Assembly: GCA_016188915.1 (NCBI GenBank)
Contig: JACPGU010000003.1
Span: forward strand, 73,045 to 137,044
From: Candidatus Microgenomates bacterium
Lineage (GTDB): Bacteria > Patescibacteriota > JACPGU01
DNA length: 64,000 nucleotides
Direction: 5' to 3'
The translations under genes and the position numbers were made by a program. Of this stretch, positions 1 to 64,000 are shown piece by piece. Positions within the stretch are counted from its first letter, which is position 1. The number at the start of each line of letters is the position of its first letter. The notes under the pieces were generated by a model, which saw nothing but the letters and a program-made list of their open reading frames with translations, had not been told where the DNA came from and made no database searches.

Positions 1-35
1 TTGACAAAAAAGATTTGCCGGTGGAAGGAATGAGG

Positions 36-68
36 CTCGTTATTCTAGCTTGTAGCTAGAATAACGAG
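36..68. other. Perfect 15-bp-stem hairpin (ctcgttattctagct / agctagaataacgag, 3-nt loop) immediately upstream of tRNA-Leu
   Basis: Read directly: arms 36-50 and 54-68 are exact reverse complements. No clear T-tract follows on the + strand. Confidence 0.5.
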
Positions 69-80
69 AAATAACAAAAT

Positions 81-166
81 GCCCGGGTGGCGGAACTGGT
101 GTACGCGGCGGACTTAAAATCCGTAGCCCTTAATCGGGCTTGTGGGTTCAAATCCCACCCCGGGCA
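81..166 (+). tRNA. tRNA-Leu, anticodon UAA, type II with long variable arm
   Basis: Acceptor stem GCCCGGG/CCCGGGC plus discriminator A. Anticodon loop cTTAAAa. GGTTCAAATCC T-arm. 86 nt with a long extra arm. Confidence 0.85.
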
Positions 167-207
167 TTCTGAAAAAATATAAAACCATCCGAGTAAATGA
201 GCCATAT

Positions 208-1041
208 ATGGATAACTACAAAGGCGATATTATTGAAGAATCTTTGGAAAACAGAGATGTTCTCAAAGAAGTAAATATAATTTCAACGAAAGTTGAAAAA
301 GTTACGGAAGAACATCAAACGCCGTGGCTTTCACGATGGACTTTAGACACTATTGAAGTTGAGGAAGATAAAGCGAGTGATTTAGCTGAGAAATTAAGCA
401 AGGCGCTTGATCCAGAGCACGGCTGGTATATTGACTACCGAAATTACAAATATCATTTTGTTATTTTCAAAAATAGAGTTTTAAAACTGGATCGCAGTAA
501 AAAATCTGATTACGACGACATGATCAAATATGGTTTGTCTGTCGGCACGCCAGATTATCAGTTGCCGAACTTTGCCGATTTGCCTATTGATGTTTTAGAC
601 GCTTTCTTACGAGAGGCGAATTTGAATACTTACGCTAACGAAAATATCAAAAAAGCGTCTTCGCTCCGTCCGGGTTCCAGCGACTATCATTTTGAAAAAG
701 GCGATCTGACTTATCACGACACTTACTTTGGCGCTACTAAATTTGTTGGCGAAGAAATCGTTTATAAAAGTGGCAAACCAGCTTGGGGCATGAATTACTA
801 CGGCTTTACGCTTGATAATGAGATAAGCGAGGGCTTATTTGACGCAATTTTGCGTCCAGCCCTGATGTCTGGTTCGGGCGACAATATACCAGTTCGTGGA
901 CCGAAAGAATTCGTGAATGGAGACTGGAAATACACTTTTGACGCTGAGGGCGATTTAACAAACTTCACAGGCGTAGAGGAAATTTCTAAAAATGGCAAAG
1001 TGGTTTGTCGGTTATACTGCCACGGCGGATTTATTGAATAA
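208..1041 (+). CDS. Hypothetical two-part protein (278 aa)
   Basis: ATG at 208 is in frame with ORF 142..1041. The upstream part of that ORF overlaps the tRNA and is unlikely to be coding. No recognised motif. Confidence 0.5.
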   Translation: MDNYKGDIIEESLENRDVLKEVNIISTKVEKVTEEHQTPWLSRWTLDTIEVEEDKASDLAEKLSKALDPEHGWYIDYRNYKYHFVIFKNRVLKLDRSKKSDYDDMIKYGLSVGTPDYQLPNFADLPIDVLDAFLREANLNTYANENIKKASSLRPGSSDYHFEKGDLTYHDTYFGATKFVGEEIVYKSGKPAWGMNYYGFTLDNEISEGLFDAILRPALMSGSGDNIPVRGPKEFVNGDWKYTFDAEGDLTNFTGVEEISKNGKVVCRLYCHGGFIE

Positions 1042-1159
1042 AATCAACGGAAGATTTTTATTAGCAAGAAAGGAATTAAAAAACACCTCAACGCCCGAAG
1101 TTGGGGGAAGGATAATATCCTATGGACTTTATCGAGCAGATTTTGACAATAGTTAATAA

Positions 1160-1528
1160 ATGGATTGTATGATTGGTAAATATCATCAAGGTTTGACATT
1201 AGAAAAATGGGCCTCTTATGGCACAGACGGCATGATTGGTAATATCGGGAGTGACATTAGTCGCGCTATTTCCGCTCGAGCAAAAAACGACGAACTTCAT
1301 TACCGCGCTTCAGTCAATAGGGCGATAGAGCTGATAGAAATGACAGCGGAAGTCTTGAGAAAAAGCGCCACTCCGTGGCGCGCTAAGGAAATGGAATGCT
1401 TGCGAGAATTGGTTCTCGGCGTGGAAGATAGTAGTATGATTGATCCAGACGGGTTAGAATATGCCGACAATTATTGTATGGAGTTTGCCTTGAGGGCTCA
1501 AAAAACCTTTATTGCAAATCATTCCTGA
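1160..1528 (+). CDS. Hypothetical protein (122 aa)
   Basis: ORF track only. No recognisable motif. Confidence 0.4.
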   Translation: MDCMIGKYHQGLTLEKWASYGTDGMIGNIGSDISRAISARAKNDELHYRASVNRAIELIEMTAEVLRKSATPWRAKEMECLRELVLGVEDSSMIDPDGLEYADNYCMEFALRAQKTFIANHS

Positions 1529-1579
1529 TAAGGTTTAGTTATAATTCTTGCAACTTTACAAATAGGAGGAACGAAGCAA

Positions 1580-1747
1580 ATGTCGAGAATCCCAGAAATA
1601 AAATGTTCATTCTGCGATACTCCCATGGAATATCAAGGAGGACCGAGCGACACGAATCTTCTGATTATGCGATGCCCCAAGAAGGGCTGTGGCTATCAGA
1701 GGACATGTTATGTGGAAGGGACACTAGTGGCGACGCACTCATCTTGA
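1580..1747 (+). CDS. Small zinc-ribbon protein (55 aa), CxxC...CxxC; below the ORF-track size cutoff
   Basis: Strong RBS aggagga at 1565-1571, ATG at 1580. Translation MSRIPEIKCSFCDTPMEYQGGPSDTNLLIMRCPKKGCGYQRTCYVEGTLVATHSS has two Cys pairs typical of a Zn ribbon. Confidence 0.5.
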   Translation: MSRIPEIKCSFCDTPMEYQGGPSDTNLLIMRCPKKGCGYQRTCYVEGTLVATHSS

Positions 1748-2259
1748 GGGAAAAAGAAAGGAGCAGAGTATTGTCCAAGATACTGAATACTTTCGTGAAG
1801 GCTTCTGGTGATTTGTTGGAAAACGAGAAACTTTTAGCTTTCTTGGCGACAGTGGAGAAACAATGCCATCACTTGGTTGTCTGCGTGGGTGGCGGGAGTC
1901 AGATTAGCCAAGCGCTGGCGGAGAAAGGGATCGAAAGTCAATTCGGCCCTTTGGGGCGAGAAATTACCACCGACGAAGGCGGGGCAATAGCTTCAAGGAT
2001 TCTGAATGATAACGCTCGGGCATTTAGAGCCCGATTGTCCCAGAAAGGGATTAGCGCCGTAGTGCTGACTCCGATTTTGCAAATCGGGGGGCTCATCTGC
2101 CTTGTCAATGGCGACATCTATACTTTGAGTGCCTATCATGGCTTCAGTCAGCTTTTCGTGGCAACGCGAGCCGATCGGTTGGAGAAGAAAAGAGAGGAAT
2201 TCGCTCGCTTTGGCACGTGTCTTGCCCCGCAAGGGAAAATTGAGATTCTAGGGCTTTGA
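1705..2259 (+). CDS. Amino-acid-kinase-family-like protein, divergent/short; start uncertain (ATG 1705 or TTG 1771 after RBS aaaggag)
   Basis: LVVCVGGGSQISQAL...GREITTDEGG resembles the vVvHGGGpqI...GlRvTD core of carbamate/isopentenyl-phosphate/NAG kinases. The N-terminal KlGGS motif is missing. Overlaps the Zn-ribbon ORF in another frame. Confidence 0.35.
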   Translation: MLCGRDTSGDALILREKERSRVLSKILNTFVKASGDLLENEKLLAFLATVEKQCHHLVVCVGGGSQISQALAEKGIESQFGPLGREITTDEGGAIASRILNDNARAFRARLSQKGISAVVLTPILQIGGLICLVNGDIYTLSAYHGFSQLFVATRADRLEKKREEFARFGTCLAPQGKIEILGL

Positions 2260-2281
2260 AAAAGGAGGTGAATTTTTTACA

Positions 2282-2310
2282 AACGGCTCGTGAAAAGAGC
2301 CGTTTTTTGT
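2282..2310 (+). terminator. Rho-independent terminator
   Basis: aacggctc-gtgaaaa-gagccgtt followed by ttttttg. Confidence 0.7.
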
Positions 2311-2514
2311 TTGCTCAAACTTCCTGAAACTTCCTGTCGAGTCGTCACCCCAGCAGGGAGCTTGCCATTAATAGTGATGGTGCTCAAGAAGTCGCTTTAT
2401 GCAGGAAAAATTTGCTCTATTTGAATAAATTTGATACAATATAGGGACAACATATCGGAAAAGGGAGTCGCCCCTTAAAAACCGGCAAAATAGACGAGGA
2501 AAGGATGGAGAGCC

Positions 2515-3531
2515 ATGTCGATCGTTTCAATATTCTACTATGTTTATTTCATAAACATAGTAGCGGGATTAATTATCGGAGCAATCATTTTGCTGGATTC
2601 AGAAAATGAAGGATTTGCCCCGATTGTTTTGAGCGTTGCGTCTATGGCGCTGTCATGGCTTATTGTCTACCAAGACAGAACCTTATGGATGATTCTTGCC
2701 ACAATACTATTCACTCTTTGTTGGGGCTATTTTCTTTTGCTTGATCAACGAGGTGGCTTTTATGGCAAAGAGATTACTATTACGATGTGGATTCTTCTTG
2801 CTCTGAGCGTTTTGTGCGTCGCCAATCTGTACGGTCGCAATAGATATCTCGCCACAGAGAAGCGCATTGTGGTAGAAGAGCAACTGAAGAAGGCGGCTGA
2901 GGCCGAAAAAATAGCGGTAAAAGTGGCGGAGGAAGAAGAAAGAAAGGAGAAACCCCCCATTACCGTCGGACTACTCGAGGAAAGAGTCAAGGAAATAAGT
3001 GGCATCCGAAACAGATTGAATGTAAAAGAGCTGGAGTTCTCTAGCTTGAAGGAGGGTTTTAAAAAGGAGGTAGAAAAGCACAAAGACGAGATCAAAGAGG
3101 AGTGTAGAAAAAGAGCTCAATGTCCGTCTTCTTTCGATCAGGCATTGGCCGATATCGTTATTAGTTCTAGTCTTGCCTTGATCCAGAAAAAGCGCACCTA
3201 TATCACCGCTCTGGGCAAGCTAGAATTTCAGATAAAAAAGAGTAGCCAAGAGCTACGCTTTTTAGCAGAATCGGCGGAGGCCGATGCTCGGCTGATGAAG
3301 GTCGCAGGTAATGAGGGATCCAGGGAGTTGGTCGAGGCTATCGACAAGATCATCAAAGAGAGTATCGCCTATGACAATTTCTCCAAAGAAATGATGGAGA
3401 AAATCAGTGGTGCTAAATCTCAAAACCTCGAGCCCATTTGGAAGGAGATTTTGGCCGAAGAAGAATTTAGGATTCAAGAAGGAGAGCGAAAAAGGCAGGA
3501 AAGTGAAGATGCTTTGCTGAATACTGAATGA
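2515..3531 (+). CDS. Membrane-anchored protein: N-terminal TM helices, coiled-coil, conserved C-terminal helical domain (paralog of 4885..6051)
   Basis: Hydrophobic N-terminus. The C-terminal segment LIQKKRTYITALGKL...FLAESAEADARLMKVAG...ELVEAIDKIIKES aligns to the C-terminus of the 4885..6051 product. Confidence 0.6.
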   Translation: MSIVSIFYYVYFINIVAGLIIGAIILLDSENEGFAPIVLSVASMALSWLIVYQDRTLWMILATILFTLCWGYFLLLDQRGGFYGKEITITMWILLALSVLCVANLYGRNRYLATEKRIVVEEQLKKAAEAEKIAVKVAEEEERKEKPPITVGLLEERVKEISGIRNRLNVKELEFSSLKEGFKKEVEKHKDEIKEECRKRAQCPSSFDQALADIVISSSLALIQKKRTYITALGKLEFQIKKSSQELRFLAESAEADARLMKVAGNEGSRELVEAIDKIIKESIAYDNFSKEMMEKISGAKSQNLEPIWKEILAEEEFRIQEGERKRQESEDALLNTE

Positions 3532-3552
3532 AGAATCAAAGGGGGATGGAAA

Positions 3553-4383
3553 ATGTTTAGGAAAACGTGGGATTTTTTGAAGAATAATTTTCCAGTTTGG
3601 CTAAAGAACCTCTTGGTTTTTTCCATACTGGCGATTATCATGATTGGAATCTTCAGGTTCGGCAATGCCTTGGCCGTGTTTTTGGTCTTTCGATCAATAG
3701 CCAAAAGCATTGCTTTCAATTCGGGATTACCGGATTGGATCGCCTACTTGATGGCAATTCCTCCAGTAGCGATGCTGGCTTACGGGATGAAGATGTCTTT
3801 TTCTTTTTCGGCAAAAAAACGAAGAATAGGCTACGCCCTCTTGTGTGGTTTTTTCTTTGTCCCCATGATGATAATGGGGTTTATCAGCAAAGACCATGTC
3901 TATTATCCCGATGGCCGACCGGCGAAATGTTACGCCGCTACACTAACGGGATATGAGTATGTCTCTTGCGAATGGAAGGTTCACCCTGTTTTTGGGACGG
4001 CAGTAAAGCCTGTTGTTCCAGATATCATTCATGCTATATGGGCGCAGGAACGCCAAGTGCCGGCGGTGGAGAGAATCGTTCCAACGAAAGACACTCGTTT
4101 TTATACGACTGATGGACAACCCCTCATCTGGTTTTATCAAAGACCGGATGGCAGGATAGAACTTTTCGGTCGACCCGGCTATCATCCGCAATTTGGCAAT
4201 GTTCAATTGCAGCCGGCTACCAGTGAAATTGTTTTGAAAATTTTTGAGCATTTGGAAAAAGAAGAGAGGAATATGGTCATTTTCTCCAATGACTCAAAAA
4301 AGCAAGACGAAATCTCATCTTCCAGCACAAGGGAGCTACAAAAGCTTCGCGATCTTTTCGTCACGATTGGGGGTGATAACTAA
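3553..4383 (+). CDS. Polytopic membrane protein, hypothetical (276 aa)
   Basis: Several hydrophobic segments in the first ~120 aa, soluble C-terminal half. No motif recognised. Confidence 0.5.
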   Translation: MFRKTWDFLKNNFPVWLKNLLVFSILAIIMIGIFRFGNALAVFLVFRSIAKSIAFNSGLPDWIAYLMAIPPVAMLAYGMKMSFSFSAKKRRIGYALLCGFFFVPMMIMGFISKDHVYYPDGRPAKCYAATLTGYEYVSCEWKVHPVFGTAVKPVVPDIIHAIWAQERQVPAVERIVPTKDTRFYTTDGQPLIWFYQRPDGRIELFGRPGYHPQFGNVQLQPATSEIVLKIFEHLEKEERNMVIFSNDSKKQDEISSSSTRELQKLRDLFVTIGGDN

Positions 4384-4384
4384 T

Positions 4385-4585
4385 ATGGGCGATGACAACA
4401 GGAAAACGACGAAAGAAAAGTGGATTCTTGGCGGGCTGGTTGCCGGTGCCGGAATCTTCACTGGTTTGGCGGTTGCTCTTTTCAGAAATCCCGAAAAGGT
4501 AAGGGAGAAATACGAAGAGGGCAAGAAACTCGGACGTGACCTCATCGAAAAATTTGAAAGTACCATCAAGGGGAAGAAACCTTAA
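4385..4585 (+). CDS. Small membrane protein (YtxH-like: Gly-zipper TM + charged helix), 66 aa
   Basis: ATG 4385 in frame of ORF 4244..4585. WILGGLVAGAGIFTGLAVALF followed by a K/E-rich tail. Confidence 0.45.
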   Translation: MGDDNRKTTKEKWILGGLVAGAGIFTGLAVALFRNPEKVREKYEEGKKLGRDLIEKFESTIKGKKP

Positions 4586-4884
4586 GGCTGACCCATCGAG
4601 GGGGAAATAACCGAAGATGCCAGCACGAAACTTATCTGCCGGTCTTGAATCAGGCCAGTGGATCATTGCTCCGCTTTCTCGCTTGCGAGTAGCGGAGTTT
4701 TTTTATAGCATCTCAGACCAAATCTATGGGCGGGAAACCCATAAAGCTTCATTGAGAAGGTAAGAATATTTGCTATAATTGAACAATTTTGCTATGATAT
4801 GGTAGTTAGGTAGGAGCTACAAGTGTACTTTAATTTTTTTAAAAAAATCAAAACGCATATGTTTTGCGGAGGAGAGATTCAACC

Positions 4885-6051
4885 ATGGGGAATAAAACTC
4901 TCAGTATTCTCAAAAGCATTTTTGGCATCATTTTATTTCTTCTCTTAGACGTCGGTTTCGGTCTAATATTAGCTTTTTTGGCAGGGGCATTATTCGCTGG
5001 TCTATTCCTGGGGCTTGATTATTCCTATGATGCTCCCCTCAGTACCATGTTTATAGACGCGTGGCTGTTTTGCACAACACCTTGTAGCATGGTCCTCTTC
5101 CCTATAGTCGGATTGGCCTTCCTTGATTACGCCCAAAATTTTTTGGACAGCAGTAGTAGCAAAAGCGTGCGAAAGCAGTCCATGCGGCTTGCGGGAGTAT
5201 TCGCCATAGCCATGAGCATAATCTCTATCTTGATCTTTATTTTTTCTAGCAATCGCCTTCTTGCTACTGGCTATATAGCTATCGGTTTCTGTGTGGTCTG
5301 GATTATCTGCTCAATTATGGTTTGGCCTTATGACGGAGATTATTTTATGAAAAAAGACCGTTATCAGCAGCCGAATCAGGAAAAAATCACCTTTGACTCT
5401 TATATTAACCTCCCCAAGTGGACATGTTTTGGCATTTGTCTGGCGATGTTGGCGCTCAATATTGCCTATCCCATCAATCTCAGGTTGATACCTGAGCATA
5501 CGACCGCAAGGGTCAAAGAGGATAGGGCAGATGAAAGAGCCGAGCGTCCTCCAACTCCAGGTAGCCTAAGTGGAAAAATCCAGAATCTCGTTTCTGTTCA
5601 GAAGCAATTAGAGGCGCAACAAAAAGAGATCTCTCGCGTTAAGGGAGAATTCTTACAAGAAATCGATTCTCATAAGGCGGATGTTGATGGTAGGTGCAGA
5701 CAGACGCAATGCTCGCTGAAGTCTCCGACCACCATGAACGATCCTGTCATTAATTCTGCCTTACGCCTTATTCAGAAGAAGCGCATCTATGTTTCTGCTC
5801 TGGACAAGATGTGGTATCAAATGGAACAGGCGAGGATGGAGAATAGTTTTCTCACCGAATCGGCAAAGGCCGACTCAAAATGGCTAAAAGTTGCCAAAAG
5901 TAAGGAGTCGGCAGAATTGGTAGAAAAGATTGACAAAATTATCAAAGAAAGCGTTGTCAGCCCTGACCTTTCTACTGAGACTATGGAAAGATTAGGAGGA
6001 AAGGGGCAAAGCCTGGAAAGCATTCTCGGAGAAATACTAGGTGAGCCCTGA
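4885..6051 (+). CDS. Membrane-anchored protein with conserved C-terminal helical domain (paralog of 2515..3531)
   Basis: RBS ggagg then ATG 4885. Multiple TM helices. C-terminus LIQKKRIYVSALDKM...FLTESAKADSKWLKVAKS...ELVEKIDKIIKES matches the 2515 product. Confidence 0.6.
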   Translation: MGNKTLSILKSIFGIILFLLLDVGFGLILAFLAGALFAGLFLGLDYSYDAPLSTMFIDAWLFCTTPCSMVLFPIVGLAFLDYAQNFLDSSSSKSVRKQSMRLAGVFAIAMSIISILIFIFSSNRLLATGYIAIGFCVVWIICSIMVWPYDGDYFMKKDRYQQPNQEKITFDSYINLPKWTCFGICLAMLALNIAYPINLRLIPEHTTARVKEDRADERAERPPTPGSLSGKIQNLVSVQKQLEAQQKEISRVKGEFLQEIDSHKADVDGRCRQTQCSLKSPTTMNDPVINSALRLIQKKRIYVSALDKMWYQMEQARMENSFLTESAKADSKWLKVAKSKESAELVEKIDKIIKESVVSPDLSTETMERLGGKGQSLESILGEILGEP

Positions 6052-6094
6052 GAGTCTTAGCTCGCCTCGTTTTCCACTATTATTGTCTAGCATA

Positions 6095-6123
6095 CGCCAC
6101 TCAAATACGAGTGGTGTTTTTTT
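6095..6123 (+). terminator. Rho-independent terminator (for 4885..6051)
   Basis: ccactc-aaatac-gagtgg followed by tgtttttttt. Confidence 0.7.
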
Positions 6124-6132
6124 TAAAATAAA

Positions 6133-6186
6133 AACCGAAAATATTTTCCAAAAACTAAGAATGTTCTATGGAGAATATTTTCGGTA
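6133..6186 (-). terminator. Hairpin with T-rich tail on minus strand (terminator for 6208..6978)
   Basis: accgaaaatattttcc / ggagaatattttcggt arms (1 mismatch), ~20-nt loop. Minus strand reads into ttttattttaaaaaaaa. Confidence 0.45.
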
Positions 6187-6207
6187 TCCAGGTTTTATGA
6201 CAAGTAG

Positions 6208-6978
6208 CTATCTCCCATGTCGACCCTTCAGATCAGAGTCACTGACCACACAAAAAACTGCGTGTTTGACATCGAAAATATGATAGGCGGGGTCGACCAA
6301 AATAGGAGAAGGAACATCGATCATGGCGCAAGCATGAGTTACTTTTTTGTCATAGCAATCCCTATCGACTGTTACATATTGAGCTTTGACCCCCACCGAT
6401 CTGACAAGAACGATAAAGAGATAGGCCTGTTCTCCGCAAACTCCCTTGCCCTTGCGAAGCACTTCTTCTGCCGTATGATAGCCTTCTTTCCGGTAGGAAT
6501 ATTCGTGGTCGTAGCTAATGTTTTCTTGCATCCAATTGAAGATAAGGCGAGCCTTTTCTCGTGGAGACTTTTCTTTGCCGACTATCTTCTTTGCCAAATC
6601 ACGACCCTTCTTTGAAATGATGAAGGGATGGCTTTTCACATCGGGTATTATTTCCTCGAAAATAATTTTGAAAACTATACCCGACACTATTTGCAATATA
6701 TCGCCTTGTGCCTCAAACGATCTGAGAGAGGCCTGCCTTTTAATTTCATCCAGACTATCCCTTAGAAGCATGCGACTGTTGATATTAAGGGGTATCTCAT
6801 AATCACTGGTTATCCTATCGGCTATTATGGCGCACACGGTATTGGCGATATTGTCCAGAATCTTCACTTTTCTAACTTGTTGGCTTTTCTTTTTTAGCTC
6901 TGACGTAGAAAGAATCGCCTTTATGGTGATGCCTAAGAAGAACAAAAAAATCAGTCCGAGAAAATAAAGATAAGACAT
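6208..6978 (-). CDS. Membrane-anchored transglutaminase-like cysteine protease superfamily protein
   Basis: N-terminal TM. KGKGVCGEQAYLFIVLVRSVGVKAQYVTV...H...D is the Cys-His-Asp transglutaminase-like core. Confidence 0.6.
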   Translation of the reverse strand: MSYLYFLGLIFLFFLGITIKAILSTSELKKKSQQVRKVKILDNIANTVCAIIADRITSDYEIPLNINSRMLLRDSLDEIKRQASLRSFEAQGDILQIVSGIVFKIIFEEIIPDVKSHPFIISKKGRDLAKKIVGKEKSPREKARLIFNWMQENISYDHEYSYRKEGYHTAEEVLRKGKGVCGEQAYLFIVLVRSVGVKAQYVTVDRDCYDKKVTHACAMIDVPSPILVDPAYHIFDVKHAVFCVVSDSDLKGRHGR

Positions 6979-7177
6979 AGCTCATCTGCCTCCCCCCGAT
7001 TGAATTTGTAAAGTGCTCAAGTATATTGTATCTTATCCTAGCTATTTTTACTATAGCAATAGTTGTGGCAACAGGAGCTTCAGTTCCCAAGTGACTTATT
7101 GACGGCGGTTTTTCTGTCTGTTACTATTGAGATACCCCTACCTATGGTGGAGGTATATACAATAATTAGAAAAAACT

Positions 7178-7447
7178 ATGGATACCAAAGAAAAAACCAT
7201 CATCAATTTCAAAAAAGCCCAGAGTTCGCTCGGCAAAATCGTCAAAATGGTGGAGGACGACAAGTATTGCATTGACATCATGCAACAAAATCTTGCGGTA
7301 ATAGGTCTACTCAAATCAGCCCACCAAATGCTGATGGAGGGGCATCTTCATTCCTGTTTTCAGCAAGCTATCAGTACAAAAAATGAAAAAAAGAAACGAC
7401 TAATGACAGAAGAAATCTTGCAGGTGACTAAATTGGCTAATAAGTAA
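7178..7447 (+). CDS. csoR: CsoR/RcnR/FrmR-family metal-sensing transcriptional repressor, Cys-His-Cys (CsoR-type) fingerprint
   Basis: DUF156 signature KYCIDIMQQ...SAHQML..GHLHSC. Cys/His/Cys ligand positions fit a Cu(I)-type CsoR rather than an RcnR H-C-H-H pattern. Confidence 0.7.
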   Translation: MDTKEKTIINFKKAQSSLGKIVKMVEDDKYCIDIMQQNLAVIGLLKSAHQMLMEGHLHSCFQQAISTKNEKKKRLMTEEILQVTKLANK

Positions 7448-7458
7448 AAGGAGGTTCT

Positions 7459-7956
7459 ATGAAAAAAATAGACCCGATGATTTTGGTAGTAGCCTCTATC
7501 GCCATTCTCGTTGGCGTCGGCATTTTTTCCACATTTTTCTCTTTTGAGGGTGAAGATGCGACCCAATATCAGAGTAGCACTAGCGAAAGGCCAAAAATAG
7601 TTATTGCGGAAAAAGAATTTGATTTCGGCGATATTGCTCTCCAAGACATCAAAACAAAAGAGGTAGAGGTCAGAAACGACGGGCAGAAGCCCCTGATCCT
7701 TTCCAATTTTTCCACTTCTTGCAATTGTACCTTTGTCCAGCTAATCCAGGGCGACAAAGAAAGTCCTAGATTTTCCATGCACTATACGGACAAATGGCAA
7801 GCAGAGATTGTTCCCAATGAAAAGGCCTTGGTGCGAGTGATTTATCAACCGAGTCTGATGCCGGTGCAGGGGAAGGTGAATAGGTCTGCGGTTTTCAAAA
7901 CCAACGATCCGGACAATCCTTCTGTGGTCATCAATTTTACCGCTAATGTTCAGTAG
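7459..7956 (+). CDS. DUF1573-domain protein, N-terminal TM anchor
   Basis: FDFGDIALQDIKTKEVEVRNDGQKPLILSNFSTSCNCT matches the DUF1573 consensus FDFG..G....F.F.NtG..PL.I..v..SCgCT. Confidence 0.65.
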   Translation: MKKIDPMILVVASIAILVGVGIFSTFFSFEGEDATQYQSSTSERPKIVIAEKEFDFGDIALQDIKTKEVEVRNDGQKPLILSNFSTSCNCTFVQLIQGDKESPRFSMHYTDKWQAEIVPNEKALVRVIYQPSLMPVQGKVNRSAVFKTNDPDNPSVVINFTANVQ

Positions 7957-7958
7957 CA

Positions 7959-8636
7959 ATGCTTTACCTTGTCATCATCAATGGTCTGATCGACTCTTTC
8001 AATCCTTGCGCTATTGGCGTGCTCTTGTCGTATCTAGCAATCGCGCTTTCTTTGCGAGTCAAAAGAAGCGCCTTCATCTCTTTTGGTCTGGTTTATATCT
8101 TGGCCACCTACGCCACTTACTTTTTGATCGGGCTGGGAATGCTCAAAGTAATGCATCTTTTTGGCGTTCACAATTTCTTCGGCTGGCTGGCGGCCATCCT
8201 CATTCTCTTTCTGGGCGTCTTTCATCTCAAAGAATATTTCTGGCCGCATCTGCGCGTTCCTTTCCTTTCCGATTTTTTGAGTCGTTGCCGGATGCCGAGA
8301 TGGAATAGGGAGGTGACTATTGCCTCCGCCTTGGTTTTGGGATTTCTAATCGGTATTTGCGAATTTCCCTGTTCGGGAGGAGTGTATCTGGCCACGGTTG
8401 GCCTCTTGACTGTCAAGGCCACTTTCTGGCAGGGCATTTTTTACTTACTGGCCTACAACGCCATGTTCATCTTGCCCTTGGTAATAATCTTCGTTTCTAT
8501 TGGCAACGCGCTTGTTTTCTCCCACTTGCAAAAATTGCAGACCAGCACTTTCGCCATTGTTAAGCTCATCATGGGAATTTCCATGTTAGTTTCGGGGGGC
8601 TTGCTCCTCGCTTGGCTTTTGGCGGCCTTGGTTTGA
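7959..8636 (+). CDS. DsbD/CcdA-like (PF13386-like) thiol-disulfide transmembrane protein
   Basis: ~6 TM helices. Membrane-embedded Cys motifs FNPCAIGVLL and ICEFPCSGGVYL resemble the paired-Cys helices of CcdA/DsbD-type reductant transporters. Confidence 0.45.
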   Translation: MLYLVIINGLIDSFNPCAIGVLLSYLAIALSLRVKRSAFISFGLVYILATYATYFLIGLGMLKVMHLFGVHNFFGWLAAILILFLGVFHLKEYFWPHLRVPFLSDFLSRCRMPRWNREVTIASALVLGFLIGICEFPCSGGVYLATVGLLTVKATFWQGIFYLLAYNAMFILPLVIIFVSIGNALVFSHLQKLQTSTFAIVKLIMGISMLVSGGLLLAWLLAALV

Positions 8637-8744
8637 TGTAATATTAGATGTTCGCGATACGATTTGACTTTTTTGTTTTGCCGATAGATAATAAAAAAAA
8701 CGAACGAAGGGTCGATGCAATATCAATAATTTTCAGGAGGTTTT

Positions 8745-8948
8745 ATGGAACAGAATCTCGGAAAATTAGACAGAATATTCCGTTTCCTTTTAGCTTTTTG
8801 GTGGCTTTCACCTACTATGGCGCCGAGTTTTTCGGCCGAATGGTTGAATATTGTCGTTGCTATTGTCGGCTGGATCGCGCTAGCCGAAAGTTTCCTCGGT
8901 TGGTGCTGGTTGCACGGCATTTTCAAAATTGATAATACCAAGCAATAA
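8745..8948 (+). CDS. DUF2892 (YgaP-like) small membrane protein
   Basis: RBS aggagg. DRIFRFLLAFWW...GWIALAESFLGWCWLHGIF fits the DUF2892 pattern DR..R...G....G..CP.Y. Confidence 0.55.
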   Translation: MEQNLGKLDRIFRFLLAFWWLSPTMAPSFSAEWLNIVVAIVGWIALAESFLGWCWLHGIFKIDNTKQ

Positions 8949-8963
8949 TCAAAAAGGAGATCT

Positions 8964-9212
8964 ATGGAAAAACCGATAGGGAAAATCACTCATTTTTACT
9001 CCGGTCTCATGGTGGGGATTATTGAGCTTTCGGGTGCGTTAAAGGTGGGCGATACGATCAAAATCAAAGGTGCCAACACCGATTTCGAACAGACGGTGGA
9101 CTCGATGCAAGTGGATCACAAAGATGTCCAATCGGCCAAAAAAGGCGATGTCATCGGCATCAAGGTGGTGGAAAAGGTCCACGAAGGGAATCTGGTTTTG
9201 CTGACGAAATAA
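8964..9212 (+). CDS. Small beta-barrel protein resembling EF-Tu domain-2-like fold (82 aa)
   Basis: RBS aaggaga. VGIIELSGALKVGDTIKIKGANTDFEQTVDSMQVDHKDVQSAKKGDVIGIKV resembles standalone translation-factor-like barrel proteins. Confidence 0.4.
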   Translation: MEKPIGKITHFYSGLMVGIIELSGALKVGDTIKIKGANTDFEQTVDSMQVDHKDVQSAKKGDVIGIKVVEKVHEGNLVLLTK

Positions 9213-9228
9213 AAGGAAATTTGACCAA

Positions 9229-9262
9229 AAAAAAGACGGGTGGTGTGCCCGTCTTTTTTGAA
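9229..9262 (+). terminator. Rho-independent terminator
   Basis: aaaaaaaagacgggtggtgtgcccgtcttttttg: GC stem gacggg/cccgtc with a T-tract. Confidence 0.75.
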
Positions 9263-9571
9263 ACACTAATGAAAAACGAGATTGTCTTAACCTTTTTTCT
9301 CTGTCGCTCTGAAACGATCCTGAAAGTCGCTGTAGTTCTCGTTGCCTCCTTTTGGGTGGATGACCTTCTCGCCTTCGTTTCCAGACATGATAATTACCGC
9401 CCTCTCCAAAAGAAATTTTTATTGAAACTACGCAGGTTCGATGTGGTCTGATTGTATTTATGGGTGTAGTGAATTTTTAACCCCATCGCGGGTAGCCCAC
9501 TATCGAGCCTGCCTTGATTTTATCTCTTCCTTTCCCCGAAAAATAAGGAAAAAGAGGAGAAAATACTATCC

Positions 9572-9602
9572 AGGCCTGTCGAGGGAGCACCTCGACAGGC
9601 CT
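9572..9602 (-). terminator. Perfect 13-bp hairpin; terminator for the giant minus-strand gene
   Basis: aggcctgtcgagg-gagca-cctcgacaggcct. Minus strand continues into a T-rich run (tattttctcctctttttcc). Confidence 0.6.
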
Positions 9603-9624
9603 AAACCAGTTAATTTCAGTCTTT

Positions 9625-12600
9625 CTATAGCCCCGTGAAATTAAGCATACTGTTTTTCTTGAGGTCAAGCGTGGTGCTAGCGGGGGAGAATCTAGCGTCC
9701 ATCTTCGATACTCCTACCTGCCAAAGCCCCGCTGGCAGAGTAATCTGATAGTAGCCGTTTCTGTTCGTGTAGGCGGAGATATTGAGCGGGCCGTTGAATT
9801 TCACCGCTACCCCCTGAATGGGCGTACCTCCTTTTTTCACATAGCCGTAGGCGAGATAGGTGGGTAGAGCGGTGAAATTGATTCGCTGATCGGTGATGGC
9901 GTTGTAAGAAATGGAATTGAAATAATAGCCATTTTTTGTGGCCATCAAACGGCCGGCGCCGGTTTCTGTGGGAAGAGAATAATAACCAGAGACATTCGTT
10001 ATTGCCCTTTCTTTGTCGTTGGAGATTACGACATTCGCCAAGGCTTTTCCATAGCGGTCTTTGACGAAACCGGTGATGGTGAGTTTGCGGACGGGGGTTA
10101 AAGTGAAATCTTGCAGACGCGTTCTGCCATCAGCCATAACGATATTGGAAACCAATCCGTACAGATAGCCATTTAGGTCAACCTGCACATGATAAACGCC
10201 GGTTGGCAGATTGGCTATGGTATAAAAACCAGCATCATCGGTGGTAGCGGTGAGGGTGGCAGTTTTGAGCGTCTTGACAGTAGCTCCTTTTAGCGGTTTT
10301 TTGCTTTCTCCGTCTATCACGAACCCGGAAATAGAATTTTTGCTAGCGATAATATAGTCGGCTGTTTGCACGGGAGATACCTCTTGAGTTGTTCTGTCTA
10401 TGGTCAGATATTTAATGGCCATGGTCTTGTTGACCGCGATTGGTTTGGCTGGATCGTATTTTGCGGATTGTTTCGTCGGTGTACCACCATTAGTAGTGTA
10501 GTAGATATCTATTGCTGTGCCAGCTGAATTTTTGAAAGTGGCCGTCACTGGTTGCGGATAGGTACCGGGGGAGTGGTTCAAGGTGAGTTGGCTAGGAGAG
10601 AAAACTTTTATTTTCAGAATCTCCACATTGTCAATTTTGTCAGAAGAGACCGCATAGCCTTCTCCTAGCATATCCTGCATTTTTCTGGCAAAGGGGGCTT
10701 TGTCGGCGTTATTAGCCCAGCGAGGTTGAAAAATAATCTCGGCATTATCTTTGGTAATGCCTTTCCATTTTTCCATACCAGCGAGAGTTTTATCTGCTTC
10801 ATCCAGTCGCAGAAGTTCCCCATATTTTTTGATTTGTTCTATTTTGCCACTTTCTTCGAGGGCTTTTTTCAGGCCATCGACACTTTCTATCGGTTGATTG
10901 CCATAATATATTTCGTGCAAACGATATTCATTTTTGCCACCATTTTTGATGGTCTGTAGAATATCAATAGAGCCCTTTTTTGGCTGTCCGGTCTTTTTCC
11001 AAATGTAGCTAAAAGGTTGTTCCAATTCTTTGGTTCCGGCCGTTAAAGCATCAAAACGTTTTAACTGAAAAAGGTAAGAAGCTTTGTTGGCTACGTCTTT
11101 CGCAATATTGTCTATTACAGAGCTGATACCGGGAATATCTTTGTTTTTGGCTATGATGCTAGCAAAATCTTCTAGCTCTTTGCCTTTATAGATCTCTTTT
11201 CTGACAATAGTATCTATGCTCTCTGCTGTCGCTTTGTTTATTTTTTGGAAATGCAGAAGAGCTTCATCTAGATGGTCTAACGCTTCTTTTTTTATCTCTA
11301 CTAATGTTTTTATGGTGCCAGACAGCTCTTTATCTACTTCGTCAATGTGTGGCAAGATATCATTAGCCCATTTTTCGCCCTCTTTGACCATTCTGGAAAA
11401 TGTAGTCAGCTTTATGCTCTTTGGCAAAATCTTAATGCCTTCTTTTATCACAGGGCGAAGACTGGCTTTTCCTACAATTCCTCCGATCAAAGGTAGCCCC
11501 AAAGAGATGATAATCTCGGCCGCTTTTTCTTCGTCGCTGGCCTTGCTTGACGACAAGAGGGTGACGTCTAGCCCCCAGTAGTCAAACGTAGGCAAAATCT
11601 CTTTGGCGGCGTAGTTGTCCATACCTATCACCTCAAAGGTGACTCTGCTATTGATTTTTGTTGACAAGGGATCATTTTTTGACATTACTGAAAAAGTTAC
11701 CTCTTTTTTGGATGAGGCATCAGGGGGAACTTTGTAAAACATATCTATTTCTCTGACCTCTCCTTTTTCCAGTTCAAATTCTAATTGTCCTTGTTTGTAA
11801 TCGCCGTCCCAGAATGAGCACTCGCTTATACCAAGATACCTAAATGGACTTTTACAGACTGCTTCAGGAAAACCGAAATAGATAGACGAATCGCCATTTG
11901 AACTGATAATCGCCGTATCCTTGGAGTCTCCGGCATTTATCACCTGTATTCTGACAGCTCCGTTTTTGCCATGACGATAGGGGATGTAGCCTATTTCATG
12001 GATATTTTGAGGGAAGGTTTGGTCTATCGGCAGATTGTCGGCAGTGGCATAGACGGGGTGGCCATCGATGGACTTATTTGTAAGTAAATCTTTGATATCT
12101 AATATATCAAAGAAATAATTTATGACTTTTTGCTTAACAACGATAGTGGCCGATTTGCTACTTGCCAATCCCGCGGTGTCTTTAACGGTAAGAGTAATAG
12201 TGTGAGAGCCTGCCGATAATTTGTCGATGCTCAAAAACCCACCCGAGCCAATCCGATTGCCATTATCTTGCCAGTAGTAGTCAATAATGGGGCCTTCTGC
12301 GTCGTGGCTAGTGGTAGCATTCAGGAGGATTGGAGTATTTTCATCTGGGCTTGATGGAGAAAAAGTAAAATCGGCGATAGGTGGTTGATTGATCGGCACC
12401 GGGTCAATAGATGGGTCTAAGCAGAAATTTAGCGTGATGGAATTGGAACGAGAGGTGACAAGGTTTTGGTTCCAATCTTCCCATTCTGTCCCCGACCAGG
12501 GTTGCATTTCGGCATAGATAGGGATGTTGTAGCAAGAGCCTGCTTTGTATTTGGTTTTATCTTCAATATTGAATCCAAAATTGGCTAACGCATAAGTATT

Positions 12601-13716
12601 CCCTTTGTCTGCAGAACCAAAAGGTTTGAGATAGAATTGATCGCCGGCATAATATTTTATCGTGACAGAATTTTCTTGTTTTTTCTCTACTGTTATATTA
12701 AGGCCGATACTCCCTCGACTAGTAACCGTAACTTCTTTGAGAGTGCTTTTATCTCCTGTGGCGTAGCCGAAGTAAATATTTGTCAAAGAATTGGCACCAC
12801 CTGTTATCGGTTGTGGGGTAACGGTCGTATCGGGTGGAGGCGGAGGATTGTCGTATGTTTCTATGGTCACTTGGTCTGAAGATGTCCTCCCCAGTGTGTC
12901 TTTGACAGTAAGAGTTACGATATGTGTGCCAACGGTAGCAAAAAAGTATAATTTGTAATTACCAGAAGTAAGCGATACGCCATTTTCCGTCCAAGTATAT
13001 TCTGTTATTGGATAACGAGAGTCGTATTGGCTTTTGGTTCCATCAAATATCGCAGAAATAGTCTTAGCTATTTTTTGATCCGACCCAGCATTAGCTAGTA
13101 ATGAGATTGGTGGAGGAGGGGTTGTGTCTTCTACTTTTATATTAATGAGTTTTACATTCCATCCTTGCTGATCGGTACTGACAGTAGAGCCAGTAGCCGG
13201 ATATCTTTTGTATGTATCTGGGTTATAATTACTACGTGGCCACTTATCTTTCGCATGCATAGCTACTCTGTATTTAATAATTTGGTTGCCTGTTTGGGTT
13301 GCCCTAAATGTTAAGCTATATGAACGAGAGTAGCTCGTTAATGGATCGCCGCTTCCTTCATAAGAATATAATTTTTCGGTAGATAGTAGGTTTTGCTCAT
13401 CAGAGCCACTGTGATATAAAAGACTTGACTCTTTGTAATAAAACCATTGTCCCCCGTCACTATTTTTGTAACTGCTCTCTACGGCCAATCCTGCCGTGTA
13501 GCTAACATCAAGGAAATAAGGAGAGGCAGAACCCCCTGTATTCGAGACAGTAAAAGAGATAATTTTGGCTTTACCCTTTTCGATAGTAAAGACGGAGTCG
13601 GTATTGACTGTCACCATTGGTATCGGCTCCTCGTACGCTTTTGCTGGCAGTATCGGTGGGAAAAGAGAAGATACCATCATTCCCGTAAGCAAAAAAATAC
13701 CCGCCTTTTTAACCAT
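9625..13716 (-). CDS. Giant secreted multi-domain surface protein (1363 aa): signal peptide, 2 PKD-like domains, chitobiase/Fn3-like domain, 3 carboxypeptidase-regulatory-like domains
   Basis: Start MVKKAGIFLLTG... (ATG 13716). PKD-like segments (IADFTFSPS...HTITLTVKDTAG; ...HIVTLTVKDTLG). CHB_HEX_C-like segment (DIYYTTNGGTPT). Three CarboxypepD_reg-like repeats (ISGFVIDGES...GVYHV; ITGFVKDRYG...; YGYVKKGG...). Confidence 0.7.
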   Translation of the reverse strand: MVKKAGIFLLTGMMVSSLFPPILPAKAYEEPIPMVTVNTDSVFTIEKGKAKIISFTVSNTGGSASPYFLDVSYTAGLAVESSYKNSDGGQWFYYKESSLLYHSGSDEQNLLSTEKLYSYEGSGDPLTSYSRSYSLTFRATQTGNQIIKYRVAMHAKDKWPRSNYNPDTYKRYPATGSTVSTDQQGWNVKLINIKVEDTTPPPPISLLANAGSDQKIAKTISAIFDGTKSQYDSRYPITEYTWTENGVSLTSGNYKLYFFATVGTHIVTLTVKDTLGRTSSDQVTIETYDNPPPPPDTTVTPQPITGGANSLTNIYFGYATGDKSTLKEVTVTSRGSIGLNITVEKKQENSVTIKYYAGDQFYLKPFGSADKGNTYALANFGFNIEDKTKYKAGSCYNIPIYAEMQPWSGTEWEDWNQNLVTSRSNSITLNFCLDPSIDPVPINQPPIADFTFSPSSPDENTPILLNATTSHDAEGPIIDYYWQDNGNRIGSGGFLSIDKLSAGSHTITLTVKDTAGLASSKSATIVVKQKVINYFFDILDIKDLLTNKSIDGHPVYATADNLPIDQTFPQNIHEIGYIPYRHGKNGAVRIQVINAGDSKDTAIISSNGDSSIYFGFPEAVCKSPFRYLGISECSFWDGDYKQGQLEFELEKGEVREIDMFYKVPPDASSKKEVTFSVMSKNDPLSTKINSRVTFEVIGMDNYAAKEILPTFDYWGLDVTLLSSSKASDEEKAAEIIISLGLPLIGGIVGKASLRPVIKEGIKILPKSIKLTTFSRMVKEGEKWANDILPHIDEVDKELSGTIKTLVEIKKEALDHLDEALLHFQKINKATAESIDTIVRKEIYKGKELEDFASIIAKNKDIPGISSVIDNIAKDVANKASYLFQLKRFDALTAGTKELEQPFSYIWKKTGQPKKGSIDILQTIKNGGKNEYRLHEIYYGNQPIESVDGLKKALEESGKIEQIKKYGELLRLDEADKTLAGMEKWKGITKDNAEIIFQPRWANNADKAPFARKMQDMLGEGYAVSSDKIDNVEILKIKVFSPSQLTLNHSPGTYPQPVTATFKNSAGTAIDIYYTTNGGTPTKQSAKYDPAKPIAVNKTMAIKYLTIDRTTQEVSPVQTADYIIASKNSISGFVIDGESKKPLKGATVKTLKTATLTATTDDAGFYTIANLPTGVYHVQVDLNGYLYGLVSNIVMADGRTRLQDFTLTPVRKLTITGFVKDRYGKALANVVISNDKERAITNVSGYYSLPTETGAGRLMATKNGYYFNSISYNAITDQRINFTALPTYLAYGYVKKGGTPIQGVAVKFNGPLNISAYTNRNGYYQITLPAGLWQVGVSKMDARFSPASTTLDLKKNSMLNFTGL

Positions 13717-13819
13717 TGGCGGGTGAAACTTTCTTTTGACACAGGAGAGAGAGCCTCCTAGAATTCCCCAGATTGGATGTTTTTTTCCTGACATAAGATC
13801 TCCTTTCTTTCGGTTAGTT

Positions 13820-14080
13820 TTATTCTAATTTTTCTCCGAAAATTTTGCCGCATTCCAGATGAAAACTCCACAAGTGTTTCTGGCAATGAGGGCAGGAGCG
13901 TTCCAGAATACGGGCTTTTTTCTGGTGGCAGGCAGGACAGCTCTCTCCTTCTTTCAAATCGGTAGCCGTCGCTGTGACGCAATGGGCGACTTTGTGATAA
14001 TGGTTTTTACAAGCGGGGCAAGTAATAATATTGGTCGGTTGAGTCGGTTGTTTGCAAGTAGCGCAAAGAGTGTCGCTCAT
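13820..14080 (-). CDS. Multi-CxxC zinc-finger protein (87 aa)
   Basis: MSDTLCATCKQPT...CPACKNHYHKVAHC...CPACH...CPHCQKH. Four CxxC pairs plus His, treble-clef/PHD-like. Confidence 0.5.
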   Translation of the reverse strand: MSDTLCATCKQPTQPTNIITCPACKNHYHKVAHCVTATATDLKEGESCPACHQKKARILERSCPHCQKHLWSFHLECGKIFGEKLE

Positions 14081-14180
14081 AACGCTGATATTATTTTTTC
14101 TTCCAGTATAATGAAGCTCAAAAAGAAAACAAAGGAAAAAATAGAGAAAAAAAATCGTCCTCTTGTTGAGGGCGATTTTT

Positions 14181-16028
14181 TTAGAATTTTTCTTCAGCAA
14201 TGTATATTCCCAGTCCAGGCTCCAATTTGACCGAAAAATCAACCGCGCTACCGCTCATAGAAAGCTTCAGTTTTTTGCCTAAATGTTTCTCTAATGTTTT
14301 ATTGAGCGGACTAATGATTTTGCTTTGGAATTCGCTTCTGTCTGATGCGTAGGAAGAAGGAGGGAATTTTTTGTGAGAAACCCACTTTTTTATTTCACTA
14401 ATCAAGATGGTCAAAATAGCAATAGTTTCTCGCGAGGTGTAGATTTCTTTGGAGGTGATTTTTTTACCGCGAATGAAGATATCATTTTCACTGGCGTCCA
14501 ATACAATATCGGCGGTGGCGCGAGTGGTCTCGTATTCTTCTTTGGTTTGTGTCTGGATTTGTGTTGATCCATCGGTGGACAAATGAGTTATTTTGACCGC
14601 TCCGGCAGAAATATAATCAGAATAAATTTTGTGATCAAGACATTGTTCAATAGTTACGCCTTCTTTGCCTATGCCGTCCAGCCAAGATAGGTATTGGATG
14701 CTCAAAGTTTTTTCTTTGGTATTTTTGCGCAATTTTTCGATAATGCTGTCTATGTTATCTCTCAGCCCACGGTAGGGGGCGACGAAAAGAACAGGCCCCT
14801 TTTTGCCCGGACCGCTCATCTTGCATCCTACCGGCTCGTCTAATTTATTAGCCTCATGGAGCATAATATTGCAAATATAATTGAGTTTTTCTGATGAAAC
14901 ATTGAACAGGGCCAGAGCGTTTTGGCTGGCGTTGATGGCTTCCGCTAATTCTTTGAAATTAGGGTCTGAGGCTCCCAAGTTCAAAAGATTGTAGAGACAG
15001 ACAAAAACTTCTACGGCGGTGGCGTTGACGGCGCGGACGTAGTTCCTGAAAACGGCGTCTTTGACATCCAGGCTCCTGGCCAATAGTCCTGACGGAAAAG
15101 CATTGGCTATTTTTCCTATTTTTTTTCTAGCCGAAGAGTAGGTTTTTTCTAGTTCGTTTTCAAAATCAGCGATGGAGCGAATGACATTAGCTGCCGGCAT
15201 ATAGTCTCCGGAATAAATGATGCCAAAATCAATAGGCCAATCTCCGGAGATACCACCTAGCTCGTCAAGTGACAGGCCACGATAGGCGAATTGATCATAG
15301 AGATCTAGCGATTTGCTATAGGCGGGCAATCTTGCTCCGTGAGTCGGCGTTTCGCGACCTTCTCTTTTTTCGGTGAAAAATATGATAGGATAGGCGCTTT
15401 TGACACAAGAGGCGAAGACAGAGCTTCCCGCCGAAGCTCCACCGTGAAAAATAGCCTCAAATTTGCAAGCAAAGCGAAAAATAGTATTAAAATCTGTATC
15501 GTGAGGCAATTCGGAGACAGGGCGTTGATTGATTTCTTCAACTACGGAAGGCTCTATTTGTTTGGCAAAAAGCAAAATACTGGTTGCCAGCGTTACGGCA
15601 AAAGTGGCGGAAGTATTGTAGCCGTTGGCGACAGGAGCTTCTATGATATAAAAATATGAAAGCCCCTGATATCTATCTCCCAGGACATCTTCCAGATATT
15701 TTTTGGTGAGCGCGGAGAGTTTCTCATGGGCTTCGGCGTATAGTATTTTTGAAAGGACTATTTTGTCAAAACATTGCTTAGCGGGGTTGAAGACATAACC
15801 TCCGCCATCAGAAACGGAGCCATCATCGGTTGGTTTGAGGCCAATATACACTTTTAAGGGCACTTTTTGAAAGATGCCCAGTCCACCATATAGAATAGCG
15901 TATTCTCCCGCAATCCAAAAAGCGCCCGACGCGGAAGTGGCGATCGAGCACTTGGAAAAAAACTCCTGATATATTTCAGGAAACGATTCCTGTAAGCTTT
16001 CGCTGTTCATGGGAATACGACTTTCCAT
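14181..16028 (-). CDS. GHMP-kinase-family protein with ~200-aa C-terminal extension of unknown function (615 aa)
   Basis: Motif 1 ATSASGAFWIAGEYAILYGG, motif 2 PVANGYNTSATFAV, motif 3 CKMSGPGKKGP, matching mevalonate/galacto-kinase-type GHMP motifs. The last ~200 aa have no recognisable family. Confidence 0.6.
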   Translation of the reverse strand: MESRIPMNSESLQESFPEIYQEFFSKCSIATSASGAFWIAGEYAILYGGLGIFQKVPLKVYIGLKPTDDGSVSDGGGYVFNPAKQCFDKIVLSKILYAEAHEKLSALTKKYLEDVLGDRYQGLSYFYIIEAPVANGYNTSATFAVTLATSILLFAKQIEPSVVEEINQRPVSELPHDTDFNTIFRFACKFEAIFHGGASAGSSVFASCVKSAYPIIFFTEKREGRETPTHGARLPAYSKSLDLYDQFAYRGLSLDELGGISGDWPIDFGIIYSGDYMPAANVIRSIADFENELEKTYSSARKKIGKIANAFPSGLLARSLDVKDAVFRNYVRAVNATAVEVFVCLYNLLNLGASDPNFKELAEAINASQNALALFNVSSEKLNYICNIMLHEANKLDEPVGCKMSGPGKKGPVLFVAPYRGLRDNIDSIIEKLRKNTKEKTLSIQYLSWLDGIGKEGVTIEQCLDHKIYSDYISAGAVKITHLSTDGSTQIQTQTKEEYETTRATADIVLDASENDIFIRGKKITSKEIYTSRETIAILTILISEIKKWVSHKKFPPSSYASDRSEFQSKIISPLNKTLEKHLGKKLKLSMSGSAVDFSVKLEPGLGIYIAEEKF

Positions 16029-16149
16029 ATTACGAGCATAGCATAACTAAAAGTGAATGTAAAGGGTTCCACTTTTTCTTTTTCGCTTGATAAAGCTATT
16101 TTGGCAAAGTCGGACTTTGCCGAGGGGAACTTTGCCGAGGAGAAGGAAA

Positions 16150-16300
16150 AACCCTCTTGCTTTTTGGTAAAAATTGTGCTACATTGAATACGTTAAATCT
16201 GTCTAGGCGACAGCGAAAAACCCTGCCTCTTGTGAGAAGCGGGGTTTTTCATGTCTTATCGCTAGGACACGACGTTCGACATCGTGTCCTAGCGAGCTTC
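16150..16300 (+). promoter_or_regulatory. Structured intergenic region: promoter-like element, short transcript ending in an intrinsic terminator (16221-16249), and a 14-bp-stem palindrome (16259-16295)
   Basis: Extended -10-like tgctacatt at 16177-16185. Hairpin ccctgc-ctcttgtgagaa-gcgggg then ttttt. Perfect palindrome tcgctaggacacga-cgttcgaca-tcgtgtcctagcga. Second promoter ttgtca...tgctatgat ahead of ORF 16366. Confidence 0.35.
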
Positions 16301-16365
16301 ATCTTTTATCTTGTCAAAAGACAGCGCTTTGCTATGATGGAGATAATACAAATAAAAAAATACTC

Positions 16366-17190
16366 ATGAAAAAGATAGTTCTTTTCTCTATCGGGATTTT
16401 GCTGGCTTCAGCGTCCCTGTTTGTCGTCCCAGCCCAAGCCTATATCTCCGGTTATGCTTACGAATTCGTAGATCAGTCGGTCTATCCGACCAATCTTAAT
16501 CCTAACGAAACGACCAATGTTTGGATTGAAATAAAAAATATTGGCACTGCCACTTGGCGCAACAGCGGTGATTATCCGATTCGCCTGGGCGCCGGCTCGG
16601 AATACGGCAACGAGAATCAACAAAGAGATTATTCTTCCGAATTTTATGATTCGGCCACCTGGCTTTCCGCCAATCGTCCGACCGCTATTTTACATCCGGA
16701 GATTCGTCCAGGTTGGCACACTAGATTTCAATTCAATATCAAAGCGCCTAGTAATAATGGTACCTACAAAGCCTACTTTACTCCGGTGGTGGACGGCAAG
16801 GCTTGGATGAAAGACATCGGTATCTTTTGGCAACTTACGGTGGGTAGCACGGATAATTCTGACACTAATAATACGAATAATCAGAACACCAATAACACGA
16901 ATCAGTCGGGGGCAAATATCACGGTCACCTCTCTTACTTTGAGCCCCACCGCTCCCTTGACTATCAGAACTGGCGATACTTACAATTACACTTTGACTGC
17001 CATTTATTCTGACGGTTCCCAACAGGATGTGACGAGCATTGCGGTTTGGGATGTTTCTTATGACACTGGCACGGGCAATGTCTATCCGGCGGGTCGTTTC
17101 ATCGCCGGATCAATGGGTACTTGCTGGGTGACAGCCACATTCGGCGGGAAGAGCATAAAGTCGGCCTTGATTACGATAGCGGGGTTGTAG
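16366..17190 (+). CDS. Secreted protein: signal peptide, conserved ~130-aa N-terminal domain (paralogous to N-terminus of 21390..24941), Asn/Thr-rich linker, C-terminal Big_2 (bacterial Ig-like) domain
   Basis: Signal MKKIVLFSIGILLASASLFVVPAQA. NVWIEIKNIGTATW...RDYSSEF...ANRP.AILHPEIR.GWHTRFQF.IKAP...GTYKAYFTPVVDG..WMKDIGI.WQLTV is shared with the 21390 product. C-terminal ...YTLTAIYSDGSQQDVTSIAVW resembles Big_2. Confidence 0.7.
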   Translation: MKKIVLFSIGILLASASLFVVPAQAYISGYAYEFVDQSVYPTNLNPNETTNVWIEIKNIGTATWRNSGDYPIRLGAGSEYGNENQQRDYSSEFYDSATWLSANRPTAILHPEIRPGWHTRFQFNIKAPSNNGTYKAYFTPVVDGKAWMKDIGIFWQLTVGSTDNSDTNNTNNQNTNNTNQSGANITVTSLTLSPTAPLTIRTGDTYNYTLTAIYSDGSQQDVTSIAVWDVSYDTGTGNVYPAGRFIAGSMGTCWVTATFGGKSIKSALITIAGL

Positions 17191-17195
17191 GACTA

Positions 17196-17700
17196 CTACG
17201 AATTACGAATAAATACCGAATTTACAAATTACGAATTCATAAATTGTATACAAACATACAAATGCAGGACAAGGCATTTAGCGGTGACAAAGTAATTTAT
17301 CCCGAGCTAAGCTATGAAATAATGGGCTGTATCTTTGATGTCTATAACGAAGTTGGCCATGGTTTTTCTGAAAAACACTACTATGGCGCAATCGAAAAAG
17401 CCTTTGTCGCAAAGGGGTTTTTATGCAAAAAACAAGTATATGCCAAATTAGTTTATGATAATAATATTGTGGGTAAATTTTTTTTAGATTTTTTAATAAA
17501 TGATAAGATCGTGGTTGAATTAAAAATAGGAGAATATTATGGTAGAAAAAATATTGATCAAGTTTATCAATACTTAAGAGTTAACGATTTGCGATTGGGG
17601 ATACTTGTGAATTTTACTCGTTCTGGTGTAAGATATAAAAGAATAGTCAATATTGTTTAATTCGTAATTTGTAAATTCGGTATTTATTCGTAATTCGTAG
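17196..17700 (+). mobile_element. 505-bp cassette: GxxExxY/PD-(D/E)xK gene bracketed by perfect 42-bp terminal inverted repeats
   Basis: IR-L 17196-17237 (ctacgaattacgaataaataccgaatttacaaattacgaatt) is the exact reverse complement of IR-R 17659-17700. The cassette sits between the stop of 16366..17190 and the RBS of 17720..18337. Confidence 0.6.
17262..17660 (+). CDS. GxxExxY-family (PF13366, PD-(D/E)xK nuclease fold) protein, 132 aa
   Basis: YPELSYEIMGCIFDVYNEVGHGFSEKHY...DFLINDKIVVELKIGEYYG matches the family often found in 23S rRNA intervening sequences. The upstream part of ORF 17121.. is read-through of the IR, not coding. Confidence 0.7.
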   Translation: MQDKAFSGDKVIYPELSYEIMGCIFDVYNEVGHGFSEKHYYGAIEKAFVAKGFLCKKQVYAKLVYDNNIVGKFFLDFLINDKIVVELKIGEYYGRKNIDQVYQYLRVNDLRLGILVNFTRSGVRYKRIVNIV

Positions 17701-17719
17701 GAATAGATGGGAGGTTATC

Positions 17720-18337
17720 ATGAAACCTAACAAAGGGGACTATATTGACGGTGATGAGAATTGGATTCATACAGAAGTATTAGGGCATAAAAAAAAGAGA
17801 TCTGGGCTATTCTCTAATCTGATAGTAGCTATTGTTTTTGTGGCAGTAATAGTTTTGGTGGTTTTGGCTTTCCAGAATCTTTTTTCCAAAAACGATCTGT
17901 CTAATTTGGAAAATCTGGACAAAATAAACAAAGAAAAAACAGAGGATAAGGCGCCGGCCGAAGAGAAAAAAGAAGAACCGCAAGAATTAAGATACAAAGT
18001 AAAAGCAGGCGACACATTGGCCTCTATCGGTGCGGAATTTGCCGTAGAATGGCAAAAAATTGCTGAAAAAAATAGCCTTGCCGAACCCTACGCTCTAGAG
18101 GTGGATCAAGAGCTGATTATCCCGGGTGTTATGGCGCCAAAAGAAGAGGTAAAAACAGAACCAGCACCAGAGGAGGTAACTTCTCCCGATAATGGCAAAA
18201 CTTATACTGTCCAGCCAGGCGATACTTTAGCTGGAGTGGGTTTGACGCTTAATCTAGAATGGCAAAAAATCGCTGAGTTAAACAGTATCTCCGCTCCTTA
18301 TGCTTTAGAAGTAGGACAGGTGCTGAAATTGCCATAG
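17720..18337 (+). CDS. Membrane-anchored protein with two LysM domains
   Basis: TM helix, then YKVKAGDTLASIGAEFAVEWQKIAEKNSL...LIIP and YTVQPGDTLAGVGLTLNLEWQKIAELNSI...LKLP. Confidence 0.7.
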   Translation: MKPNKGDYIDGDENWIHTEVLGHKKKRSGLFSNLIVAIVFVAVIVLVVLAFQNLFSKNDLSNLENLDKINKEKTEDKAPAEEKKEEPQELRYKVKAGDTLASIGAEFAVEWQKIAEKNSLAEPYALEVDQELIIPGVMAPKEEVKTEPAPEEVTSPDNGKTYTVQPGDTLAGVGLTLNLEWQKIAELNSISAPYALEVGQVLKLP

Positions 18338-18391
18338 AGCTATTATCTTTTTGCTAACTATCCACTTTTAACTATCGATTCTTGTCTAGAC

Positions 18392-18928
18392 CTAAAATGT
18401 TTGTTCCGAACCTTCTTCCAGGGTCTCTCTGTCGGGCAGGTCTATAGTGCCATCGAGAGAAGTATCGGGATCCTGTTTCCCCCAATGGGGGATAGGCGAG
18501 GCATATTCGTTCTGAATAGCCAGAGCTTTGTTGAGACTGGTCAGCTGAGCTTCCAGTGATCCAATCATAATCAAAGCTTGCTCATACTGGATAAAAAGAT
18601 TATGGTAAAGCGAGCGGTAATCTATCACCGTTTCTTCATTGCGCTTGGCGATAGGAGGGGGACTCTCAGCCATGATTTCTTTAATCGGACGGGGCATTGA
18701 AGAGGCAGCGGGTAGCGTGGGTCGTACAGGAATGGCCTTATTTTTTTGATAAGGCTTCCTACCTCTTTCTGGTTTTTTCATTTGGTTAAGATTTTTTTCC
18801 TCAATTCTATATTCTTCACCCTTGGCGCCATTTACTAGGCGCGCTCTTAGGCGACCAGCTTTGATATAGCGGCGGATGCTTTTTTCCGATGTTTTGAGAA
18901 AATTGGCTGCTTGCTGGACGGTGAGCAT
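18392..18928 (-). CDS. HTH (excisionase/MerR-like HTH_17) DNA-binding protein with Pro-rich linker and C-terminal helical region
   Basis: MLTVQQAANFLKTSEKSIRRYIKAGRL is typical of helix-turn-helix_17 domains. Confidence 0.5.
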   Translation of the reverse strand: MLTVQQAANFLKTSEKSIRRYIKAGRLRARLVNGAKGEEYRIEEKNLNQMKKPERGRKPYQKNKAIPVRPTLPAASSMPRPIKEIMAESPPPIAKRNEETVIDYRSLYHNLFIQYEQALIMIGSLEAQLTSLNKALAIQNEYASPIPHWGKQDPDTSLDGTIDLPDRETLEEGSEQTF

Positions 18929-19170
18929 ACTAGAGAATTATGAGTTATGAATTATGAGTTGGGGAATGTGGATAATGAATTGTTAATTACAAATTATCAT
19001 AACCACCTTTTTTGTCTAGACTGGTTTTTTCAACAATAAATTAACGATGGACACATTGGACAGATTAAGGCTGGACAGATATAATAACCTTAGACAATTA
19101 ATTTCTAATTAACCTAACCCAGATATTTTTTAGGTCAATTAGAAATTAGATCAATTAGAAATTTTTACAA

Positions 19171-20484
19171 ATGGTCACCACGAAATCTTCCAAAAACTTG
19201 TCTATCCCTAATTTGTCTGCTGTCAAAAAACCCACGGTTGCCGTGGCGCTTTCTGGTGGGGTGGATTCTTCCGTGGCCGCTTATTTATTGAAAAAAGAGG
19301 GCTTTGATGTGATTGGAATATTTCTCAAATTTTGGGCTCCCGATCCGGACAAATTTCAGAGCAAAAGAGGCAATATGTGTTGTGACGCCTCCACTGTTTT
19401 GGCGGTGCATAAAATCGCCGCGCAACTGGATATCCCTTTGAAAATAATAGACAGCAGTGAAGTTTTCAAAAATGTAGTAGTAGATTATTACATCGAAGAA
19501 TACGAAAATGCCCGTACCCCCAATCCTTGCGTCAAATGCAATCGCTATATCAAATTTGATTTTTTATGGAAAGAAGCCAAAAAATTAGGATGCCAGTATC
19601 TGGCGACAGGACATTATGCGCGCATGGGACAAAAAATCAAGAAAACAAAAAATCAAGAAAACAAAATTAATAGCCATTCTATTTTTCGCGCGAAAGACGC
19701 AAAAAAAGACCAGACTTATTTTCTTTGGGGGATTAAAAAAGAGATTTTGCCACACCTGATCTTCCCCCTCGGAGATTTGGAAAAGTCCGAAACTAGAAAA
19801 ATCGCTCAAAAAGCAAAACTGATAACGCATAATAAAGCGGATAGCCAGGGAGTCTGTTTCGTGGACGAAGGAGAAAACGCGAAATTTATTTCTATCTTTG
19901 GTAAAAAACTCATCCGCCCAGGCGATGTATATGACCAGGCTGGACACTTTTTGGGCAGACACAGGGGACTAATTCATTATACTATTGGTCAAAAAAAAGG
20001 AGTGGAAAATGAATGGACAGTGAAGTATCTCAAATCTCAAAAAAAAGCCAGAATATCTTTGTCGCAATTATCAAGCTTGCCGCGATTGTATGTTTTGCGA
20101 CTGGACGTGGAAAAAAATAGATTGATTATTGGCCTCGACAATGAAGTTTTTGCCAAATCTTTGATCGCCAAAGATATCAATATCTTAAGTGACAAATTTT
20201 TGAAAATGATGGGTAAAAAAGTTTATGCCCAAATTCGCAGTGGACAAAAGCCACAATTGGCCTTATTGGCAAATCTCAAAACTCAAAACTCAAATCATCC
20301 ACGCTTTCAGCGGGATCCCGCCTACTATCAAACTATATTAAAGCGGCGGGACAAACAGATCTCAAAACTCAAAACTATAAAATTGAAATTTACAAAGCCA
20401 GTGCGAGCAGTGACGCCAGGGCAGAGCGTGGTTTTGTACACTAGAAAAGGAGAAATGCTGGGAGGAGGAGTGATAATAAAATAA
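19171..20484 (+). CDS. mnmA: tRNA-specific 2-thiouridylase MnmA, with internal insertion and C-terminal extension
   Basis: PP-loop VALSGGVDSSVAA. Catalytic region NPCVKCN. ATGHYAR. 437 aa versus ~360 typical. Confidence 0.8.
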   Translation: MVTTKSSKNLSIPNLSAVKKPTVAVALSGGVDSSVAAYLLKKEGFDVIGIFLKFWAPDPDKFQSKRGNMCCDASTVLAVHKIAAQLDIPLKIIDSSEVFKNVVVDYYIEEYENARTPNPCVKCNRYIKFDFLWKEAKKLGCQYLATGHYARMGQKIKKTKNQENKINSHSIFRAKDAKKDQTYFLWGIKKEILPHLIFPLGDLEKSETRKIAQKAKLITHNKADSQGVCFVDEGENAKFISIFGKKLIRPGDVYDQAGHFLGRHRGLIHYTIGQKKGVENEWTVKYLKSQKKARISLSQLSSLPRLYVLRLDVEKNRLIIGLDNEVFAKSLIAKDINILSDKFLKMMGKKVYAQIRSGQKPQLALLANLKTQNSNHPRFQRDPAYYQTILKRRDKQISKLKTIKLKFTKPVRAVTPGQSVVLYTRKGEMLGGGVIIK

Positions 20485-20558
20485 AAAATTAAGAAAGTAA
20501 AAAACTAAGAAATTAATAAATAACAAATTAGGACTTACGCACCTAGCCTTTTTCGCAA

Positions 20559-20597
20559 AGATGTCCGACATCAAAGGATGCTCGATGTCGGACATCT
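20559..20597. other. Perfect 14-bp-stem hairpin downstream of mnmA
   Basis: agatgtccgacatc-aaaggatgctc-gatgtcggacatct. No classical T-tract. Confidence 0.4.
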
Positions 20598-21389
20598 GGC
20601 TAAAAACTATCAAGCTATATTATAAAAACAAACTATATAAAGGGGACGGGACAAATAAGTTCTGTTGAAAAAACTTTTTTTCCGATTTTTCCTCCGCATT
20701 TTTTTTGCAATTTTTATGGCTCTATATGGCTCTATATATGAAGTTGTTTGACAATATTTTTTTGCACGATAGAATAATGAGAGCGATAATGAAAAATGGG
20801 TTTTACCAGGTTTAAAAAGTTTTTTTGACAGCTAGATTTTTCTTGCACAAAACCGTTGACTAGTTGTAGACAAAGTATATAATTGATGTTAAGTACGCGG
20901 TTGCAAAGAGGAAATTTGTTGCTATTTTGTTGCATTAGCTGTCTGGCTATTTATTAATTTTTTTGCTAACAAAGCCACATTAATTCGTGGTAGCACTTTA
21001 AAAAAATGTGTGGATAGATTCTTGATAAATTAGTTTTCAGGTTGTGGAAAACTAGTCAAATTGTTGTTGCATGCGCGACAGCTTTTAGCAGTTAGAAGCA
21101 AAATGAAAAATTAGACAATAAACAAATTGCGAATGCACGCCAAAGAATTTCTTTTTTCGGCAATCCAAAAGGTCGAGCCCTCTTGGAAGTTTTCAAGAGT
21201 AATGAAAAAGAAAATTCGCGGCTCTGATAATCCAATGATGAAAGAAAAATGAAAAATAAAAATATCAATAAGCCCACTTACAGCGCGTGTGAAAATATTC
21301 AAATTATTTTTTCCCGCGTCAATAATAAAAATAATAGTGGGCACTTGTTCCTTTCAAAAACGAGAGGAGCAAAGGAGGTTATAAAAATT

Positions 21390-24300
21390 ATGGCAATAGC
21401 TGAAAAATTGCGAAAGAGTATCTACGCTGTGATGGCTGTCGGGATGCTTTTGGGAGCATTTTTTGCTTACAGTGCTCCAAAAGTTCTTGCCGCTCCAGCG
21501 TATGATTACCAATTGATCACTCAATCGCCTTATCCTTCCACTCTAGCCGCTGGTGCGACTACGAATGTATGGATTGAGGTAAAAAATACGGGCACCGCTA
21601 CTTGGTCTAATACTGGCGCAAATCCAGTCAGACTAGGCGCCGGTTCCGCGTATGGTTCTTCTGCCCAGCAGAGGGACTACAGTTCGGAATTTGCGGCTAG
21701 CAATTGGGCATCAGCCAATCGTCCAGTTGCTATTCTGCATCCGGAAATCCGTTCAGGCTGGCACACAAGATTCCAGTTTGATATCAAAGCTCCAACATCT
21801 GCTGGCACCTACAAGGCGTACTTTACGCCTGTTGTTGACGGTGTCACCTGGATGAAAGACATTGGTATCTACTGGCAATTGACTGTGTCTGGCGATAATA
21901 ATAACAACAATAATAACAATAATGGTGGGAACACCACTGTTTCTGATATTACTGTTGGTGTAGCTTCCGACACACCAGCGGCCTCTACTGTGTTAAAGGC
22001 TTCTACTGGTGTGCCTGTATTGAAATTCAATGTTCAGGCTCCTACTACTGTTACAGAAATAGTAGTGAAGAGAACAGGTGTTGGAGCGGCTGGAGATTTT
22101 GACAATGTATACCTATATGATGGCGCTACTCGTCTAACGAATGGTCGTAGCGTTTCTTCGGATACGCACATGGCAACATTTACTAATCTTGGTCTGGATG
22201 CAGCCACCCAGAGAGGCTTGACCCTAAAAGCAGATATTAATGCTTCAGCTGGAACTAGCAACCAAAGTGCCTTTGAAGTTTATTCAGTTAACGGCACAGT
22301 TTTTACTGGCAAGGTTGGTAATACTTTCACTGTCGGATCATCCTCTATTTCGGCGGCTACTATAGCTGAGAATGGTACAGCCTGGAATGTCACGCTTGGT
22401 CAGTCCAATGTGGAATTGGGGAAATTCTCTTTGAATGCTTCTTCCGCAACTAACGATTTGAAGCTGAACGCTTTGACAATTCGCAACGCCGGTACCTTGT
22501 CCAATAGCTACATCAAGAGCCTGGTTTTGAAAGAAGGTAGCAATGAGTTGGCTACAACAGCGTCTCTTGCTGTCGACAAGGCTGTCTTTGTCTTGAGTAC
22601 GCCCTACACACTAACGAAGGGTCAGACCAAATACTTTACTGTATATGGTAATCTTTCTGGCGGGCGCACCAACGACACGGTTATATTCTATTTGGACGAA
22701 AAGAGCGATTTGAACTTGACTGACTCTGTCTTTGGTTTCGGTATCAACCTGACCAATAGTTGGGCTTCTGGCGATCAGACAGCAACCGCTACAGGTGGCA
22801 CTATCACTGTGGCCAACAATGGTCCAGTAGTTAAGACCTATGCTACTAACACCACTCAAAATCCTTTTATTGATGTAAATGTTTCTTCTGAAAGAAATAT
22901 TACAGTCAAGAAGGCGTTAGTAAAAATGTATCAATACAGCACAGGTACTACCTATGAAACCTTAGCGGCTGCTAACTTTGGTTATTTGAAGAATATTCGC
23001 ATTGTTGATACTGATACAGGTAATACTTTAGTCGGTCCTCTGGCTCAAGCTTCATCTGGCACTTGCGTAGAGCCTGTGGATGACTCTACCGGTAACGATG
23101 ATGGTGTTTGCGATGCTGCTGAACCAGTGTACTACCAGAAAGAGTTCACCGATCAGTTTGATATCTCTGCCGGTACGACCAAGCACCTGTCTGTTCGCGC
23201 CGACATTGATACTAGCTACACTACTTCAAACCGTGGCATCAAGCTGATACTTGACTTGTCTGGCACGAACTACTTGTATGATAATGATTCTGGACAATAT
23301 GTGGCAGCTGCTAATATTGTCCCTAGTAGCACTTCTGGTAATCGTATGACTGTAGGATCAGATTCTTTGACGGTAGCGTTAGCTGGTACTCCAGTATCGT
23401 CTACGACAGTCAAGAATACTCAAGGCGTGGCTTCGGTTGGTTACCTATTCAAATCTGGCGACACTAATTCTTCTAAGGTCACCAAATTGGTTATTACTGG
23501 TCAAGGAGATTTGACGACTGGTAGCTATACGGCAGCTGAGCTAGATGATGTTATTACTTCTGTTGACCTATATGTAGATGGAGTAAAAGTAGCTGGTCCA
23601 GTGAATGTTAATACGTCTGGCGTTGCTACTTTCAACAATTTGAGCATATCTCTATCTACCAGTCAGAGTAAAAAGATAGAAGTTTATGCTAATGTTTCTT
23701 CCAACGCTACTTCCGATGGTGGCGATGACCTCTATTGGTTGGGTATTGATGCCGCTACGGATATCACAGTAGAAAACGGCGCTGGCAGTAGTTTTAGCGC
23801 CACTGCCTCCGATGGCACATGGAGTGCTAATGAAACTAACGCTACTCCAACTGTAATAATTACGGTTCAATCAGCGGGTACTATTGTCTCTTCGCTCGAT
23901 CCTAGCTATGCTACGAATGCTAATGTGGTAGCTGGTACTTCTGGTGTGGATACATTGCGCATCAAGTACACTTCTGCTCGCGAAGCATTCACTATCAACA
24001 AGATTCGCCTCATGGTGGACCCAGACAATGGCGGGGTTGCATCTGCTGATTCTGCTTCCGACAACAACATTGGTTCAGTCGTCTTGAGCTATAAGAAATC
24101 TGGTGGTAGCGAAGTGGCTTTGTCGAATGGTACTGGTTATATCTCTGGTGGCGTAGTCACTTACACCAACTTGGGCATCCCAGTGGACAAAGACAGTAGC
24201 ACTACTGTTATCGCTAAGGTTAATTACAAGACTACAGCTGAAGGAGCTTCCTCTGGTGAAATCGTAGAATTGATCTACGATGCTAACTCTGGCTTCGAAG

Positions 24301-24941
24301 CTGTTGGTTCTGGCTCTGGTACGACTGACACCGATTCAGATACTGATGTGACCACTGGTGGTAGATTTATCGTCAGAAAGACTGTCCCTACGGTCAACAA
24401 GAACTCCTCTAGCCCAACCTCTGGTATTCCGGGTATTGGTGAAGTTCTGAGATTTGACATTGCAGCTGACGCAGCAGAAGACTTGACGGTAGAATATGTC
24501 ACCTTCAAGCTGACCAGCACTGACAATGCGGGAACTTCTTGGAATGTCAATGATGATGCTACCGGCACTATCGACACGACTGCCGCATGGAGTCTGTACA
24601 AGACAACTGACCTCACTACGGCGTTGACTGGTACATGGTCCTTGCACGCTACTGATGGTTCGACTCTAGGTGGCACTGAGACAGTAGGCTATGCTCGCTT
24701 CTTGTGGACTACGGCTGACACGGTAGGAAAGGGCACGACCACGACCTATGTCTTAAAGGTTGACACTACTGGGGCATCGTCTGTGGCCGCAACTAGAGAT
24801 TCCGTCAGGTTTGATGTCATTGGCACGGAAGATACTACTCTAACTGGAGCACATCTCCAGTGGGAGGATAATTCCGCTACCAACATTGACGCAACCAATG
24901 TCAAGAATCTCCCGGTCTACGGCAACACGATTCAGTTCTAG
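21390..24941 (+). CDS. Large secreted surface protein (1184 aa): signal peptide, conserved N-terminal domain (paralog of 16366 product), poly-Asn linker, long Ser/Thr/Gly/Ala/Asn-rich array of Ig-like repeats
   Basis: RBS aaggagg, ATG 21390. MAIAEKLRKSIYAVMAVGMLLGAFFAYSAPKVLAAPA signal. N-domain ~75% identical to the 16366 product. DNNNNNNNNNGGNT linker. Cys-poor repetitive beta-rich remainder. Confidence 0.7.
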   Translation: MAIAEKLRKSIYAVMAVGMLLGAFFAYSAPKVLAAPAYDYQLITQSPYPSTLAAGATTNVWIEVKNTGTATWSNTGANPVRLGAGSAYGSSAQQRDYSSEFAASNWASANRPVAILHPEIRSGWHTRFQFDIKAPTSAGTYKAYFTPVVDGVTWMKDIGIYWQLTVSGDNNNNNNNNNGGNTTVSDITVGVASDTPAASTVLKASTGVPVLKFNVQAPTTVTEIVVKRTGVGAAGDFDNVYLYDGATRLTNGRSVSSDTHMATFTNLGLDAATQRGLTLKADINASAGTSNQSAFEVYSVNGTVFTGKVGNTFTVGSSSISAATIAENGTAWNVTLGQSNVELGKFSLNASSATNDLKLNALTIRNAGTLSNSYIKSLVLKEGSNELATTASLAVDKAVFVLSTPYTLTKGQTKYFTVYGNLSGGRTNDTVIFYLDEKSDLNLTDSVFGFGINLTNSWASGDQTATATGGTITVANNGPVVKTYATNTTQNPFIDVNVSSERNITVKKALVKMYQYSTGTTYETLAAANFGYLKNIRIVDTDTGNTLVGPLAQASSGTCVEPVDDSTGNDDGVCDAAEPVYYQKEFTDQFDISAGTTKHLSVRADIDTSYTTSNRGIKLILDLSGTNYLYDNDSGQYVAAANIVPSSTSGNRMTVGSDSLTVALAGTPVSSTTVKNTQGVASVGYLFKSGDTNSSKVTKLVITGQGDLTTGSYTAAELDDVITSVDLYVDGVKVAGPVNVNTSGVATFNNLSISLSTSQSKKIEVYANVSSNATSDGGDDLYWLGIDAATDITVENGAGSSFSATASDGTWSANETNATPTVIITVQSAGTIVSSLDPSYATNANVVAGTSGVDTLRIKYTSAREAFTINKIRLMVDPDNGGVASADSASDNNIGSVVLSYKKSGGSEVALSNGTGYISGGVVTYTNLGIPVDKDSSTTVIAKVNYKTTAEGASSGEIVELIYDANSGFEAVGSGSGTTDTDSDTDVTTGGRFIVRKTVPTVNKNSSSPTSGIPGIGEVLRFDIAADAAEDLTVEYVTFKLTSTDNAGTSWNVNDDATGTIDTTAAWSLYKTTDLTTALTGTWSLHATDGSTLGGTETVGYARFLWTTADTVGKGTTTTYVLKVDTTGASSVAATRDSVRFDVIGTEDTTLTGAHLQWEDNSATNIDATNVKNLPVYGNTIQF

Positions 24942-24972
24942 AAGATATAGTTTTTAGGTAGCATAAACCTAA

Positions 24973-25015
24973 CACAAGCCCCGCCTCTTAAAATAGGCGG
25001 GGCTTTGTGTTGAAA
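24973..25015 (+). terminator. Terminator hairpin after large surface protein gene
   Basis: cacaagccccgcct-cttaaaat-aggcggggctttgtg then ttg. Confidence 0.6.
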
Positions 25016-25056
25016 AAACATTGAAAAAGATAAACAATATATTATAAAATTAGACT

Positions 25057-25716
25057 ATGAATATTATTGAAAAACGTAAAATAATTATATTGTTGGCTAT
25101 TGTTTTAATAGCAGTAATTTTGATGGGGGCTGTCTATGCTTTAATTTTTTTTGGTTATTTTGAGAAACGTTCAATAAGAGAACTAGAAGGGAATGCGCAA
25201 GCTCAAATTTTTATTGAAAGCCTTAAAAGAATAGAAAAAAAACCTTATAGACAATGGAACGCTGGAGATTATCTTGATTTAGGTAATATTTACAATAATT
25301 TACAGTTATATGAAAAAGCTTCTTTTTTTTACAAAAAAGCGGCTTTTAATTATGGTCGTAGCAATATTGCCTTAATCAACCTCGCTAATACGGAGGTTCT
25401 TTTAGGGAATTTTAAAAAAGCTGAAATATATTACCTGACTAGTCTTGACGCTGATTCTAGGCAACCAGAATTGTATATTAAACTGGCAGAACTTTACCAA
25501 AGATCTTGGCGTGGAAAAATTTTTGATTCAGTAAGCATCTTGCAAAAGGGGCTAGCAAGCAATAAAGAACATCCTAATATTCTGATATCTTTGGCTCAAT
25601 ATTATCAAGAAACAGGCAATAGATTAGAAGCGATAAAATATTTCAAACGGTCGCTTATGTCTTACCCCGATAATCAAGCTGTTAAAGATGAGATAGCAAG
25701 ATTGGAAGCTTTTTAA
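25057..25716 (+). CDS. Membrane-anchored TPR-repeat protein
   Basis: N-terminal TM (IIILLAIVLIAVILMGAVYALIFF) followed by TPR-like repeats (YLDLGNIYNNLQLYEKASFFYKKAAF...). Confidence 0.6.
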   Translation: MNIIEKRKIIILLAIVLIAVILMGAVYALIFFGYFEKRSIRELEGNAQAQIFIESLKRIEKKPYRQWNAGDYLDLGNIYNNLQLYEKASFFYKKAAFNYGRSNIALINLANTEVLLGNFKKAEIYYLTSLDADSRQPELYIKLAELYQRSWRGKIFDSVSILQKGLASNKEHPNILISLAQYYQETGNRLEAIKYFKRSLMSYPDNQAVKDEIARLEAF

Positions 25717-25728
25717 TATTGGTCTCAT

Positions 25729-25762
25729 AATAAAGCCCCTCTTTTCAAAGGGGCTTTATAAT
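25729..25762. terminator. Hairpin between convergent genes (aaagcccct...aggggcttt)
   Basis: 9-bp GC-containing stem with tttata tail. Confidence 0.45.
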
Positions 25763-25777
25763 CGTTGAGGTCTCTTT

Positions 25778-27892
25778 TTATGGCTTAAATACTTGGAGAC
25801 CGATAGAGCTATCCAGGATAAAGAGTCTGGGATTGTCCGAGATTGGCTCAAAATCTACACTCATCGGATTGGTAAGATTGCCATCTGGGACAGAGGCGAT
25901 CTCCCAATCTAGAATTATTGATGCTCCGTCGTCAAAAAGCCCAACTACACGATCTCGTTCGTTGTCAGCGTAGACAACTTGTGTGCCGTTGGATAATTTT
26001 CGGACGGTTATGCTGGTGCAGTCAGCACTAATATTATAGCTTCTTTGCCAATTGCCTGCACGATTGAACTTTTTGATTGCGCGGTTGCCTCGATCTAGAA
26101 CCCAGACACTATCTTCAGTAACGCCTACTCCGATTGGTTCTTTGAGCTGAGCGTCATTGGTGCCAAAGGTGCCGATAATCTCGCCGGTGGTTTTACCGTC
26201 AGATTCGTAGAAAACAATTATGCGACCGTTTTTTGAATCAGCGGCAAAGATTTTGCCGCTTTCTCCAGTGCAATCTATGCCTGCCGGATCGTTTAACCCG
26301 ACTGATATGCCCATCGTCATTTTCCAGGTCATGGTTCTGTAGTCTACCTTGACTTTAATTATTCGATCCTTGTTTTGATCGGTAATATAAAGATGGTTGT
26401 TACAGAAGCCAAGATTATTGGGGTTAGTGATAGTCTCTGGCAAATCGACGATAGCAGAAGAATCCAGACTGACCCAATCATTAAGATTGGAACCGCCGGT
26501 AGTTCGTAAATGCATCCCATTGCCATCTAAAATCGCTAGTTGCTCATCGAACTCATAGACTAGATTAGTGCCGGAGACGGAGACTTTGTTGACGAAGGTC
26601 GGACGAATGTTACTACCGCCCATATTCTCTCCTCCCCCTCCGCTTGTCACCACCGTAATCGTGGTCGTGCAGGTATTGCTTCCGCCGGTGCCGGTGACAG
26701 TGCCGGTCGCCGTGTAGGTGCCGGTCGCCGTGTAGGTCTTACTCGTGCTTCCGCTCGAACTTGAGCTGGAGTACGAATTCGACCCGTCGCCGAAATTGAT
26801 GGAAATCCCCGTGAACCCCGAGCCGCTCACCGACCAGCTGATGCTGGTGGATGAATTGACATTGGGGTTGCTGGGACTGGCGGACAAACTGCAGGTTGGC
26901 GCGGACGGATTGGTGGTCGTTCCATAATAGATGGAGGTGGAGACCTTGGTCTGCGAGTTGTTCGGATCTTCCGAACTCCAGCCCGCGTCATCCACGCACC
27001 AAAGCTTGACAGTGTTATCGCCAGAGGCAAGGGTTATTTCTCGCTCCCAGGGGATCCATGTGTCCTGCCCGATCTTGTCAGGGTCGTCGTAATCCACCAT
27101 TTTCGCCGTATCTGAACCCACCTGCACCCACAGGTTGCAATCAGGGCGTTTGCTCCCCCCAATTATCGGGGTGGAATCGGTGGTTGGCGACTCCACCGTA
27201 TCAATGATAGGCGGAGCCGGCCTGGTGGTGTCCAACATCGTGTCAAAAACCGTCCCACCACTGGGTCTGTTGGACGAATCGCGACAGACAAAAATGTGAT
27301 GGTTCGGTCCTTCCACTAGGGTCAAAGAATAGGTGGACTGGGTGGACCCGTCGCGATTGACGATAATCTCCTGGCCGTCCATCTCCAGCGTCGGGCAATT
27401 GCTCCCCGTTTTGAAGGTGACGGTCATGGGCGAAGTAGTGACTGTGGCCGGAATGGTGCCGACAAATCCAGGCGCCGAAGGACCTCCTTCAGGGCGATCG
27501 TTGACGATGACGGTGGCCGTATAAGGGCCGGCGGCGTTTGTGCCGTCCGTCAAAGTCACCGAGATGCCGAAGGTGCCGGTCTGCGAGTAGAGGTGGTAAT
27601 TGCTGCAAGTCACCCCTTCGTTTTTCGCGCCACCGCCCCAGCTGAAATTGCAGAACAAAGAAGCACCTTGTCTGCCCCCTGACGGTGTGCCGGAGCAACG
27701 GACGGAGTCGTTCTGGTAAATCGTGGTCGGTTCACAGCCCCAATTGAGGAGTTTCAAGGGCTTCTCTTCCGTGGGGGGCGGAGCCGAAGTGCCTCCTCCT
27801 CCGCCACAGCCGGTCAGAAACAGGGAAAAAACAATCGTCAAAATGCCCGCGACCCGGGCAGGGTTCCAACCACAAAGGTTGAATTTTCGCAT
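25778..27892 (-). CDS. Lipoprotein with PKD-like domain(s), Gly/Ser/Thr-rich linker and C-terminal NHL-repeat beta-propeller
   Basis: Lipobox LFLTGC. TYTATGTYTATGTVTGTGG linker encoded by an 18-bp tandem repeat at ~26702-26737. NHL-like repeats (GKIFAADSKNGRIIVF; VWVLDRGNRAIKKF). Confidence 0.6.
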   Translation of the reverse strand: MRKFNLCGWNPARVAGILTIVFSLFLTGCGGGGGTSAPPPTEEKPLKLLNWGCEPTTIYQNDSVRCSGTPSGGRQGASLFCNFSWGGGAKNEGVTCSNYHLYSQTGTFGISVTLTDGTNAAGPYTATVIVNDRPEGGPSAPGFVGTIPATVTTSPMTVTFKTGSNCPTLEMDGQEIIVNRDGSTQSTYSLTLVEGPNHHIFVCRDSSNRPSGGTVFDTMLDTTRPAPPIIDTVESPTTDSTPIIGGSKRPDCNLWVQVGSDTAKMVDYDDPDKIGQDTWIPWEREITLASGDNTVKLWCVDDAGWSSEDPNNSQTKVSTSIYYGTTTNPSAPTCSLSASPSNPNVNSSTSISWSVSGSGFTGISINFGDGSNSYSSSSSSGSTSKTYTATGTYTATGTVTGTGGSNTCTTTITVVTSGGGGENMGGSNIRPTFVNKVSVSGTNLVYEFDEQLAILDGNGMHLRTTGGSNLNDWVSLDSSAIVDLPETITNPNNLGFCNNHLYITDQNKDRIIKVKVDYRTMTWKMTMGISVGLNDPAGIDCTGESGKIFAADSKNGRIIVFYESDGKTTGEIIGTFGTNDAQLKEPIGVGVTEDSVWVLDRGNRAIKKFNRAGNWQRSYNISADCTSITVRKLSNGTQVVYADNERDRVVGLFDDGASIILDWEIASVPDGNLTNPMSVDFEPISDNPRLFILDSSIGLQVFKP

Positions 27893-28144
27893 TACAAGCC
27901 TCCCGCCGGCAAGCCGGCATTTTTTTGGTTTTTCTCGCTTATAAAAGGGCGAGCGAGAGGGGCAGAAGCCTTCTCTCCTTTTCGTGGCTTAATTTAGCAT
28001 TTTTTTATAATTTAGTCAATGATTTTTGTCTGCTACTGACACATCCGACCAAACAATGGAACATCGCCAAGAAAAATATTGTCTTTCGCTACTTTTTCTT
28101 TGGCGCCAGGAGTGCTATAATCAGGTTAAGACTAAAAAATACAA

Positions 28145-30406
28145 ATGAATATTAATCGTCTAGAAAAAATACTTGTTTTTGTTATCAAAACCCTTTCTTT
28201 TGGAGTTCTAATTACTCCTCTTTTGCCAGCAATTTTGTTTCAGGTTTTTCTTTTTCCCCATGCTTTTGGCAAGATGATTTTTGCTCAAGGATTGATAGGG
28301 GTTATTCTCACACTATATCTTATTCTATGTTTCTTTTGCGCTGAATATAGGCCAAAATTATTTTTCTCTTCCAAGAACAGAATTAGAAAGAAGTATAATT
28401 GGGTGCTTATTATTGCCACTTTATTTGTTTTAGCCCTAGGGATAACGACATTTTTTAGTATTGACCCCTCGGTCAGTTTTTGGGGAACACTAGGGTGGAA
28501 TAATGGATTATTAACCATATTATACTGTTTTTCATTTTTTATAGTCCTTTTATCGCTTTTGCCTGAAAGAAAATTTCTTAAAAATTTCTTAAAAATTAAT
28601 TTTTATGTCGGCGTACCCATTATTCTCTACGGATTAGCGGAATACATGGGGTTTTTTGGATTACAGGTAGGTGAAGGAAGAGCTATCTCAACATTAGGTA
28701 ATGCTATATATTTTTCTTCTTATACCATATTCCCCATATTTGCTTCTTTCGCTTTAGGATCTTTGGAAAAAAGAACAAAAAAACGCTATTTGTATTTAGT
28801 GATAGGGATATTGGAAATAGTGATGGTAATTATTTCTAGCCAAACAAGGGCTTTTATAATAGGGCTGGTTATTAGTTTTATAACGGTTATATCTATTTAC
28901 GGCTTTTTTCGTCTGAATAAGACTTGGAAAAAAACATTTATTGTTACTAGTTTTTTACTTCTGGCGATTGTAGTTATTGGCGTTTGGCAAGGTCTAAATT
29001 CTGGATCTGTTTACAGATATGCTAATCGCTATCAAACAATAAAAACTCGCATAGTTGCTTGGCAGATAGCTTGGCAGGGGGTTAAGGAAAAACCTTTAAT
29101 TGGCTGGGGTATAGAAAATTTCAACGCACCTTTTGAAAAATATTTTGATTATAATTTTTATACTCCTAATGCCGATGGTACGCTGTCAGAGCCCGGGGTA
29201 GACTTTCCTCATAATAAAATTTTAGAAGTAGCGGTGTCAAACGGAATCTTTTCTGTAACTCTATATCTGGCTTTATTTATTGTTTTATTCTCAGCCCTTG
29301 TTTTTTATTATAAAAAAACACGACGCATTTTCTTTTTAGCCATTTTAGGGCTTTTTGTGGCATATTTCGTTCAAAACCTTTTTGCTTTTGATTCTTTTGT
29401 ATCTTATCTTCTTTTTTTCTCTTTTTTGTCTATAGTTGGTTCTTTAGACATTGTTGATTATGAGGGAAGAACACTATTTAAAAAAATAAATATAATGTTT
29501 TTGACGATTTTTTCTATAACCATCATGGGTCTTAGTGTTTTCTTGTTTTACTTTGTGACGATCAAACCAATTATAGCTAATTATTGGGCATCAAAAAGTT
29601 ATAGTGCTTACACCCAAAATAATTATAATCTTAGCCTTAGTTATTTAAAAAATATGGATAATTTAGGGATAGACTTTGTTAGCGATCGACTAAATATGCA
29701 GTTAGCTTCATCTGTCAGTAGCCGCCTTGCTGGCGCTAGTCAAATTTCTCCAGAAGAAGAAATTTATGTTATTGATATAACAAGTAGATTAGAAAAAATG
29801 ATTAGCAAGCGCCCGTATAGGATAGACAATTATACTTTGCTCGGACGCCTATACATTATTTTGGGCTATAAAGATAAAGAATATGCAATAAAAGGATTGG
29901 CAATTAGTGATAAGGCTTTTGAGGCGGGGTCTAGGAGGCTACAGACATATAACAATAAGGCTGTTTCTTTTTTTCAATTAGGTCAAAAAGAAGAAGGATT
30001 GAGTATTTTGGATCAGGCTATAGTTCTCAAGCCAGATTATGGCTTGCCGTACACATTAAAAGCACAAGCTCATCTATCATTCGGAGAAAAGGATCTGGTC
30101 TTAATCAATTTAGAAAAAGCATTTGCTTTGGGGTATATTAAACGATCTAATCTTGAGGTTTATGCTCAGATACTTTTTGATTATGGAAAAAACAATGAGG
30201 CGATAGAGGCATTGACAAAAATAGTTGATTTATCTGGGAGCGATGCTAAATCTTTATATTATCTTGCTGATGGATATAAGAGAATTGGAGATAAAGAGAA
30301 AGCAAAAATTATTATAGAGAATATGACGGAAAAATTTCCAGAATATAAAGTGCAGGGGGATATCTTTTTGCAAGCTTTAGAGAAAGAGAGTAGAACAAAA
30401 AAATGA
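28145..30406 (+). CDS. O-antigen-ligase-like (Wzy_C) polytopic membrane protein with C-terminal TPR repeats
   Basis: More than 10 TM helices. Wzy_C-like loop region. C-terminal TPR-like repeats (YTLKAQAHLSFGEKDLVLINLEKAFALG...). Confidence 0.6.
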   Translation: MNINRLEKILVFVIKTLSFGVLITPLLPAILFQVFLFPHAFGKMIFAQGLIGVILTLYLILCFFCAEYRPKLFFSSKNRIRKKYNWVLIIATLFVLALGITTFFSIDPSVSFWGTLGWNNGLLTILYCFSFFIVLLSLLPERKFLKNFLKINFYVGVPIILYGLAEYMGFFGLQVGEGRAISTLGNAIYFSSYTIFPIFASFALGSLEKRTKKRYLYLVIGILEIVMVIISSQTRAFIIGLVISFITVISIYGFFRLNKTWKKTFIVTSFLLLAIVVIGVWQGLNSGSVYRYANRYQTIKTRIVAWQIAWQGVKEKPLIGWGIENFNAPFEKYFDYNFYTPNADGTLSEPGVDFPHNKILEVAVSNGIFSVTLYLALFIVLFSALVFYYKKTRRIFFLAILGLFVAYFVQNLFAFDSFVSYLLFFSFLSIVGSLDIVDYEGRTLFKKINIMFLTIFSITIMGLSVFLFYFVTIKPIIANYWASKSYSAYTQNNYNLSLSYLKNMDNLGIDFVSDRLNMQLASSVSSRLAGASQISPEEEIYVIDITSRLEKMISKRPYRIDNYTLLGRLYIILGYKDKEYAIKGLAISDKAFEAGSRRLQTYNNKAVSFFQLGQKEEGLSILDQAIVLKPDYGLPYTLKAQAHLSFGEKDLVLINLEKAFALGYIKRSNLEVYAQILFDYGKNNEAIEALTKIVDLSGSDAKSLYYLADGYKRIGDKEKAKIIIENMTEKFPEYKVQGDIFLQALEKESRTKK

Positions 30407-31734
30407 TCTATCGCGACAAATTACTTTGGAAAAAAATGATAGTTTTGGGAGGAGATTTTTTGTGGCTTTTTGTAGCACTTTTTGCCGCTCTTTTCGTCCG
30501 TCGTGGGCATTGGCCGGAAGAAGCGATTTGGGCTGGGCACTTTTGGAGCTTTCTGCCAATATTTTTGCTTTGGGTAGCAATTTTTTTTATTATTGACCTT
30601 TACCATTACAAGATTCTCCAAAACCTCTACAGGACGCTTTTTAGCCTTTTTGGGGGCGTATTGATTGCTACTTTTCTGACAGCGATATTTTTTTACATTT
30701 TTTTGCCAATTACCGTTATCAGTCCAAAGGTTACTCTGATTTTAGTATCTGTGGTTAGTTTTACCATCTTGGGATCTTGGCGAGGATTTTGCTATCTTGT
30801 TTTTTTTAGAAAAATATGGCGACAAAATGTTCTTATCTTGACAAACGACGATGGTGCCGATAGATTTCCTTTCGGAATGGTTAAATCAGGGGGAATAGAA
30901 TATGATATTTCTGTTCTCCCACTCAATAGTTTTGATATTGGACAAATTGTCAAAGAGCAAAAGATAGACGAAATTGTGGTCGCCTTTGATTATAAAAAAG
31001 ATTACAATTTAGCGCGCGATTTGGTCAAAATAGCGAGTAGTGGAGTCAAAATATTGGAATGGCCACTTTTTTACGAAAAAATTTATGCCAAAATACCGGT
31101 GGCTGAGATTGATCATTTTTGGTTTTTGCATCACACTGACGAAGCGGAGAAGAAAGGCTATGAACGCTTCAAAAGATTTTTGGATATATTCCTCTCTTTT
31201 TTTCTATTGATTTGCTTTTCTATCCTTTTACCATTTCTCGCCCTGAGCATAAAATCTTCCAAAGGACCGATTTTTTATCGACAAAAAAGAGTAGGCAAGA
31301 ACGGAAAGATCTTTACTCTGGTCAAATTAAGAACAATGAAGGAGGGGGCAGAGGAAAATGGGGCGCAATGGGCTGAAGAGAATGATCCTAGAACGACTTG
31401 GTTTGGCAGGTTTCTTCGCCGAACCAGATTAGATGAAATACCCCAACTTTGGAATATTCTGAAGGGAGAGATGAGCTTGGTTGGCCCGCGACCAGAAAGG
31501 CCTGAATTCACGGCTGCTTTAGCTGAAAAAATACCATTCTATAATCATCGCCATATTGTTCGTCCGGGGCTAACTGGACACGCGCAAATTGTCCATCCTT
31601 ACGCTGCATCCATAGAAGACAGTCTTGAAAAAGTGGCTTATGACCTGTATTATATTAAAAATAGGTCACTATTTCTTTATTGCAAAATAATTCTTAGAAC
31701 AATAAAAAGTATTCTAATCTTTCAGGGACGATAA
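30403..31734 (+). CDS. Polyprenyl-phosphate glycosyl-phosphotransferase (WbaP/PglC 'bacterial sugar transferase' family), priming enzyme
   Basis: C-terminal catalytic domain KLRTM....GRFLRRTRLDEIPQLWNILKGEMSLVGPRPERPEF. N-terminal TM helices. Confidence 0.8.
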   Translation: MIYRDKLLWKKMIVLGGDFLWLFVALFAALFVRRGHWPEEAIWAGHFWSFLPIFLLWVAIFFIIDLYHYKILQNLYRTLFSLFGGVLIATFLTAIFFYIFLPITVISPKVTLILVSVVSFTILGSWRGFCYLVFFRKIWRQNVLILTNDDGADRFPFGMVKSGGIEYDISVLPLNSFDIGQIVKEQKIDEIVVAFDYKKDYNLARDLVKIASSGVKILEWPLFYEKIYAKIPVAEIDHFWFLHHTDEAEKKGYERFKRFLDIFLSFFLLICFSILLPFLALSIKSSKGPIFYRQKRVGKNGKIFTLVKLRTMKEGAEENGAQWAEENDPRTTWFGRFLRRTRLDEIPQLWNILKGEMSLVGPRPERPEFTAALAEKIPFYNHRHIVRPGLTGHAQIVHPYAASIEDSLEKVAYDLYYIKNRSLFLYCKIILRTIKSILIFQGR

Positions 31735-31743
31735 GACGATACT

Positions 31744-32499
31744 ATGGAAAATTTCAAAGATTTATTATTTGAGTTCGTCAAAGCTGACTTCAAGCTTCGC
31801 TACAAAAATTCAGCACTTGGTTTTATTTGGGTACTTTTGAAGCCATTTTTGATGTTTTTGATTTTATATTTGGTGTTCAACTTTATTTTTAAATCTCAAG
31901 ATCCCAATTATGCCCTAAACCTTCTCCTGGGAATTATTATCTTCTATTTTTTTTCTGAGAGTACTATGCGAGGGCTGACTTCGCTTTGGGATAGATCCAG
32001 CATCATTCTCAAAGTTAATTTTAATCGACAATTAGTCATTTTTGCCCCCATTATTAATGCCTTTATAAACTTTTTCTTTAGTATGACGATCTTTTTCATT
32101 TTCTGGTTTTTTGCGCCCACCCCTATCACTTGGTGGTGGCTTATCTTTCCTGTCTATATATTAATTTTGGCATTATTTATTTTAGGTTTTTCTTTCTATG
32201 CCAGTGTTTGGTATGCTAGGGCACGAGATCTAGCCAATATCTGGGAAGTCGTCCTATCTTTGCTTTTTTATGTCACCCCCATCGTTTATCCCATTAATAT
32301 AATCCCAGCTCAATATCATTCGATGATGAACATTAATCCTCTTACCTCAATAATTCGTGATAGTCGTCTTATCTTGATCTATGGTCATATGCCGGGACTT
32401 TATTCAATAATCTATGTTGGAGGTGTCGGTTTATTTTTGGCTATCACTGGTTGGTTCTATTTTAAAAAGAGCATGAAGAAGATAGCGGAGGAGTTGTGA
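31744..32499 (+). CDS. ABC-2-type polysaccharide exporter permease (Wzm/TagG-like)
   Basis: FKLRYKNSALGFIWVLLKPFLMFLILYLVF and a 6-TM topology. Confidence 0.75.
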   Translation: MENFKDLLFEFVKADFKLRYKNSALGFIWVLLKPFLMFLILYLVFNFIFKSQDPNYALNLLLGIIIFYFFSESTMRGLTSLWDRSSIILKVNFNRQLVIFAPIINAFINFFFSMTIFFIFWFFAPTPITWWWLIFPVYILILALFILGFSFYASVWYARARDLANIWEVVLSLLFYVTPIVYPINIIPAQYHSMMNINPLTSIIRDSRLILIYGHMPGLYSIIYVGGVGLFLAITGWFYFKKSMKKIAEEL

Positions 32500-33221
32500 T
32501 GGGAGATAATATTGCAATAAAAATAGAAGGTGTCTCCAAAACATTTTGGATACCAAAAGAGAAAAGAATAACCCTCAAAGATCGTTTTTTGAGCTTTTAT
32601 CGTCGCAATAATTATGAAAAATTTGTAGCACTTTCTGACATCAGTTTTGAAGTAAAGAAAGGCGAGTCAGTAGGGATAGTGGGTCCGAACGGGTCTGGTA
32701 AGTCCACTTTACTCAAGATATTGGCTGGCATTTACGCGCCAGATTCTGGCAAGGTGGCTGTACATGGCAAAATAGTTTCTTTTTTGGAGCTGGGGGTGGG
32801 ATTCAACTACGAACTTACAGGGAGAGAAAATATCTATCTAAACGGGGTTATCTTGGGGCTGAAGAAGAAAGAGATTGACACAAAGTTTGATAGCGTAGTT
32901 ACTTTTTCCGGGATAGACAGGAGATTTCTCTCTACTCCGATAATGCATTATTCTTCTGGTATGATAGTTCGCTTGGCTTTCGCAGTAGCAGCGCATATTG
33001 AGGCCGATATTTATGTGATGGATGAGGTGCTGGCAGTTGGGGATGTAGAATTTCAAGAAAAAAGTATTACTTTTTTTAGAGAAAAACTTTCTTTGGGAAG
33101 AACACTTGTTTTCGTTTCCCATGATCGAAATGCAGTAGATAAATACACCAACAGAGTGCTGTCGCTACGGAATGGGCGATTAGTATCCGTAGATAATCAG
33201 AATATGACGGGTGGTATCTAA
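32496..33221 (+). CDS. ABC transporter ATP-binding protein (Wzt/TagH-like)
   Basis: Walker A GPNGSGKST. Signature YSSGM. Walker B MDEVLAVGD. Start overlaps the permease stop. Confidence 0.8.
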   Translation: MMGDNIAIKIEGVSKTFWIPKEKRITLKDRFLSFYRRNNYEKFVALSDISFEVKKGESVGIVGPNGSGKSTLLKILAGIYAPDSGKVAVHGKIVSFLELGVGFNYELTGRENIYLNGVILGLKKKEIDTKFDSVVTFSGIDRRFLSTPIMHYSSGMIVRLAFAVAAHIEADIYVMDEVLAVGDVEFQEKSITFFREKLSLGRTLVFVSHDRNAVDKYTNRVLSLRNGRLVSVDNQNMTGGI

Positions 33222-33266
33222 CATAAAGCATGGGATGATTTTGGGTATATTCTTAACTAATACCAT

Positions 33267-33959
33267 ATGTCTATAGAGCAACAGCTCAATTTAAAATTTC
33301 CGATTTACTGGAATGACTCGGCGGTAGAAGAGAAATATCTCATCTATCTAATTTACAAAATTATTGTCAATAGACCAATAAATATTGTTGAATTGGGCAG
33401 TGGCATCTCTTCTTTGGTGATTATAAAGACATTAGAAAAATTAGGATATTCATATAATTTTTTTTCAGTAGATTCTGACGCATTATTTTTGGAAGAGACA
33501 AAAAAAATGCTTATTTCTGAAGGTGTTTATGACGAGAAGAAAGTAAAATTAATATTTTCACCCATAACAGATATTACGATCGACGGAAATATTTATAAGT
33601 GGTACCGTTGGTCTGATTTTAATTTTAATTTTGAAAGAATTGACCTATTATTTGTGGATGGACCACAGGGGTCGTTATGTAAAAACGCACGCTATCCTGC
33701 GATGCATATTTTGGGCAAATATCTAAAAAAAGGTAGTATGGTTTTACTTCACGATGCTAAAAGAGAAGATGAAACTGAGATCGTCGAATCATGGGAAAGA
33801 GAAAATCTAATAGTTTCTAGGGTATATAAGATAGAGACCGAAAGAGGTGGTGCAGAGTTGCATTTTGATAAGCCCAGGCAAAATCATGAGAAGGCCACTG
33901 TATTTTTAGACGAGGATAACCAATACAAGAGTGAAAAACACAATAAAGCAAAAAATTAG
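33267..33959 (+). CDS. Putative class I SAM-dependent methyltransferase (TylF/CmcI-like)
   Basis: IVELGSGISSLVI Gly-rich loop and LLFVDGPQGS resemble O-methyltransferase family-3-type motifs. Weak. Confidence 0.35.
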   Translation: MSIEQQLNLKFPIYWNDSAVEEKYLIYLIYKIIVNRPINIVELGSGISSLVIIKTLEKLGYSYNFFSVDSDALFLEETKKMLISEGVYDEKKVKLIFSPITDITIDGNIYKWYRWSDFNFNFERIDLLFVDGPQGSLCKNARYPAMHILGKYLKKGSMVLLHDAKREDETEIVESWERENLIVSRVYKIETERGGAELHFDKPRQNHEKATVFLDEDNQYKSEKHNKAKN

Positions 33960-36900
33960 GGTTGTCTTTATATCTCACTCTGCAGGAATGGCAGGGGCTG
34001 AAAGATCTCTTCTCGAACTTCTCGATGGGCTAAAGTCAAGAGGGATTGTTTGCTATGTCGTTCTTCCCGCAGAAGGTATCCTTGAAGATGAATTGAAGAA
34101 AAGATTAATTCCCTATAGTATATCGCCGTATAGATTCTGGGTGATGGATGAAAACGAGAAGAAAGAAGAAGTTGAAGATGAAATAAGCTCGCAAGCAATT
34201 GAACTGGCGAGATTATTGGACTCGGTAAAGCCCGATATAATATATACTAACACATCGGTCATAAACGTAGGCGCATTAGTGGCGAGAATGCTTGGCAAGC
34301 CACATATTTGGCACATAAGGGAGTTCGGAGAGCCGAGCTATAAGCTTATACTCCCCATAAAGGAGCGTTCCAAATTTGTGCACGAGAATTCTGAGTGCGT
34401 CATATACAATTCAAAGGCCGTAAAAGAATATTATGATGGCGATAAGGATAAGGGTATTGTTATCTATAACAATATTAGCGTTGACTCCTTTTCTTCCGAT
34501 GATGATATAAAGAAAATGGGAAGGGTATTCAAAAACAAAGAATCATATAAATTGGCCACCATAGGGTCCGTTAGTGTTGGAAAAAATCAAGAAGATATAA
34601 TATTCGCAGTAAGAGATCTCGTTCGCGAGGGTATTGATATCGAGCTAGTTATTGCGGGGGATGAAGAAAGTGTATATGCCGAAAAACTAAGAAAAATTGT
34701 TTCTGATAATAAATTAGAGAATAATATTAGGTTTTTGGGATATATACATAAGCCATACCGTATTTTATCTGAAACCGATGTTTTGGTTGTTTGTTCAAAA
34801 AACGAAGCTTTTGGGAGAACTGTGGTTGAGGGGATGTTAGTGGGAAAACCGGTTATAGCCACCAGAGTTGGGGGTATACCAGAAATCATCACCGATGGTA
34901 TTAATGGATTATTATATGTTGCGGGAGACCACGGGGAGCTTTCAGAAAAGTTAAAATTTCTTTTCAATAATATTAGCAAGGCAGATTTATATGCAATAAA
35001 TGGGTATGAATTTGCCATAAAAAATTTTAATGACGACAAATATTCCGGGAAAGTGATCGAAGTATTGAGCGATCTTAACGATTTTACCATATCGGGATTT
35101 AACTCTTTGTGGGCAAATGTATGGAAACTCCAAAAGAGAGATATTGATAAAAGAAATGATGAGATTTTTAGCTTGACTAAGTCTATCCAAGAAAAAGACA
35201 AAGTGATCCTTTTACAGGAAAAATATTTGCATGATAAAGAGGATATTATCCAAGAAAAAGACAAAGTGATCATTTTACAGGAAAAATATTTGCATGATAA
35301 AGAGGATATTATCCAAGAAAAAGACATTTTAATTAAAAATAAAGACGTAGAGTTAGCCCAACATATTAAGCTGGTTCATGGGTTATTTATTTCGACGAGC
35401 TGGAGAGTGACTAGGCCATTTCGATTTATCTCAACAGTATTAAAAAGAATGTCATTGTTATTTATAAAAACATTATTCCGCCTCGCAAAGAGAGTGACCC
35501 CGGCGCTTATTAAGAAGATAATAAAAAGATGGTTTTTACTTTTTATAAAAAAAATAAAGGAAAAACACGAAGATTCATCTTGCGATGGGTCAACAGAGAC
35601 AGGAGACACCGATAATCTGCCAGTCATCTACAATGATAATTCCTTGAAGTCCGTTTATTATATCTCCAGTGTTGAGTCTGGCGGCACAAAGAAATATATT
35701 GACGATCTGCTTGATACTTTTGCCACCAAGGATATGAATTTCGTGCGAATAAAGAGTAGGGATGATTTGTTTTTTTATGAAAAATATTTCAAAGAAAGTG
35801 ATATATTATTATTTCAATATCTTCTCTACACCGATATTGAGTTTGAAGATATTATAAATATCAAAAAAGAAAAATCTTTAAAATTGGTGGTGCCAGTACA
35901 TGACTTTTATTTTTTCGGAGAAAAAAAGAATGAATTTTATGAATTTAGTCCCAAGGTGCATACCATTTATAGTAAAGAAGTTCTTTCTTTTTCACCTTTG
36001 GTTTTTGAACTATTGAATTTAGCAGATATTATTATCTATCCATCAAATTTTGTAAAAAATATTTTTGACTCGGTCTATTGTTTTAAAACTGCTCGGCTCT
36101 CTGGCCATATCGATAATAGAAATGTTAATCATGCAGCTATCTCCAACGAAGACGCGGTATCGGAAAAAATAATAAACATAGGCATAATCAATGATGCCTA
36201 TCCCCATAAAGGCGGTAGCTATTATCCCAATCTTTTTCGCCTTTATGAATATAAGGGGTACAAGATTTTTTATCATATATTCGGACATAGCAAGCTAGAT
36301 GCTCCTAACGTTATTTTTCATGGTCCCTACAGGGAGGATGAAATCTATTCTCTGTTACAGGAGAACGAGATACATGGGCTGGTCTTTCTCAATGAATATG
36401 CTGAAACCTACAGTTATTCCCTGACTAAGGGCATCAACACTAGGCTTCCCGTCCTTTATTCAAAGATAGGCGCCTATACGGAGAGGATGAGAGATAAAAC
36501 GAATTCTTTCCCACTCGGAGATATTGCCAGTATTCAAACAGAGGCATGTAAGATGTTTGACTTGATTATAAATAATCAGTGCCACGCTTTTGGTAATTCT
36601 GACATGGTTTTAGAAAAAGATATTCCAAATCTGTATCAAGAACTATTTTTAGTTGACTACGACAAGATGCTTGATGATAAATATCACAAGAACAAAAAAT
36701 ATTACGATTATCTGTTTAAAATCGTGGAGCCATACGCCATATATTTCCCCCAATTCCACGCTTTGAAGGAAAATAACAGAACATTTTATGAGGGCTATCA
36801 TGATATGGTGAACCTACAACAAGCGAAAAAAGAGGATTCTTCTTTGGAAACACCAATCAAAAACTATCTTGGATACTATAATTTAAAGAACGATCCCAGC

Positions 36901-37815
36901 ATTATTGAAAGACAGATATTGTTAGCAAAAACCCATGGCTTCAAGGGATTTGGCATTTACTATTATTGGTTCAGCCATAATTCAATAACAGGCAATGATA
37001 TGCTCATGAAGGATGTTGTCGATAAATTTTTTGAAGATAATTTTGATAGCTTTGATGTTTTTTTCATCTATGCTAATGAAAGTTGGAGCGACAATCCTGC
37101 CTTCAACCAATATACTAACGGATGTTTGATCACTAACAAATATTCCAAGGAGGAAATCATTAAAAATTTTGAGAATCTAGTGCCTTACTTCAGGCATCCA
37201 AACTATAAAAAAATAGATAATAAGCCAGTTTTTCTGATCCACCATCCACATGAGATGACAGACAGTGAAATCCGGCTCTTTGTTTCTGTTGGTGATGAAA
37301 TTGTTAAAAGTAATGGTTTTTCTGGGCTAGAGCTAATAATTAACGAAATAAAGGGAGGTAGACATTTTGGGATAACAAATTATTCTCACCACCCTGATTA
37401 TAAAGATACTACTACTCCCGTAGCTGTTGAAAATGGCATAAGATATATTGATTATCAAAAATATGTTGATGATTACTTTCCTAATACTCCTTCTCGTTTT
37501 CGCAATATCCAAACCGTTTTTTATAATTTTGATAATACTGTTCGGTATTTCAACCATAAGAATAAACAGATTTTAGTGACCAAGACAAAAAACAACAATA
37601 TTGAGTATTTCAAAAAGTTTTTGATTTCTTCGCTTAATACATATAAGCACAGAGATAAATCCCAAAAGATATTTTTGATGAATTCTTGGAACGAGTGGGG
37701 TGAGCAGATGGCTCTTGAGCCAAGTAGCGAATCTGGCTTCAGGTTGCTTGATGCTTTCTGTGAAGTAATCTTAGATTTTGCAAAAGAAGACAATCACAAA
37801 GATACAAATGATTAA
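33931..37815 (+). CDS. Giant tri-domain glycosyltransferase (1294 aa): N-terminal GT4, 21-aa tandem-repeat coiled-coil linker, central unknown domain, C-terminal WbsX-like (PF14307) domain
   Basis: GT4 EAFGRTVVEGMLVGKPVIATRVGGIPEII. Repeat IQEKDKVILLQEKYLHDKEDI twice. C-terminal GFKGFGIYYYWFSHNS resembles the WbsX YHYWF motif. GTG start at 33931 (alternative ATG 33988). Confidence 0.65.
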   Translation: MKNTIKQKIRVVFISHSAGMAGAERSLLELLDGLKSRGIVCYVVLPAEGILEDELKKRLIPYSISPYRFWVMDENEKKEEVEDEISSQAIELARLLDSVKPDIIYTNTSVINVGALVARMLGKPHIWHIREFGEPSYKLILPIKERSKFVHENSECVIYNSKAVKEYYDGDKDKGIVIYNNISVDSFSSDDDIKKMGRVFKNKESYKLATIGSVSVGKNQEDIIFAVRDLVREGIDIELVIAGDEESVYAEKLRKIVSDNKLENNIRFLGYIHKPYRILSETDVLVVCSKNEAFGRTVVEGMLVGKPVIATRVGGIPEIITDGINGLLYVAGDHGELSEKLKFLFNNISKADLYAINGYEFAIKNFNDDKYSGKVIEVLSDLNDFTISGFNSLWANVWKLQKRDIDKRNDEIFSLTKSIQEKDKVILLQEKYLHDKEDIIQEKDKVIILQEKYLHDKEDIIQEKDILIKNKDVELAQHIKLVHGLFISTSWRVTRPFRFISTVLKRMSLLFIKTLFRLAKRVTPALIKKIIKRWFLLFIKKIKEKHEDSSCDGSTETGDTDNLPVIYNDNSLKSVYYISSVESGGTKKYIDDLLDTFATKDMNFVRIKSRDDLFFYEKYFKESDILLFQYLLYTDIEFEDIINIKKEKSLKLVVPVHDFYFFGEKKNEFYEFSPKVHTIYSKEVLSFSPLVFELLNLADIIIYPSNFVKNIFDSVYCFKTARLSGHIDNRNVNHAAISNEDAVSEKIINIGIINDAYPHKGGSYYPNLFRLYEYKGYKIFYHIFGHSKLDAPNVIFHGPYREDEIYSLLQENEIHGLVFLNEYAETYSYSLTKGINTRLPVLYSKIGAYTERMRDKTNSFPLGDIASIQTEACKMFDLIINNQCHAFGNSDMVLEKDIPNLYQELFLVDYDKMLDDKYHKNKKYYDYLFKIVEPYAIYFPQFHALKENNRTFYEGYHDMVNLQQAKKEDSSLETPIKNYLGYYNLKNDPSIIERQILLAKTHGFKGFGIYYYWFSHNSITGNDMLMKDVVDKFFEDNFDSFDVFFIYANESWSDNPAFNQYTNGCLITNKYSKEEIIKNFENLVPYFRHPNYKKIDNKPVFLIHHPHEMTDSEIRLFVSVGDEIVKSNGFSGLELIINEIKGGRHFGITNYSHHPDYKDTTTPVAVENGIRYIDYQKYVDDYFPNTPSRFRNIQTVFYNFDNTVRYFNHKNKQILVTKTKNNNIEYFKKFLISSLNTYKHRDKSQKIFLMNSWNEWGEQMALEPSSESGFRLLDAFCEVILDFAKEDNHKDTND
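35188..35340 (+). repeat. 63-bp in-frame tandem repeat (~2.4 copies) inside the giant glycosyltransferase gene
   Basis: caagaaaaagacaaagtgatc...gaggatattatc recurs at 35188, 35251 and (partial) 35314. Confidence 0.8.
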
Positions 37816-39736
37816 AAAACCAAGGTTATTTCGAAATATACACCTTTCTCTTGGAGGGCTGGTAATCTATCTGACAATACTAGTAGTTGTGAGTGTTTTT
37901 CTTTTTGGTATTCGTTCGAGCGTCAGCGATAAGATGTTTATCTATGTCCAAAAAGAAAAACCAGATTTCTTACAAGTATTTTTCCCCATAGATGGCTTAT
38001 ATAGCGAAGAAAATAGTCAAAGATCAGAACTTTTTGACAATACGAAAAATGTTGTCGAAATAGCATTGCCATTGAGATCATTTGATCATATTCGTATTGA
38101 CCCTATTAATGAGGCCTCAGAGGTTGTTATAACCAAGATAGAGGTAAAGACCATGTTTGGCACAGAAACTCTAATGCCGAGCGATATAATAGCCCACGCG
38201 AAGCCTTTGCAGATGATTGACAGGCTAGAGATAGTACCTTCCGGCCTACTCATTCGTTCAACAGGAAACGATCCTTTTTTTGAATTGCAACTGGAAAAAT
38301 CTTTCAATTTTTCTCAGCTCATCGTCTTTGGTGTTGTTGGTCTTCTCTTATCTCTTCTAATATTCTTTGGCGGAAAAAAGATTTTATGCCTGAAGATTCC
38401 AAAAAAGGGTAGAACTTTTTGTTTGCTGGCGATTCCTTTATTTATTTCTGTTGGAATCGCAGCTTTATTCTACCCGGGGTTTATGTCTTATGATACGCTG
38501 CATGCTCTTCGAGGGGCTAGAAATGGTGTGGTTGATTCTGTCTGGCCACCAATGGTTAGCTATGTCTGGCGTGTTGTTGATATGGTATCTACCAACCCCT
38601 CGGCGATGCACTTCTCGCAAGTATCTCTGCTCATAGGGTCTATTTTTGGCATAGTAGTCTTCTTTACAAAGAGGATAAAATATGCGAGCGTATTTCTGGT
38701 CTTGTATCTGGCAATTCCTGTTATACTTGGCACCGTATCAGTCATTTGGAAAGATGTTCTGATGGCCTCTTTCTTTTTAGCTGGTTTTGCCGTTGTTTTG
38801 TACATGAAGCCCACAATGAATAAGTGGAAATTTGTTCTCTTGGCAGTGTTAGCAGGGATTTTGATATTTCTTGGAGTATGTTCACGGCACAACGCTATTT
38901 TCGGTGCTGTACCACTAGTTTTCTACATGGCTCTTGTCTTGTGCTCGCGTATATCTCGTGGCTCTACCAAAAAATTACTTTTCGGCACTATCTTGGTGGG
39001 GATTGTCCTTACGAGCTTACTCTTTGCTTCAAAGACCGTACTCGACAATCATATACTTCCTAGCTTTAAAAAACTGGAGAATAATACTGATGGTTTTCTA
39101 TGGGCCGTTCGGAACTTTGATGTGGCGGGCGCGAGCTTGTGTGTAGGCAAAAATCTTTTTGCTGATATGGCACCAGATTTAACGGTAGCTGAAATAGGAC
39201 GTATTTATAATCCAAAACACGTGAACCTGTCGGCAGGATTATCAGCAAAGGTCGGTGTCGATAGTAGGATAGACAAAATATGGCTGGATGTCGCTCTCCG
39301 TCATCCGATTTGTTTTTGGAATAACAAATTTCAGATGACCAAATATATGCTTGGTGCAAATCGCGGTGAGCAATTTATTATTACAGCACCGGCTATTAGT
39401 GAAAACGAATATGGCTACAAACTGCCAAAATCACCACTACGAGATGTCGCTGTGGGCTATATAATAAAAGCTTCAAATTGGCTATTTTTTAGACCTTGGT
39501 TTCTGTATTTTCTTTCAATCATAGCTTTCGTTTATATGCTACGAGTGAGAGCATTAAAGGCAGATCTTTCAGCTCTCTTTCTGTCTGGTCTATTTTATCT
39601 TGCGAGTTTAATTTTGTTCGGTAACGCAGCCGACGCTCGATTACCTTTCTATACAACAACTGCTCTGTTAATATTAACTTTCGTTGCGGCAATAAAGCTC
39701 TGGAAAAGATGCGGTGAGAAGAGGATAAAAGATTAA
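37808..39736 (+). CDS. Polytopic membrane protein, possible GT-C-fold glycosyltransferase
   Basis: ATG 37808 overlaps the upstream stop (ATGATTAA). ~190-aa N-terminal soluble region, then more than 10 TM helices. No firm family assignment. Confidence 0.4.
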   Translation: MIKKPRLFRNIHLSLGGLVIYLTILVVVSVFLFGIRSSVSDKMFIYVQKEKPDFLQVFFPIDGLYSEENSQRSELFDNTKNVVEIALPLRSFDHIRIDPINEASEVVITKIEVKTMFGTETLMPSDIIAHAKPLQMIDRLEIVPSGLLIRSTGNDPFFELQLEKSFNFSQLIVFGVVGLLLSLLIFFGGKKILCLKIPKKGRTFCLLAIPLFISVGIAALFYPGFMSYDTLHALRGARNGVVDSVWPPMVSYVWRVVDMVSTNPSAMHFSQVSLLIGSIFGIVVFFTKRIKYASVFLVLYLAIPVILGTVSVIWKDVLMASFFLAGFAVVLYMKPTMNKWKFVLLAVLAGILIFLGVCSRHNAIFGAVPLVFYMALVLCSRISRGSTKKLLFGTILVGIVLTSLLFASKTVLDNHILPSFKKLENNTDGFLWAVRNFDVAGASLCVGKNLFADMAPDLTVAEIGRIYNPKHVNLSAGLSAKVGVDSRIDKIWLDVALRHPICFWNNKFQMTKYMLGANRGEQFIITAPAISENEYGYKLPKSPLRDVAVGYIIKASNWLFFRPWFLYFLSIIAFVYMLRVRALKADLSALFLSGLFYLASLILFGNAADARLPFYTTTALLILTFVAAIKLWKRCGEKRIKD

Positions 39737-39754
39737 GAGCAAAATCAATATACC

Positions 39755-40975
39755 CTACTTAATTGATAGAAATTCAACAAATCTTTCCTTCAGATATTCC
39801 ATCTGATCATCATTGAGCCCCTGATGACAAGCAACGACAAAGCCATTTTTCATGATATGCTCGGTGTTGGGAAACTCTGTTTTTGTTTCTTTCCTTTGAA
39901 TATTCTTAAAAGCAGGCTGCTTCAAGATGTTTCCGGTGAAGATAGGTCGTGTTTGGATATCGTTATTTTCCAGATACGTGACTAATTCTAGACGCGTGAA
40001 AGGCGCGTTTGGCTTAATAATGAGCGGGAAGGCAATCCAAGCCGTCTCGGTTTTCGGAGTTTGATTTGGCAAAGTGAAATATTTATTATTTTTCTTGAAA
40101 AATTCGTAAAGTGAGTTAAAATTCTTTCTCCTCTTCTCAAGGAAATCAGGCAATCTTTTTAATTGCTCTAAGGCAAAAGCAGCGGAAATCTCAAGGGGCA
40201 GGAAATTGTATCCTATTTCGCTAAAAATAAATTTATTATCGTATGGTATACCGTCTAATTTTGCTCGGAAACGATTTTCTAAAAGTTCAGAATTTGCTTT
40301 TTCGCCGAAAAGCGATGATTGTCTACCCCAGCCACGCATGACCACGAGCTTGTCTACCCACTTTTGGCTATTTACGCAAATCATTCCTCCTCCTCCCGCG
40401 CCGTTTATAATATGAGACCCATAGAAGCTTGTTGTTGAGATGTCAGAATAAGTACCAGAGGGTTTTCCGTTGTATGTTCCGCCGAGCGTGTCGCAAGAAT
40501 CTTCGATGAAAAAGAGATTATGTTTTTTTGCAATCTCGACCAATCTTTCCATATTTGGGATGTTGCCCATCAGAGAAGGAATCATTAATAGTTTTGTCTT
40601 TGAGGTTATAGCTTTTTCGATATCTTCTGGATTGATAATATAGGTATCGGGATCAACATCAATAAAAACAGGAACAATTCCCTTTTGGATGAGCGGCGCC
40701 ACTGTGGTGGCGAAAGTCAGAATAGGGGTAATCGCCTCACTCCCCTTTGGTAGGTCAAGAATTTCCAGAGCTAACAGATTGGCCGATGAACCAGAATTGA
40801 CCATCACACCATATTTTTTACCAAACATTTTGGCTATTTTTTCTTCAAATTCTTTTGTTTTGTCGCCTAGCGCTGTATTGCCTTCCAGAATCTTTACGAC
40901 CGCATCTATTTCTTCTTGCCCATGGACAGAATAACCATACGGGACTCTTATATTCGTTTTTTTTGCTTTTCGCAT
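39755..40975 (-). CDS. rfbH: DegT/DnrJ/EryC1/StrS-family PLP/PMP enzyme, RfbH/DdhC-like (CDP-6-deoxy-D-xylo-4-hexulose 3-dehydrase E1-like)
   Basis: IRVPYGYSVHGQEEIDAVVKIL...VNSGSSANLLALE...TSFYGSHIINGAGGGG closely follows the RfbH pattern. Confidence 0.7.
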   Translation of the reverse strand: MRKAKKTNIRVPYGYSVHGQEEIDAVVKILEGNTALGDKTKEFEEKIAKMFGKKYGVMVNSGSSANLLALEILDLPKGSEAITPILTFATTVAPLIQKGIVPVFIDVDPDTYIINPEDIEKAITSKTKLLMIPSLMGNIPNMERLVEIAKKHNLFFIEDSCDTLGGTYNGKPSGTYSDISTTSFYGSHIINGAGGGGMICVNSQKWVDKLVVMRGWGRQSSLFGEKANSELLENRFRAKLDGIPYDNKFIFSEIGYNFLPLEISAAFALEQLKRLPDFLEKRRKNFNSLYEFFKKNNKYFTLPNQTPKTETAWIAFPLIIKPNAPFTRLELVTYLENNDIQTRPIFTGNILKQPAFKNIQRKETKTEFPNTEHIMKNGFVVACHQGLNDDQMEYLKERFVEFLSIK

Positions 40976-41079
40976 ATTTTTTCGTTATATTTATATGATT
41001 AGCACTCATAATACTAGCATTTTACCTCTCTGGCGTATAGACTATACCCTCGTCAAAGTTTAACCATCTAACTTTTTTT

Positions 41080-42072
41080 ATGAAAATAGATTTTGATATA
41101 ACTGAAGAATGGAACAGATATGTTGCTAAAGGACTAATCAAAAATGTCTTCGAAAGCCATAATGGCAAAATCGAAGCAGGGTTACGATTGGGTCCAAACG
41201 GTCCAGAACAATATGTTGTTGATCTTGCTACCGGCAGAGATATCAGTGAGCCGCCGATATGTAAGCATTGCGATAACGGCATTGATTTTTTATATGATCA
41301 TTTCGGTGGTTTAAAACCCCATACTCCTTCCAAGTCCCCTGGAAAACAAGATGATCTACTCGAAGATGCCGATTCGTGTATCTTTGCATGTCAGAATCAA
41401 AATGTCCCACATTCTGTTTTGAGACGTACACCGCTATTACAAGTAGAACTACCCGGCTCTAAATGGTTTGCATTTCCAAATCTTACCCCGTGGGAATCGC
41501 GCGGGCTTTTATTGTGGGTTCCTGTGGTGCCAGATGGCGTTACGACTACTTTTCCACATAGACCCCAAGGATTAACTCGAGCTAGCATAGAGGATTTTCT
41601 GGAAATATCCCAATCAAGAAAAGATCTAGTCACTTTTTTTAACTCGCTTCACGGAGGTGCTTCCGTTAACCATCTACATTTCCAGAGTGTCTATTCTGAT
41701 CACAAAATGGCCGTTGAATTAGCAGCACTGGTTAAATGGGAAAAATATACTCTAGTTGATGGATATTTTGCTCCTGCTCTCTTTTTCGCGCTAGATTCTG
41801 ATATCGAGAAAATATGGGAACCAATTGAAAAAATTCAACAAGCCGGTATCCCCTATGATCTGATAGCACTTTCGAGCGGCACCTACCTTTTCATCAGAAA
41901 CATTAATCACGAAATTGTCGAAGAATTTCCCGGCAGAGGATTGGGCGGGATCAATTTTGCCGGACTGATTATCACAGCCGATAAAAAAGATTTTACGCGA
42001 GTAACAGAACAGGTAATTCGGTCTGCTTTTGCTAAAGCAACAATTGATCCTCGGAAACTTGATTTTTTGTAG
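41080..42072 (+). CDS. HIT-superfamily GalT-branch (HxHxQ) nucleotidyltransferase/phosphorylase-like protein, VTC2-like
   Basis: VNHLHFQSVY (His-x-His-x-Gln) and FAFPNLTPWESRGLLLWVP resemble the GalT / GDP-L-galactose phosphorylase family. Confidence 0.45.
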   Translation: MKIDFDITEEWNRYVAKGLIKNVFESHNGKIEAGLRLGPNGPEQYVVDLATGRDISEPPICKHCDNGIDFLYDHFGGLKPHTPSKSPGKQDDLLEDADSCIFACQNQNVPHSVLRRTPLLQVELPGSKWFAFPNLTPWESRGLLLWVPVVPDGVTTTFPHRPQGLTRASIEDFLEISQSRKDLVTFFNSLHGGASVNHLHFQSVYSDHKMAVELAALVKWEKYTLVDGYFAPALFFALDSDIEKIWEPIEKIQQAGIPYDLIALSSGTYLFIRNINHEIVEEFPGRGLGGINFAGLIITADKKDFTRVTEQVIRSAFAKATIDPRKLDFL

Positions 42073-42119
42073 CAGGGATGATAGAGTTAAGGTGAAAAAT
42101 CCAATGAGGAGGATGAGAA

Positions 42120-42932
42120 ATGCGACTTTTCGATGAGTATGGGAGGCGAATTCCGCTTCCGTGGATGAGGGTCTATAGTCAGATTTCCAGAAGATATTTT
42201 CAGCTGAACCAACCAATAATTGATTTTAGCGATGTTTATCGTCGCACTGTAAAGTATCTGGGATTGGGAGATCTGCCATTTTCCGACCAGCACTTTAAAA
42301 AAAAGTGTGAAGATTTATTACAGGGCTTACATGAAGACGGTGAGATTAGTGATATCGCCAAAGGTGTTCGTGTGCCATTCCTTTGCCCACCTCTACCGTC
42401 AGACACAAAAAGGGGCGAAGAACTAGTGAAACTAGCTGTAGCTGTCGAGAGATCTTTTAAAGATCGATTCCTCGAGTACGAGTTTTACAATCGCGTAGAG
42501 CCACAATTTCTGGCAGGAGATAATGTGGTGCTCGCGGTCGATTCTCGTTATGAGCGTTTCGAAGAAGCAAGGCGTCAAGGAGTGGTAGTCGGGTGGTACT
42601 TTCCTAACTGCCTTTCTGAATATGATCTAGCTTCACAACGCTCTCAGATGGCGACCTTGCCGATCTTCCATGGACATTTTGTTTTGAGTGGCGGGGTGGA
42701 GACAGCAACAGCACTAATTGGGTGTCCCGATCTACTTATGAATCGAGACGCTTATCCGCATCATCTCTGCCTATCGGCGCTTCAGGATATCGACGAGCGG
42801 TTTTTTTACTCTTTCGAGGCCTATGGGCTTAATCTGGTTTTCAATCGTCGCAGTAATGTACTGACTCCGAAGGTAGCGCAACTCTCGGAACAGTTTGCTG
42901 GTGGGCTCACAGTATTTACATCTTGGGAATAA
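42120..42932 (+). CDS. Hypothetical protein (270 aa)
   Basis: ORF only. RBS ggagga upstream. Co-directional and tightly spaced with its neighbours. Confidence 0.45.
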   Translation: MRLFDEYGRRIPLPWMRVYSQISRRYFQLNQPIIDFSDVYRRTVKYLGLGDLPFSDQHFKKKCEDLLQGLHEDGEISDIAKGVRVPFLCPPLPSDTKRGEELVKLAVAVERSFKDRFLEYEFYNRVEPQFLAGDNVVLAVDSRYERFEEARRQGVVVGWYFPNCLSEYDLASQRSQMATLPIFHGHFVLSGGVETATALIGCPDLLMNRDAYPHHLCLSALQDIDERFFYSFEAYGLNLVFNRRSNVLTPKVAQLSEQFAGGLTVFTSWE

Positions 42933-42943
42933 AGGAGAGACAG

Positions 42944-44071
42944 ATGGAAATAACGAATACGGCTCAATTGACACCGAGCCAGATCAAAGAAAGAGCCAAG
43001 TTGGAACAACGCTGGCCAAGGTCGTACGAAAAGCAACAGCGATTTGATGCCAACGCAGTAAACGGAGTTATCTCTCCAATTCTACGGCTATGTTGGAGTT
43101 TCCTCTGCAATTTTCATTGCGAACACTGTTGCGCCGAACACTATATGGATCGGCATTTAGTAAAAGTGACAGGATCAAAAGAGCAGAGGAGAGAACTCAA
43201 TCTCGATGATGTTCGTGATATCTCTCGTCAAGCAGATGAATATGGGATCTATCGATTTGTTTTGACTGGTGGAGAACCGACAACATGGAAAGACCTTTTT
43301 GCGGTGATCGAAGCGGTAGATCCGGCGAAACATTTAGTAATTCTCGATTCCAATGCATGGCTTCTTGATGAGAAGTTTGCCAGACGGCTCGCAGACGCAG
43401 GTGTTTATAAAATGCAGATTAGTTTGGACAGTTTCATTGAGGCAGAACATGATCTTTTCCGAAGTAAGCCAGGATCATACAGGCGCGTGATGCGAGCCAT
43501 TGAAGCGGTTCAGGAGACAGACATGAAGCTCATGCTTTCTACCTGTCTTATTCGTGGTAGAGCATCTACTCCGGAGTTCGAAAACCTGTGTAGGTTTGCA
43601 ACGGAACAGGGTATCATGCTTTATGTCACTTATGCGAAACCAGTTGGCACGCTCAAGGTCAATCACGAGGATTTCGTCATTACGAAAGAAGATGCCGACC
43701 ATGTGCGGGAGCTTGAGAAGCGCTATAATGTTACGACCCACATGACGCCTGCGTATATGCGAGGACAGGATGGGGTCCTTGGGCACTATGACGGCTGTAT
43801 CACGGTCAAGGGGATTAATACGATTACTTCTACGGGGGAGATCGTTCCTTGCCCCTACATGGACATGTCTATCGGCAATGTCCTTCGTGAGCCACTGGCT
43901 ACAATTCTTGATCGTGGCATGCGCAACAAATTTTTAGGACCGCACCGCAAGGACTGTCTGATCGGTGAAGACGCTGAATTCATAGAACGTCATAATCAAG
44001 CAGTTGAGGGTCGAGTCCAGCTTCCCGCGCCATACGGAGAAGGGTTCTCCGACAAGGACTTAATCGTTTAA
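42944..44071 (+). CDS. Radical SAM enzyme (CxxxCxxC) with C-terminal Cys-containing auxiliary (SPASM/twitch-like) region
   Basis: RBS aaggagaga then ATG 42944. CNFHCEHCC cluster. FVLTGGEPT glycine-rich motif. Late Cys residues (CITVKG...VPCPYMD). Confidence 0.7.
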   Translation: MEITNTAQLTPSQIKERAKLEQRWPRSYEKQQRFDANAVNGVISPILRLCWSFLCNFHCEHCCAEHYMDRHLVKVTGSKEQRRELNLDDVRDISRQADEYGIYRFVLTGGEPTTWKDLFAVIEAVDPAKHLVILDSNAWLLDEKFARRLADAGVYKMQISLDSFIEAEHDLFRSKPGSYRRVMRAIEAVQETDMKLMLSTCLIRGRASTPEFENLCRFATEQGIMLYVTYAKPVGTLKVNHEDFVITKEDADHVRELEKRYNVTTHMTPAYMRGQDGVLGHYDGCITVKGINTITSTGEIVPCPYMDMSIGNVLREPLATILDRGMRNKFLGPHRKDCLIGEDAEFIERHNQAVEGRVQLPAPYGEGFSDKDLIV

Positions 44072-44082
44072 CCTACCAATTT

Positions 44083-44127
44083 AATGGGGCTTTCTGCTTT
44101 GAGCAGTTGAGCCCCATAATTTTTTTC
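44083..44127 (+). terminator. Rho-independent terminator after the radical SAM gene
   Basis: tggggct...agcccca stem followed by taattttttt. Confidence 0.6.
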
Positions 44128-44240
44128 GCTATTTGTGCTAGATTGACACATTGCCATAAAAGAAGTAACCTTATCTCATGCAGATAGCCCCATAATGGCT
44201 CGCAATACTAGGAAATTATGAAAACTATATTTTTTGACGT

Positions 44241-45221
44241 ATGTCTGATTTTTACAAAGACAAGAAAACTATTTCGGTGGTAACTTCCTGCTTTAACGAA
44301 GAAGAGAATGTAGAAGAGTTATTTAGATCTATAGAAAAGGTGTTTCAGGACAATCCGAGATATATGTTTGAAGTTATCTTTATGGATAACGCATCAACGG
44401 ACTCAACGGCTAGTGTTCTTAGAAGGATAGCGAGTAGTGATAAGCGAGTAAAGGTGATTCTTAATGCGAAAAATTTTGGTCATATTCGCTCCCCTTATCA
44501 CGGATTACTTCAAACGAAAGGTGACGCTGTAGTTATGATGGCTTCTGACCTACAGGATCCACCAGAAATGATCGCTGATTTCGTCAAGGCATGGGAGAAT
44601 GGGGCCGATATTGTTGTTGGTATCAAAGATAAGAGCAAAGAAGGTCCGTTAATGTTTCTAGTTAGAAGAGTGTTTTACTACCTGAGCCACAAGATGTCTG
44701 AAACCGATTACATAAAAAACTTTACTGGTTTTGGTTTATACGATAAGAAGTTTGTCGATGTTCTGCGAGGACTAGATGAGCCATACCCTTACTTGCGAGG
44801 GTTAGTAGCGCAATTTGGCTCCAATATAGAAAAAATAAGGTTTACCCAACCGAAAAGAAAGGCAGGGAGGACAAAAAACAATTTCTATACTCTTTACGAT
44901 ATGGCTATGCTTGGTTTCGTGAATCATTCTAAGATCCCCATTCGATTAGCCAGCTTTATCGGCTTTACTGGCGCTTTTATGAGCTTTATGGTTGCAATTG
45001 CCTATTTCGCATACAAGCTAATTTATTGGAAAAGTTTTGAGGCAGGAGTTGCCCCTCTTGTTATTGGGTTTTTCTTTGTTTCGTCCATCCAACTGCTCTT
45101 TATCGGCATTATAGGAGAATATATTTCCTCTATTTACACTCAAGTAAAAAATCAACCACTAGTAATCGAAAAGGAGAGAATTAATTTTGAAGAAACTGAT
45201 ACAAAAACTTTGGGCCAATAG
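44241..45221 (+). CDS. GT2 polyprenyl-phosphate sugar synthase (DPM1/ArnC/GtrB-like) with C-terminal TM helices
   Basis: ISVVTSCFNEEENV, DNASTDSTASVL, DLQDPPE motifs plus two C-terminal TM segments. Confidence 0.75.
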   Translation: MSDFYKDKKTISVVTSCFNEEENVEELFRSIEKVFQDNPRYMFEVIFMDNASTDSTASVLRRIASSDKRVKVILNAKNFGHIRSPYHGLLQTKGDAVVMMASDLQDPPEMIADFVKAWENGADIVVGIKDKSKEGPLMFLVRRVFYYLSHKMSETDYIKNFTGFGLYDKKFVDVLRGLDEPYPYLRGLVAQFGSNIEKIRFTQPKRKAGRTKNNFYTLYDMAMLGFVNHSKIPIRLASFIGFTGAFMSFMVAIAYFAYKLIYWKSFEAGVAPLVIGFFFVSSIQLLFIGIIGEYISSIYTQVKNQPLVIEKERINFEETDTKTLGQ

Positions 45222-45609
45222 GTTTCTTCGTTTTCTGGTTGTTGGTTTTTTTAATACCGTATTTGGGTATTCCATCTTTGCGCTATTTATTTTTGTTGGC
45301 TATAATTATATTGTAGCTGCCATGCTCGGGACTATCGGCGGGATACTGTTTAACTTCAAATCGGTTGGCGTAATTGTATTTAAAAGTCATAATAATGCCC
45401 TGATATTCAGATTTTTTGCGGTTTATGGCGTTGTCTATTTATTCAATCTTACAGGCATCAAAATCTTTGCTGATTATGGAATTGGTAGTTACATTGCGGG
45501 TGCAATTTTGGTCTTACCTGCCGCAGCAATCGGCTATCTCCTCAATAAAAAATTTGTTTTTAATCGGACCCCGATAGACATAAAAGAAGATGAACATATC
45601 TCGGCCTAA
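45187..45609 (+). CDS. GtrA-family membrane protein (polyprenyl-sugar flippase-associated)
   Basis: FLRFLVVGFFNTVFGYSIFALFIF is GtrA-like. 4 TM helices. Confidence 0.7.
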   Translation: MKKLIQKLWANRFLRFLVVGFFNTVFGYSIFALFIFVGYNYIVAAMLGTIGGILFNFKSVGVIVFKSHNNALIFRFFAVYGVVYLFNLTGIKIFADYGIGSYIAGAILVLPAAAIGYLLNKKFVFNRTPIDIKEDEHISA

Positions 45610-45670
45610 CCGCCAATCCATTTGTTCTGTCTGGAAAATGTGCTATTCTAAGTAAAATATATTTTGTTTT

Positions 45671-46441
45671 ATGAAAACAATAATTCTTTGTGGAGGGCAA
45701 GGGACAAGAATGAAAGAGGAGACCGAATTCAAGCCAAAACCATTGGTTCTTATTGGCGGTAAGCCGATTTTGTGGCATATCATGAAAATCTACTCACACT
45801 ACGGTTTTAACGAATTTATCCTGGCATTGGGATATAAGGGCAATATGATTAAGGAATATTTCCTTAATCAAAGGACTTTTTTAAATGACTTCACCCTAAA
45901 TACCAAAGACAATAAGATCACTTTCCACAACAACGATCACGGTGACTTTAAGATTACTTTTATTGACACTGGCCTTGAAACATTGCCTGGAGAACGGATT
46001 TTACGTTGCAAACCATATATCCCAAAGGAGGATACTGATTTTATGGTCACCTACGGCGATGGCGTGTCTGATATTAATATCGACAATTTACTAGAATTTC
46101 ATCGTCGACAAAAAACTATTGGGACAATCATGGGGATAAATCCTCGTTTCAAATTTGGAACAGTATTGGTAAAACCAGACAATAAGATCTCAAAGTTTTC
46201 GGAAAAACCGGTCTTGGAGGATTGGATTAATGGAGGATTTATGGTTTTTAACAAAAAAGTATTTTCCTATATCAATCCCGGTGAGACAGAACATGCCGCG
46301 CTCAAGAGATTGTCGAGAAAGGGTGAACTTTCGTTATTTAGACACAATGGTGCTTGGGCGTGCATGGATACACACAAAGAACATGCGGAACTCAATAAAC
46401 GCTGGCTCAAAGATCCCTTTTGGAGAGTATGGGAAAAATAA
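45671..46441 (+). CDS. rfbF: Glucose-1-phosphate cytidylyltransferase
   Basis: MKTIILCGGQGTRMKEETEFKPKPLVLIGGKPILWHIMKIYSHYGFNEFILALGYKGNMIKEYF is near-canonical RfbF/DdhA. Confidence 0.85.
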   Translation: MKTIILCGGQGTRMKEETEFKPKPLVLIGGKPILWHIMKIYSHYGFNEFILALGYKGNMIKEYFLNQRTFLNDFTLNTKDNKITFHNNDHGDFKITFIDTGLETLPGERILRCKPYIPKEDTDFMVTYGDGVSDINIDNLLEFHRRQKTIGTIMGINPRFKFGTVLVKPDNKISKFSEKPVLEDWINGGFMVFNKKVFSYINPGETEHAALKRLSRKGELSLFRHNGAWACMDTHKEHAELNKRWLKDPFWRVWEK

Positions 46442-46443
46442 TC

Positions 46444-47412
46444 ATGGCTATAATGAAAAATCATTTTGCAAAGAAAAATGTCTTAATTACGGGCGCAACT
46501 GGTTTGGTTGGTGGTCATATCGCAGACAAATTAGTCGAGCAAGGCGCCAACGTGTTCATCACCTATCGTTCCCATAATCCCAAGTCGTTTTTTGTCCAAA
46601 AAGAATTGAGAGACAAAGTTGTGAGCGCTAAGTGTGATATCAAGGATTATCACCGGGTATTTGACGTTGTCTCTAAATATGAGATTGGTTATATATTTCA
46701 TGTCGCCGCCCAACCTATAGTACCCACCGCCTACATCAACCCAAAAGAGGCCCTAGAGGTCAATATATTAGGTACAGTCAATATTTTGGAGGCGACAAGA
46801 CACTGCTCGCAAGTCAAAGGGGTGGTTGTTGCTTCTTCCGATAAGGCGTATGGTAAAAAGTGCGACAACGCTACAGAGGAAGAACCAATGGCAGGAGATC
46901 ATCCTTATGATGTTTCCAAATCATGCGCTGATCTTATAGCTAGAGCGTATGCCAAGACCTACCACCTACCGGTTGCCGTGAGTCGTTTTGGCAACATCTA
47001 TGGACCAGGGGATTTGAATATCAATCGGATTATTCCTGGTATTATGAAAGCGCTTATTCATAATGAGATCATTGAGATTCGCAGCGATGGCTCATTTATC
47101 CGCGACTATGTTTATGTCAAAGATGTGGCCGATGGCTATCTTGCGCTGATGGAAAATATAGAAAAAAATAAAGGAGAAGCCTTTAATTTTAGCAGCGGTC
47201 ACAATTTCTCCGTATTAGAATTAATCGAGAAGATTTCAAAAATTGTTGGCAAAAAATGTAAGTACAAAATATTAGATAATCAAAAAAATGAGATTCCAAA
47301 ACAAAGTTTGAATTTTGATAAAGCGAAAGAGCTTCTTAACTGGAAGCCAAAATATACTTTTGAAGAGGGGATTAGGGAAACATTTGAGTGGTATAAGAAT
47401 TTTTATAAATAA
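46444..47412 (+). CDS. rfbG: CDP-glucose 4,6-dehydratase
   Basis: VLITGATGLVGGHIADKL Rossmann motif. HVAAQPIVPTAYINPKEALEVNILGTVNILEATR matches RfbG/DdhB. ATG 46444 follows the rfbF stop; alternative upstream TTG 46420. Confidence 0.8.
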   Translation: MAIMKNHFAKKNVLITGATGLVGGHIADKLVEQGANVFITYRSHNPKSFFVQKELRDKVVSAKCDIKDYHRVFDVVSKYEIGYIFHVAAQPIVPTAYINPKEALEVNILGTVNILEATRHCSQVKGVVVASSDKAYGKKCDNATEEEPMAGDHPYDVSKSCADLIARAYAKTYHLPVAVSRFGNIYGPGDLNINRIIPGIMKALIHNEIIEIRSDGSFIRDYVYVKDVADGYLALMENIEKNKGEAFNFSSGHNFSVLELIEKISKIVGKKCKYKILDNQKNEIPKQSLNFDKAKELLNWKPKYTFEEGIRETFEWYKNFYK

Positions 47413-47425
47413 CTCAAAAATATTT

Positions 47426-48955
47426 ATGAAAAAAAGTTTCGATTTTGCAAGAAATTTTAATTCATCTGATGGCCAACCCATTTTTATACTAGAAATGGCT
47501 AATAATCATATGGGAGATGTGGATCATGGCCTGAGAATTATTGAGGAAATGAGCAAAGTTACAAAAAAATATGACTTCCTCTTTGCCTTTAAATTTCAAT
47601 ATCGCGATCTTGAAACTTTTATCCACCCTGATTATAAGAAACGAATGGACTTGAAATATGTTAAAAGATTTTCCGAAACTCGTCTTTCCGAAAAAGATTT
47701 TTTGATCCTAAAAGCAGAAGCTCAGAAGCTTGGTTTCATTACTATGTGTACACCGTTTGATGAGGTATCGGTTGATATGGTGGTCAAGCATGATTATGAT
47801 ATTCTAAAAGTGGCGAGTGCATCTTGTGGCGATTGGCCATTATTGGAAAAGATAGTGTCCACCGATAAGCCGATTATTTTCTCGACCGGTGGGGCAAAAC
47901 TTGAAGAAATAGACAAAATTGTCAGTTTCTTAGAGCATAGACAGAAGACCTTTGCTCTGGAGCATTGTGTGGGCGAATACCCAACATTGGCAAGAAATCT
48001 TCAGTTGAATCAGATAGATCTGCTCAGAAGAAGATATCCCAATACGACTGTGGGTTTTTCCACACACGAAGAACCAGACAATGTCGAGGCCGTCAAAATC
48101 GCTATCGCCAAAGGCGCGCGTATTTTCGAAAAACATGTTAGTGTTAGAACTGATAAATACGAGATGAACGCCTATTCGGCTAATCCAAAGCAGGTTGATA
48201 AATGGTTACAGTCGGCCAAAGAGGCATATGAAATGTGCGGAATTGTCGGCGAACGAGCACCTTCATCAGAAAAAGAACTGGCTGATATTCGACAGTTTCA
48301 GCGAGGTGTCTTCGCCAAAGATGTAATCAGAAAAGGAGAGAGAGTCGACACAAAAAATACATTTTTTGCTTTTCCGAATCAACCTGGGCAGATTTTAACC
48401 AATGATTTGTCGAAATATTCTGTTTTTACGGCTTTGAAGCAAATTAAAAAAAATGATCCAGTGATAGATGTCAGCAGAGTGGATACAAGAGATAAGGTAT
48501 ATGAGATAGTAGTCAAATCAAGAAATATGTTGGCGGATGCCAAGATTTCCGTTTCCAATCAGCTTGACTTTGAGATCAGCCATCACTATGGCCTCGATAG
48601 ATTTTACGAAGTGGGGGCGGTTATTATCACTTGCGTAAATCGCGAATACACCAAAAAATTAATTATCGTTTTTCCTGGTCAATCACACCCGTCTCATGGG
48701 CACAAACAAAAAGAAGAGACGTTCCATGTTTTGTCTGGAACTATCATTTTTATACTAGATGGTAAGGAACGAGAAGCAAAAGCTGGAGATGTAGTGGTAG
48801 TAGAAAGAGGTGTTAAACATTCATTTTATTCCAAAGAGGGGAGTATCTTTGAAGAGGTTTCCACTACCCATATCAAAAGCGACTCATTCTATGAAGATGA
48901 AAGTATTTCGAAAAACAAAAACAGAAAAACAGAACTCACTTATTGGGTTGATTAA
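47426..48955 (+). CDS. NeuB-family PEP-dependent (ulosonic) acid synthase with SAF domain and extra C-terminal cupin domain
   Basis: IFILEMANNHMGDVDHG, FITMCTPFDEVSVDMV, IIFSTGGAKLEEID, HCVGEYPT follow the NeuB/PseI pattern. C-terminal VFPGQSHPSHGHKQKEETFHVLSGT is a cupin motif. Confidence 0.65.
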   Translation: MKKSFDFARNFNSSDGQPIFILEMANNHMGDVDHGLRIIEEMSKVTKKYDFLFAFKFQYRDLETFIHPDYKKRMDLKYVKRFSETRLSEKDFLILKAEAQKLGFITMCTPFDEVSVDMVVKHDYDILKVASASCGDWPLLEKIVSTDKPIIFSTGGAKLEEIDKIVSFLEHRQKTFALEHCVGEYPTLARNLQLNQIDLLRRRYPNTTVGFSTHEEPDNVEAVKIAIAKGARIFEKHVSVRTDKYEMNAYSANPKQVDKWLQSAKEAYEMCGIVGERAPSSEKELADIRQFQRGVFAKDVIRKGERVDTKNTFFAFPNQPGQILTNDLSKYSVFTALKQIKKNDPVIDVSRVDTRDKVYEIVVKSRNMLADAKISVSNQLDFEISHHYGLDRFYEVGAVIITCVNREYTKKLIIVFPGQSHPSHGHKQKEETFHVLSGTIIFILDGKEREAKAGDVVVVERGVKHSFYSKEGSIFEEVSTTHIKSDSFYEDESISKNKNRKTELTYWVD

Positions 48956-49022
48956 AGAATGGAATTATGTTTTATTGATATAGATTTAGAGGTTCGTTAA
49001 CAATTCGAAAAATAAGGAGGCC

Positions 49023-50732
49023 ATGATGCCAACCGCTTTGGAATTAGTAAAAGAAGAAAAAGATCGAGGAGCGCTGCTAACACCCGCGCATCAGGATAGG
49101 ATTTTGTTTGTGGTCCCACCCAACATCACTTACGAGAACTATGTCAACCCACCCAGTAATGTCAAGGGGGTGATGAGTAAATCAAAGCAACTAGGTACGG
49201 TAGTGACCGATATGCCACTAGGTCCGTTGTCGCTTTCTGCCTATGTCAAGGAGCACACCAGAGCCCAGACAGGAATGGTTGATTTCAATGTTGTTTTAAA
49301 CAGGATCCAAGATTTTGATTACGGATCGTTTACGGAGCTTTTTAGGACTGTTTTCTCTGATACAGAGTGGGTAGAATTTAACCCGACCATTATTGGTATA
49401 TCAGCTCTTTTCTCTCCATCCTACCACAACGTCTTGGATATTGCGGAGTGTTGTCGCAAACTCTTCCCGGAATCAATAATTTTGGGAGGTGGTTTTTTGC
49501 CAACCAACGCCTATGAAAGGATTTTCCAGGATTGCCCCCACTTTGACGGACTCTGTTTCGGTGAAGGGGAGCTGGCATTAACACGTCTTGTTAAGGCGGA
49601 AGATAAGAAAAAGCATCTAGAGAGTGATCCTGTATGGATCACACCGAGAAAAGCCAAATGTGAGGCGAAATTTGGCTTCGATTTTGTCTGGAAATTGGAT
49701 GAGATTCCTTTTCTTGACTACCGCCTTGGCGACCCCAAGGGCTACGCACTCAATCCAACTATCGCGGCATATCCTGCAATTCGCAAAACTGGTCATGATT
49801 TTCACGTTATGACGTCGCGAGGATGCGTCTTTCATTGTGCTTTCTGTGCGCAACATACGGTCCATGGCAGGAAAATGCGTGCATATAGTATTGAAAGGAT
49901 CGAACAAGATTTCCGGCGGCTTCAGAATGAATTCGGTGTCCAGACGATTATTGTCGAAGACGACCATTTCATGTGGGATAAAGATCAAGCTCACAGGATA
50001 TTGGATATCATGATAGAGCTACAATTAAGTGCTTTTTTCCCGAATTCGCTAGCGCTCTACGCGCTCGATCGAAAGATGCTGGAGCAGCTGAAGCGAGTCG
50101 GAGTGAATCAGTTGGTCTTGGCGGTGGAGTCGGGCAGTAGGGAAGTATTGAATAAGATTATGCACAAGCCACTGAAGCTGGAAATCATTGCCAGGGTAGC
50201 CAAGGATTGTCGAGAGATCGGCATCTATACTGACTGTAATATTGTCATGGGACTACCGGGCGAGAGAGAGGAACACTTCGCTGAATCAAGGGAGTTTTTG
50301 AAAACCACCTATGCTAATTGGTTTCGGATCAATATCGCAACCCCCATTGTTGGGAGTGAAATGCTTGACATCTGTCTAGCCAATGATTATCTTGAAGGCG
50401 ATTTCAATGGATGTGACTACAAGAGGGCAATCGTCAGTACTCCGGATTTTACTGCCGAAAGAATTCAGAAATTAGCTTATCTCATGAATCTGGAGTTGAA
50501 TTTTGTGTACAATTCCGATTTCCGACTAGGTGATTATCAGACGGCACTCATGGGTTTCGAGAACGCCATCAAGGCAAAAAGTGATCATGCGCTAGCTCAC
50601 TATTATGCAGCGCAATGTCATCTGAATCTTAACAATCCGTCGAAAGCTAATGAGCATTTAAGGATAGCCAAAGAGGCAGCCAAAAATCCTTTTTGGCATG
50701 ATTATGTAGAAATGTTCGGCATTGCGATTTAA
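49023..50732 (+). CDS. B12-binding-domain radical SAM protein (class B radical SAM, methyltransferase-like) with C-terminal TPR-like tail
   Basis: RBS aaggagg. N-terminal B12-binding-like region. TSRGCVFHCAFCAQH CxxxCxxC cluster. Confidence 0.65.
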   Translation: MMPTALELVKEEKDRGALLTPAHQDRILFVVPPNITYENYVNPPSNVKGVMSKSKQLGTVVTDMPLGPLSLSAYVKEHTRAQTGMVDFNVVLNRIQDFDYGSFTELFRTVFSDTEWVEFNPTIIGISALFSPSYHNVLDIAECCRKLFPESIILGGGFLPTNAYERIFQDCPHFDGLCFGEGELALTRLVKAEDKKKHLESDPVWITPRKAKCEAKFGFDFVWKLDEIPFLDYRLGDPKGYALNPTIAAYPAIRKTGHDFHVMTSRGCVFHCAFCAQHTVHGRKMRAYSIERIEQDFRRLQNEFGVQTIIVEDDHFMWDKDQAHRILDIMIELQLSAFFPNSLALYALDRKMLEQLKRVGVNQLVLAVESGSREVLNKIMHKPLKLEIIARVAKDCREIGIYTDCNIVMGLPGEREEHFAESREFLKTTYANWFRINIATPIVGSEMLDICLANDYLEGDFNGCDYKRAIVSTPDFTAERIQKLAYLMNLELNFVYNSDFRLGDYQTALMGFENAIKAKSDHALAHYYAAQCHLNLNNPSKANEHLRIAKEAAKNPFWHDYVEMFGIAI

Positions 50733-50897
50733 CAGGCAATAGCAACAAGCTCGCAGAAGCAGAGAGAATTTTCTCTGCTTTTTTTGTTACTGAGCAACAT
50801 ATGGATAAGTTGCTATACTCCATGTAGTGATATATAATTTAGTCACTATCTTATCACGTTATTTAAGTGATTTATTACCTAATGTCATCGAAATTAA

Positions 50898-52085
50898 GTG
50901 AATAGTATCAAAAACGCCAAAAAAAGCAGCGTGAAGAATACAGACACATCCCAAGCGAAGTGCAGGGTTTGTGGTTGGGAATTATTTGGAAAACCGCTTT
51001 TGGAGTACGACAATATGCCTAGCGTCGCACAACATTTGCCAGACACAGATTCTCTCAAAGATGATAATGGTGTTGATCTGAGAGTTTATCAATGCTCTGG
51101 ATGCGGCGTGGTGCAACTAGATAGTAAACCAGTACCATATTATAAAGAGGTGATTCGCGCTTCTGGTTTTTCTCAAGAGATGAAAGATTTTCGGCTGAAG
51201 CAATTCAGGGACTTTGTCGCTAAATTTTCTCTTAAAGATAAAAATATTCTTGAAGTGGGGTGTGGAGGAGGAGAATACCTGTCTCTAATGAAAGAGTGCG
51301 CAGCAAATTCCTCGGGCATAGAATATTCCGATAGTTTAGTAAAAAAATGCGCAGAAGGTGGTCTTAATGTCTCGAAAGGATTTGTTGAGGATAGCAGTTA
51401 TATTGTAAACAATGCTCCCTTTGATGCATTTTTTATGATAAGCTCTCTAGAACATTTGCCAGATCCGAACAAAACACTTCGAGGAATATATAATAATTTG
51501 ACTGATGGGGGGGTGGGGATTGTCGAAGTGCCAAATTTTGATATGATTTTGCGCAACAACCTTTTCTCCGAATTTATGCGTGATCATTTATTTTATTTCA
51601 CCAGAGAAACTCTTGTCGTCTTACTCAATTTGAACGGATTTGAAGTCATTAAGTGTAATGAAGTATGGCATGACTATATTATTTCAGCGATTGTGAGGAA
51701 AAGAAGTAATCTGGATCTTACGCTTTTTTCGGAAAATCAAAATAAACTAAAAAAAGAAGTTAATAACTATATTGGAAAATTCGAAAAAAATAAAGTAGCT
51801 ATCTGGGGCGCTGGTCACCAGGCCTTTGCGATCATGTCATTATTCGATCTAGGAGGGAAGATCAAATACGTTGTTGATTCTGCACCCTTCAAACAAGGGA
51901 AATTTACGCCAGCAACCCATATTCCTATCGTTTCTTCGGATAAACTACATTCGGATCCGGTTAGCGCTATTATTGTTATGGCAGGTAGCTATTCTGATGA
52001 AATCGTCAAAATTGTCAGAGAAAATTATCATCAAGATATGAAAGTAGCTATTTTGAGGGACTTTGGGTTAGAAATAATCTCATAA
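50898..52085 (+). CDS. NDP-hexose C-methyltransferase (TylCIII-like: Zn-binding N-domain, SAM MTase, C-methyltransferase C-domain)
   Basis: CRVCGWEL...YQCSGCGVVQLD Zn-binding domain. VLEVGCGGGEYL SAM motif. C-terminal domain like PF08484. Confidence 0.65.
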   Translation: MNSIKNAKKSSVKNTDTSQAKCRVCGWELFGKPLLEYDNMPSVAQHLPDTDSLKDDNGVDLRVYQCSGCGVVQLDSKPVPYYKEVIRASGFSQEMKDFRLKQFRDFVAKFSLKDKNILEVGCGGGEYLSLMKECAANSSGIEYSDSLVKKCAEGGLNVSKGFVEDSSYIVNNAPFDAFFMISSLEHLPDPNKTLRGIYNNLTDGGVGIVEVPNFDMILRNNLFSEFMRDHLFYFTRETLVVLLNLNGFEVIKCNEVWHDYIISAIVRKRSNLDLTLFSENQNKLKKEVNNYIGKFEKNKVAIWGAGHQAFAIMSLFDLGGKIKYVVDSAPFKQGKFTPATHIPIVSSDKLHSDPVSAIIVMAGSYSDEIVKIVRENYHQDMKVAILRDFGLEIIS

Positions 52086-52089
52086 TACT

Positions 52090-53142
52090 ATGTCTGTACT
52101 ATCAACCGATCTTTGTCACATTCTCGATTTGACTCGTGAGTCATGGGAAGATCTCCGAGGAAAACGGCTATTCATGACCGGGGGAACCGGTTTTTTTGGC
52201 AGTCATCTTTTAGAAAGTTTCGCATTTGCCAATAAAGAGCTAAATCTCAACGCCTCTGTCCTTGTGCTGACTAGGGATATAAAGAATTTTAAAAAAACAG
52301 CGCCTCATTTAGTAAAAAATTCGGCTATCAAATTTCATCTCGGCGATGTGAAGGACTTCAATTTCCCTGATGGCGAATTTTCTCATATAATTCATGCGGC
52401 TGCCACATCAGCTGTTGAAACTTTCAATAGAGAAGATCATCTAGCAAAATTCGATACTCTCGTCGGCGGGACGAGGCATGTACTCGACTTTGCCGTTCAT
52501 TGCAAAGCGCAGAAATTTCTTTTTACCAGTTCCGGAGCTGCTTATGGCAAACAACCAGCCGATATGACCCATATTTCAGAAGAATATCTTGGGGCGCCAA
52601 ACCCTCCAGACCCCAATTCTGCATGGGGCGAAGGTAAGCGGGTGGCTGAATTTCTTTGTGGCTATTATTCAAACAAGTATGGTATTGAGACAAAAATAGT
52701 GCGATGTTTTAGCTTCGTTGGTCCATATTTACCCATAGATATTCATTACGCTATAGGGAATTTTATCCGAGACGCTTTAAAAGGGGGGCCTATTATCGTC
52801 AGTGGCGATGGGTCTCCGGTAAGATCCTATCTCTATTCATCTGACCTTGTGGTCTGGCTCTGGACCATTCTTTTCAAAGGAAAGACCCGCAGAATATATA
52901 ATATTGGTTCAGGAGAGAGTATTACTATCGCGGAATTAGCTAATGTCGTGGCACAATCATTGGGACCCAACATTGAAGTGAAGATAGAAAAAACGCCCGA
53001 CCACAATAAAGTACTGGAAAGATACATTCCGGACATTAGTTTGGTGAAAAAAGAATTAGGGCTGGTACAAACGATAGATCTGAAGACCGCTATTAAAAAA
53101 ACAGCAGAGCACATCCAGAAAAATAATAAGTTATATCACTAA
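52090..53142 (+). CDS. NAD(P)-dependent sugar epimerase/reductase (SDR extended family)
   Basis: LFMTGGTGFFGSHLLE Rossmann. YGKQPADMTH...K catalytic Y-x3-K. Confidence 0.7.
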   Translation: MSVLSTDLCHILDLTRESWEDLRGKRLFMTGGTGFFGSHLLESFAFANKELNLNASVLVLTRDIKNFKKTAPHLVKNSAIKFHLGDVKDFNFPDGEFSHIIHAAATSAVETFNREDHLAKFDTLVGGTRHVLDFAVHCKAQKFLFTSSGAAYGKQPADMTHISEEYLGAPNPPDPNSAWGEGKRVAEFLCGYYSNKYGIETKIVRCFSFVGPYLPIDIHYAIGNFIRDALKGGPIIVSGDGSPVRSYLYSSDLVVWLWTILFKGKTRRIYNIGSGESITIAELANVVAQSLGPNIEVKIEKTPDHNKVLERYIPDISLVKKELGLVQTIDLKTAIKKTAEHIQKNNKLYH

Positions 53143-53151
53143 ATAATTCTT

Positions 53152-54822
53152 ATGAAACTCAGTGATTATGTTGTCAAATTCATAAAAGACGAGGTGGCTG
53201 ATTCGGTTTTTGTATTATCGGGTGGAGGAATAATGCACATTATTGATTCGTTGGGCAAATCAAATATTAACACATACTGCTGTCATCATGAACAAGGGGC
53301 AGTTATAGCCGCCGAAGGATATGGTCGGATAAGAAACCATCCCGGGGTAGCCGTGGTTACGACTGGTCCTGGTGGGACCAACGCCATCACCGGTGTTGCC
53401 GGAGCGTGGCTCGACAGTGTACCGATGATGGTGATATGCGGTCAGGTAAAAACAGATAACATTACCCCTAGAAGTAATGGGATCCCAGCGCAAAGAGCAA
53501 TAGGTCTCCAGGAACTAAATAATACAGATATTGCGCGTCCTATAACTAAATATACCGTAACCGTCACCGATCCAGATTCAATAAAATACCACCTTCAAAA
53601 AGCTCTACATATTGCCATATCTGGACGTCCCGGTCCTGTTTGGATTGAAATACCTCTCGATATTACGACGGCAGAAATTGACCCAGAGAAATTACAAGGA
53701 TATAAACCAAAGCCGTTATCGGAATTTGTCGAACCCAAGATACCGATGGATATTATTATCGAAAAGCTAAAAAAAGCAAAAAAGCCATTATTGATGGCAG
53801 GATATGGTATCCGTCTGGCTGGTGGAGTGCAAGTTTTAGAAAAAATATTGAAAAAATACGAATTTAACGTGGTAACCCCAATTTTTACCGCGGACGATCT
53901 GGTAACACATGATTATGTAAAATATTTAGGTAGGCAAGGCATGCCAGGGAATTATTCCGCAAATTACGCTGTCGACAATTGTGACGTGCTCTTGGTTGTT
54001 GGCGAAAGGATACAATTAACGCAGACATCATTTGACTACAAAAATTTTGCTATCCAGGCGACAAAAATAATGGTTGATATAGACGAATCAGAGCTTTACA
54101 AAAAAACTCTAGCCATAGATATTCCAGTCCATTGTGATGCAAAAATATTTCTTGAAGAGCTTTTGAAATATGACTTTAAGCTAAATAAATGGAATGTGGA
54201 ACGCGACAAAATCAATCTGGCTGATTATTCTTGTGGCAAAAAATATCTCAATGTCTATAAATTTATCGACGAAATCGAAAAATACTCTGGTCTTATGCCT
54301 ATCTCCACGGCCGATGGCATGGCGAGCTTGGTTCCTCACCAAGCTTTGAGAATTCACAAAAGACAACGTTTTATTACAAATGCTGGCCTTGGGCACATGG
54401 GGTCTGGACTTCCAATGGCCATTGGAGCGTGTATTGCCGAAGGTAAAAGACCAACAATTTGTTTCGAGGGAGATGGTTCGATAATGCTTAATATTCAAGA
54501 GCTTCAAACGATTATTTATCACAAACTACCGATTAAGATCTTCATTTTCAGCAACGATGGTTATTATTCAATCAGAGGTACTCATACGCGATTCTTTAAT
54601 AAGGTTTTTGCTGCCGATCCATCCTCTGGTGTGGGGATGCCAGACTTTTCGAAATTAATCCTCGCGTGGGGACTGAAGTATGAAAAAATCGCAAGTGATG
54701 ACGAGCTGATAAAATTAAAATCAGTAATGGATTACGAAGGACCGATTGTTTGTGAATTAATGATATCTCCCAACCAGCCAATGCTACCAAAATGGACAGC
54801 GGGACAATTAAGAGATAAATAA
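53152..54822 (+). CDS. Thiamine-diphosphate-dependent enzyme of the acetolactate-synthase large-subunit family (YerE-like candidate)
   Basis: Three-domain TPP-enzyme layout. C-terminal ThDP-binding GLGHMGSGLPMAIG...FEGDGS...N motif. Confidence 0.7.
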   Translation: MKLSDYVVKFIKDEVADSVFVLSGGGIMHIIDSLGKSNINTYCCHHEQGAVIAAEGYGRIRNHPGVAVVTTGPGGTNAITGVAGAWLDSVPMMVICGQVKTDNITPRSNGIPAQRAIGLQELNNTDIARPITKYTVTVTDPDSIKYHLQKALHIAISGRPGPVWIEIPLDITTAEIDPEKLQGYKPKPLSEFVEPKIPMDIIIEKLKKAKKPLLMAGYGIRLAGGVQVLEKILKKYEFNVVTPIFTADDLVTHDYVKYLGRQGMPGNYSANYAVDNCDVLLVVGERIQLTQTSFDYKNFAIQATKIMVDIDESELYKKTLAIDIPVHCDAKIFLEELLKYDFKLNKWNVERDKINLADYSCGKKYLNVYKFIDEIEKYSGLMPISTADGMASLVPHQALRIHKRQRFITNAGLGHMGSGLPMAIGACIAEGKRPTICFEGDGSIMLNIQELQTIIYHKLPIKIFIFSNDGYYSIRGTHTRFFNKVFAADPSSGVGMPDFSKLILAWGLKYEKIASDDELIKLKSVMDYEGPIVCELMISPNQPMLPKWTAGQLRDK

Positions 54823-54823
54823 T

Positions 54824-55474
54824 ATGAAATATACCAACATTATCTTTGATTTCGATGGGACATTAGTTGATACGAGACCCGGGATAATAAAGGCTTTTTA
54901 TGCTGTCATGACTGATATGGGTATAGAGCCGGCCGATGAAAAGACTATTGGTGAGCTAATAGGAGTCCCATTATCTCAATTTCTTGAAGTTCTCCTAAAA
55001 ACTAATGATGCCAAAATCATTAAGAAAGGGTCAGAATTATTCAAAAAACATTATGATAGAGAATATTCTTCTGACAATATTTTGTATCCCGGTATTCCGG
55101 AGTTACTAGAAAATATTAAGGAAAACTCTGGTAGCAGTTTTGTTGTTAGTAATAAAATAGATGCTTTCTTGAATAAAATATTAGAACAGCATGATATTAG
55201 AAAATATTTCCAATCCACCAAGGGAACTGATGGGACAGGAAGAGGCTCTCAAAAATCTGATTACGTCAGGGATTTGGTTGAAGAAAATAATCTAGATCGA
55301 GCTATAACTGTCATTGTAGGTGATAGGAGAGATGATGTAGTAGCAGGAAAAGACAACCTGATACATACTGTAGGCATAACCTATGGCTATGGCTCAAGGG
55401 AAGAATTAGAGGAAGTGGGAGCTGAGATTGTAGTCAGAGATGTTGAGGGCCTGAAGAGTGTTTTGATGGAATAA
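54824..55474 (+). CDS. HAD-superfamily phosphatase
   Basis: IIFDFDGTLVDT motif I. Later GDRRDDV motif. Confidence 0.7.
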   Translation: MKYTNIIFDFDGTLVDTRPGIIKAFYAVMTDMGIEPADEKTIGELIGVPLSQFLEVLLKTNDAKIIKKGSELFKKHYDREYSSDNILYPGIPELLENIKENSGSSFVVSNKIDAFLNKILEQHDIRKYFQSTKGTDGTGRGSQKSDYVRDLVEENNLDRAITVIVGDRRDDVVAGKDNLIHTVGITYGYGSREELEEVGAEIVVRDVEGLKSVLME

Positions 55475-55499
55475 AGGCTTATTTTATAAGATTGAAAGA

Positions 55500-57449
55500 A
55501 TGTTAAAGAATTTTTATCGTAAACTGCCCTTGAAATATCGTCGAGATATAAAATTTTTTTATTACTCTTTTTTTAGGTTTACGGAAAGCTTAAAGAAAAA
55601 ACCAAAATTGCGGGATATACCTGATGGGCCGAAGATTTCTGTGGTGGTGCCGGTTTTTCGGCACGAAAGGTATTTGCGGGAGTGCATAGATTCTATTCTA
55701 AGCCAAAGCTATACGAATTTTGAATTAATTTTAGTGAACGACGATCCTGATAATAAGGAGATAGAGAAAATCTTACGAGAGTACGAGAACAATCTTAGGG
55801 TAAAAATTTTGCACAATGAGAGTAATATCCATGTTTCCGAGAGCTTAAACAGGGGCATCAGAAAATCTACTGGAGAGTACGTCGCTTTTGTGGACTGTGA
55901 TGATGCTTTGTGCCCGTATAGTTTGCAAGAAGTGGTAAAATATATTTTGGAAAACGGCTCTTGGCCAGATTTTATTAGCACGAAATACGTGGTTATCAGC
56001 GAAAAAGGGCGACTGATTTGTTGTTATAATAGACCGAAAAACCCTAATATTTTTCAAAATATGTGGGCGAGTCATTTAAAGGTGATAAGACGAGATGTTT
56101 TTGAAAAGATTGGCTATTTTGACCCAAAATGGAGCGGTATTCAGGACTATGAATTTGCTTTGCGGGCAGAAAAAAATGGTTGCCAGATCCATTATTTACA
56201 AAAATATTTATACAAATACAGGGAGCATGCCGAAACCTATACTACGCAAAAATTGAAATCGCAGTATGAAAGGTCGGATGCCCTGAAAGAACTTTACGCA
56301 CTGGATAAGAAGCTAAAAATCCTCTATCTAATCACGCAATCCGAGTGGGGTGGGGCACAGAGGTATGTCTACGATCTCGCGACAAATATGGTGCGTGATT
56401 TTGAAGTGGTGGTGGCGGGAGGGGGGGAGGGGCATTTGTCGGAGAGACTGGAACAGACGGTAGTGCGGTTTGTGGCCTTGAAGCATTTGATTCGTCCTAT
56501 TAGACCCTTTCGCGATTTGCTGGCGTTTTTTGAAATATTAACGCTTTTACGGCGGGAAAAGCCGGATATTCTGCATCTTAATTCCAGCAAGGCAGTAGTT
56601 TTGGGATCTTTAGCGGGACGTCTTTCTCGCTTCCGGCCAAAGATCATCGCCACTGCGCACGGTTTGGCATATCATGAACCAGGCTCAATATGGAAAAAAC
56701 AATTTTATAAACTTTTTGAAAAAATCGGTTTTGGTTTGGCGGATAGGATAATTTGTGTTTCCCGTTTTGATTATGGCAGTGGAATAAAAAATCATGTTTT
56801 TAAGGCCTCAAAAGCTACCATTATCTATAACGGTCTACTTGCGAAGGTGTCACCTTCGCAAGTAGACGTGAAGGCCAAGTTTTTGCATAAAGATGAAGCA
56901 TGTGTAGTTGGCACTATCGCTAATTTTTATCCCAACAAAGGCCTGGAGTATTTATTGCGAGTAGCCAAACTGATTCAAGACAAGCGTTCTGATATTAGCT
57001 TTGTTGTAGCTGGAGATGGAGTAGGGAGGCGAGACATAGAATCGCAAATCGCAGAATTGGGACTGAAAAATGTGAAGCTTATAGGATTTATCGACGATAC
57101 GGAAAAATTTCTGCAAGAATGCGACATCTTCGTCTTATCATCGCTCAAAGAAGGTTTACCTTATGTTATTTTAGAGGCGATGGCGATGGGCTTGCCTATT
57201 GTAGCAACAAAAGTCGGAGGAGTGCCGGAGATGGTGGACGACAATGTAGCCGGGTTTCTTGTCTCCCCGGCCGATTCAGAAGCACTGGCTGAAAAAATAG
57301 AAATATTAGCTAATGATTCTTCGCTCTGTCTTCGTTTCGGCCAAAGTGGCGCTAGAAAATTGCGGATTCAATTTACCCCAGACAAGATGCTTTGCGACAC
57401 AAAAAGTATCTACATAAAACTACTTGCGAAGGTGACACCTTCGCAATAA
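55500..57449 (+). CDS. Bifunctional GT2 (N-terminal) - GT4 (C-terminal) fused glycosyltransferase; carries two in-frame REP-like palindrome insertions
   Basis: GT2 ISVVVPVFRHERYLRECIDSILSQSYTNFELILVNDD. GT4 EGLPYVILEAMAMGLPIVATKVGGVPEMV. REP copies at 56824-56856 (encoding LLAKVSPSQVD) and 57419-57448 (encoding the C-terminal LLAKVTPSQ). Confidence 0.7.
   Translation: MLKNFYRKLPLKYRRDIKFFYYSFFRFTESLKKKPKLRDIPDGPKISVVVPVFRHERYLRECIDSILSQSYTNFELILVNDDPDNKEIEKILREYENNLRVKILHNESNIHVSESLNRGIRKSTGEYVAFVDCDDALCPYSLQEVVKYILENGSWPDFISTKYVVISEKGRLICCYNRPKNPNIFQNMWASHLKVIRRDVFEKIGYFDPKWSGIQDYEFALRAEKNGCQIHYLQKYLYKYREHAETYTTQKLKSQYERSDALKELYALDKKLKILYLITQSEWGGAQRYVYDLATNMVRDFEVVVAGGGEGHLSERLEQTVVRFVALKHLIRPIRPFRDLLAFFEILTLLRREKPDILHLNSSKAVVLGSLAGRLSRFRPKIIATAHGLAYHEPGSIWKKQFYKLFEKIGFGLADRIICVSRFDYGSGIKNHVFKASKATIIYNGLLAKVSPSQVDVKAKFLHKDEACVVGTIANFYPNKGLEYLLRVAKLIQDKRSDISFVVAGDGVGRRDIESQIAELGLKNVKLIGFIDDTEKFLQECDIFVLSSLKEGLPYVILEAMAMGLPIVATKVGGVPEMVDDNVAGFLVSPADSEALAEKIEILANDSSLCLRFGQSGARKLRIQFTPDKMLCDTKSIYIKLLAKVTPSQ
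56824..56856. repeat. REP-like palindrome copy 1 (perfect 16-bp arms, 1-nt spacer), inside the GT2-GT4 gene
   Basis: tctacttgcgaaggtg-t-caccttcgcaagtaga. Confidence 0.8.
57419..57448. repeat. REP-like palindrome copy 2, at the 3' end of the GT2-GT4 gene and 11 bp upstream of the RAYT start
   Basis: ctacttgcgaaggtg-a-caccttcgcaataag. Confidence 0.8.
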
Positions 57450-57458
57450 GATAAAATC

Positions 57459-58157
57459 ATGCAACGGCAAATAGAACAAAAACAAAAAAATGCCGATTAT
57501 GGCATATTTCATATCTATAATCGTGGGACAGAAAAAAGAGATATTTTTTTAGATATGTACGATTTTAAAAGATTCTATGATGGTATACGGGAATTTAATA
57601 CTACTATACCGGTTGATCTACGTGAAAGAATACGGGAAAAAAAGAAACGCGAAGGTGACACCTTCGCAAATAGTGGGCTAGCAAGAGGAGAAAGGCTGGT
57701 AGATGTGTTGTGTTTTTGTTTAATGCCCAATCATTATCATCTTATTTTAAAGCCCCTCATAAAGAATGGTGTGACTGTATTTATGCGTAAATTAGCCACT
57801 GGCTATTCATCTTATTTCAATCGTAGATATGAAAGAAGTGGTAGACTATTCCAAAATGTTTTTAAAAATAAGGAGATAGATTCTGACGAATCATTTTTGT
57901 ATGTCTCTGCCTATCAACACATCAATCCTATAGCTGCTAAGTTGGCGAAAAAACCATCAGATTGGCTATGGTCTAGCTATAAACACTTTATCGGGGTAAG
58001 GAATGATGATATACTGCTAGGGGTAGAAAAAATATTGAGCGTTACATCACTTGAGTATAAAAAATATGTTGAGGGATTAATAGATGAAAATTGGTTTAGC
58101 AACCATAAAAAAAATTTACTTTTAGAGACAGACGATGATTACTACTTGCGAAGGTGA
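57459..58157 (+). CDS. IS200/IS605-family Y1 (HuH) transposase, REP-associated type (RAYT)
   Basis: YGIFHIYNRGTEKRDIF N-terminal strand. HuH motif LMPNHYHLIL. C-terminal Tyr-containing helix SAYQHINP. An internal REP copy encodes an inserted loop KKREGDTFANSG. Confidence 0.65.
   Translation: MQRQIEQKQKNADYGIFHIYNRGTEKRDIFLDMYDFKRFYDGIREFNTTIPVDLRERIREKKKREGDTFANSGLARGERLVDVLCFCLMPNHYHLILKPLIKNGVTVFMRKLATGYSSYFNRRYERSGRLFQNVFKNKEIDSDESFLYVSAYQHINPIAAKLAKKPSDWLWSSYKHFIGVRNDDILLGVEKILSVTSLEYKKYVEGLIDENWFSNHKKNLLLETDDDYYLRR
57646..57670. repeat. REP-like palindrome copy 3 (shorter arms gcgaaggtg/caccttcgc) inside the RAYT ORF
   Basis: aacgcgaaggtg-a-caccttcgcaaatag. Confidence 0.7.
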
Positions 58158-58175
58158 CACCTTCGCAAGTAATAA
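58139..58175. repeat. REP-like palindrome copy 4, overlapping the RAYT stop codon and lying just upstream of alaS
   Basis: ttactacttgcgaaggtg-a-caccttcgcaagtaataa. Confidence 0.8.
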
Positions 58176-58188
58176 AATGGGTATTTTT

Positions 58189-60228
58189 ATGACATCGAAA
58201 GAATTGCGACAGAAATTTTTGGATTTTTTTGAAAAGAAGGGTCATATAATTATCCCTTCAGCTTCTTTGATTCCGGAAAATGATCCGACGACGCTCTTTA
58301 CTAGCGCCGGCATGCAGCCAATGATGCCGTATTTGCTTGGCGCCGAGCATCCGGGCGGTAATAAAGTAGCGGACTCACAGAAATGTTTTCGCACGCAAGA
58401 CATCGACGAGGTTGGAGATCAGCGCCATACGACTTTTTTTGAGATGCTTGGTAATTGGTCATTTGGTGAATATTTTAAGCGTGAGCAGATACAGTGGATG
58501 TCGGAATTTCTTTTCGATGAATTGATGCTTGACCCAAAGCGGGTGTATGTGACGGTCTATCGTGGCAATACCGAGATAAATATCGGAAAAGACGAAGAGT
58601 CGGCTGAGTTGTGGCAAAAAACATTTGAGGAGCGAGGTGTCGATGCCGAGATCGCTGATATGGCTGAAGAGGATGGCATGAGTGGTGCCCGTATTTTTTA
58701 TTATGGTGATAAAAAAAATTGGTGGTCTCGAGCAGGTGTGCCACACGATATGCCACTCGGTGAACCAGGTGGACCCGACAGCGAGATGTTTTGGGATTTC
58801 GGTGAGGATCTCGAGCTTCATGAAAGATCGCCATACAAAGACCAAGTCTGTCATGTGAACTGTGATTGCGGAAGGTTTTCCGAGATTGGCAACAATGTCT
58901 TTATGCAGTATGTAAAGGTTGGTACGGGTTTTGAGCCACTATCAAAGAAAAACGTGGACTTTGGCGGGGGGCTGGAGCGCATGACGGCTGCTACGAACGA
59001 CTTGCCGGACATCTTCATGATCGATGTCTTTGATGCTGCGCGGGAAAAGCTTGAGGATATAAGCGACAAAAAGTATGGAGAGAACGAGGAAGAAACGCGC
59101 GCCTTTCGGGTGATCTTGGATCACATTAGGGCCGCGATGTTTTTGGCAGCAGATGGTGCGGTGCCGTCCAACAAAGACCAGGGCTACTTCACTCGTCGCC
59201 TCATCCGTCGTGCGATCCGATATGGGCATCAACTGGGTATTTCCGATAGTTTTTGTGGTGATATCGTAGACGCATTTATCACTACTTACGGCGAAGCATA
59301 TCCAGATATTGGCACAAATAGGGACACGATTGTTGAAGAAGAAGAAAAGTTTAATCGCACTATAGTTGAAGGACTCAAGGTGGCACACAAGATGTTTGCC
59401 GAGAAGACACCGATAGAAAAATCCAAATTCCATAAATTCATGTTGCTTCATGACCACACTCAGATTTTGAAAGAATTATGGAAAAAGAAAAGAGGAGGGG
59501 AGGATTATTCTATTCAGAAAGCGAACATAACCCAAGGGGAGATCGACAATGCGATAATAACCGGAGAAGAAGGGTTTTTGCTTTATCAATCATATGGTTT
59601 CCCGATGGAGATGATTATTGAGTTGGCGACAGAGGCACGACTCTTTTTTCATCGCGGTGAATTTCGTCGTGAACTCGAAAAGCATCAAAACTTATCTCGT
59701 AGTGCTTCAGCGGGGAAATTCAAAGGCGGGTTGGCGGATAATTCCGAGGAAACGACGAAGCTTCATACTGCCACGCACCTTCTCCTCAAATCTTTGCGGA
59801 CGGTTTTGGGCGACGAAAATATCAATCAAAAAGGCAGTAATATCACGGCTGAAAGATTGCGGTTTGATTTCAATTTTCCCCGCAAACTAGAACCGGATGA
59901 GCTGAAAAAAATAGAAGAAATGGTTAATGAGCAAATTAAACGCGATCTCAAGGTAGAGCGGCTGGAAATGTCGTATGATGAAGCAAAAAAAATGGGGGCG
60001 ATAGGCGTTTTTGAAAATAAATATGGAGAAAATGTTTCAGTTTATAAAATGGGGGGTGATCCCTCGACTCCCGATGGTCGCTCGGGACAAGCTTTCAGCT
60101 TGGAGCTTTGTGGCGGTCCACACGTGGAGCATACGGGACAGCTCGGGAGCTTCAAAATAATCAAAGAAGAGGCCTCTTCGGCCGGGGTTAGGAGGATTAA
60201 AGGGACACTAGGAGGGGGTAAGAAATAA
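58189..60228 (+). CDS. alaS: Alanine--tRNA ligase, short form (catalytic + tRNA-binding + editing domains; lacks C-Ala domain)
   Basis: MTSKELRQKFLDFFEKKGH. FTSAGMQPM. VADSQKCFRTQD. Editing-domain HTATHLLLKSLR. 680 aa. Alternative ATG at 58177. Confidence 0.8.
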   Translation: MTSKELRQKFLDFFEKKGHIIIPSASLIPENDPTTLFTSAGMQPMMPYLLGAEHPGGNKVADSQKCFRTQDIDEVGDQRHTTFFEMLGNWSFGEYFKREQIQWMSEFLFDELMLDPKRVYVTVYRGNTEINIGKDEESAELWQKTFEERGVDAEIADMAEEDGMSGARIFYYGDKKNWWSRAGVPHDMPLGEPGGPDSEMFWDFGEDLELHERSPYKDQVCHVNCDCGRFSEIGNNVFMQYVKVGTGFEPLSKKNVDFGGGLERMTAATNDLPDIFMIDVFDAAREKLEDISDKKYGENEEETRAFRVILDHIRAAMFLAADGAVPSNKDQGYFTRRLIRRAIRYGHQLGISDSFCGDIVDAFITTYGEAYPDIGTNRDTIVEEEEKFNRTIVEGLKVAHKMFAEKTPIEKSKFHKFMLLHDHTQILKELWKKKRGGEDYSIQKANITQGEIDNAIITGEEGFLLYQSYGFPMEMIIELATEARLFFHRGEFRRELEKHQNLSRSASAGKFKGGLADNSEETTKLHTATHLLLKSLRTVLGDENINQKGSNITAERLRFDFNFPRKLEPDELKKIEEMVNEQIKRDLKVERLEMSYDEAKKMGAIGVFENKYGENVSVYKMGGDPSTPDGRSGQAFSLELCGGPHVEHTGQLGSFKIIKEEASSAGVRRIKGTLGGGKK

Positions 60229-60270
60229 AAAAGGACGCTGGTGCAAAATGCGCGCAAGCGTCCTAATGGA

Positions 60271-60297
60271 CGGCCTACTTGCGTAGGCCGGTTTTCC
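60271..60297 (+). terminator. Terminator hairpin after alaS
   Basis: cggcctac-ttgc-gtaggccg followed by gttttcc. Confidence 0.55.
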
Positions 60298-60301
60298 CTG
60301 T

Positions 60302-61552
60302 TCAGGTAATGGGTATCATGCCGATTCCGAGGAAGCGAATCCTGGGGATATTGTTTTCGGTACCCGATCCGTGGACTGAGTAGTTCGGATCGTCGCACCC
60401 ACCCCTGGTGGCCATGATTTCTTCGAGCAACCCTTTTGTTGCAAGACCCAGCTCACTGCTGTGTCCTTCCGGTGACGCTTGGTTGGCATTCACGATCGCG
60501 GTTACATCGAGGTCTTGAACATTACCTGCTTTCGCGGCATCGACGATGGCAATCTTCGTCTCGCCGGAGAGAGCGCCTTCGTATTCTTTCACGCATGACG
60601 CCAGTTTCACGGCATCTTCCTGGCTCTGAATGCCCCATCTTCCGACGAACGCTCGCAGAAAAGCATTTCGGGACCTGCCCGTCCGAAACTTTTTGACGAA
60701 TTTCACCGCAGGATCGATAAGACCGATTCTCTCGAGGACAAGGGTATTGAGATAATCCTCGGCAGCCGCCACGCGCCCGACTTCTGCTTCTTCGGCGGCC
60801 AAAAGATATGCAATGTTTTCCAGCTCCTCGACTGGCGTATCCGTATTGCAGCGCACGATGCGCGCCTCCGCCGCACCGAAGATGGCGGTCAGTGCCTCGA
60901 TGCCGCCAAATTCCGTTGTTTGCACGAGCTTGGCGAGTTTGACCAGTTCTTCCGTCAGAAGTTCTTCATTCCATTTATGGGCTTGTAGGAAAATTCTGAT
61001 GGTGCGATGAATCCCCGTTCTGGTCAGGAAAGCGTTCGCCAGCATTATCGCGTCTTCAGTGGTGGTCAGGAGACCACTCGCTCGTGCGAGTATTGCCTCC
61101 TCGAGGATGTCGGACCCACGCCCATCACAGAAAGGATCGCGCACTTGTTCCGCCAGTTCGCAGAGATCGGCGAGCGTCAAGCCGGGTGGCAGATCGAGAT
61201 TGTTCTTGAATGCTTCTTTGATAACCGCAATCGTTTCGTTGACCCTATCTTTGCTGTCCTCTTCGTCCACCATTCCGATCAGATCGCAGTAGTTCTCGAG
61301 ATCCAATGCTACATTCGAGTTCCTGGTCACTCTTCGGAGCCATTCGTTTCTTACTGCCGGCGACCGGAGGGCTTGAACAAGTTGCTTTGTATCGTTCTTT
61401 CTGTGCCAGACAGCAAACGCCCTCTCGATGATGGCACTTTCGTGTGCCGCCCGATGCTCGTCGTCCTTGAGCTGGTTCGCCAATTCGCACAACTCATGAA
61501 TCGTTGACGATCCCCGAATCTTCTCCCCAAACGTTTTCGGCCAAAAGCTCAT
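60302..61552 (-). CDS. Hypothetical alpha-helical protein (416 aa) encoded by a GC-rich (~55%) compositionally foreign gene
   Basis: Long ORF, ATG at 61552 (MSFWPKTFGEK...). Base composition clearly differs from the ~38% GC of surrounding genes. No recognised motif. Confidence 0.5.
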   Translation of the reverse strand: MSFWPKTFGEKIRGSSTIHELCELANQLKDDEHRAAHESAIIERAFAVWHRKNDTKQLVQALRSPAVRNEWLRRVTRNSNVALDLENYCDLIGMVDEEDSKDRVNETIAVIKEAFKNNLDLPPGLTLADLCELAEQVRDPFCDGRGSDILEEAILARASGLLTTTEDAIMLANAFLTRTGIHRTIRIFLQAHKWNEELLTEELVKLAKLVQTTEFGGIEALTAIFGAAEARIVRCNTDTPVEELENIAYLLAAEEAEVGRVAAAEDYLNTLVLERIGLIDPAVKFVKKFRTGRSRNAFLRAFVGRWGIQSQEDAVKLASCVKEYEGALSGETKIAIVDAAKAGNVQDLDVTAIVNANQASPEGHSSELGLATKGLLEEIMATRGGCDDPNYSVHGSGTENNIPRIRFLGIGMIPIT

Positions 61553-61759
61553 TTCTTTCGTACTCCTCGGTAGATATTTTGTCGCAACGCGACGGACTCG
61601 CAAGAGCGAGTATTCGACCTGGCATTTTGTTAAACGACAATCTGTCGCCTATCTTACTGCTTTTTTGTACTAATGTCAATATATCGCTCAAATAAGCTGT
61701 TTCAAGGTAGCGCTGGGTTTGTTCTTCCGTTCTCTCGCTGTTGCGGATATAATATATCC

Positions 61760-63016
61760 ATGAGTTTTCTTGATCGCCTCTTGGGCTACAATGAGCTAAA
61801 TCACCACGCTATTGCGCTGGATGTGGGAACGGAGTTTGTCAAAACTTTGGTTTTTCGAGTAGATCAGGGCAAAGCCTATATTTTGGGTGCCTCGAGAACA
61901 CGCCAGGAGCTCAAAGATATGCAGGGGGGAGCGATTACTGATATTTCCGGAGTAATCAAAAATTGTCTCAAATCCCTAGAAGAAGCCTGCGATATGGCCA
62001 AAATTACTCCAGATAAAGTAATCATGGGCATTGCCGGTGAATTGGTCAAAGGAGCAACCACAACTATTTCCTATACGAGAAAAGAGCCGGCTAAAAAAAT
62101 TGACGCCAAAGAATTAGACAATATTATAAAAAAAGTCCAAGAAAAAGCCTTCGGTCAAATTCATCACCAAATCGCCTGGGAAACGGGTAAGGACGATATT
62201 GACATTCATCTAGTTAACGCGGCGATTGCCGATGTCAAAATAGACCGCCATCCGGTAAGTAGTCCTATCGGGTTTACGGGTAAAAATATCGTTGTTTCAG
62301 TTTATAATGCCTTTTCGCCAATGATTTATCTGGGAGCTTTGGAGTCGGTGGCCGAAAACCTAGGGCTAAATCTCATCGGTATCGCGGCTGAACCTTATGC
62401 CGTGGCTAAATCCATGGGATTGTCTCAGGGTCAGGATTTTTCCGCTATTTTCATGGACATTGGTGGCGGGACGACGGATATCGCGGTTGTTCGTGGTGGC
62501 GGTTTGGAGGGGACTAAGATTTTTTCTATCGGCGGGAGAGCTTTTACCAAAAGAATAGCCAGAGAGATGAATACTAATTTTGCTAAAGCGGAAGAAATGA
62601 AACTGGCTTACGCTAATAATGACTTGGCCGAAAAAGAAAAGCAGGCAGTAGGCGAGATACTGCAGGAAGATGTTTCTATTTGGCTGGAGGGTGTTAAAAT
62701 GGTCTTAAAAGAATTTGGCGATGAGCAGATGCTGCCTTCTCGAATTTTACTCTGTGGCGGCGGTTCTCTTTTGCCTGAAATAAAAAAATCTTTAGAAAAA
62801 TCAGATTGGGCTAAAGATTTAGCCTTCGCTAAAAAAGCCAATATCACTTTTATCAAACCCAAAGATGTGGAAAATGTGATAGATCAAACGAAATTATTGG
62901 ATAGCCCATCGGATATTACGGCTATGGCTTTGGCCAATCTTGCGATAGAATTGGTAGAGGGATTGAGCCCGATGGCAGAAATGTTGCGCAAAACAGCGGA
63001 AGGCATTACACATTAG
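61760..63016 (+). CDS. ftsA: Cell division protein FtsA (actin-like ATPase)
   Basis: IALDVGTEFVKTLVF phosphate-1. IMGIAGELVKG. MDIGGGTTDIAVV phosphate-2. ILLCGGGS adenosine motif. Confidence 0.8.
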   Translation: MSFLDRLLGYNELNHHAIALDVGTEFVKTLVFRVDQGKAYILGASRTRQELKDMQGGAITDISGVIKNCLKSLEEACDMAKITPDKVIMGIAGELVKGATTTISYTRKEPAKKIDAKELDNIIKKVQEKAFGQIHHQIAWETGKDDIDIHLVNAAIADVKIDRHPVSSPIGFTGKNIVVSVYNAFSPMIYLGALESVAENLGLNLIGIAAEPYAVAKSMGLSQGQDFSAIFMDIGGGTTDIAVVRGGGLEGTKIFSIGGRAFTKRIAREMNTNFAKAEEMKLAYANNDLAEKEKQAVGEILQEDVSIWLEGVKMVLKEFGDEQMLPSRILLCGGGSLLPEIKKSLEKSDWAKDLAFAKKANITFIKPKDVENVIDQTKLLDSPSDITAMALANLAIELVEGLSPMAEMLRKTAEGITH

Positions 63017-63025
63017 AAATTTTTA

Positions 63026-64000
63026 TGGAAAAAATACTCTATCTAGAGCCAGATGAAGAAATAACCAGCATTATTGATCGTTTGAAAAAAGAAGATGAGC
63101 CTTCTTTGATCGCGGTGGTGCCACCAGGAGCAGCGCTTTTGTCTAGTAATATCAATTTGCGTCTTTTAAAAGAAAAAAGTGAATTTTTGAACAAAAATCT
63201 TTCTTTGGTGATGGCCGACAAAACTTTTGAAAAAGTAGCTAATCAAATGGGATTTAGAGTTTATGAAAGTATTACTGATGCTAAAAAAGATTTGAGCATC
63301 AGTACAGAAATAATCGGAGGAGGCGAAGAAGAATTGCCGGCAGGACCGGCAGATAAAGAAGCAACGAAAGAAAACATCACAACCTCTTTTGAAGAAGAAA
63401 AAGAGATGATTTTTCGTTCTCAAGAAAAAGCTGATATTTTTACTGATGAAGATAGACCGCGCCACAAAAGCTTTAAAAACAAACCTAATATCAAACCCAA
63501 AACTATTGCCCTGGTCGGTGGAGTGGTCATTATTTTGTGGATTTTGGCGACTTTTTTATTTCCGCAAGCGACAGTCTATCTGACAGTTTACTCTCATGAA
63601 GAAGAATTACTTTTGCCTTTTCGCGTAGCTACTTCTGCCAAGACGGCAGAGAAAAAAGACCAATTTATTCTTCCGGCCGTCTGGGAGGACACGGAGAAAA
63701 TTACCAGCATAGAATTTACTTCAACTGGCGAAAAAAATATGGGCGACAAAGCACACGGAACTTTAAATATCTATAATCGCTCTGGACGAATTTATTCTTT
63801 TCCAGCCGGTACGGAATTCATCTCTCAAGAAAAGATTTTTACAAATAAAGAGACGGTGACGGTGCCGGGGGCCCTGGTTTCAGATTTTGGCGAATTGGTG
63901 CCAGGCAAGGCCTCTTTTGAAGCGGAGGCCAAAGAAGGAGGCTCGTCTTACAATATAAAATCTGGCCGTTTTTCCATCCCCTTGATCAAGGATGTAGCGG
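63026..64000 (+). CDS. Hypothetical membrane-anchored protein, partial (runs off window end); not FtsZ
   Basis: ATG 63026, open to 64000 (325 codons). One TM (TIALVGGVVIILWILATFLF). No tubulin GGGTGTG motif. Confidence 0.5.

Follow-up and report, generated by a model that had tools for sequence, protein, structure and literature searches.

The window, meaning the whole 64-kb stretch of DNA analysed here, comes from a small-genome bacterium of the Patescibacteria (CPR). It carries a single gene predicted to encode a Y1 HUH endonuclease, and this gene lies among four copies of a hairpin, downstream of a glycosyltransferase gene and upstream of alaS (Table 1). The start of alaS, placed at 58135 in a first-pass annotation of the same DNA, was corrected to 58177 or 58189.

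Table 1. Genes and hairpin copies at the locus (window coordinates)
Feature	Position	Strand	Description
GT2-GT4 fusion glycosyltransferase gene, intact	55500..57449	+	649 aa; copies 1 and 2 in frame
Hairpin copy 1	56833..56867	.	GTCTACTTGCGAAGGTG-T-CACCTTCGCAAGTAGAC, 17-bp perfect arms, loop T
Hairpin copy 2	57421..57449	.	perfect 11-bp arms 57424-57446, loop A
Y1 HUH endonuclease gene, RAYT/TIRYT-like	57459..58157	+	232 aa; predicted from ORF, profile and fold
Hairpin copy 3, intragenic	57649..57667	.	GCGAAGGTG-A-CACCTTCGC, 9-bp arms
Hairpin copy 4	58143..58171	.	TACTTGCGAAGGTG-A-CACCTTCGCAAGTA, 14-bp arms
alaS (alanyl-tRNA synthetase)	58189..60228	+	start 58189, possibly 58177

Four hairpin copies cluster around the Y1 gene

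The first-pass annotation had described an ORF with four copies of a palindrome, and all of them were recovered at their positions. When the whole 64-kb window was searched for CGAAGGTGNCACCTTCG with up to two mismatches allowed, exactly four matches were obtained, compared to none in any of 100 shuffled sequences. The four copies span 56833-58171, a cluster of about 1.3 kb. Outside this cluster the 64 kb contains no copy, none is found more than 626 nt from the Y1 gene, and half-site searches in the remainder of the window gave no convincing further match. Copy 1 is the best of the four hairpins and has its loop inverted relative to the other copies. In copy 2, the outer right arm is degenerate beyond 11 bp, and 12 nt separate the end of the copy from the Y1 ATG (57459). 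Copy 4 extends to 58139-58175 when one mismatch is allowed; its apex is formed by the TGA stop of the Y1 gene (58155-58157) and it ends shortly 5' of alaS. The palindromes that flank the gene are both inverted and direct repeats of each other. Folding of copies 1 to 4 as single-stranded DNA gave energies of -18.9, -10.6, -8.6 and -14.2 kcal/mol with z-scores ranging from -8.2 to -4.3, copy 1 being the most stable (z = -8.2). The window hairpin has the form 5'-CTAC...GTAG-3', with GTAG inside the stem on its 3' side. The 5' GT[AG]G foot is absent from it, and the motif GGGGWSAS was not found in the window hairpins or in their flanks.

The copies upstream of the Y1 gene lie in coding sequence. 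The most distant one, about 600 bp upstream, is present as had been annotated but it is not intergenic: it is translated in frame within the glycosyltransferase as residues 445-456 (LLAKVSPSQV). This site belongs to a hypervariable linker that joins the two GT4 Rossmann domains (Pfam limits 283-445 and 458-618), and both its length and its sequence vary among 13 homologues. Similarly, the copy described in front of the Y1 start is there, and it also encodes the final nine codons of the glycosyltransferase (LLAKVTPSQ) followed by the TAA stop. As homologues of this protein stop at ...VYIK or ...VYQD, the tail provided by copy 2 is an extension. Copy 3 corresponds to codons 64-70 of the Y1 gene (REGDTFA), in frame and 5' of the HUH motif. 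Annotated proteins gain hairpin-coded peptides from such palindromes. The palindromes also break short-read assemblies, as the Logan contig L001 terminates inside copies 1 and 4.

The ORF encodes a predicted Y1 HUH protein of the RAYT-like class

A profile search with the 232-aa protein matched PF01797 (Y1_Tnp) over residues 81-152 with 26.7 bits, above the gathering score of 23 (E 6.4e-6), and a Pfam scan of the protein revealed nothing else at E values up to 1. The HUH motif consists of H92-Y93-H94 and the predicted catalytic tyrosine is Y152 within YQHINP (Y152-Q-H-I-N156-P157); in an alignment of 78 homologues, H92, H94, Y152 and N156 are invariant. The motifs of the window protein are NHYH, LFQ, YQHINP and WSSY, with a tyrosine motif of the class 2 type (Y---NP), and the consensus of the homologue family is LMPNHYH, LFQG, YIHLNP and WSSY. 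In the AlphaFold2 model (pLDDT 84.5), Y152 is carried by a helix formed by residues 143-159. In a Foldseek search of the PDB with this model, the top match was 4er8, in which E. coli RAYT is bound to a REP hairpin (E 2.8e-7); next came 2xo6 and 2vjv, TnpA structures of ISDra2 and IS608, and all three had a probability of 1.00. A search of the PDB by sequence gave no match. Towards the C-terminus, residues 189-220 are modelled as short helices with falling confidence. The residues encoded by copy 3 belong to a loop that connects helix 54-64 to strand 81-89 and is modelled with low confidence, mean pLDDT values being 61 and 69 over residues 61-80 and values for residues 68-73 being below 50.

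Combined, the profile match, the Y...NP motif and the fold support the earlier proposal that the ORF encodes a RAYT-like Y1 HUH protein. In contrast, an identity as canonical RayT was not upheld: the NCBIfam profile NF047646 (RayT) scored 52.2 bits, under its cut-off of 80, the motifs match those of subclass 2.1, and the hairpin lacks the 5' GT[AG]G foot. Nor do the 64 kb support a REP family of the dispersed extragenic kind, as all copies lie in the 1.3-kb cluster. Judged by these motifs, the enzyme is most likely a class 2 RAYT-like protein closest to subclass 2.1 (TIRYT).

Homologous CPR loci carry their own hairpins at equivalent positions

Eleven loci were compared: the window, L027, L029, L039, L044, L046, L047, L048, L050, L052 and L054. 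As L054 is a syntenic orthologue of L052, it was not counted as an independent lineage. A locus-specific palindrome, whose sequence differs in each lineage, is present at both borders of the gene in all 11 loci, which supports the earlier claim that the palindrome is the cognate partner of the protein. At the nine loci with a perfect-arm upstream copy, 7-32 nt separate the end of the hairpin from the ATG; the upstream matches of L047 and L050 are of a half-arm only. The downstream hairpin lies across the stop codon or directly next to it at all 11 loci. Stems are perfect and of 9-22 bp, loops are of 1-5 nt, and GTAG occurs nowhere in the hairpins of the other homologous loci. An intragenic hairpin is found at 8 of the 11 loci (7 of the 10 independent lineages); it maps between +140 and +193 nt and falls in the variable loop that precedes the HUH motif. 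A second one is found at three loci, at +433 to +481 nt. The number of extra copies near the homologous genes varies from 0 to at least 5 within 3-10 kb: L046 carries at least 5 further copies within 6 kb, and nearby copies are also present at L048 and L047. Inverted doublets resembling REPINs were observed at L027 and L047.

Hairpin copies change in concert between two orthologous loci

The L052 and L054 loci are syntenic, and their proteins are 80% identical in amino acids, with a gene dS of about 1.2. The dN/dS ratio is 0.09 and the Y1 gene is under purifying selection. The stems of all four hairpin copies are kept in both loci. The 5-nt loops differ from one species to the other (TTCGG/CCGAA x3 compared to CTAAG x3/CTTAG) and are consistent within each. 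Hairpins at orthologous positions differ in orientation, and two of the L054 copies have one stem mismatch in common. The hairpin copies of these two sister species change in concert. A fifth copy of 37 nt is present in L052 between a stop codon and a terminator, whereas the orthologous site of L054 carries none.

Discussion

These results are probably best accounted for by a module resembling a REPtron or TIRtron, in which a single-copy, vertically inherited Y1 HUH gene is associated with a tiny family of cognate hairpins. The enzyme of the module most likely copies and homogenises this small local family. It would bind the hairpin in single-stranded DNA, for example at the replication fork. 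By homology with E. coli TnpA_REP and IS608 TnpA, Y152 would cut beside the hairpin with a metal bound on H92 and H94, the strands would be rejoined, and hairpin units may in this way be copied, replaced or flipped. We propose that copies gather at both borders of the gene because the enzyme acts mainly near its site of synthesis. They would also persist where an in-frame insert of ~30 nt is tolerated, which may be the case in two surface loops of the Y1 ORF and, at this locus, in the inter-domain linker and the C-terminal tail of the glycosyltransferase. Constant turnover would keep the copies identical at a given locus while the hairpin sequence drifts with the protein across lineages. Several counterpoints apply. 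The RayT profile scores under its cut-off, and the hairpins lack the GT[AG]G motif. Concerted evolution could in principle proceed by gene conversion between short repeats and not through the enzyme. The fixed positions of hairpins at start and stop codons could also reflect regulation. Furthermore, the enzyme may have very little activity in this genome, as the window contains no copy at a distance of more than 626 nt from the gene.

More tentatively, and with less than even probability, the hairpins can be viewed not as remnants of a half-dead transposase but as obligatory parts of a conserved cassette that is retained by the host in many streamlined CPR genomes. An HUH enzyme of the subclass 2.1 type would keep one cognate hairpin at three fixed stations, of which one is the 5' border of the gene, one the stop codon and one a disordered loop within the coding sequence. 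The intragenic one would itself be selected, for example as a site of self-cleavage or self-regulation or as a donor for homogenisation. If this were true, the cassette would be a separate kind of system for processing single-stranded DNA that has not been described before, and REPtron biology would extend to subclass 2.1 and to Patescibacteria.

The 755-bp unit of hairpin, ORF and hairpin (about 57421-58175) is unlikely to be an autonomous IS200-like insertion sequence with the hairpins as its ends. It is a compact, hairpin-bounded unit, and it has in common with IS200/IS605 elements (IS608, ISDra2) the Y1 HUH fold, a predicted recognition of hairpins in single-stranded DNA, hairpins at the ends and a size of roughly 0.7 kb. 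The genomic neighbours of the gene differ between all independent lineages examined, its GC content is 0.34 compared to 0.41-0.46 in the neighbouring genes, and at L029 the whole unit is bracketed by a 55-nt direct repeat corresponding to a duplicated 3' end of ftsW; all three would suit a mobile element. However, IS200/IS605 elements exist as multiple identical copies, whereas the gene is single in the 64-kb window and its closest relative among 5.8 billion proteins searched is only 46% identical. The locus also appears fixed where it occurs: locus and context are identical in every contig among the matches listed for the homologue P0074 (24 read) and likewise constant among the contigs listed for P0040, P0036 and P0014, and L052 and L054 keep synteny across species at the divergence given above. 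The protein has a class 2 Y...NP motif instead of Y...Q, and 232 aa compared to about 150 for IS200/IS605 TnpA (PMC6006769). Both ends carry an identical perfect palindrome, in contrast to the distinct imperfect left- and right-end hairpins of that family, and its tetranucleotide target was not seen here. At L052/L054, hairpin units come and go independently of the gene. Finally, no tnpB, often found in IS200/IS605 elements, adjoins the Y1 gene, whose neighbours are the glycosyltransferase gene and alaS, and the Y1 family is virtually absent among viral contigs.

Also improbable, and in our estimation more so, is a role of the palindromes purely as expression signals, either as an autoregulatory operator bound by a C-terminal helical domain or as RNA hairpins by which transcripts are terminated or stabilised and translation of Y1 is held down. 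The stereotyped placement of hairpins at the stop codon and shortly 5' of the ATG in 11 of 11 loci would fit such signals, a C-terminal HTH-like domain (DnaA_C / HTH_23 / HTH_28-like) is reported for subclass 2.1 (PMC6006769), and REPs are known to stabilise mRNA 3' ends (summarised in PMC3733652). Against this, the coding strand shows no T-run after the hairpins and terminator-like matches are antisense only; copies also reside inside ORFs, in the linker of a neighbouring gene product and kilobases away behind unrelated genes; and hairpin orientation flips freely. Long stems that are perfect over 9-22 bp and close loops of 1-5 nt suit HUH substrates better than operators, and regulation alone leaves the concerted change of all copies unexplained.

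The idea of a local structural oddity, with a palindrome arisen by chance or replication slippage and unrelated to the ORF, can draw on there being four copies only, all within 1.3 kb, and on chance-level matches only in genome and metagenome collections that do not include the source genome, but it is effectively refuted by the comparative data, as zero copies are expected by chance and the same layout with unrelated palindromes recurs at ten other loci of the protein family.

RAYT/REP systems have been studied almost wholly in Proteobacteria, and CPR genomes, of about 1 Mb, offer scant room for selfish DNA. Subclass 2.1 (Group 1) is the largest RAYT-like group and has been reported without REP-like partners, which makes it an orphan with respect to substrates. 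The CPR clade described here bears the subclass 2.1 signature and has clear co-evolving hairpin partners, with stems kept across a dS of about 1.2 and loops changing in concert. These hairpins therefore provide the orphan subclass with candidate substrates for biochemical work. As the module has 4-5 of them and not hundreds, it is a very small and tractable system for the study of enzyme-driven copying and homogenisation of hairpins, and it provides a route to asking why reduced genomes keep such genes.

Comparison with known systems

In-frame palindromes are tolerated in other proteins, as exemplified by the Rickettsia palindromic elements (RPE) and by intragenic REPs (PMC3733652), and the glycosyltransferase copies resemble them in this respect. 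RPEs are of 100-150 bp, CGTC-tagged and without an associated transposase, whereas the copies described here are of about 30-37 nt and lie beside an enzyme gene. An in-frame REP within a peripheral variable region of the transposase gene itself is known from the subclass 2.4 RAYTs of Cyanobacteria and Bacteroidetes, and has been called unique to that subclass (PMC6006769). These RAYTs have NH[IFV]H / WQ / YIxNNP motifs and 'double-foot' REPs with GTAG, compared to NHYH / FQ / YIHLNP and no 5' GTAG foot in the family studied here. The intragenic hairpins of this family lie mostly before the HUH motif, with a second site after the tyrosine helix, and not between the HUH motif and the tyrosine.

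The closest solved fold is that of E. coli TnpA_REP/RAYT, a member of subclass 2.2 (4ER8; PMC3479197, PMC8266576). The E. coli REPtron shares with the window the Y...NP motif, a single-copy, vertically inherited gene bracketed by cognate hairpins, and the co-evolution of hairpin and protein. Flanking by a palindrome on both sides is likewise common to canonical RAYTs (NF047646; subclasses 2.2 and 2.5), the window and the ten other loci. However, E. coli REPs are imperfect and bulged, carry a 5' GTAG and occur in hundreds of extragenic copies, and the GT[AG]G guide motif is needed by enzymes of the E. coli type (PMC6006769); in the window, four palindromes occur in 64 kb, with perfect arms and without the GTAG foot.

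The TIRYT genes of TIRtrons (PMC3733652) correspond to TnpA_Y1 subclass 2.1 (PMC6006769) and to RAYT Group 1 (PMC5581495). For subclass 2.1, Quentin et al. 2018 (Table 1) list NH[YF]H, FQ, Y[IV]HLNP and a proximal SS, with a median of about 238 aa (PMC6006769); the window protein, with NHYH, FQ, YQHINP, WSSY and 232 aa, shows the same signature. These authors saw no structures resembling REPs near genes of subclass 2.1 (PMC6006769), whereas short perfect hairpins are present here at both borders, with copies inside the ORF. CPR/Patescibacteria hosts are absent from their study (PMC6006769), and the literature searched contained no CPR paper; nor did it describe for subclass 2.1 the combination of a gene with hairpins at its borders and within its ORF and a different hairpin at each locus. 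GGGGWSAS, found in the TIRs of most but not all described TIRtrons, is absent from the window hairpins. In other respects TIRtrons resemble the module: their gene occurs once or in few copies, the repeats on either side bear no relation to GTAG REPs, and some TIRs are self-complementary. Some TIRtrons occur without a dispersed repeat family, and none was seen in the 64 kb of the window.

Hairpins at the Y1 locus and the genes that carry them

Re-reading of the sequence bore out the first-pass annotation, which had described a RAYT-like ORF accompanied by four copies of a palindrome. The core CGAAGGTGNCACCTTCG, with at most 2 mismatches allowed, has 4 matches in 64 kb (at 56842, 57427, 57650 and 58149) and was matched in none of 100 dinucleotide-preserving shuffles of the window; half-site searches with mismatches over the whole 64 kb gave no convincing match outside the four copies. 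As single-stranded DNA, copies 1 to 4 fold with energies of -18.9, -10.6, -8.6 and -14.2 kcal/mol (z-scores -8.2 to -4.3). The TGA stop of the Y1 ORF forms the apex of copy 4, and alaS starts at 58177 or 58189. No Rfam family matched the locus, the terminator scan found no coding-strand terminator at the hairpins, and the promoter scan gave only a weak promoter-like match.

The palindrome was then searched for in two collections, neither of which includes the source genome. In 185,579 species-representative genomes it had 24 single, unrelated matches, about the number expected by chance, and the one inspected lies in a coding region of an unrelated gene in Paceibacteria; JGI metagenome contigs gave 1 match, again at chance level and within the coding sequence of an unrelated gene. 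For the exact window protein a single public contig was returned, a 1,335-nt Logan unitig (L001) with its two ends in hairpin copies 1 and 4; these inverted copies share a 30-mer, which suffices to break a k=31 assembly graph.

The palindromes had been placed between a glycan-locus gene and alaS. Copies are indeed present there, but copies 1 and 2 lie in frame within the glycan-locus gene itself, a GT2-GT4 glycosyltransferase gene (GT), which had been missed. Copy 1 encodes residues 445-456 (LLAKVSPSQV), exactly between two GT4 Pfam domains (283-445 and 458-618), in a hypervariable linker whose length and sequence differ across 13 homologues. Because of this variability and because the closest homologues are only 44-50% identical to the window GT, the exact boundaries of the copy 1 insertion cannot be read. 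Copy 2 supplies the final nine codons and the stop (LLAKVTPSQ*); since the homologues stop directly after the equivalent of ...SIYIK, this peptide is a tail extension. At L029, the locus of homologue P0074, a gene for a GT4 glycosyltransferase likewise precedes the Y1 gene, by about 0.9 kb; its product is 36% identical to the window GT4 domain. The proximity of Y1 genes to glycosyltransferases at L029 and in the window may be fortuitous or reflect a weak preference for glycan loci.

Coordinates of features in the window and at homologous loci, with hairpin structures (arms of copies 1 to 4 by the perfect-hairpin measure)
Feature	Position	Sequence or structure
Window, GT gene	55500-57449 (+)	649 aa
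Window, Y1 ORF	57459-58157 (+)	232 aa
Window, hairpin copy 1	56833-56867	arms 17 bp, loop T
Window, hairpin copy 2	57424-57446	arms 11 bp, loop A
Window, hairpin copy 3	57649-57667	arms 9 bp, loop A
Window, hairpin copy 4	58143-58171	arms 14 bp, loop A
Window, extent of L001	56836-58170	1,335 nt
Window, ORF before doublet	19171-20484	
Window, gene-free stretch	20485-21248	760 nt
Window, inverted doublet	20559-20597	AGATGTCCGACATC-11 nt-GATGTCGGACATCT
Window, ORF in second GC-rich patch	25778-27892	
Window, ORF without Pfam match	60302-61603 (-)	433 aa
L027 (P0002), palindrome		TTCTTGATGTC-C-GACATCAAGAA
L027, inverted doublet	3141-3183	
L029 (P0074), palindrome		TGATGGAAGT-GAG-ACTTCCATCA
L029, GT4 gene	919-2079	
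L029, direct repeat	2885-2939 and 3692-3746	55 nt, 91% identical
L039 (P0040), palindrome		AAGTTGAAGACT-A-AGTCTTCAACTT
L039, half-site array	7051-7109	five tandem half-sites (AAGTTGAAGA)
L044 (P0111), palindrome		TATTGAAGT-CTC-ACTTCAATA
L046 (P0109), palindrome		CCTGTGGATAAACGACTT-GCG-AAGTCGTTTATCCACAGG
L047 (P0005), palindrome		GAGGGAAGTC-C-GACTTCCCTC
L047, inverted doublet	4243-4289	
L047, second Y1_Tnp gene	5402-6397 (-)	331 aa
L048 (P0036), palindrome		TTATTAAAAGCT-N-AGCTTTTAATAA
L050 (P0072), palindrome		TACCGAAGGGT-T-ACCCTTCGGTA
L052 / L054 (P0014 / P0108), palindrome		AAATGAAGGAGG-5 nt-CCTCCTTCATTT

The Y1 protein and its family

The protein had been taken for a RAYT of the Y1 HUH type. 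It scores 26.7 bits against the Pfam Y1_Tnp profile (gathering score 23), which upholds the Y1 assignment, but only 52.2 bits against the NCBI RayT equivalog (cut-off 80), short of a curated RAYT. All 78 aligned homologues share H92 and H94 (the HUH residues, in NHYH) as well as Y152 and N156 (in YQHINP). Searching the PDB with a sequence profile gave no match and a fold search was therefore used: the best match of the AlphaFold2 model (pLDDT 84.5) is 4er8, the E. coli RAYT with a REP hairpin (E 2.8e-7), with the ISDra2 and IS608 transposases next. The family consensus (YHIYNRG..KRDIF, LMPNHYH, G.LFQG.FK, YIHLNP, WSSY) fits the second motif set listed for TnpA_Y1 subclass 2.1, NH[YF]H / FQ / Y[IV]HLNP / SS with a median of 238 aa (Quentin et al. 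2018, PMC6006769, Table 1); this subclass equals Bertels' Group 1 and includes most TIRYTs of Di Nocera.

At 50% clustering the family comprises 20,363 representatives at an E-value limit of 1e-3 and 7,108 at a limit of 1e-10. All named close matches to the window protein, itself from a Candidatus Microgenomates (CPR) contig, are from Patescibacteria. The family is essentially absent from the viral contigs searched, which yielded one distant relative only, and is thus not phage-borne. At L047 another, longer Y1_Tnp gene is found 1.1 kb away from the P0005 gene, so that in some CPR genomes two or more Y1 genes lie near each other. Within the window the Y1 gene is single-copy, with a GC content of 0.34 vs 0.41-0.46 in its neighbours. 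Two GC-rich patches, one (0.51 vs 0.41 for the window) at a minus-strand ORF without Pfam match and the other (0.53) at 26-28 kb, may be foreign genes.

Homologous loci carry their own hairpins at equivalent positions

The window was compared with the loci of ten homologues, 34-46% identical to its protein; these 11 loci represent 10 independent lineages, L054 being a syntenic orthologue of L052, and cover little of a family that numbers thousands of members. Every locus has its own palindrome, in most cases unrelated in sequence to that of the window, at the same places with respect to the gene. Nine loci have a perfect-arm upstream copy, and there the hairpin ends 7-32 nt before the ATG; L047 and L050 have half-arm matches only upstream. 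All 11 loci have a second hairpin on or directly next to the stop codon. An intragenic, translated copy of the same hairpin is found at +140 to +193 nt in 8 of the 11, and three have an additional one at +433 to +481 nt, directly past the YIHLNP helix. In the alignment, the first intragenic site falls in a hypervariable stretch that follows the 'EFN' helix and precedes the 'LVD..LMPNHYH' strand, and in the AlphaFold2 model it falls in a low-confidence loop (residues 61-80).

More copies occur nearby at L046 (at least 5 within 6 kb, some paired about 90 nt apart), L048 (+692) and L047, and none was found in the flanks of L027, L029, L044 and L050. REPIN-like inverted doublets are present at L027 and L047. 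The window also holds a REPIN-like doublet, of two 13-nt palindromes in inverted orientation, 75 nt past an ORF at the start of a gene-free stretch; it has no adjacent Y1 gene, and its core, GATGTCCGACATC, is identical to that of the cognate hairpin of L027, the locus of the closest homologue. The doublet may belong, as an orphan hairpin, to a second Y1 system whose gene is elsewhere in the genome. At L039, an array of half-sites lies ahead of both hairpins upstream of the P0040 gene; the four sample contigs extending this far have the same array, and the fifth (L043) begins downstream of it.

Otherwise unrelated hairpins (window, L029, L039, L044, L047, L050, L052/L054) have in common a GAAG...CTTC element 1-4 bp below the loop, and two apex types recur, GAAGT-GAG-ACTTC and GTC-C/G-GAC. 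The element may be the part recognised in common by the protein family.

Maintenance of the gene and turnover of the hairpins

L052 and L054, from two related organisms, share the order ribosomal L10-L7/L12 / Y1 / GT2 and 80% amino-acid identity. Between them the Y1 gene has a dN/dS of 0.09 (neighbouring genes, 0.016-0.022) at a dS of about 1.2, which indicates purifying selection. Despite this dS, all four hairpins have kept their stems. Their 5-nt loops agree within species and differ between them (TTCGG, CCGAA, CCGAA, CCGAA in L052; CTAAG, CTAAG, CTTAG, CTAAG in L054), the stations at which the orientation is flipped differ between the two loci, and one stem mismatch is common to two L054 copies, a pattern that indicates concerted evolution. 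A fifth copy, 37 nt long, is present in L052 2.1 kb downstream, where it separates a stop codon from an intrinsic terminator; L054 has no copy at the orthologous site. Within single populations the module is fixed: 24 contigs were read for P0074, of which the 10 shown (L029-L038) are identical in gene, both hairpin flanks and gene context, the flanks compared in five P0040 contigs are all identical, and P0040, P0036 and P0014 have one genomic context each.

Interpretation of the locus

Combined, these results make it probable that the locus is a REPtron/TIRtron-like module, consisting of a vertically inherited, selected Y1 HUH endonuclease and a tiny private family of cognate hairpins. Beyond the fold and the residues, we infer every step by homology with TnpA_REP and IS608 TnpA. 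The enzyme would bind to the hairpin once this has folded on single-stranded DNA and would cut and rejoin next to it, so that hairpin units could be copied, replaced or flipped, mostly near its own gene. Insertions would persist only at places that can accommodate about 30 nucleotides in frame, namely at the gene borders, in two surface loops of the Y1 ORF and, in the window, in the GT linker and tail. Such a mechanism would explain together the conserved positions, the identity of copies within a locus, the co-variation of hairpin and protein between lineages, the orientation flips and the gain and loss of units. A separate function for the intragenic copy would be a more novel and less probable reading.

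An autonomous IS200-like element, with the hairpin-Y1-hairpin unit moving as a whole, is an unlikely alternative: the differing genomic contexts between lineages, the low GC of the gene and the direct repeat bracketing the L029 module are outweighed by the single copy, the fixed locus, the synteny at 80% identity, the class 2 motifs, the identical perfect palindromes at both ends and the independent gain and loss of the hairpin unit. The right copy of the L029 repeat is the ftsW 3' end and the left a stranded duplicate, which by sequence looks like the footprint of an insertion of the whole module. Among ten loci checked, only L029 has flanking direct repeats, and target duplication was rejected as a family feature. 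Even less likely is a purely regulatory role of the hairpins, as operator, terminator or RNA stabiliser. Their stereotyped positions at start and stop would suit it, but copies within other genes, distant copies, free orientation, missing T-runs and concerted change argue against it. Chance is a negligible explanation, given the shuffles and the homologous loci with palindromes of their own at the same gene positions.

Comparison with known systems

A full-text literature search returned no paper tying RAYTs or IS200-type palindromes to CPR/Patescibacteria, and Quentin et al. (PMC6006769) do not mention Parcubacteria, Microgenomates, CPR or Candidatus. The window module would work like a REPtron, but it departs from canonical RAYT/REP systems in its equivalog score and in having no 5' GT[AG]G foot; where these have a dispersed, high-copy REP family, the window shows four copies in one cluster in 64 kb. 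The signature of the protein places it with subclass 2.1 (TIRYT). The repeats flanking TIRtrons are sometimes self-complementary and sometimes not dispersed (Di Nocera et al., PMC3733652). No REP-like structures were reported around subclass 2.1 genes (Quentin et al., PMC6006769), whereas the CPR loci studied here have hairpins at both gene borders. In-frame REPs within the transposase gene were called unique to subclass 2.4 in the same study, yet an in-frame intragenic repeat is also present here in genes of subclass 2.1 type, at 8 of 11 loci.

Follow-up and report, generated by a model that had tools for sequence, protein, structure and literature searches.

How does a REP-like palindrome come to be read in-frame within a glycosyltransferase gene, and to which element does it belong? 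This question is raised by a locus in a 64-kb stretch of DNA from an ultra-small bacterium (the whole stretch is referred to as the window), where a gene on the plus strand at 55500..57449 encodes a GT2-GT4 fusion glycosyltransferase, identified by Pfam (denoted GT; intact ORF of 649 aa; MBI2448555.1). The first-pass annotation had placed a 33-nt palindrome at 56824-56856 of this gene. The palindrome exists, but its true span is 56833-56867, the earlier coordinates being ∼11 nt too low. This element, copy 1, is a perfect 35-nt palindrome (17+1+17) of the sequence GTCTACTTGCGAAGGTG-T-CACCTTCGCAAGTAGAC. As had been proposed, it is read in-frame: the 33 nt at 56835-56867 encode the peptide LLAKVSPSQVD, corresponding to GT residues 446-456, and contain no stop codon.

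The palindrome is one of four related copies, none of which carries a strand assignment. The others are copy 2 (57420..57451; core 57424-57446, central A), copy 3 (57647..57674; perfect palindrome at 57649-57667) and copy 4 (58139..58175; core 58146-58168, central A). Within the window, the repeat core TTGCGAAGGTG-N-CACCTTCGCAA is confined to a single 1.34-kb interval, in which it is found four times. A search of the whole window with the 23-nt core TTGCGAAGGTGNCACCTTCGCAA, allowing up to three mismatches, yielded matches at 56839, 57424, 57647 (2 mismatches) and 58146, and at the same tolerance no dispersed copy was found in the remaining 62 kb. The exact REP core TGCGAAGGTGNCACCTTCGCA had no match in GTDB genome contigs and none in JGI metagenome contigs. 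As single-stranded DNA, copies 1 to 4 were calculated to fold with energies of -18.9, -10.6, -8.6 and -14.2 kcal/mol, respectively (z-scores of -8.2, -6.8, -3.4 and -8.1). The tetranucleotide CTAC is found at the 5' side of copies 1, 2 and 4; the 3' tetranucleotide is GTAG in copy 1, TAAG in copy 2, ATAG in copy 3 and GTAA in copy 4. Copies 1 and 4 are exact reverse complements of each other over 30 nt (100%), with their arms 1276 nt apart. A candidate further copy at 60270-60287, ACGGCCTACTTGCGTAGG, was rejected, as it forms a separate 7-bp hairpin that matches the REP arm over 9 nt, which is no more than chance would give; this hairpin sits between alaS and a convergent gene.

The idea that these repeats are ordinary transcription terminators, or resemble one another by chance, is effectively refuted. 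Copies 2 and 4 do lie at gene ends, and T-runs follow copies 2 and 3 on the minus strand. However, a terminator scan called none of the four full palindromes on the plus strand, which is the coding strand, and two of the copies lie inside ORFs. The number of core matches expected by chance was 0.00 (100 shuffles) as against four observed, and Rfam, searched at a permissive threshold over 55000-59000, gave no match above chance level. The one terminator call made on the plus strand in this region (56853-56874) corresponds to a small hairpin distinct from the palindromes and overlapping copy 1 at its right arm.

All four copies lie within or around a RAYT-like gene on the plus strand (57459..58157; 232 aa; MBI2448556.1), the only RAYT gene in the 64 kb. 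The same hairpin flanks this gene on both sides, copy 2 standing before the ATG and copy 4 across the stop codon. Pfam, profile and fold evidence identified the product as an HUH/Y1 transposase. It matched Pfam Y1_Tnp (PF01797) with 26.7 bits (cut-off 23) and NCBIfam NF047646 (REP-associated tyrosine transposase) with 52.2 bits, which is under the cut-off of 80; it is a distant relative rather than the canonical equivalog. In a profile search of the PDB the only match was 4er8, and the best Foldseek match was again 4ER8, the E. coli TnpA_REP (E 1.8e-6), followed at ranks 2-25 by proteins with the Y1 HUH fold of the IS200/IS605 type. The HUH motif is H92-Y-H94 and the catalytic tyrosine is Y152, within the motif YQHINP; these residues and N156-P157 are invariant or nearly so in an alignment of 28 homologs, and motifs of the RAYT type (HUH, YxHxNP, WSS) are present. 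The earlier proposal that the hairpins are tied to a RAYT is thus borne out by the Y1_Tnp match and by 4ER8 as the best fold and sequence match. On balance, we consider that the four palindromes are probably the DNA hairpins cognate to the RAYT-like HUH/Y1 single-stranded DNA transposase next to them, with which they would make up a REPtron-like unit; the family to which this unit belongs is widespread in Patescibacteria (CPR).

Does the GT gene still encode a functional protein? The first-pass annotation had allowed for a pseudogene, of which we see no sign: the ORF is intact, the GT agrees with the homolog alignment at every one of its invariant columns (43/43), and the AF2 model of the GT4 half has a pLDDT of 91.8. 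Pfam matches cover residues 47-154 (Glycos_transf_2), 283-445 (Glyco_transf_4) and 458-618 (Glycos_transf_1), so that copy 1 falls into the interdomain linker between the last two. In the model its peptide corresponds to residues 179-189, in or beside the only internal stretch of low confidence (blocks 181-200, mean pLDDT 55-61). Copy 2 encodes GT residues 641-649 (LLAKVTPSQ) and is directly followed by the TAA stop codon at 57447-57449, as had been noted before. The tail 'kllakvtpsq' extends past the end of the homolog profile, where it aligns to insert states, and has a low pLDDT. The distance from the GT stop codon to the RAYT start is 9 nt, and that from the end of the copy 2 core to the RAYT ATG is 12 nt. 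Because the linker retains a length typical of the family, the GT protein very probably still folds and works.

Might copy 1 be an assembly artefact, arising from a false join at the repeat or from a palindromic chimera? A palindrome that exceeds k interrupts a de Bruijn graph, and an independent Logan assembly contig of 1335 bp, in which the sequence between copies 1 and 4 is recovered, ends exactly at the arms of these two copies, halting at copy 1. Nevertheless, the N-terminal and C-terminal Rossmann halves of the GT remain in frame and in order on either side of copy 1 and are colinear with 118 homologs, PGAP calls the gene intact, and a false join would in any case require a REP at this place in the reads. 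We therefore regard an artefact as very improbable. A composite transposon reaching from copy 1 to copy 4 and bringing in a foreign C-terminal GT domain was likewise rejected, since homologs are colinear across both halves and no second C-terminal domain is present 3' of copy 4.

The first-pass annotation had predicted that an alignment with orthologs would reveal an indel of 11 residues at copy 1. Such an indel was not seen. Linker lengths were counted by alignment column in 118 homologs, the best of which among 5.8 billion proteins is 50% identical over the GT4 half. The segment from NG to VGT comprises 22 aa in the native GT, and this length is the mode of the family (31/118). Removal of 9 residues would leave 13 aa, and only two of the 118 homologs are that short; removal of 11 residues would leave 11 aa, for which there is no example (0/118). 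The homolog HMM scored the native sequence with 458.6 bits, the form lacking 9 residues (del9) with 455.2 bits and the form lacking 11 (del11) with 451.2 bits, and thus favours the native form by 3.4 and 7.4 bits, respectively. These figures weigh against a clean insertion, in which a REP-free GT gene would have received a REP unit of either 27 nt (CTAC and the 23-nt core) or 33 nt and so gained 9-11 residues, with a second unit inserted just 5' of the old stop codon. In its favour, taking 27 nt out of copy 1 restores N-G-V-D, the usual GT4 motif (NG[IVL][DE] in homologs), and taking 27 nt out of copy 2 yields a C-terminus ...SIYIK* resembling those of homologs, although this tail lies past the end of the profile. 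Moreover, the closest GT clade (47-50% identity) has short linkers, with 15-19 residues in the NG-VGT segment as against 22 aa here. The restored motif is weak evidence because the GTAG of the REP itself encodes the V and part of the D. A search of metagenome contigs for an allele with an empty site or a short insert (GT flanks separated by 0-30 nt) returned no match. Taken together, we regard a clean insertion of this kind as possible but rather doubtful.

Copies 3 and 4 are read within the RAYT gene itself. Copy 3 encodes the peptide KREGDTFAN, residues 63-71, in-frame and without a stop codon; its centre lies 21 aa N-terminal of the HUH motif, at the first hot spot of the family (see below). 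In the AF2 model of the RAYT this region is a coil, with a pLDDT below 50 at residues 68-73. This copy had been described as adding an extra loop to the protein, an interpretation that we do not follow, as a hypervariable loop of similar length is present in all homologs; the loop is a family-wide REP site. Copy 4 encodes YLRR and, in agreement with the earlier description, the RAYT stop codon, the A of the TGA at 58155-58157 being the central base of the palindrome. The REP-coded residues 224-232 at this end are again of low confidence in the AF2 model, and all the REP-encoded peptides are predicted to be disordered, coinciding with coil of low confidence. Downstream lies alaS, encoding alanyl-tRNA synthetase (58192..60228, plus strand; Pfam tRNA-synt_2c), whose start is 23 nt from the end of the copy 4 core. 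A longer alaS ORF, opening at 58135, contains copy 4; the tRNA-synt_2c match, however, starts at residue 4 of the protein that begins at 58192, and alaS makes no coding use of the palindrome. The proteins using it number two and not three, as first proposed.

We compared the locus with homologous RAYT loci. Upstream and downstream flanks share a sequence of at least 12 nt in 70 of 77 loci. In 31 of the 77 loci (about 39-40% of 76-77), at least 12 nt of the locus's own flank palindrome recur in the loop proximal to the HUH motif, and no such copy was found in a control zone of the same length (0/77 loci; p = 2e-11); a second zone of the RAYT contains an internal copy in 13 of the 77. The flank palindromes found in the RAYT loops differ from locus to locus: matches of at least 15 nt between loop and flank were found for the own flanks in 23/76 cases as against 13/5700 for the flanks of other loci. 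The positions and reading phases of the internal copies cluster across loci. RAYT loops with and without an intact internal REP differ in length by only ∼3 aa, the former being the longer, and a subfamily in which every loop has 63 aa shows intact and decayed REPs at one and the same site. The upstream REP ends at a median of 28 nt from the ATG, and the RAYT stop codon lies within a REP in 19 of 61 loci. In the locus of the closest homolog (L002), these three places are occupied by a palindrome of different sequence, and another locus (L047) shows a tandem duplicate of a 925-bp unit. Across 60 loci, with flanks of +/-3 kb, copies at a distance of more than 80 nt from the RAYT are few, and a copy inside a foreign gene was clear in one of 61 loci, with one further locus (L069) being ambiguous. 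Copy 1 is thus outside the canonical family layout and exceptional even in this RAYT family. REP-like hairpins conserved inside RAYT genes are apparently unreported in the literature that we found: wording on intragenic or coding-sequence REPs is absent from Nunvar 2010 (PMC2817692), and the available part of Bertels 2017 (PMC5581495) makes no mention of internal RAYT copies.

These patterns suggest how the arrangement may have arisen. The canonical hairpin sites are the position just 5' of the start codon, the variable loop N-terminal of the HUH motif (at a distance of 12-29 aa), in some cases a site 11-16 aa after the catalytic tyrosine, and a site that adjoins or spans the stop codon; three of these are filled by copies 2, 3 and 4. 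Copy 2 doubles as the last nine GT codons because of the extreme compactness of the genome, the GT stop codon and the RAYT start being 9 nt apart. Copy 1 is an extra, inverted copy, 585 bp further upstream; it came to lie in the flexible linker that joins the two Rossmann-like halves of the GT4 module, where it is translated in the one frame of the REP that is open and mild (LLAKVSPSQV). The RAYT presumably binds and cuts beside its hairpins on single-stranded DNA and copies them locally, with a preference for acting in cis, and selection may then retain only those copies that lie in permissive loops and open frames. Copy 1 itself may stem from a 27-nt insertion into a short linker, or from patch replacement or conversion from copy 4.

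The inverted pair of copies 1 and 4 could also be taken as a functional switch, in which recombination between the two copies, or the action of the RAYT, inverts the 1.3-kb segment and so subjects the GT to phase variation between an on and an off state, while the hairpins within the RAYT would serve autoregulation. The arms are fully complementary over 30 nt at a distance of 1276 nt, the Logan contig terminates exactly at both of them, and across the family the hairpins inside the RAYT follow those of the flanks. However, assemblies would be expected to break at repeats in any case, 30 bp are short for homologous recombination, and no other locus has so distant an inverted pair enclosing part of a foreign gene. 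We consider a switch of this kind improbable, and return to the reading of the palindromes as cognate hairpins of the RAYT.

As an assembly of cognate hairpins and transposase, the locus can be compared with known systems. Like the E. coli REPtron (TnpA_REP 4ER8, REP/BIME), it consists of an HUH/Y1 gene flanked by short GC-rich hairpin copies with a CTAC/GTAG tetranucleotide at the foot of the hairpin. In contrast to E. coli TnpA_REP, the RAYT is ∼65 aa longer, and the two are only 14% identical. The hairpin also differs from the E. coli REP in being a near-perfect palindrome with GTAG at the 3' rather than the 5' side and within the stem (opposite polarity). Its copies are not dispersed in the 64 kb, unlike E. 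coli REPs, and they lie within the RAYT ORF at conserved sites, unlike those of the E. coli REPtron. Because the palindrome is not dispersed, either in the window or, with few copies beyond 80 nt, in the 60 loci, a defining property of classical REPs is not seen. With the IS200/IS605 elements (IS608 and ISDra2 TnpA) the RAYT unit shares the Y1 HUH fold, a tnpA gene with subterminal hairpins at either side and a similar size of ∼750 bp from copy 2 to copy 4. The RAYT sequence is nearer to TnpA_REP, however, no tnpB-like ORF adjoins the gene, and only one such unit is present in the 64 kb. The left-end hairpin of IS200, near the start codon, regulates translation; to our knowledge, a hairpin internal to the ORF is no described IS200 feature. 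A further likeness is to the Rickettsia palindromic elements (RPEs; also cited in PMC3733652), which lie in-frame in protein genes and are tolerated as extra surface peptide segments, just as a palindromic repeat is tolerated as a peptide segment here. RPEs measure 100-150 bp, occur in tens to hundreds of copies and form clean indels relative to orthologs; we know of no dedicated transposase adjoining them.

The arrangement had also been called unusual, since REP/RAYT systems are normally intergenic. It is indeed uncommon, but it is not new in kind, because REPs lying wholly within intact ORFs and read in-frame, as well as REP termini that provide the stop codons of flanking ORFs, are described in the part of Di Nocera et al. 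2013 (PMC3733652) available. Copies 1, 2 and 4 are of the same kind as the intragenic REPs reported there. The cases given in that part belong to dispersed families in REP-rich Proteobacteria, Opitutus and Rickettsia, whereas all copies here lie within 1.3 kb of the RAYT, and RAYT genes are not among the REP hosts that it names. Taken alone, copy 1 is therefore ordinary in kind, a REP tolerated inside a gene and a known curiosity.

It does show that, where a CPR genome is very compact, a selfish hairpin can be taken up into the linker of a protein and into codons at the end of a gene. Of wider use is the finding that a large, little-studied RAYT-like family of the CPR carries its hairpin in permissive loops of its own ORF, where it co-varies with the flanking copies. 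The internal hairpins offer an explanation for the 'hypervariable loop' of RAYT-like proteins, and as contigs break at hairpin sites, they also call for caution in annotation and assembly. The matched pairs of protein and hairpin provide a natural data set for the co-evolution of HUH/Y1 enzymes with their DNA sites. More speculatively, and with rather low confidence, the family across Patescibacteria may hold its own recognition hairpin at two to three fixed coding loops, matched to diverging flank hairpins; if this matching is selected, the enzyme would recognize its own gene or mRNA, and the pair of copies 1 and 4 may flip or disrupt the GT. Passive local re-insertion or gene conversion are alternatives to selection as the source of the matched internal copies. 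If true, self-recognition by the RAYT could serve autoregulation or self-limiting cleavage.

Copy 1 of the REP-like hairpin repeat is a perfect 35-nt palindrome at 56833–56867 (GTCTACTTGCGAAGGTG-T-CACCTTCGCAAGTAGAC). The first-pass annotation had placed it at 56824–56856, about 11 nt too low; the observation itself is confirmed at the shifted coordinates, and the translation given for it, LLAKVSPSQVD, is correct for 56835–56867. At three or fewer mismatches, the 23-nt core TTGCGAAGGTGNCACCTTCGCAA matched the 64-kb window at four places, 56839, 57424, 57647 (two mismatches) and 58146 (copies 1–4), and was absent from the rest of it. Chance similarity between the copies is excluded by 100 dinucleotide-preserving shuffles, which yielded no core match. 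As single-stranded DNA, copies 1 to 4 gave folding energies of −18.9, −10.6, −8.6 and −14.2 kcal/mol, respectively, values that lie far below those of shuffled sequences, or moderately below in the case of copy 3. The palindrome is centred on a T in copy 1 and on an A in copies 2–4. None of the four palindromes was called as a transcription terminator on the coding strand, and no Rfam family was found for them.

Copies 1 and 4 are exact 30-nt inverted repeats (56836–56865 and 58142–58171), and the 1.3 kb between them comprise the C-terminal domain of the GT2-GT4 fusion glycosyltransferase (denoted GT) and the RAYT-like gene. This inverted pair could support an inversion of the segment; the one observation bearing on this is a contig of the same stretch from an independent Logan assembly (1335 bp, two samples; L001), which starts and ends exactly in copies 1 and 4, but assemblers break at any repeat, giving the same contig ends.

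Both host genes are intact in the NCBI annotation of this Candidatus Microgenomates MAG. GT (55500–57449; 649 aa; MBI2448555.1) joins a GT2 to a complete GT4 (GT-B) glycosyltransferase, with Pfam matches to Glyco_transf_4 at residues 283–445 and to Glycos_transf_1 at residues 458–618. It retains all 43 invariant columns of the homologue alignment, and the AF2 model of its GT4 half has a pLDDT of 91.8 and a pTM of 0.88; no signs of a pseudogene were seen in the alignment columns or the model. The fusion appears to be unique: in a search of 5.8 billion proteins, 118 of the 119 matches listed below GT itself are stand-alone GT4-type proteins of 356–462 aa, and the only other GT2-type match listed, P0071 (563 aa), is without a GT4 half. 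The product of the RAYT-like gene (57459–58157; 232 aa; MBI2448556.1) matched Pfam Y1_Tnp with 26.7 bits (cut-off 23) and the NCBIfam model 'REP-associated tyrosine transposase' with 52 bits, under the cut-off of 80. Its HUH motif (H92, H94), Y152 and N156 are invariant in an alignment with 27 homologues. The sole PDB match to the profile of the RAYT alignment was 4ER8 (E. coli TnpA_REP), which was also the top structure match of the RAYT AF2 model (pLDDT 83.4), followed by IS200/IS605 TnpA structures. The G+C content of the RAYT gene (window 57450–58200) is 34–36%, compared with up to 49% for GT and 44–54% for the downstream alaS (Pfam match beginning at the 58192 ATG), a composition compatible with RAYT being foreign or mobile in origin.

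Frame 0 of the REP, LLAKV(T/S)PSQV, is used by copies 1 and 2, which encode GT residues 446–456 and 641–649, respectively, the latter followed by TAA. Copy 3 is read in frame 2 (CEGDTFA) as RAYT residues 63–71, and copy 4 in frame 1 as the RAYT end, YLRR, with the TGA stop (58155–58157) built on the central A of the palindrome. The proposal that copies 2 and 4 supply the C-termini of GT and RAYT is borne out by these readings; of the broader claim that REPs serve as coding sequence of three proteins, the in-frame use holds, and the proteins number two. Because the terminal 'kllakvtpsq' of GT falls past the end of the family profile, copy 2 probably lengthened the GT ORF by ∼9 residues. Confidence in the GT model is low at the very end of its C-terminal tail and in the linker blocks at 181–200 (mean pLDDT 55–61), the copy 1 peptide being model residues 179–189. 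The RAYT model has coil where REPs encode the residues, and pLDDT is below 50 at residues 68–73 and 224–232.

That copy 1 represents an addition of 11 codons was not demonstrated. The closest GT homologue among the 5.8 billion proteins is 50% identical. Across 118 GT4 homologues, the segment from NG to the VGT strand spans 13–67 aa and is most often 22 aa long (31 sequences), and in GT it measures exactly 22 aa. The homologue HMM places the REP-coded residues in match states and scores the native protein highest, at 458.6 bits against 455.2 and 451.2 bits after removal in silico of 9 and 11 linker residues, respectively. Copy 1 may have entered a short linker as a 27-nt insertion: the clade nearest to GT has 15–19 residues at the linker, and taking out 27 nt (CTAC plus the core) restores the usual N-G-V-D motif. 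The V and the first D base of that motif, however, derive from the REP's own GTAG, and the shortened linkers would be 13 aa (2/118 homologues are that short) or 11 aa (0/118) long, as opposed to the modal length of the native form. A patch replacement of a normal linker by copy 1 is also possible. Misassembly is unlikely: the reading frame and order of the two GT halves are preserved through copy 1, and both halves are colinear with homologues. We conclude that copy 1 exists, is read in-frame and probably does no harm, and that its first interpretation is supported in part.

At its locus (L002), the closest RAYT homologue (46% identity) has TTCTTGATGTC-C-GACATCAAGAA, a palindrome unlike the window's that occupies the equivalent three positions: upstream of the ATG, within the ORF and across the stop codon. 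The internal copy is a perfect doublet of 43 nt in the loop that holds copy 3. We collected 80 homologous RAYT loci from GTDB genomes, the majority of them MAGs of Patescibacteria; 77 loci were usable. Upstream and downstream flanks had at least 12 nt in common in 70/77 loci. A stretch of 12 nt or more from the flank palindrome was present in the loop between HxYNRG and LMPNHxH in 31/77, compared with 0/77 (Fisher p = 2e-11) for a control zone of equal length that directly follows the HUH motif; a second zone, lying further towards the 3′ end, contained a copy in 13/77. Each loop matches its own flanks rather than those of other loci: loop–flank matches of at least 15 nt were found for 23/76 loci with their own flanks and in 13/5700 comparisons with the flanks of other loci.

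Overall, the flank palindrome recurs inside the ORF in ∼40–50% of the homologous RAYT genes (L002, L004–L083), at up to three fixed sites; its sequence differs from genome to genome, and the reading frame is specific to the site. Hot spot 1 lies 12–29 aa before the HUH motif (24 cases, 15 in one phase, x-(Q/E)-G-x-(T/S)-(L/F)), hot spot 2 lies 11–16 aa after the catalytic Tyr (11 cases, nine in the phase of hot spot 1) and hot spot 3 lies 2–15 aa before the stop (10 cases, eight in the other open phase); hot spots 1–2 differ from hot spot 3 in phase with p = 0.002. Loops with an intact REP have a median length of 67 aa versus 63.5 aa without, ∼3 aa longer, and in one subfamily all loops are 63 aa long, with intact (DLKLQGSTLLE) and decayed (DLKLHGKTLAA, LREQGTTIQD) copies at the same site. 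Copy 3, taken at first for an extra loop of RAYT, therefore occupies a homologous, family-wide site. Judged from the sequences compared, the match of this site to the flanking hairpins is either maintained or lost through decay. In 19 of 61 loci the stop codon of RAYT is contained in a REP, and in 52 the distance from a REP centre to the stop is at most 40 nt; between the end of the upstream copies and the ATG, the median distance is 28 nt. One locus, L047, contains at 1152–3120 a 925-bp unit in tandem duplicate, comprising RAYT with upstream, internal and stop-codon REPs; this REP, CTTGCGAAGTCGGACTTCGCAAG, has the same outer arms as the window's.

Beyond RAYT and its immediate borders, copies at the 61 loci are few and mostly in short ORFs, and copy 1 is the only clear case inside a long foreign gene. 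At locus L069, a REP doublet downstream of RAYT (3872–3922) is in-frame after the ATG at 3724 of a long ORF; it could encode an N-terminal extension, or could be 5′ UTR if translation actually starts at a GTG near 3942 that precedes a membrane helix. One other locus, L052, has a copy-2-like overlap, with two REP copies (2915–2946) lying over the final codons and stop codon of a long ORF upstream (979 aa stop to stop). Elsewhere in the window, a solitary intergenic palindrome at 16103–16121, GGCAAAGTCGGACTTTGCC, is of odd length with a AAGTCGGACTT core, as are the REPs of other loci such as L047 and L017; neither a second copy of it nor a second RAYT is present in the window. Two more long palindromes, at 2535–2563 and 36–68, are single-copy; one of them, CTACTATGTTTAT-TTC-ATAAACATAGTAG, ends in CTAC/GTAG, as the REP does, and is located at the 5′ end of ORF 2515–3531. 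Two unrelated hairpins occupy 60232–60292 between alaS and the convergent downstream gene, and GGCCTAC-TTGC-GTAGGCC there was rejected as a REP, the 9 nt in common with the REP arm being at chance level.

The available part of Di Nocera et al. 2013 (PMC3733652) describes REPs and REP dimers inside ORFs, with REP termini as stop codons, and recalls the in-frame Rickettsia RPEs, so that a finding of the copy 1 type is of a known kind; in that part, RAYT genes are not listed as hosts of intragenic REPs. REPs inside RAYT ORFs are likewise not mentioned in the part of Bertels 2017 at hand, and none of the terms searched for intragenic or coding-sequence repeats occurs in Nunvar 2010. A full-text literature search for RAYT in the candidate phyla radiation (CPR) or together with intragenic REPINs returned nothing relevant, and the family-level pattern of REPs inside RAYT ORFs appears undescribed in the literature searched. 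Unlike in classical REPtrons, the hairpins of the window are not dispersed in the DNA examined, the RAYT protein is a distant, longer relative, and GTAG is 3′ and within the stem.

IS200/IS605 TnpA and E. coli TnpA_REP bind single-stranded DNA hairpins and cut beside them by means of an HUH-bound metal and a Tyr. By this route, RAYT would copy or replace its own hairpin, preferably near its own gene, and selection would spare only those copies that fall in a disordered segment and are read in an open frame. With a GT–RAYT spacer of just 9 nt, upstream hairpins would have had to be absorbed by GT. The copies inside RAYT may be functional, for example in autoregulation or self-recognition. Of greatest interest is that the presence of the hairpin inside RAYT genes is conserved across many CPR lineages and co-varies with the flanking copies.

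What the first reader, a model, noticed from the sequence alone, without database searches (positions are those of the whole stretch)
60302..61603. Compositionally foreign (GC ~55%) 416-aa gene inserted antisense between alaS and ftsA
The segment 60300-61600 is visibly GC-rich, with codons dominated by G/C third positions, in a ~38% GC genome. It encodes an all-helical protein with no recognisable motif and is transcribed against both neighbours. It sits in a housekeeping context (alaS, ftsA). This suggests recent horizontal acquisition from a high-GC donor.
Basis: seen in the sequence. Interest (0 to 1): 0.55.

Follow-up and report, generated by a model that had tools for sequence, protein, structure and literature searches.

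The report
Persistently GC-rich orphan gene family
A real gene for a helical-repeat protein of unknown function sits in a swap-prone slot between two housekeeping genes, and its GC-richness is a built-in trait of its rare gene family in AT-rich candidate-phyla bacteria, not the fingerprint of a recent high-GC donor.

Summary
Window 60302-61552 (-) is a 416-aa ORF with 53.9% GC and GC3 0.61, in a 41.2% GC window (not 38%). It is antisense to alaS and ftsA, all-helical, and matches no known family.

It is a genuine monocistronic gene with its own promoter, Shine-Dalgarno site and terminator. It encodes a three-module alpha-helical repeat protein (AlphaFold pLDDT 82). Its family is very rare: 14 clusters among 1.84 billion representative proteins.

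alaS-ftsA synteny is conserved in three relatives, but each carries different, unrelated genes in the gap. The gene is therefore an accessory occupant of a variable slot.

The reading "recent import from a high-GC donor" is not supported:
- In 9 of 11 genomes with DNA, family members are also 51-59% GC islands (GC3 0.56-0.74) inside 33-44% GC Patescibacteria-type contigs.
- The GC step coincides with the coding sequence, and the promoters and leaders are AT-rich.
- No homologue lies in a GC-rich context.
- A syntenic ortholog pair with saturated synonymous divergence has kept the GC-richness.
- Three tandem paralogs flank a 35% GC native gene.

The composition looks like a gene-specific equilibrium. 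Its cause is unknown (selection on the coding sequence or biased conversion). Protein function is unknown, probably a fast-evolving binding scaffold.

The parts
60302..61552 (-). CDS of a 416-aa helical-repeat protein (ATG 61552, stop TGA 60304-60302). GC 53.9%, GC3 0.61.
   Evidence: ORF list and sequence. Codon-position GC. 13 distant homologues. The N-terminus aligns with P0002. AlphaFold model with pLDDT 82.
61193..61504 (-). Module 1 (about aa 17-120): a degenerate copy of the ~105-aa six-helix repeat.
   Evidence: Internal repeat 17-46 vs 126-155 (score 36; shuffles give 25.5 +/- 4.1, maximum 41, so the signal is weak). Alignment A1. Helix pattern in the model.
60848..61177 (-). Module 2 (about aa 126-235): the best-conserved copy. 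It carries the family motifs LADLCELAEQVRDPFCDGRGS, TRTGIHRTI and FGGIEALTAIF.
   Evidence: Alignments A1 and A2. Most homologues match this part of the query.
60518..60835 (-). Module 3 (about aa 240-345).
   Evidence: Alignment A1, including the invariant L244 and nearly invariant A248 and L317. Model.
60305..60475 (-). C-terminal tail (aa 360-416). It is predicted disordered apart from one helix (368-385) and is variable across the family.
   Evidence: pLDDT below 50 for residues 360-416. The tails do not align across the family.
61563..61568 (-). Shine-Dalgarno-like GAGGAG, 10 nt upstream of the ATG.
   Evidence: Read from the sequence. Homologues have GGAGG in the same place.
61651..61679 (-). 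Sigma-70-type promoter-like site, TTGACA-17 nt-TAAGAT. It implies a leader of roughly 90 nt and overlaps the 5' end of the ftsA ORF on the other strand.
   Evidence: Promoter scan, 10 of 12 matches. Similar TTGACA promoters with long leaders lie upstream of homologues. This is a consensus match only and has not been shown to function.
60221..60264 (-). Intrinsic terminator of the gene. The hairpin AGGACGCU...AGCGUCCU (60232-60264) is followed by UUUUUUAUUU on the minus strand, and the U-tract overlaps the last codons of alaS.
   Evidence: Inverted repeat I7. The 3' region folds at -34.2 kcal/mol with z = -4.58.
60271..60290 (+). Hairpin CGGCCUAC-UUGC-GUAGGCCG followed by GUUUU: a terminator-like site for the convergent alaS.
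   Evidence: Terminator scan and fold.
58135..60228 (+). Left flank: alaS (alanyl-tRNA synthetase). The true start is probably near 58189.
   Evidence: Pfam tRNA-synt_2c at 9e-107 and tRNA_SAD. Alignment to relatives begins at residue 19.
61673..63016 (+). Right flank: ftsA.
   Evidence: Pfam FtsA. 65-75% identical orthologues lie next to alaS in L012, L016 and L017.

Best explanation
**What it is (shown).** The segment is a stand-alone, monocistronic accessory gene. It encodes a 416-aa alpha-helical repeat protein with no signal peptide, so it is probably cytoplasmic. The protein has three ~105-aa six-helix modules and a disordered tail.

**Family (shown).** It belongs to a very rare, uncharacterised family. 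So far the family has been seen only in AT-rich Patescibacteria/CPR-type genomes.

**Location (shown and inferred).** It sits in a slot between alaS and ftsA that holds different, unrelated genes in each related genome (shown). So it was gained or swapped in within this lineage (inferred).

**Composition (shown and inferred).** The GC-richness is not a leftover donor signature. It is a property of the family's coding sequence wherever the family occurs. It is confined to the CDS, sits next to AT-rich host-type promoters and leaders, and has been retained through vertical descent past synonymous saturation (shown). The coding sequence is therefore held at a gene-specific compositional equilibrium, with GC3 about 0.6 against about 0.25-0.45 for neighbours. 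Some force must be opposing the genome's AT pressure (inferred). The nature of that force is unknown. The candidates are selection on the coding nucleic acid or codons, and GC-biased conversion linked to frequent recombination of a fast-evolving gene.

**Function (inferred, low confidence).** The protein is most likely a non-enzymatic binding or scaffold protein involved in some interaction or conflict. It evolves fast, varies in copy number and has a patchy distribution.
For: **A real gene**
- It shows coding periodicity.
- It has 13 homologues with E-values from 2.6e-45 to 1.6e-4.
- The confident AlphaFold model has pLDDT 82 and pTM 0.73, with residues 1-359 mostly above 90.
- It has a promoter-like site, a Shine-Dalgarno site and a terminator.

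**A variable slot**
- alaS->ftsA is conserved in L012, L016 and L017.
- The cargo differs in each: a 190-aa plus a 501-aa ORF, a single 172-aa ORF, and a 158-aa plus a 199-aa ORF. None is homologous to the target or to the others.

**GC-richness as a family trait**
- Gene GC against flank GC:
  - window 0.539 vs 0.41
  - P0002 0.534 vs 0.405
  - P0005 0.591 vs 0.403
  - P0006 0.558 vs 0.386
  - P0017 0.560 vs 0.376
  - P0011 0.528 vs 0.407
  - P0012 0.509 vs 0.408
  - P0013 0.510 vs 0.412
  - P0008 0.538 vs 0.408
.
- In most of these loci the family gene is the most GC-rich segment present.

**Confined to the CDS**
- The upstream 150 nt are 0.28-0.44 GC and carry TTGACA promoters.
- The first 150 nt of the CDS already reach 0.42-0.58.
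- GC drops again after the terminator.

**Retained in situ**
- P0008 and P0012 both lie upstream of rpsT, with homologous terminators and rpsT promoters.
- They share 45% amino-acid identity and have pS 0.79 (saturated). Both are still GC-rich, beside a 41-42% GC rpsT.
- In L008/L009, three tandem paralogs (0.54-0.57 GC, dS 0.36-0.68) are interleaved with a native ABC-ATPase gene at 0.354 GC and GC3 0.26.
- Polarised third-position changes on two paralog branches are 13 AT->GC and 22 GC->AT. Free decay to the host GC3 would give about 1:4.85 (P = 0.005). The counts are not different from 1:1 (P = 0.18).

**Shared sequence signature**
- The target's RSCU correlates 0.57-0.62 with P0002, P0005 and P0006.
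- Its GC-normalised dinucleotide profile is closer to the pooled homologues (delta* 0.073) than to its own genome (0.150).

**Hosts**
- GenBank names the window's organism Candidatus Microgenomates.
- The GluRS of L004 has its best named hits in Patescibacteria, at 52% identity.

**Fast evolution**
- dN/dS is 0.6-0.78 between the paralogs.
Against: - The sample is small: 11 genomes and one syntenic ortholog pair.
- The window gene itself has no ortholog or close relative, so its own history is inferred from the family.
- Two members are not GC-rich (P0014 at 0.405 vs 0.423; P0010 at 0.457 vs 0.412). This also fits a picture of old, ameliorated imports.
- The paralog substitution counts are small, are inferred by parsimony, and do show some GC->AT excess.
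- An unsampled GC-rich reservoir cannot be formally excluded.
- No mechanism for gene-specific GC maintenance is demonstrated.
- In the window the 3' boundary is blurred, because the alaS 3' end and the terminators are also about 50% GC.
- The host taxonomy of most homologue contigs is inferred from gene context only.
- The function has no direct evidence.
Confidence: 0.6

Rival explanations
1. The gene was recently acquired by horizontal transfer from a high-GC donor and has not yet ameliorated. By extension, each GC-rich family member would be an independent recent import from an unsampled GC-rich reservoir. P0010 and P0014 would be older, ameliorated arrivals.
For: - The composition and codon usage are atypical.
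- The gene is absent from the orthologous slot in relatives.
- Different family members sit in different contexts, and several are antisense to their neighbours.
- GC across members forms a gradient from 0.40 to 0.59.
- The amino-acid composition is GARP-rich, like proteins from GC-rich genomes.
Against: - None of the 11 homologues with readable DNA lies in a GC-rich context, even after an exhaustive search of 1.84 billion representatives.
- The GC-rich tract ends at the CDS. The promoters and leaders are host-like and AT-rich.
- There are no integrase genes, tRNA genes, direct repeats or inverted repeats at the borders.
- Syntenic orthologs with saturated dS keep the GC-richness.
- Tandem paralogs are interleaved with a native low-GC gene.
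- The substitution spectrum departs from neutral decay.
Confidence: 0.22
2. The GC-richness comes from GC-biased gene conversion. The gene recombines unusually often, with incoming alleles or with paralogs, and biased mismatch repair raises its GC. On this view it is a neutral by-product and not selected.
For: - A link between recombination and gene GC3 has been reported across bacteria (PMC4450053).
- Tandem paralogs exist in one genome.
- The gene is fast-evolving and patchily distributed.
- Both G- and C-ending codons are enriched, and so is first-position GC, as a general GC pressure would produce.
Against: - In L008/L009 the homology between paralogs extends into the promoter and leader, yet those regions stay at 0.28-0.34 GC.
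- The window holds a single copy with no internal DNA repeats.
- No recombination was measured here.
Confidence: 0.12
3. The GC-rich segment reflects an RNA-level or overlapping feature. That could be a structured non-coding RNA, an antisense RNA, or a second overlapping reading frame.
For: - GC-rich islands in AT-rich genomes are often RNA genes (general knowledge).
- Four of nine family mRNAs fold more stably than synonymous shuffles, with z below -2.3.
- The +2 sense frame tends to be slightly more open than in shuffles.
Against: - There is no Rfam match, even at E <= 1.
- The window mRNA gives z = -0.68.
- The open off-frame stretches lie at different positions in different members and encode Arg-rich junk.
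- Protein homology and a confident fold explain the ORF.
Confidence: 0.03
4. It is an artefact: a chimeric contig, or contaminating DNA assembled into a Microgenomates contig.
For: The window comes from a metagenome-assembled genome, and read-level data were not available.
Against: - Both flanks belong to the same syntenic alaS-ftsA neighbourhood seen in three relatives.
- The gene has AT-rich, host-type expression signals.
- The same gene-sized GC step recurs in independent assemblies from different samples whose record names carry different assembler-style formats.
Confidence: 0.01
5. The GC-rich codons reflect translational selection in a very highly expressed gene.
For: C-ending codons (ATC, ACC, CTC) are enriched.
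Against: - G-ending codons and first-position GC are also raised, and Leu shifts from TTR to CTN.
- Neighbouring genes expected to be highly expressed are not GC-rich: rpsT beside P0008 is 0.43 and rpoB beside P0011 is about 0.40.
Confidence: 0.02

Closest known systems
Classical compositionally atypical horizontally acquired genes or genomic islands
   Same: The gene has atypical GC and codon usage, is absent from the same position in relatives, lies in a variable slot between conserved housekeeping genes, and is transcribed against its neighbours.
   Different: No donor lineage is visible. The atypical composition is confined to the CDS and is shared by distant homologues that all sit in AT-rich genomes. 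It persists in syntenic orthologs past synonymous saturation. There are no mobility genes or repeats at the borders.
Borrelia vls antigenic-variation locus (GC-rich and GC-skewed cassettes in a ~28% GC genome; recalled from my own knowledge, Zhang et al. 1997 and Norris 2014, not verified here)
   Same: Both are protein-coding loci whose high GC is conserved across species in AT-rich genomes despite sequence divergence. Both are fast-evolving. Tandem copies occur in at least one genome here.
   Different: This protein has no signal peptide or lipobox. There is no array of promoterless silent cassettes: the L008/L009 paralogs are full-length genes with their own promoters. GC skew is only modest. 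The window holds a single copy.
Hypervariable PTD-repeat gene of a Gracilibacterium (CPR) with GC-shifted codon use (PMC6851277)
   Same: It is a CPR gene whose synonymous codon use is shifted toward GC-ending codons relative to a very AT-rich genome (GAC:GAT 6.2:6.7 against 0.83:4.79), in a gene thought to be under pressure to diversify.
   Different: That gene encodes an extracellular beta/coil repeat protein with short nucleotide repeats. The present family is helical, has no DNA repeats, and is GC-rich over the whole CDS. The two have no sequence relationship.
Recombination-associated GC3 heterogeneity in bacteria (gBGC hypothesis, Lassalle et al. 2015, PMC4450053)
   Same: It offers a way for native genes within one genome to differ in GC3 without any foreign origin.
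   Different: The effect here is large (+15 to +35 GC3 points), limited to a single gene, and stops at the CDS ends. Recombination was not measured here.
TPR, Sel1, HEAT and designed helical-repeat (alpha-solenoid) proteins
   Same: The protein is built from repeated helices. These proteins are the best Foldseek matches.
   Different: There are no HMM matches. TM-scores are only 0.1-0.35. The repeat unit is about 105 aa with six helices and has its own motifs (D..DG.GS, TG.HR, FGG.EA), unlike the 34-47-aa units of those families.

Membership tests
Recent horizontal acquisition from a high-GC donor | Base composition and codon usage deviate from the resident genome. | tested here: met
   GC is 0.539 against 0.412. 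GC3 is 0.61. RSCU correlates at r = -0.21 with the host genes.
Recent horizontal acquisition from a high-GC donor | The gene is absent from the orthologous position in related genomes. | tested here: met
   The alaS-ftsA interval of L012, L016 and L017 holds other, unrelated ORFs.
Recent horizontal acquisition from a high-GC donor | Homologues exist in a plausible donor lineage of matching composition. | tested here: not met
   The exhaustive search found 13 homologues. All 10 with readable DNA lie in 33-44% GC contigs.
Recent horizontal acquisition from a high-GC donor | The foreign composition spans the inserted DNA, including its non-coding parts, or mobility signatures mark the borders. 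| tested here: not met
   The upstream 150 nt are 0.28-0.44 GC with host-type promoters. There is no tRNA gene, integrase gene or flanking repeat.
Recent horizontal acquisition from a high-GC donor | The compositional signal decays with residence time (amelioration). | tested here: not met
   The syntenic orthologs P0008 and P0012 have pS 0.79 yet GC3 of 0.61 and 0.57. The paralog substitution spectrum is 13:22, not 1:4.85. The two GC-poor members leave this partly open.
TPR/Sel1/HEAT-type helical repeat families | A significant match to the family's sequence profile. | tested here: not met
   No Pfam or NCBIfam family passes threshold for any of the 14 members.
TPR/Sel1/HEAT-type helical repeat families | Solenoid fold that superposes on known members. 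| tested here: inconclusive
Structured non-coding RNA gene | A match to a covariance model, or structure beyond composition, with no coding signal. | tested here: not met
   There is no Rfam hit at gathering score or at E <= 1. The mRNA folding z-score is -0.68. Codon periodicity and protein homologues are clear.
vls-like gene-conversion antigenic variation locus | Locally elevated GC, conserved across species, in an AT-rich genome. | tested here: met
   9 of 11 genomes show it.
vls-like gene-conversion antigenic variation locus | An array of silent partial cassettes next to an expression site, and a surface lipoprotein product. | tested here: not met
   The window holds a single copy with no repeats. 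The protein has no signal peptide or lipobox (sequence). The L008/L009 paralogs are full genes with their own promoters.
Phage-borne or defence-system gene | A match to PHROG or PADLOC profiles, or presence on viral contigs. | tested here: not met
   There is no PHROG or PADLOC match at E below 0.01. No relatives were found in IMG/VR for two family queries.
Nif11 domain | A Pfam PF07862 match. | tested here: not met
   One of 14 members matches, at E = 0.068 only. The resemblance of A..AK..G.EI to Nif11 is my own impression.

The most novel reading that the evidence does not exclude
The family's coding sequence is held GC-rich by natural selection acting on the nucleic acid itself, not by biased conversion or repeated import. 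Possible reasons include the mRNA having to survive AU-directed decay under particular conditions. A far less likely variant (a few percent at most) is that the promoter-CDS-terminator cassette is used in a GC-richer partner cell of these episymbionts. Either way it would be a rare, clean case of gene-specific selection on base composition in bacteria.
Probability: 0.25. Interest if true: 0.75.

Novelty: new variant of a known kind. Interest (0 to 1): 0.55.

Why it matters
Atypical GC is routinely read as a mark of recent horizontal transfer. Here the same signal is a conserved, CDS-limited trait of a gene family living in AT-rich genomes, and it survives complete synonymous turnover. If that holds, two things follow.

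First, it is a caution for composition-based HGT calls in candidate-phyla genomes.

Second, it is a compact natural test bed for the open question of what pushes bacterial GC upward against the universal AT mutational bias, selection or GC-biased conversion. One gene sits at GC3 of about 0.6 beside neighbours at 0.25-0.45, repeated across many genomes.

It also defines a new, structurally confident helical-repeat protein family in Patescibacteria that has no annotation.

Tried and rejected
- **Rfam.** Nothing was found on the window or the region at relaxed threshold except a tRNA-Leu at 80-167.
- **Protein libraries.** Pfam, NCBIfam, PHROGs, PADLOC and PDB-sequence profiles gave nothing for any family member.
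- **Word-indexed homology search.** It found only the protein itself, and only 2 proteins with the alignment as query, so it is not useful for this family.
- **Single-sequence AlphaFold.** The model was poor (pLDDT 61) and was superseded by the 14-sequence model.
- **Pattern-based locus search.** The family alignments were too divergent for it.
- **Viral contigs.** No relatives were found.
- **Mobile-element borders.** No meaningful direct or inverted repeats were found.
- **Organism names for host contigs.** Cluster look-up returned no names.
- **mRNA structure against synonymous shuffles.** There is no signal in the window gene.
- **Overlapping ORF.** There is no conserved frame or position.
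- **TpA avoidance at codon boundaries.** It is present (mean z = -2.3) but equally strong in the non-GC-rich member P0014, so it is generic.
- **Expression-linked codon bias.** Rejected because rpsT and rpoB beside homologues are not GC-rich.
- **5' leader of the window gene.** It is not significantly structured (z = -0.84).
- **Literature on vls GC content.** It could not be retrieved from the held library.
Full report
**1. The observation**

The segment is GC-rich as described. GC is 53.7% over 60302-61603 and 53.9% over the CDS. The window mean is 41.2%, not 38%, and 1.3-kb windows give 0.412 +/- 0.044. Codon-position GC is 0.59/0.41/0.61. The other 37 long ORFs have GC3 of 0.23-0.52, with one exception: ORF 25778-27892 at 0.60. 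Codon usage is anticorrelated with the rest of the window (r = -0.21). Every other gene gives r >= 0.17.

The ORF on the minus strand is open from TTG 61603 (433 aa). The N-terminal 23 residues align with the closest homologue, so this start is better supported than GenBank's 393-aa call for HYV44_03330 of a Candidatus Microgenomates MAG. The neighbours are alaS (58135-60228, +) and ftsA (61673-63016, +).

**2. It is a real, self-contained gene**

Upstream there is a TTGACA-17-TAAGAT promoter-like site (61679-61651), a leader of about 90 nt, and GAGGAG 10 nt before the ATG. Downstream, two stable hairpins sit between the convergent genes. The second is followed by a U-run on the minus strand (z = -4.58). 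No Rfam family matches, even at E <= 1. No direct or inverted repeats, tRNA gene or integrase gene mark the borders.

**3. The protein**

No Pfam, NCBIfam, PHROG, PADLOC or PDB-sequence match exists for it or for any relative. An exhaustive HMMER scan of 1.84 billion representative proteins found only 13 relatives. They are 23-37% identical, with E-values from 2.6e-45 to 1.6e-4. All come from metagenomes or MAGs.

The alignment shows a repeated module of about 105 aa. Its motifs are ..sLeeLc.iA..v.D...DG.gS..E..Ii.aAL, F.t.TG.HR.i.aY and fGG.EA..AI..Aa. The window protein has three modules, of which the middle one is the best conserved, followed by a variable tail.

With the 14-sequence alignment AlphaFold gives a confident all-helical repeat model: pLDDT 82, pTM 0.73, residues 1-359 mostly above 90, and the tail disordered. 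Foldseek finds only designed helical repeats, TPR-like proteins and giant-virus repeat proteins, with TM-scores of 0.1-0.35. The protein has no signal peptide. I infer a cytoplasmic, non-enzymatic binding or scaffold protein. This is inference only.

**4. The slot**

FtsA-based searches recovered three related genomes (FtsA 65-75% identical, AlaRS 45-57%) in which alaS is still followed by ftsA. The interval content differs in each:
- L012: a 190-aa ORF plus a 501-aa P-loop ORF on the opposite strand.
- L016: one 172-aa Lys/Glu-rich ORF.
- L017: ORFs of 158 and 199 aa.

None of these is homologous to the target or to each other. The alaS-ftsA interval is therefore a variable slot, and the target is a lineage-specific occupant.

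**5. The key result: GC-richness is a family trait**

I fetched the DNA around ten further family members.

| Member | Locus | Gene GC | Flank GC | Gene GC3 |
|---|---|---|---|---|
| P0002 | L001 | 0.534 | 0.405 | 0.58 |
| P0005 | L004 | 0.591 | 0.403 | 0.74 |
| P0006 | L005 | 0.558 | 0.386 | 0.71 |
| P0017 | L008 | 0.560 | 0.376 | 0.62 |
| P0011 | L010 | 0.528 | 0.407 | 0.56 |
| P0012 | L014 | 0.509 | 0.408 | 0.57 |
| P0013 | L015 | 0.510 | 0.412 | 0.63 |
| P0008 | L020 | 0.538 | 0.408 | 0.61 |
| P0010 | L007 | 0.457 | 0.412 | 0.44 |
| P0014 | L003 | 0.405 | 0.423 | 0.39 |

Counting the window, 9 of 11 genomes show the anomaly. In most of these loci the family gene is the most GC-rich segment present.

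The contexts are all different: near thrS, gltX/recO, SWIB, topA, an ABC ATPase, map/rpoB and rpsT. They look like Patescibacteria. For L004 the GluRS has its best named hits in Patescibacteria, at 52% identity. No homologue lies in a GC-rich contig. None was found on viral contigs.

**6. The GC step is confined to the CDS**

In every GC-rich member the 150 nt upstream are 0.28-0.44 GC. They contain TTGACA-type promoters, leaders of about 100-130 nt and a GGAGG site. The first 150 nt of the CDS are already at 0.42-0.58. After the terminator GC falls to about 0.4. DNA imported from a GC-rich genome would not be expected to end so regularly at the start and stop codons.

**7. Evidence that the composition is maintained in place**

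(a) P0012 (L014) and P0008 (L020) are syntenic orthologs. Both lie upstream of rpsT, with recognisably homologous terminators and rpsT promoter regions. They share 45% amino-acid identity. Synonymous differences are saturated (pS 0.79; rpsT gives pS 0.85). Both still have GC3 of 0.57-0.61 beside an rpsT of 41-42% GC.

(b) In one strain (L008/L009) three tandem paralogs are each 0.54-0.57 GC, with dS of 0.36-0.68 and dN/dS of 0.6-0.78. They are interleaved with a native ABC-ATPase gene at 0.354 GC and GC3 0.26.

(c) Polarised third-position changes on two paralog branches are 13 AT->GC and 22 GC->AT. Neutral decay toward the host GC3 predicts about 1:4.85 (binomial P = 0.005). The counts are not different from 1:1 (P = 0.18). 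The numbers are small and parsimony-based.

(d) The target's codon usage and GC-normalised dinucleotide profile resemble those of its distant homologues more than those of its own genome. RSCU correlates at r = 0.57-0.62, and delta* is 0.073 against 0.150.

The two GC-poor members show that the protein fold does not itself demand GC-rich coding.

**8. What could hold it there**

The following were tested and not supported:
- A structured RNA. The window mRNA gives z = -0.68 against synonymous shuffles, and the family trend is only modest.
- An overlapping ORF.
- Expression-linked codon bias. rpsT and rpoB next to homologues are not GC-rich, and both G- and C-ending codons plus first positions are shifted.
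- TpA avoidance. It is generic.

Two candidates remain. One is selection on the coding nucleic acid or its codons. The other is GC-biased gene conversion tied to frequent recombination of a fast-evolving gene, as proposed for bacteria in general (PMC4450053). One observation counts against conversion. The AT-rich promoter and leader regions are also homologous between the L008/L009 paralogs, yet they remain AT-rich. I cannot decide between these two with the present tools.

**9. Comparison with known systems**

The gene behaves like a classical accessory gene in a variable slot, but it fails three of the five defining tests for a recent import from a high-GC donor: donor homologues, foreign flanks or mobility marks, and amelioration.

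The nearest analogies for a conserved, gene-specific GC excess in an AT-rich genome are two. The first is the Borrelia vls locus (my recollection, not verified here). The second is the GC-shifted codon use of a hypervariable gene in a Gracilibacterium (PMC6851277). Neither is related in sequence or architecture.

The protein family itself is new to the libraries searched.

**10. Verdict**

The best-supported reading (about 0.6) is a Patescibacteria-restricted helical-repeat gene family whose coding sequence sits at its own GC-rich equilibrium. The main rival (about 0.2) is repeated recent import from an unsampled GC-rich reservoir. Interest is moderate. The gene's function is unknown, but the compositional behaviour is unusual and testable.

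Noticed in passing
window 25778-27892 (-): This is a second GC-rich gene transcribed against its neighbours. It encodes a 704-aa lipoprotein-like protein (lipobox LTGC) with PKD and NHL repeats, at GC 0.527 and GC3 0.60. The GC-richness is mosaic: 54-60% over 26500-27900 (N-terminal Gly/Ser/Thr/Pro-rich part plus PKD), but 43-47% over the C-terminal NHL part. The flanks are 27-35% GC.
   Followed up: partly
window 57459-58157 (+): A 232-aa ORF with an IS200-like Y1 transposase domain (Pfam Y1_Tnp, 6.4e-06) lies directly upstream of alaS and overlaps its ORF start. It is 2.1 kb from the target, and no link to the target was found.
   Followed up: no
L008 167-4526 and L009 3-2109 (same strain): Three tandem paralogs of the family (58% aa and 75% nt identity between the two complete ones) each have their own near-identical AT-rich promoter/leader and terminator. 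They are interleaved with a low-GC gene for a 492-aa protein with two ABC_tran domains. The GC profile alternates 0.56 / 0.35 / 0.57 / 0.33.
   Followed up: yes
L001 about 2183-2195 and L005 about 4354-4366 (leaders of P0002 and P0006): The two leaders share the 13-mer ACTACCTTAATAA at -97 and -90 from the start codon. L014 and L020 share a similar leader, CAGTACCTAAAAAA[CT]AGAAAAA(A)GGAGGA. In L014 it precedes the family gene, but in L020 it precedes a neighbouring 109-aa CxxC (zinc-ribbon-like) ORF. This may be a shared regulatory leader and is unexplained.
   Followed up: partly
window 61484-61552 (-): GenBank's annotated product (393 aa, HYV44_03330) starts at an internal TTG. Homology of residues 5-23 with P0002 supports the upstream ATG at 61552 and a 416-aa product.
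   Followed up: yes
window 61673-61760 (+) and L012 8001-8036: The first ~29 codons of the long ftsA ORF are partly conserved at protein level in the relative L012. The tblastn match starts before L012's first start codon, and the peptide GYN[IT]SM is shared. FtsA in this lineage may therefore carry an N-terminal extension, and the target's promoter would then lie inside the ftsA coding region.
   Followed up: no
L012 6399-7904 (-): In the relative, the same alaS-ftsA slot holds a 501-aa ORF on the opposite strand. It has a P-loop (GPPHSGKST) but no Pfam match, and a 190-aa ORF sits beside it. This is another uncharacterised cargo in the same slot.
   Followed up: partly
proteins P0004, P0008, P0010, P0011, P0012, P0013 (C-termini): A subgroup of the family carries, after the last module, one or more CxxC motifs, a Gly/Leu/Met-rich stretch, and a conserved C-terminal domain ending ...LPPE(M/L)..(V/I)(I/L)EKYA. 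P0013 has this region duplicated. The window protein lacks it.
   Followed up: no
family CDSs, sense +2 frame: The +2 sense frame is slightly more open than in synonymous shuffles across members (individual p of 0.01-0.46; my rough Fisher combination gives about 0.002). The open stretches are not positionally conserved. This is probably a codon-context effect.
   Followed up: partly
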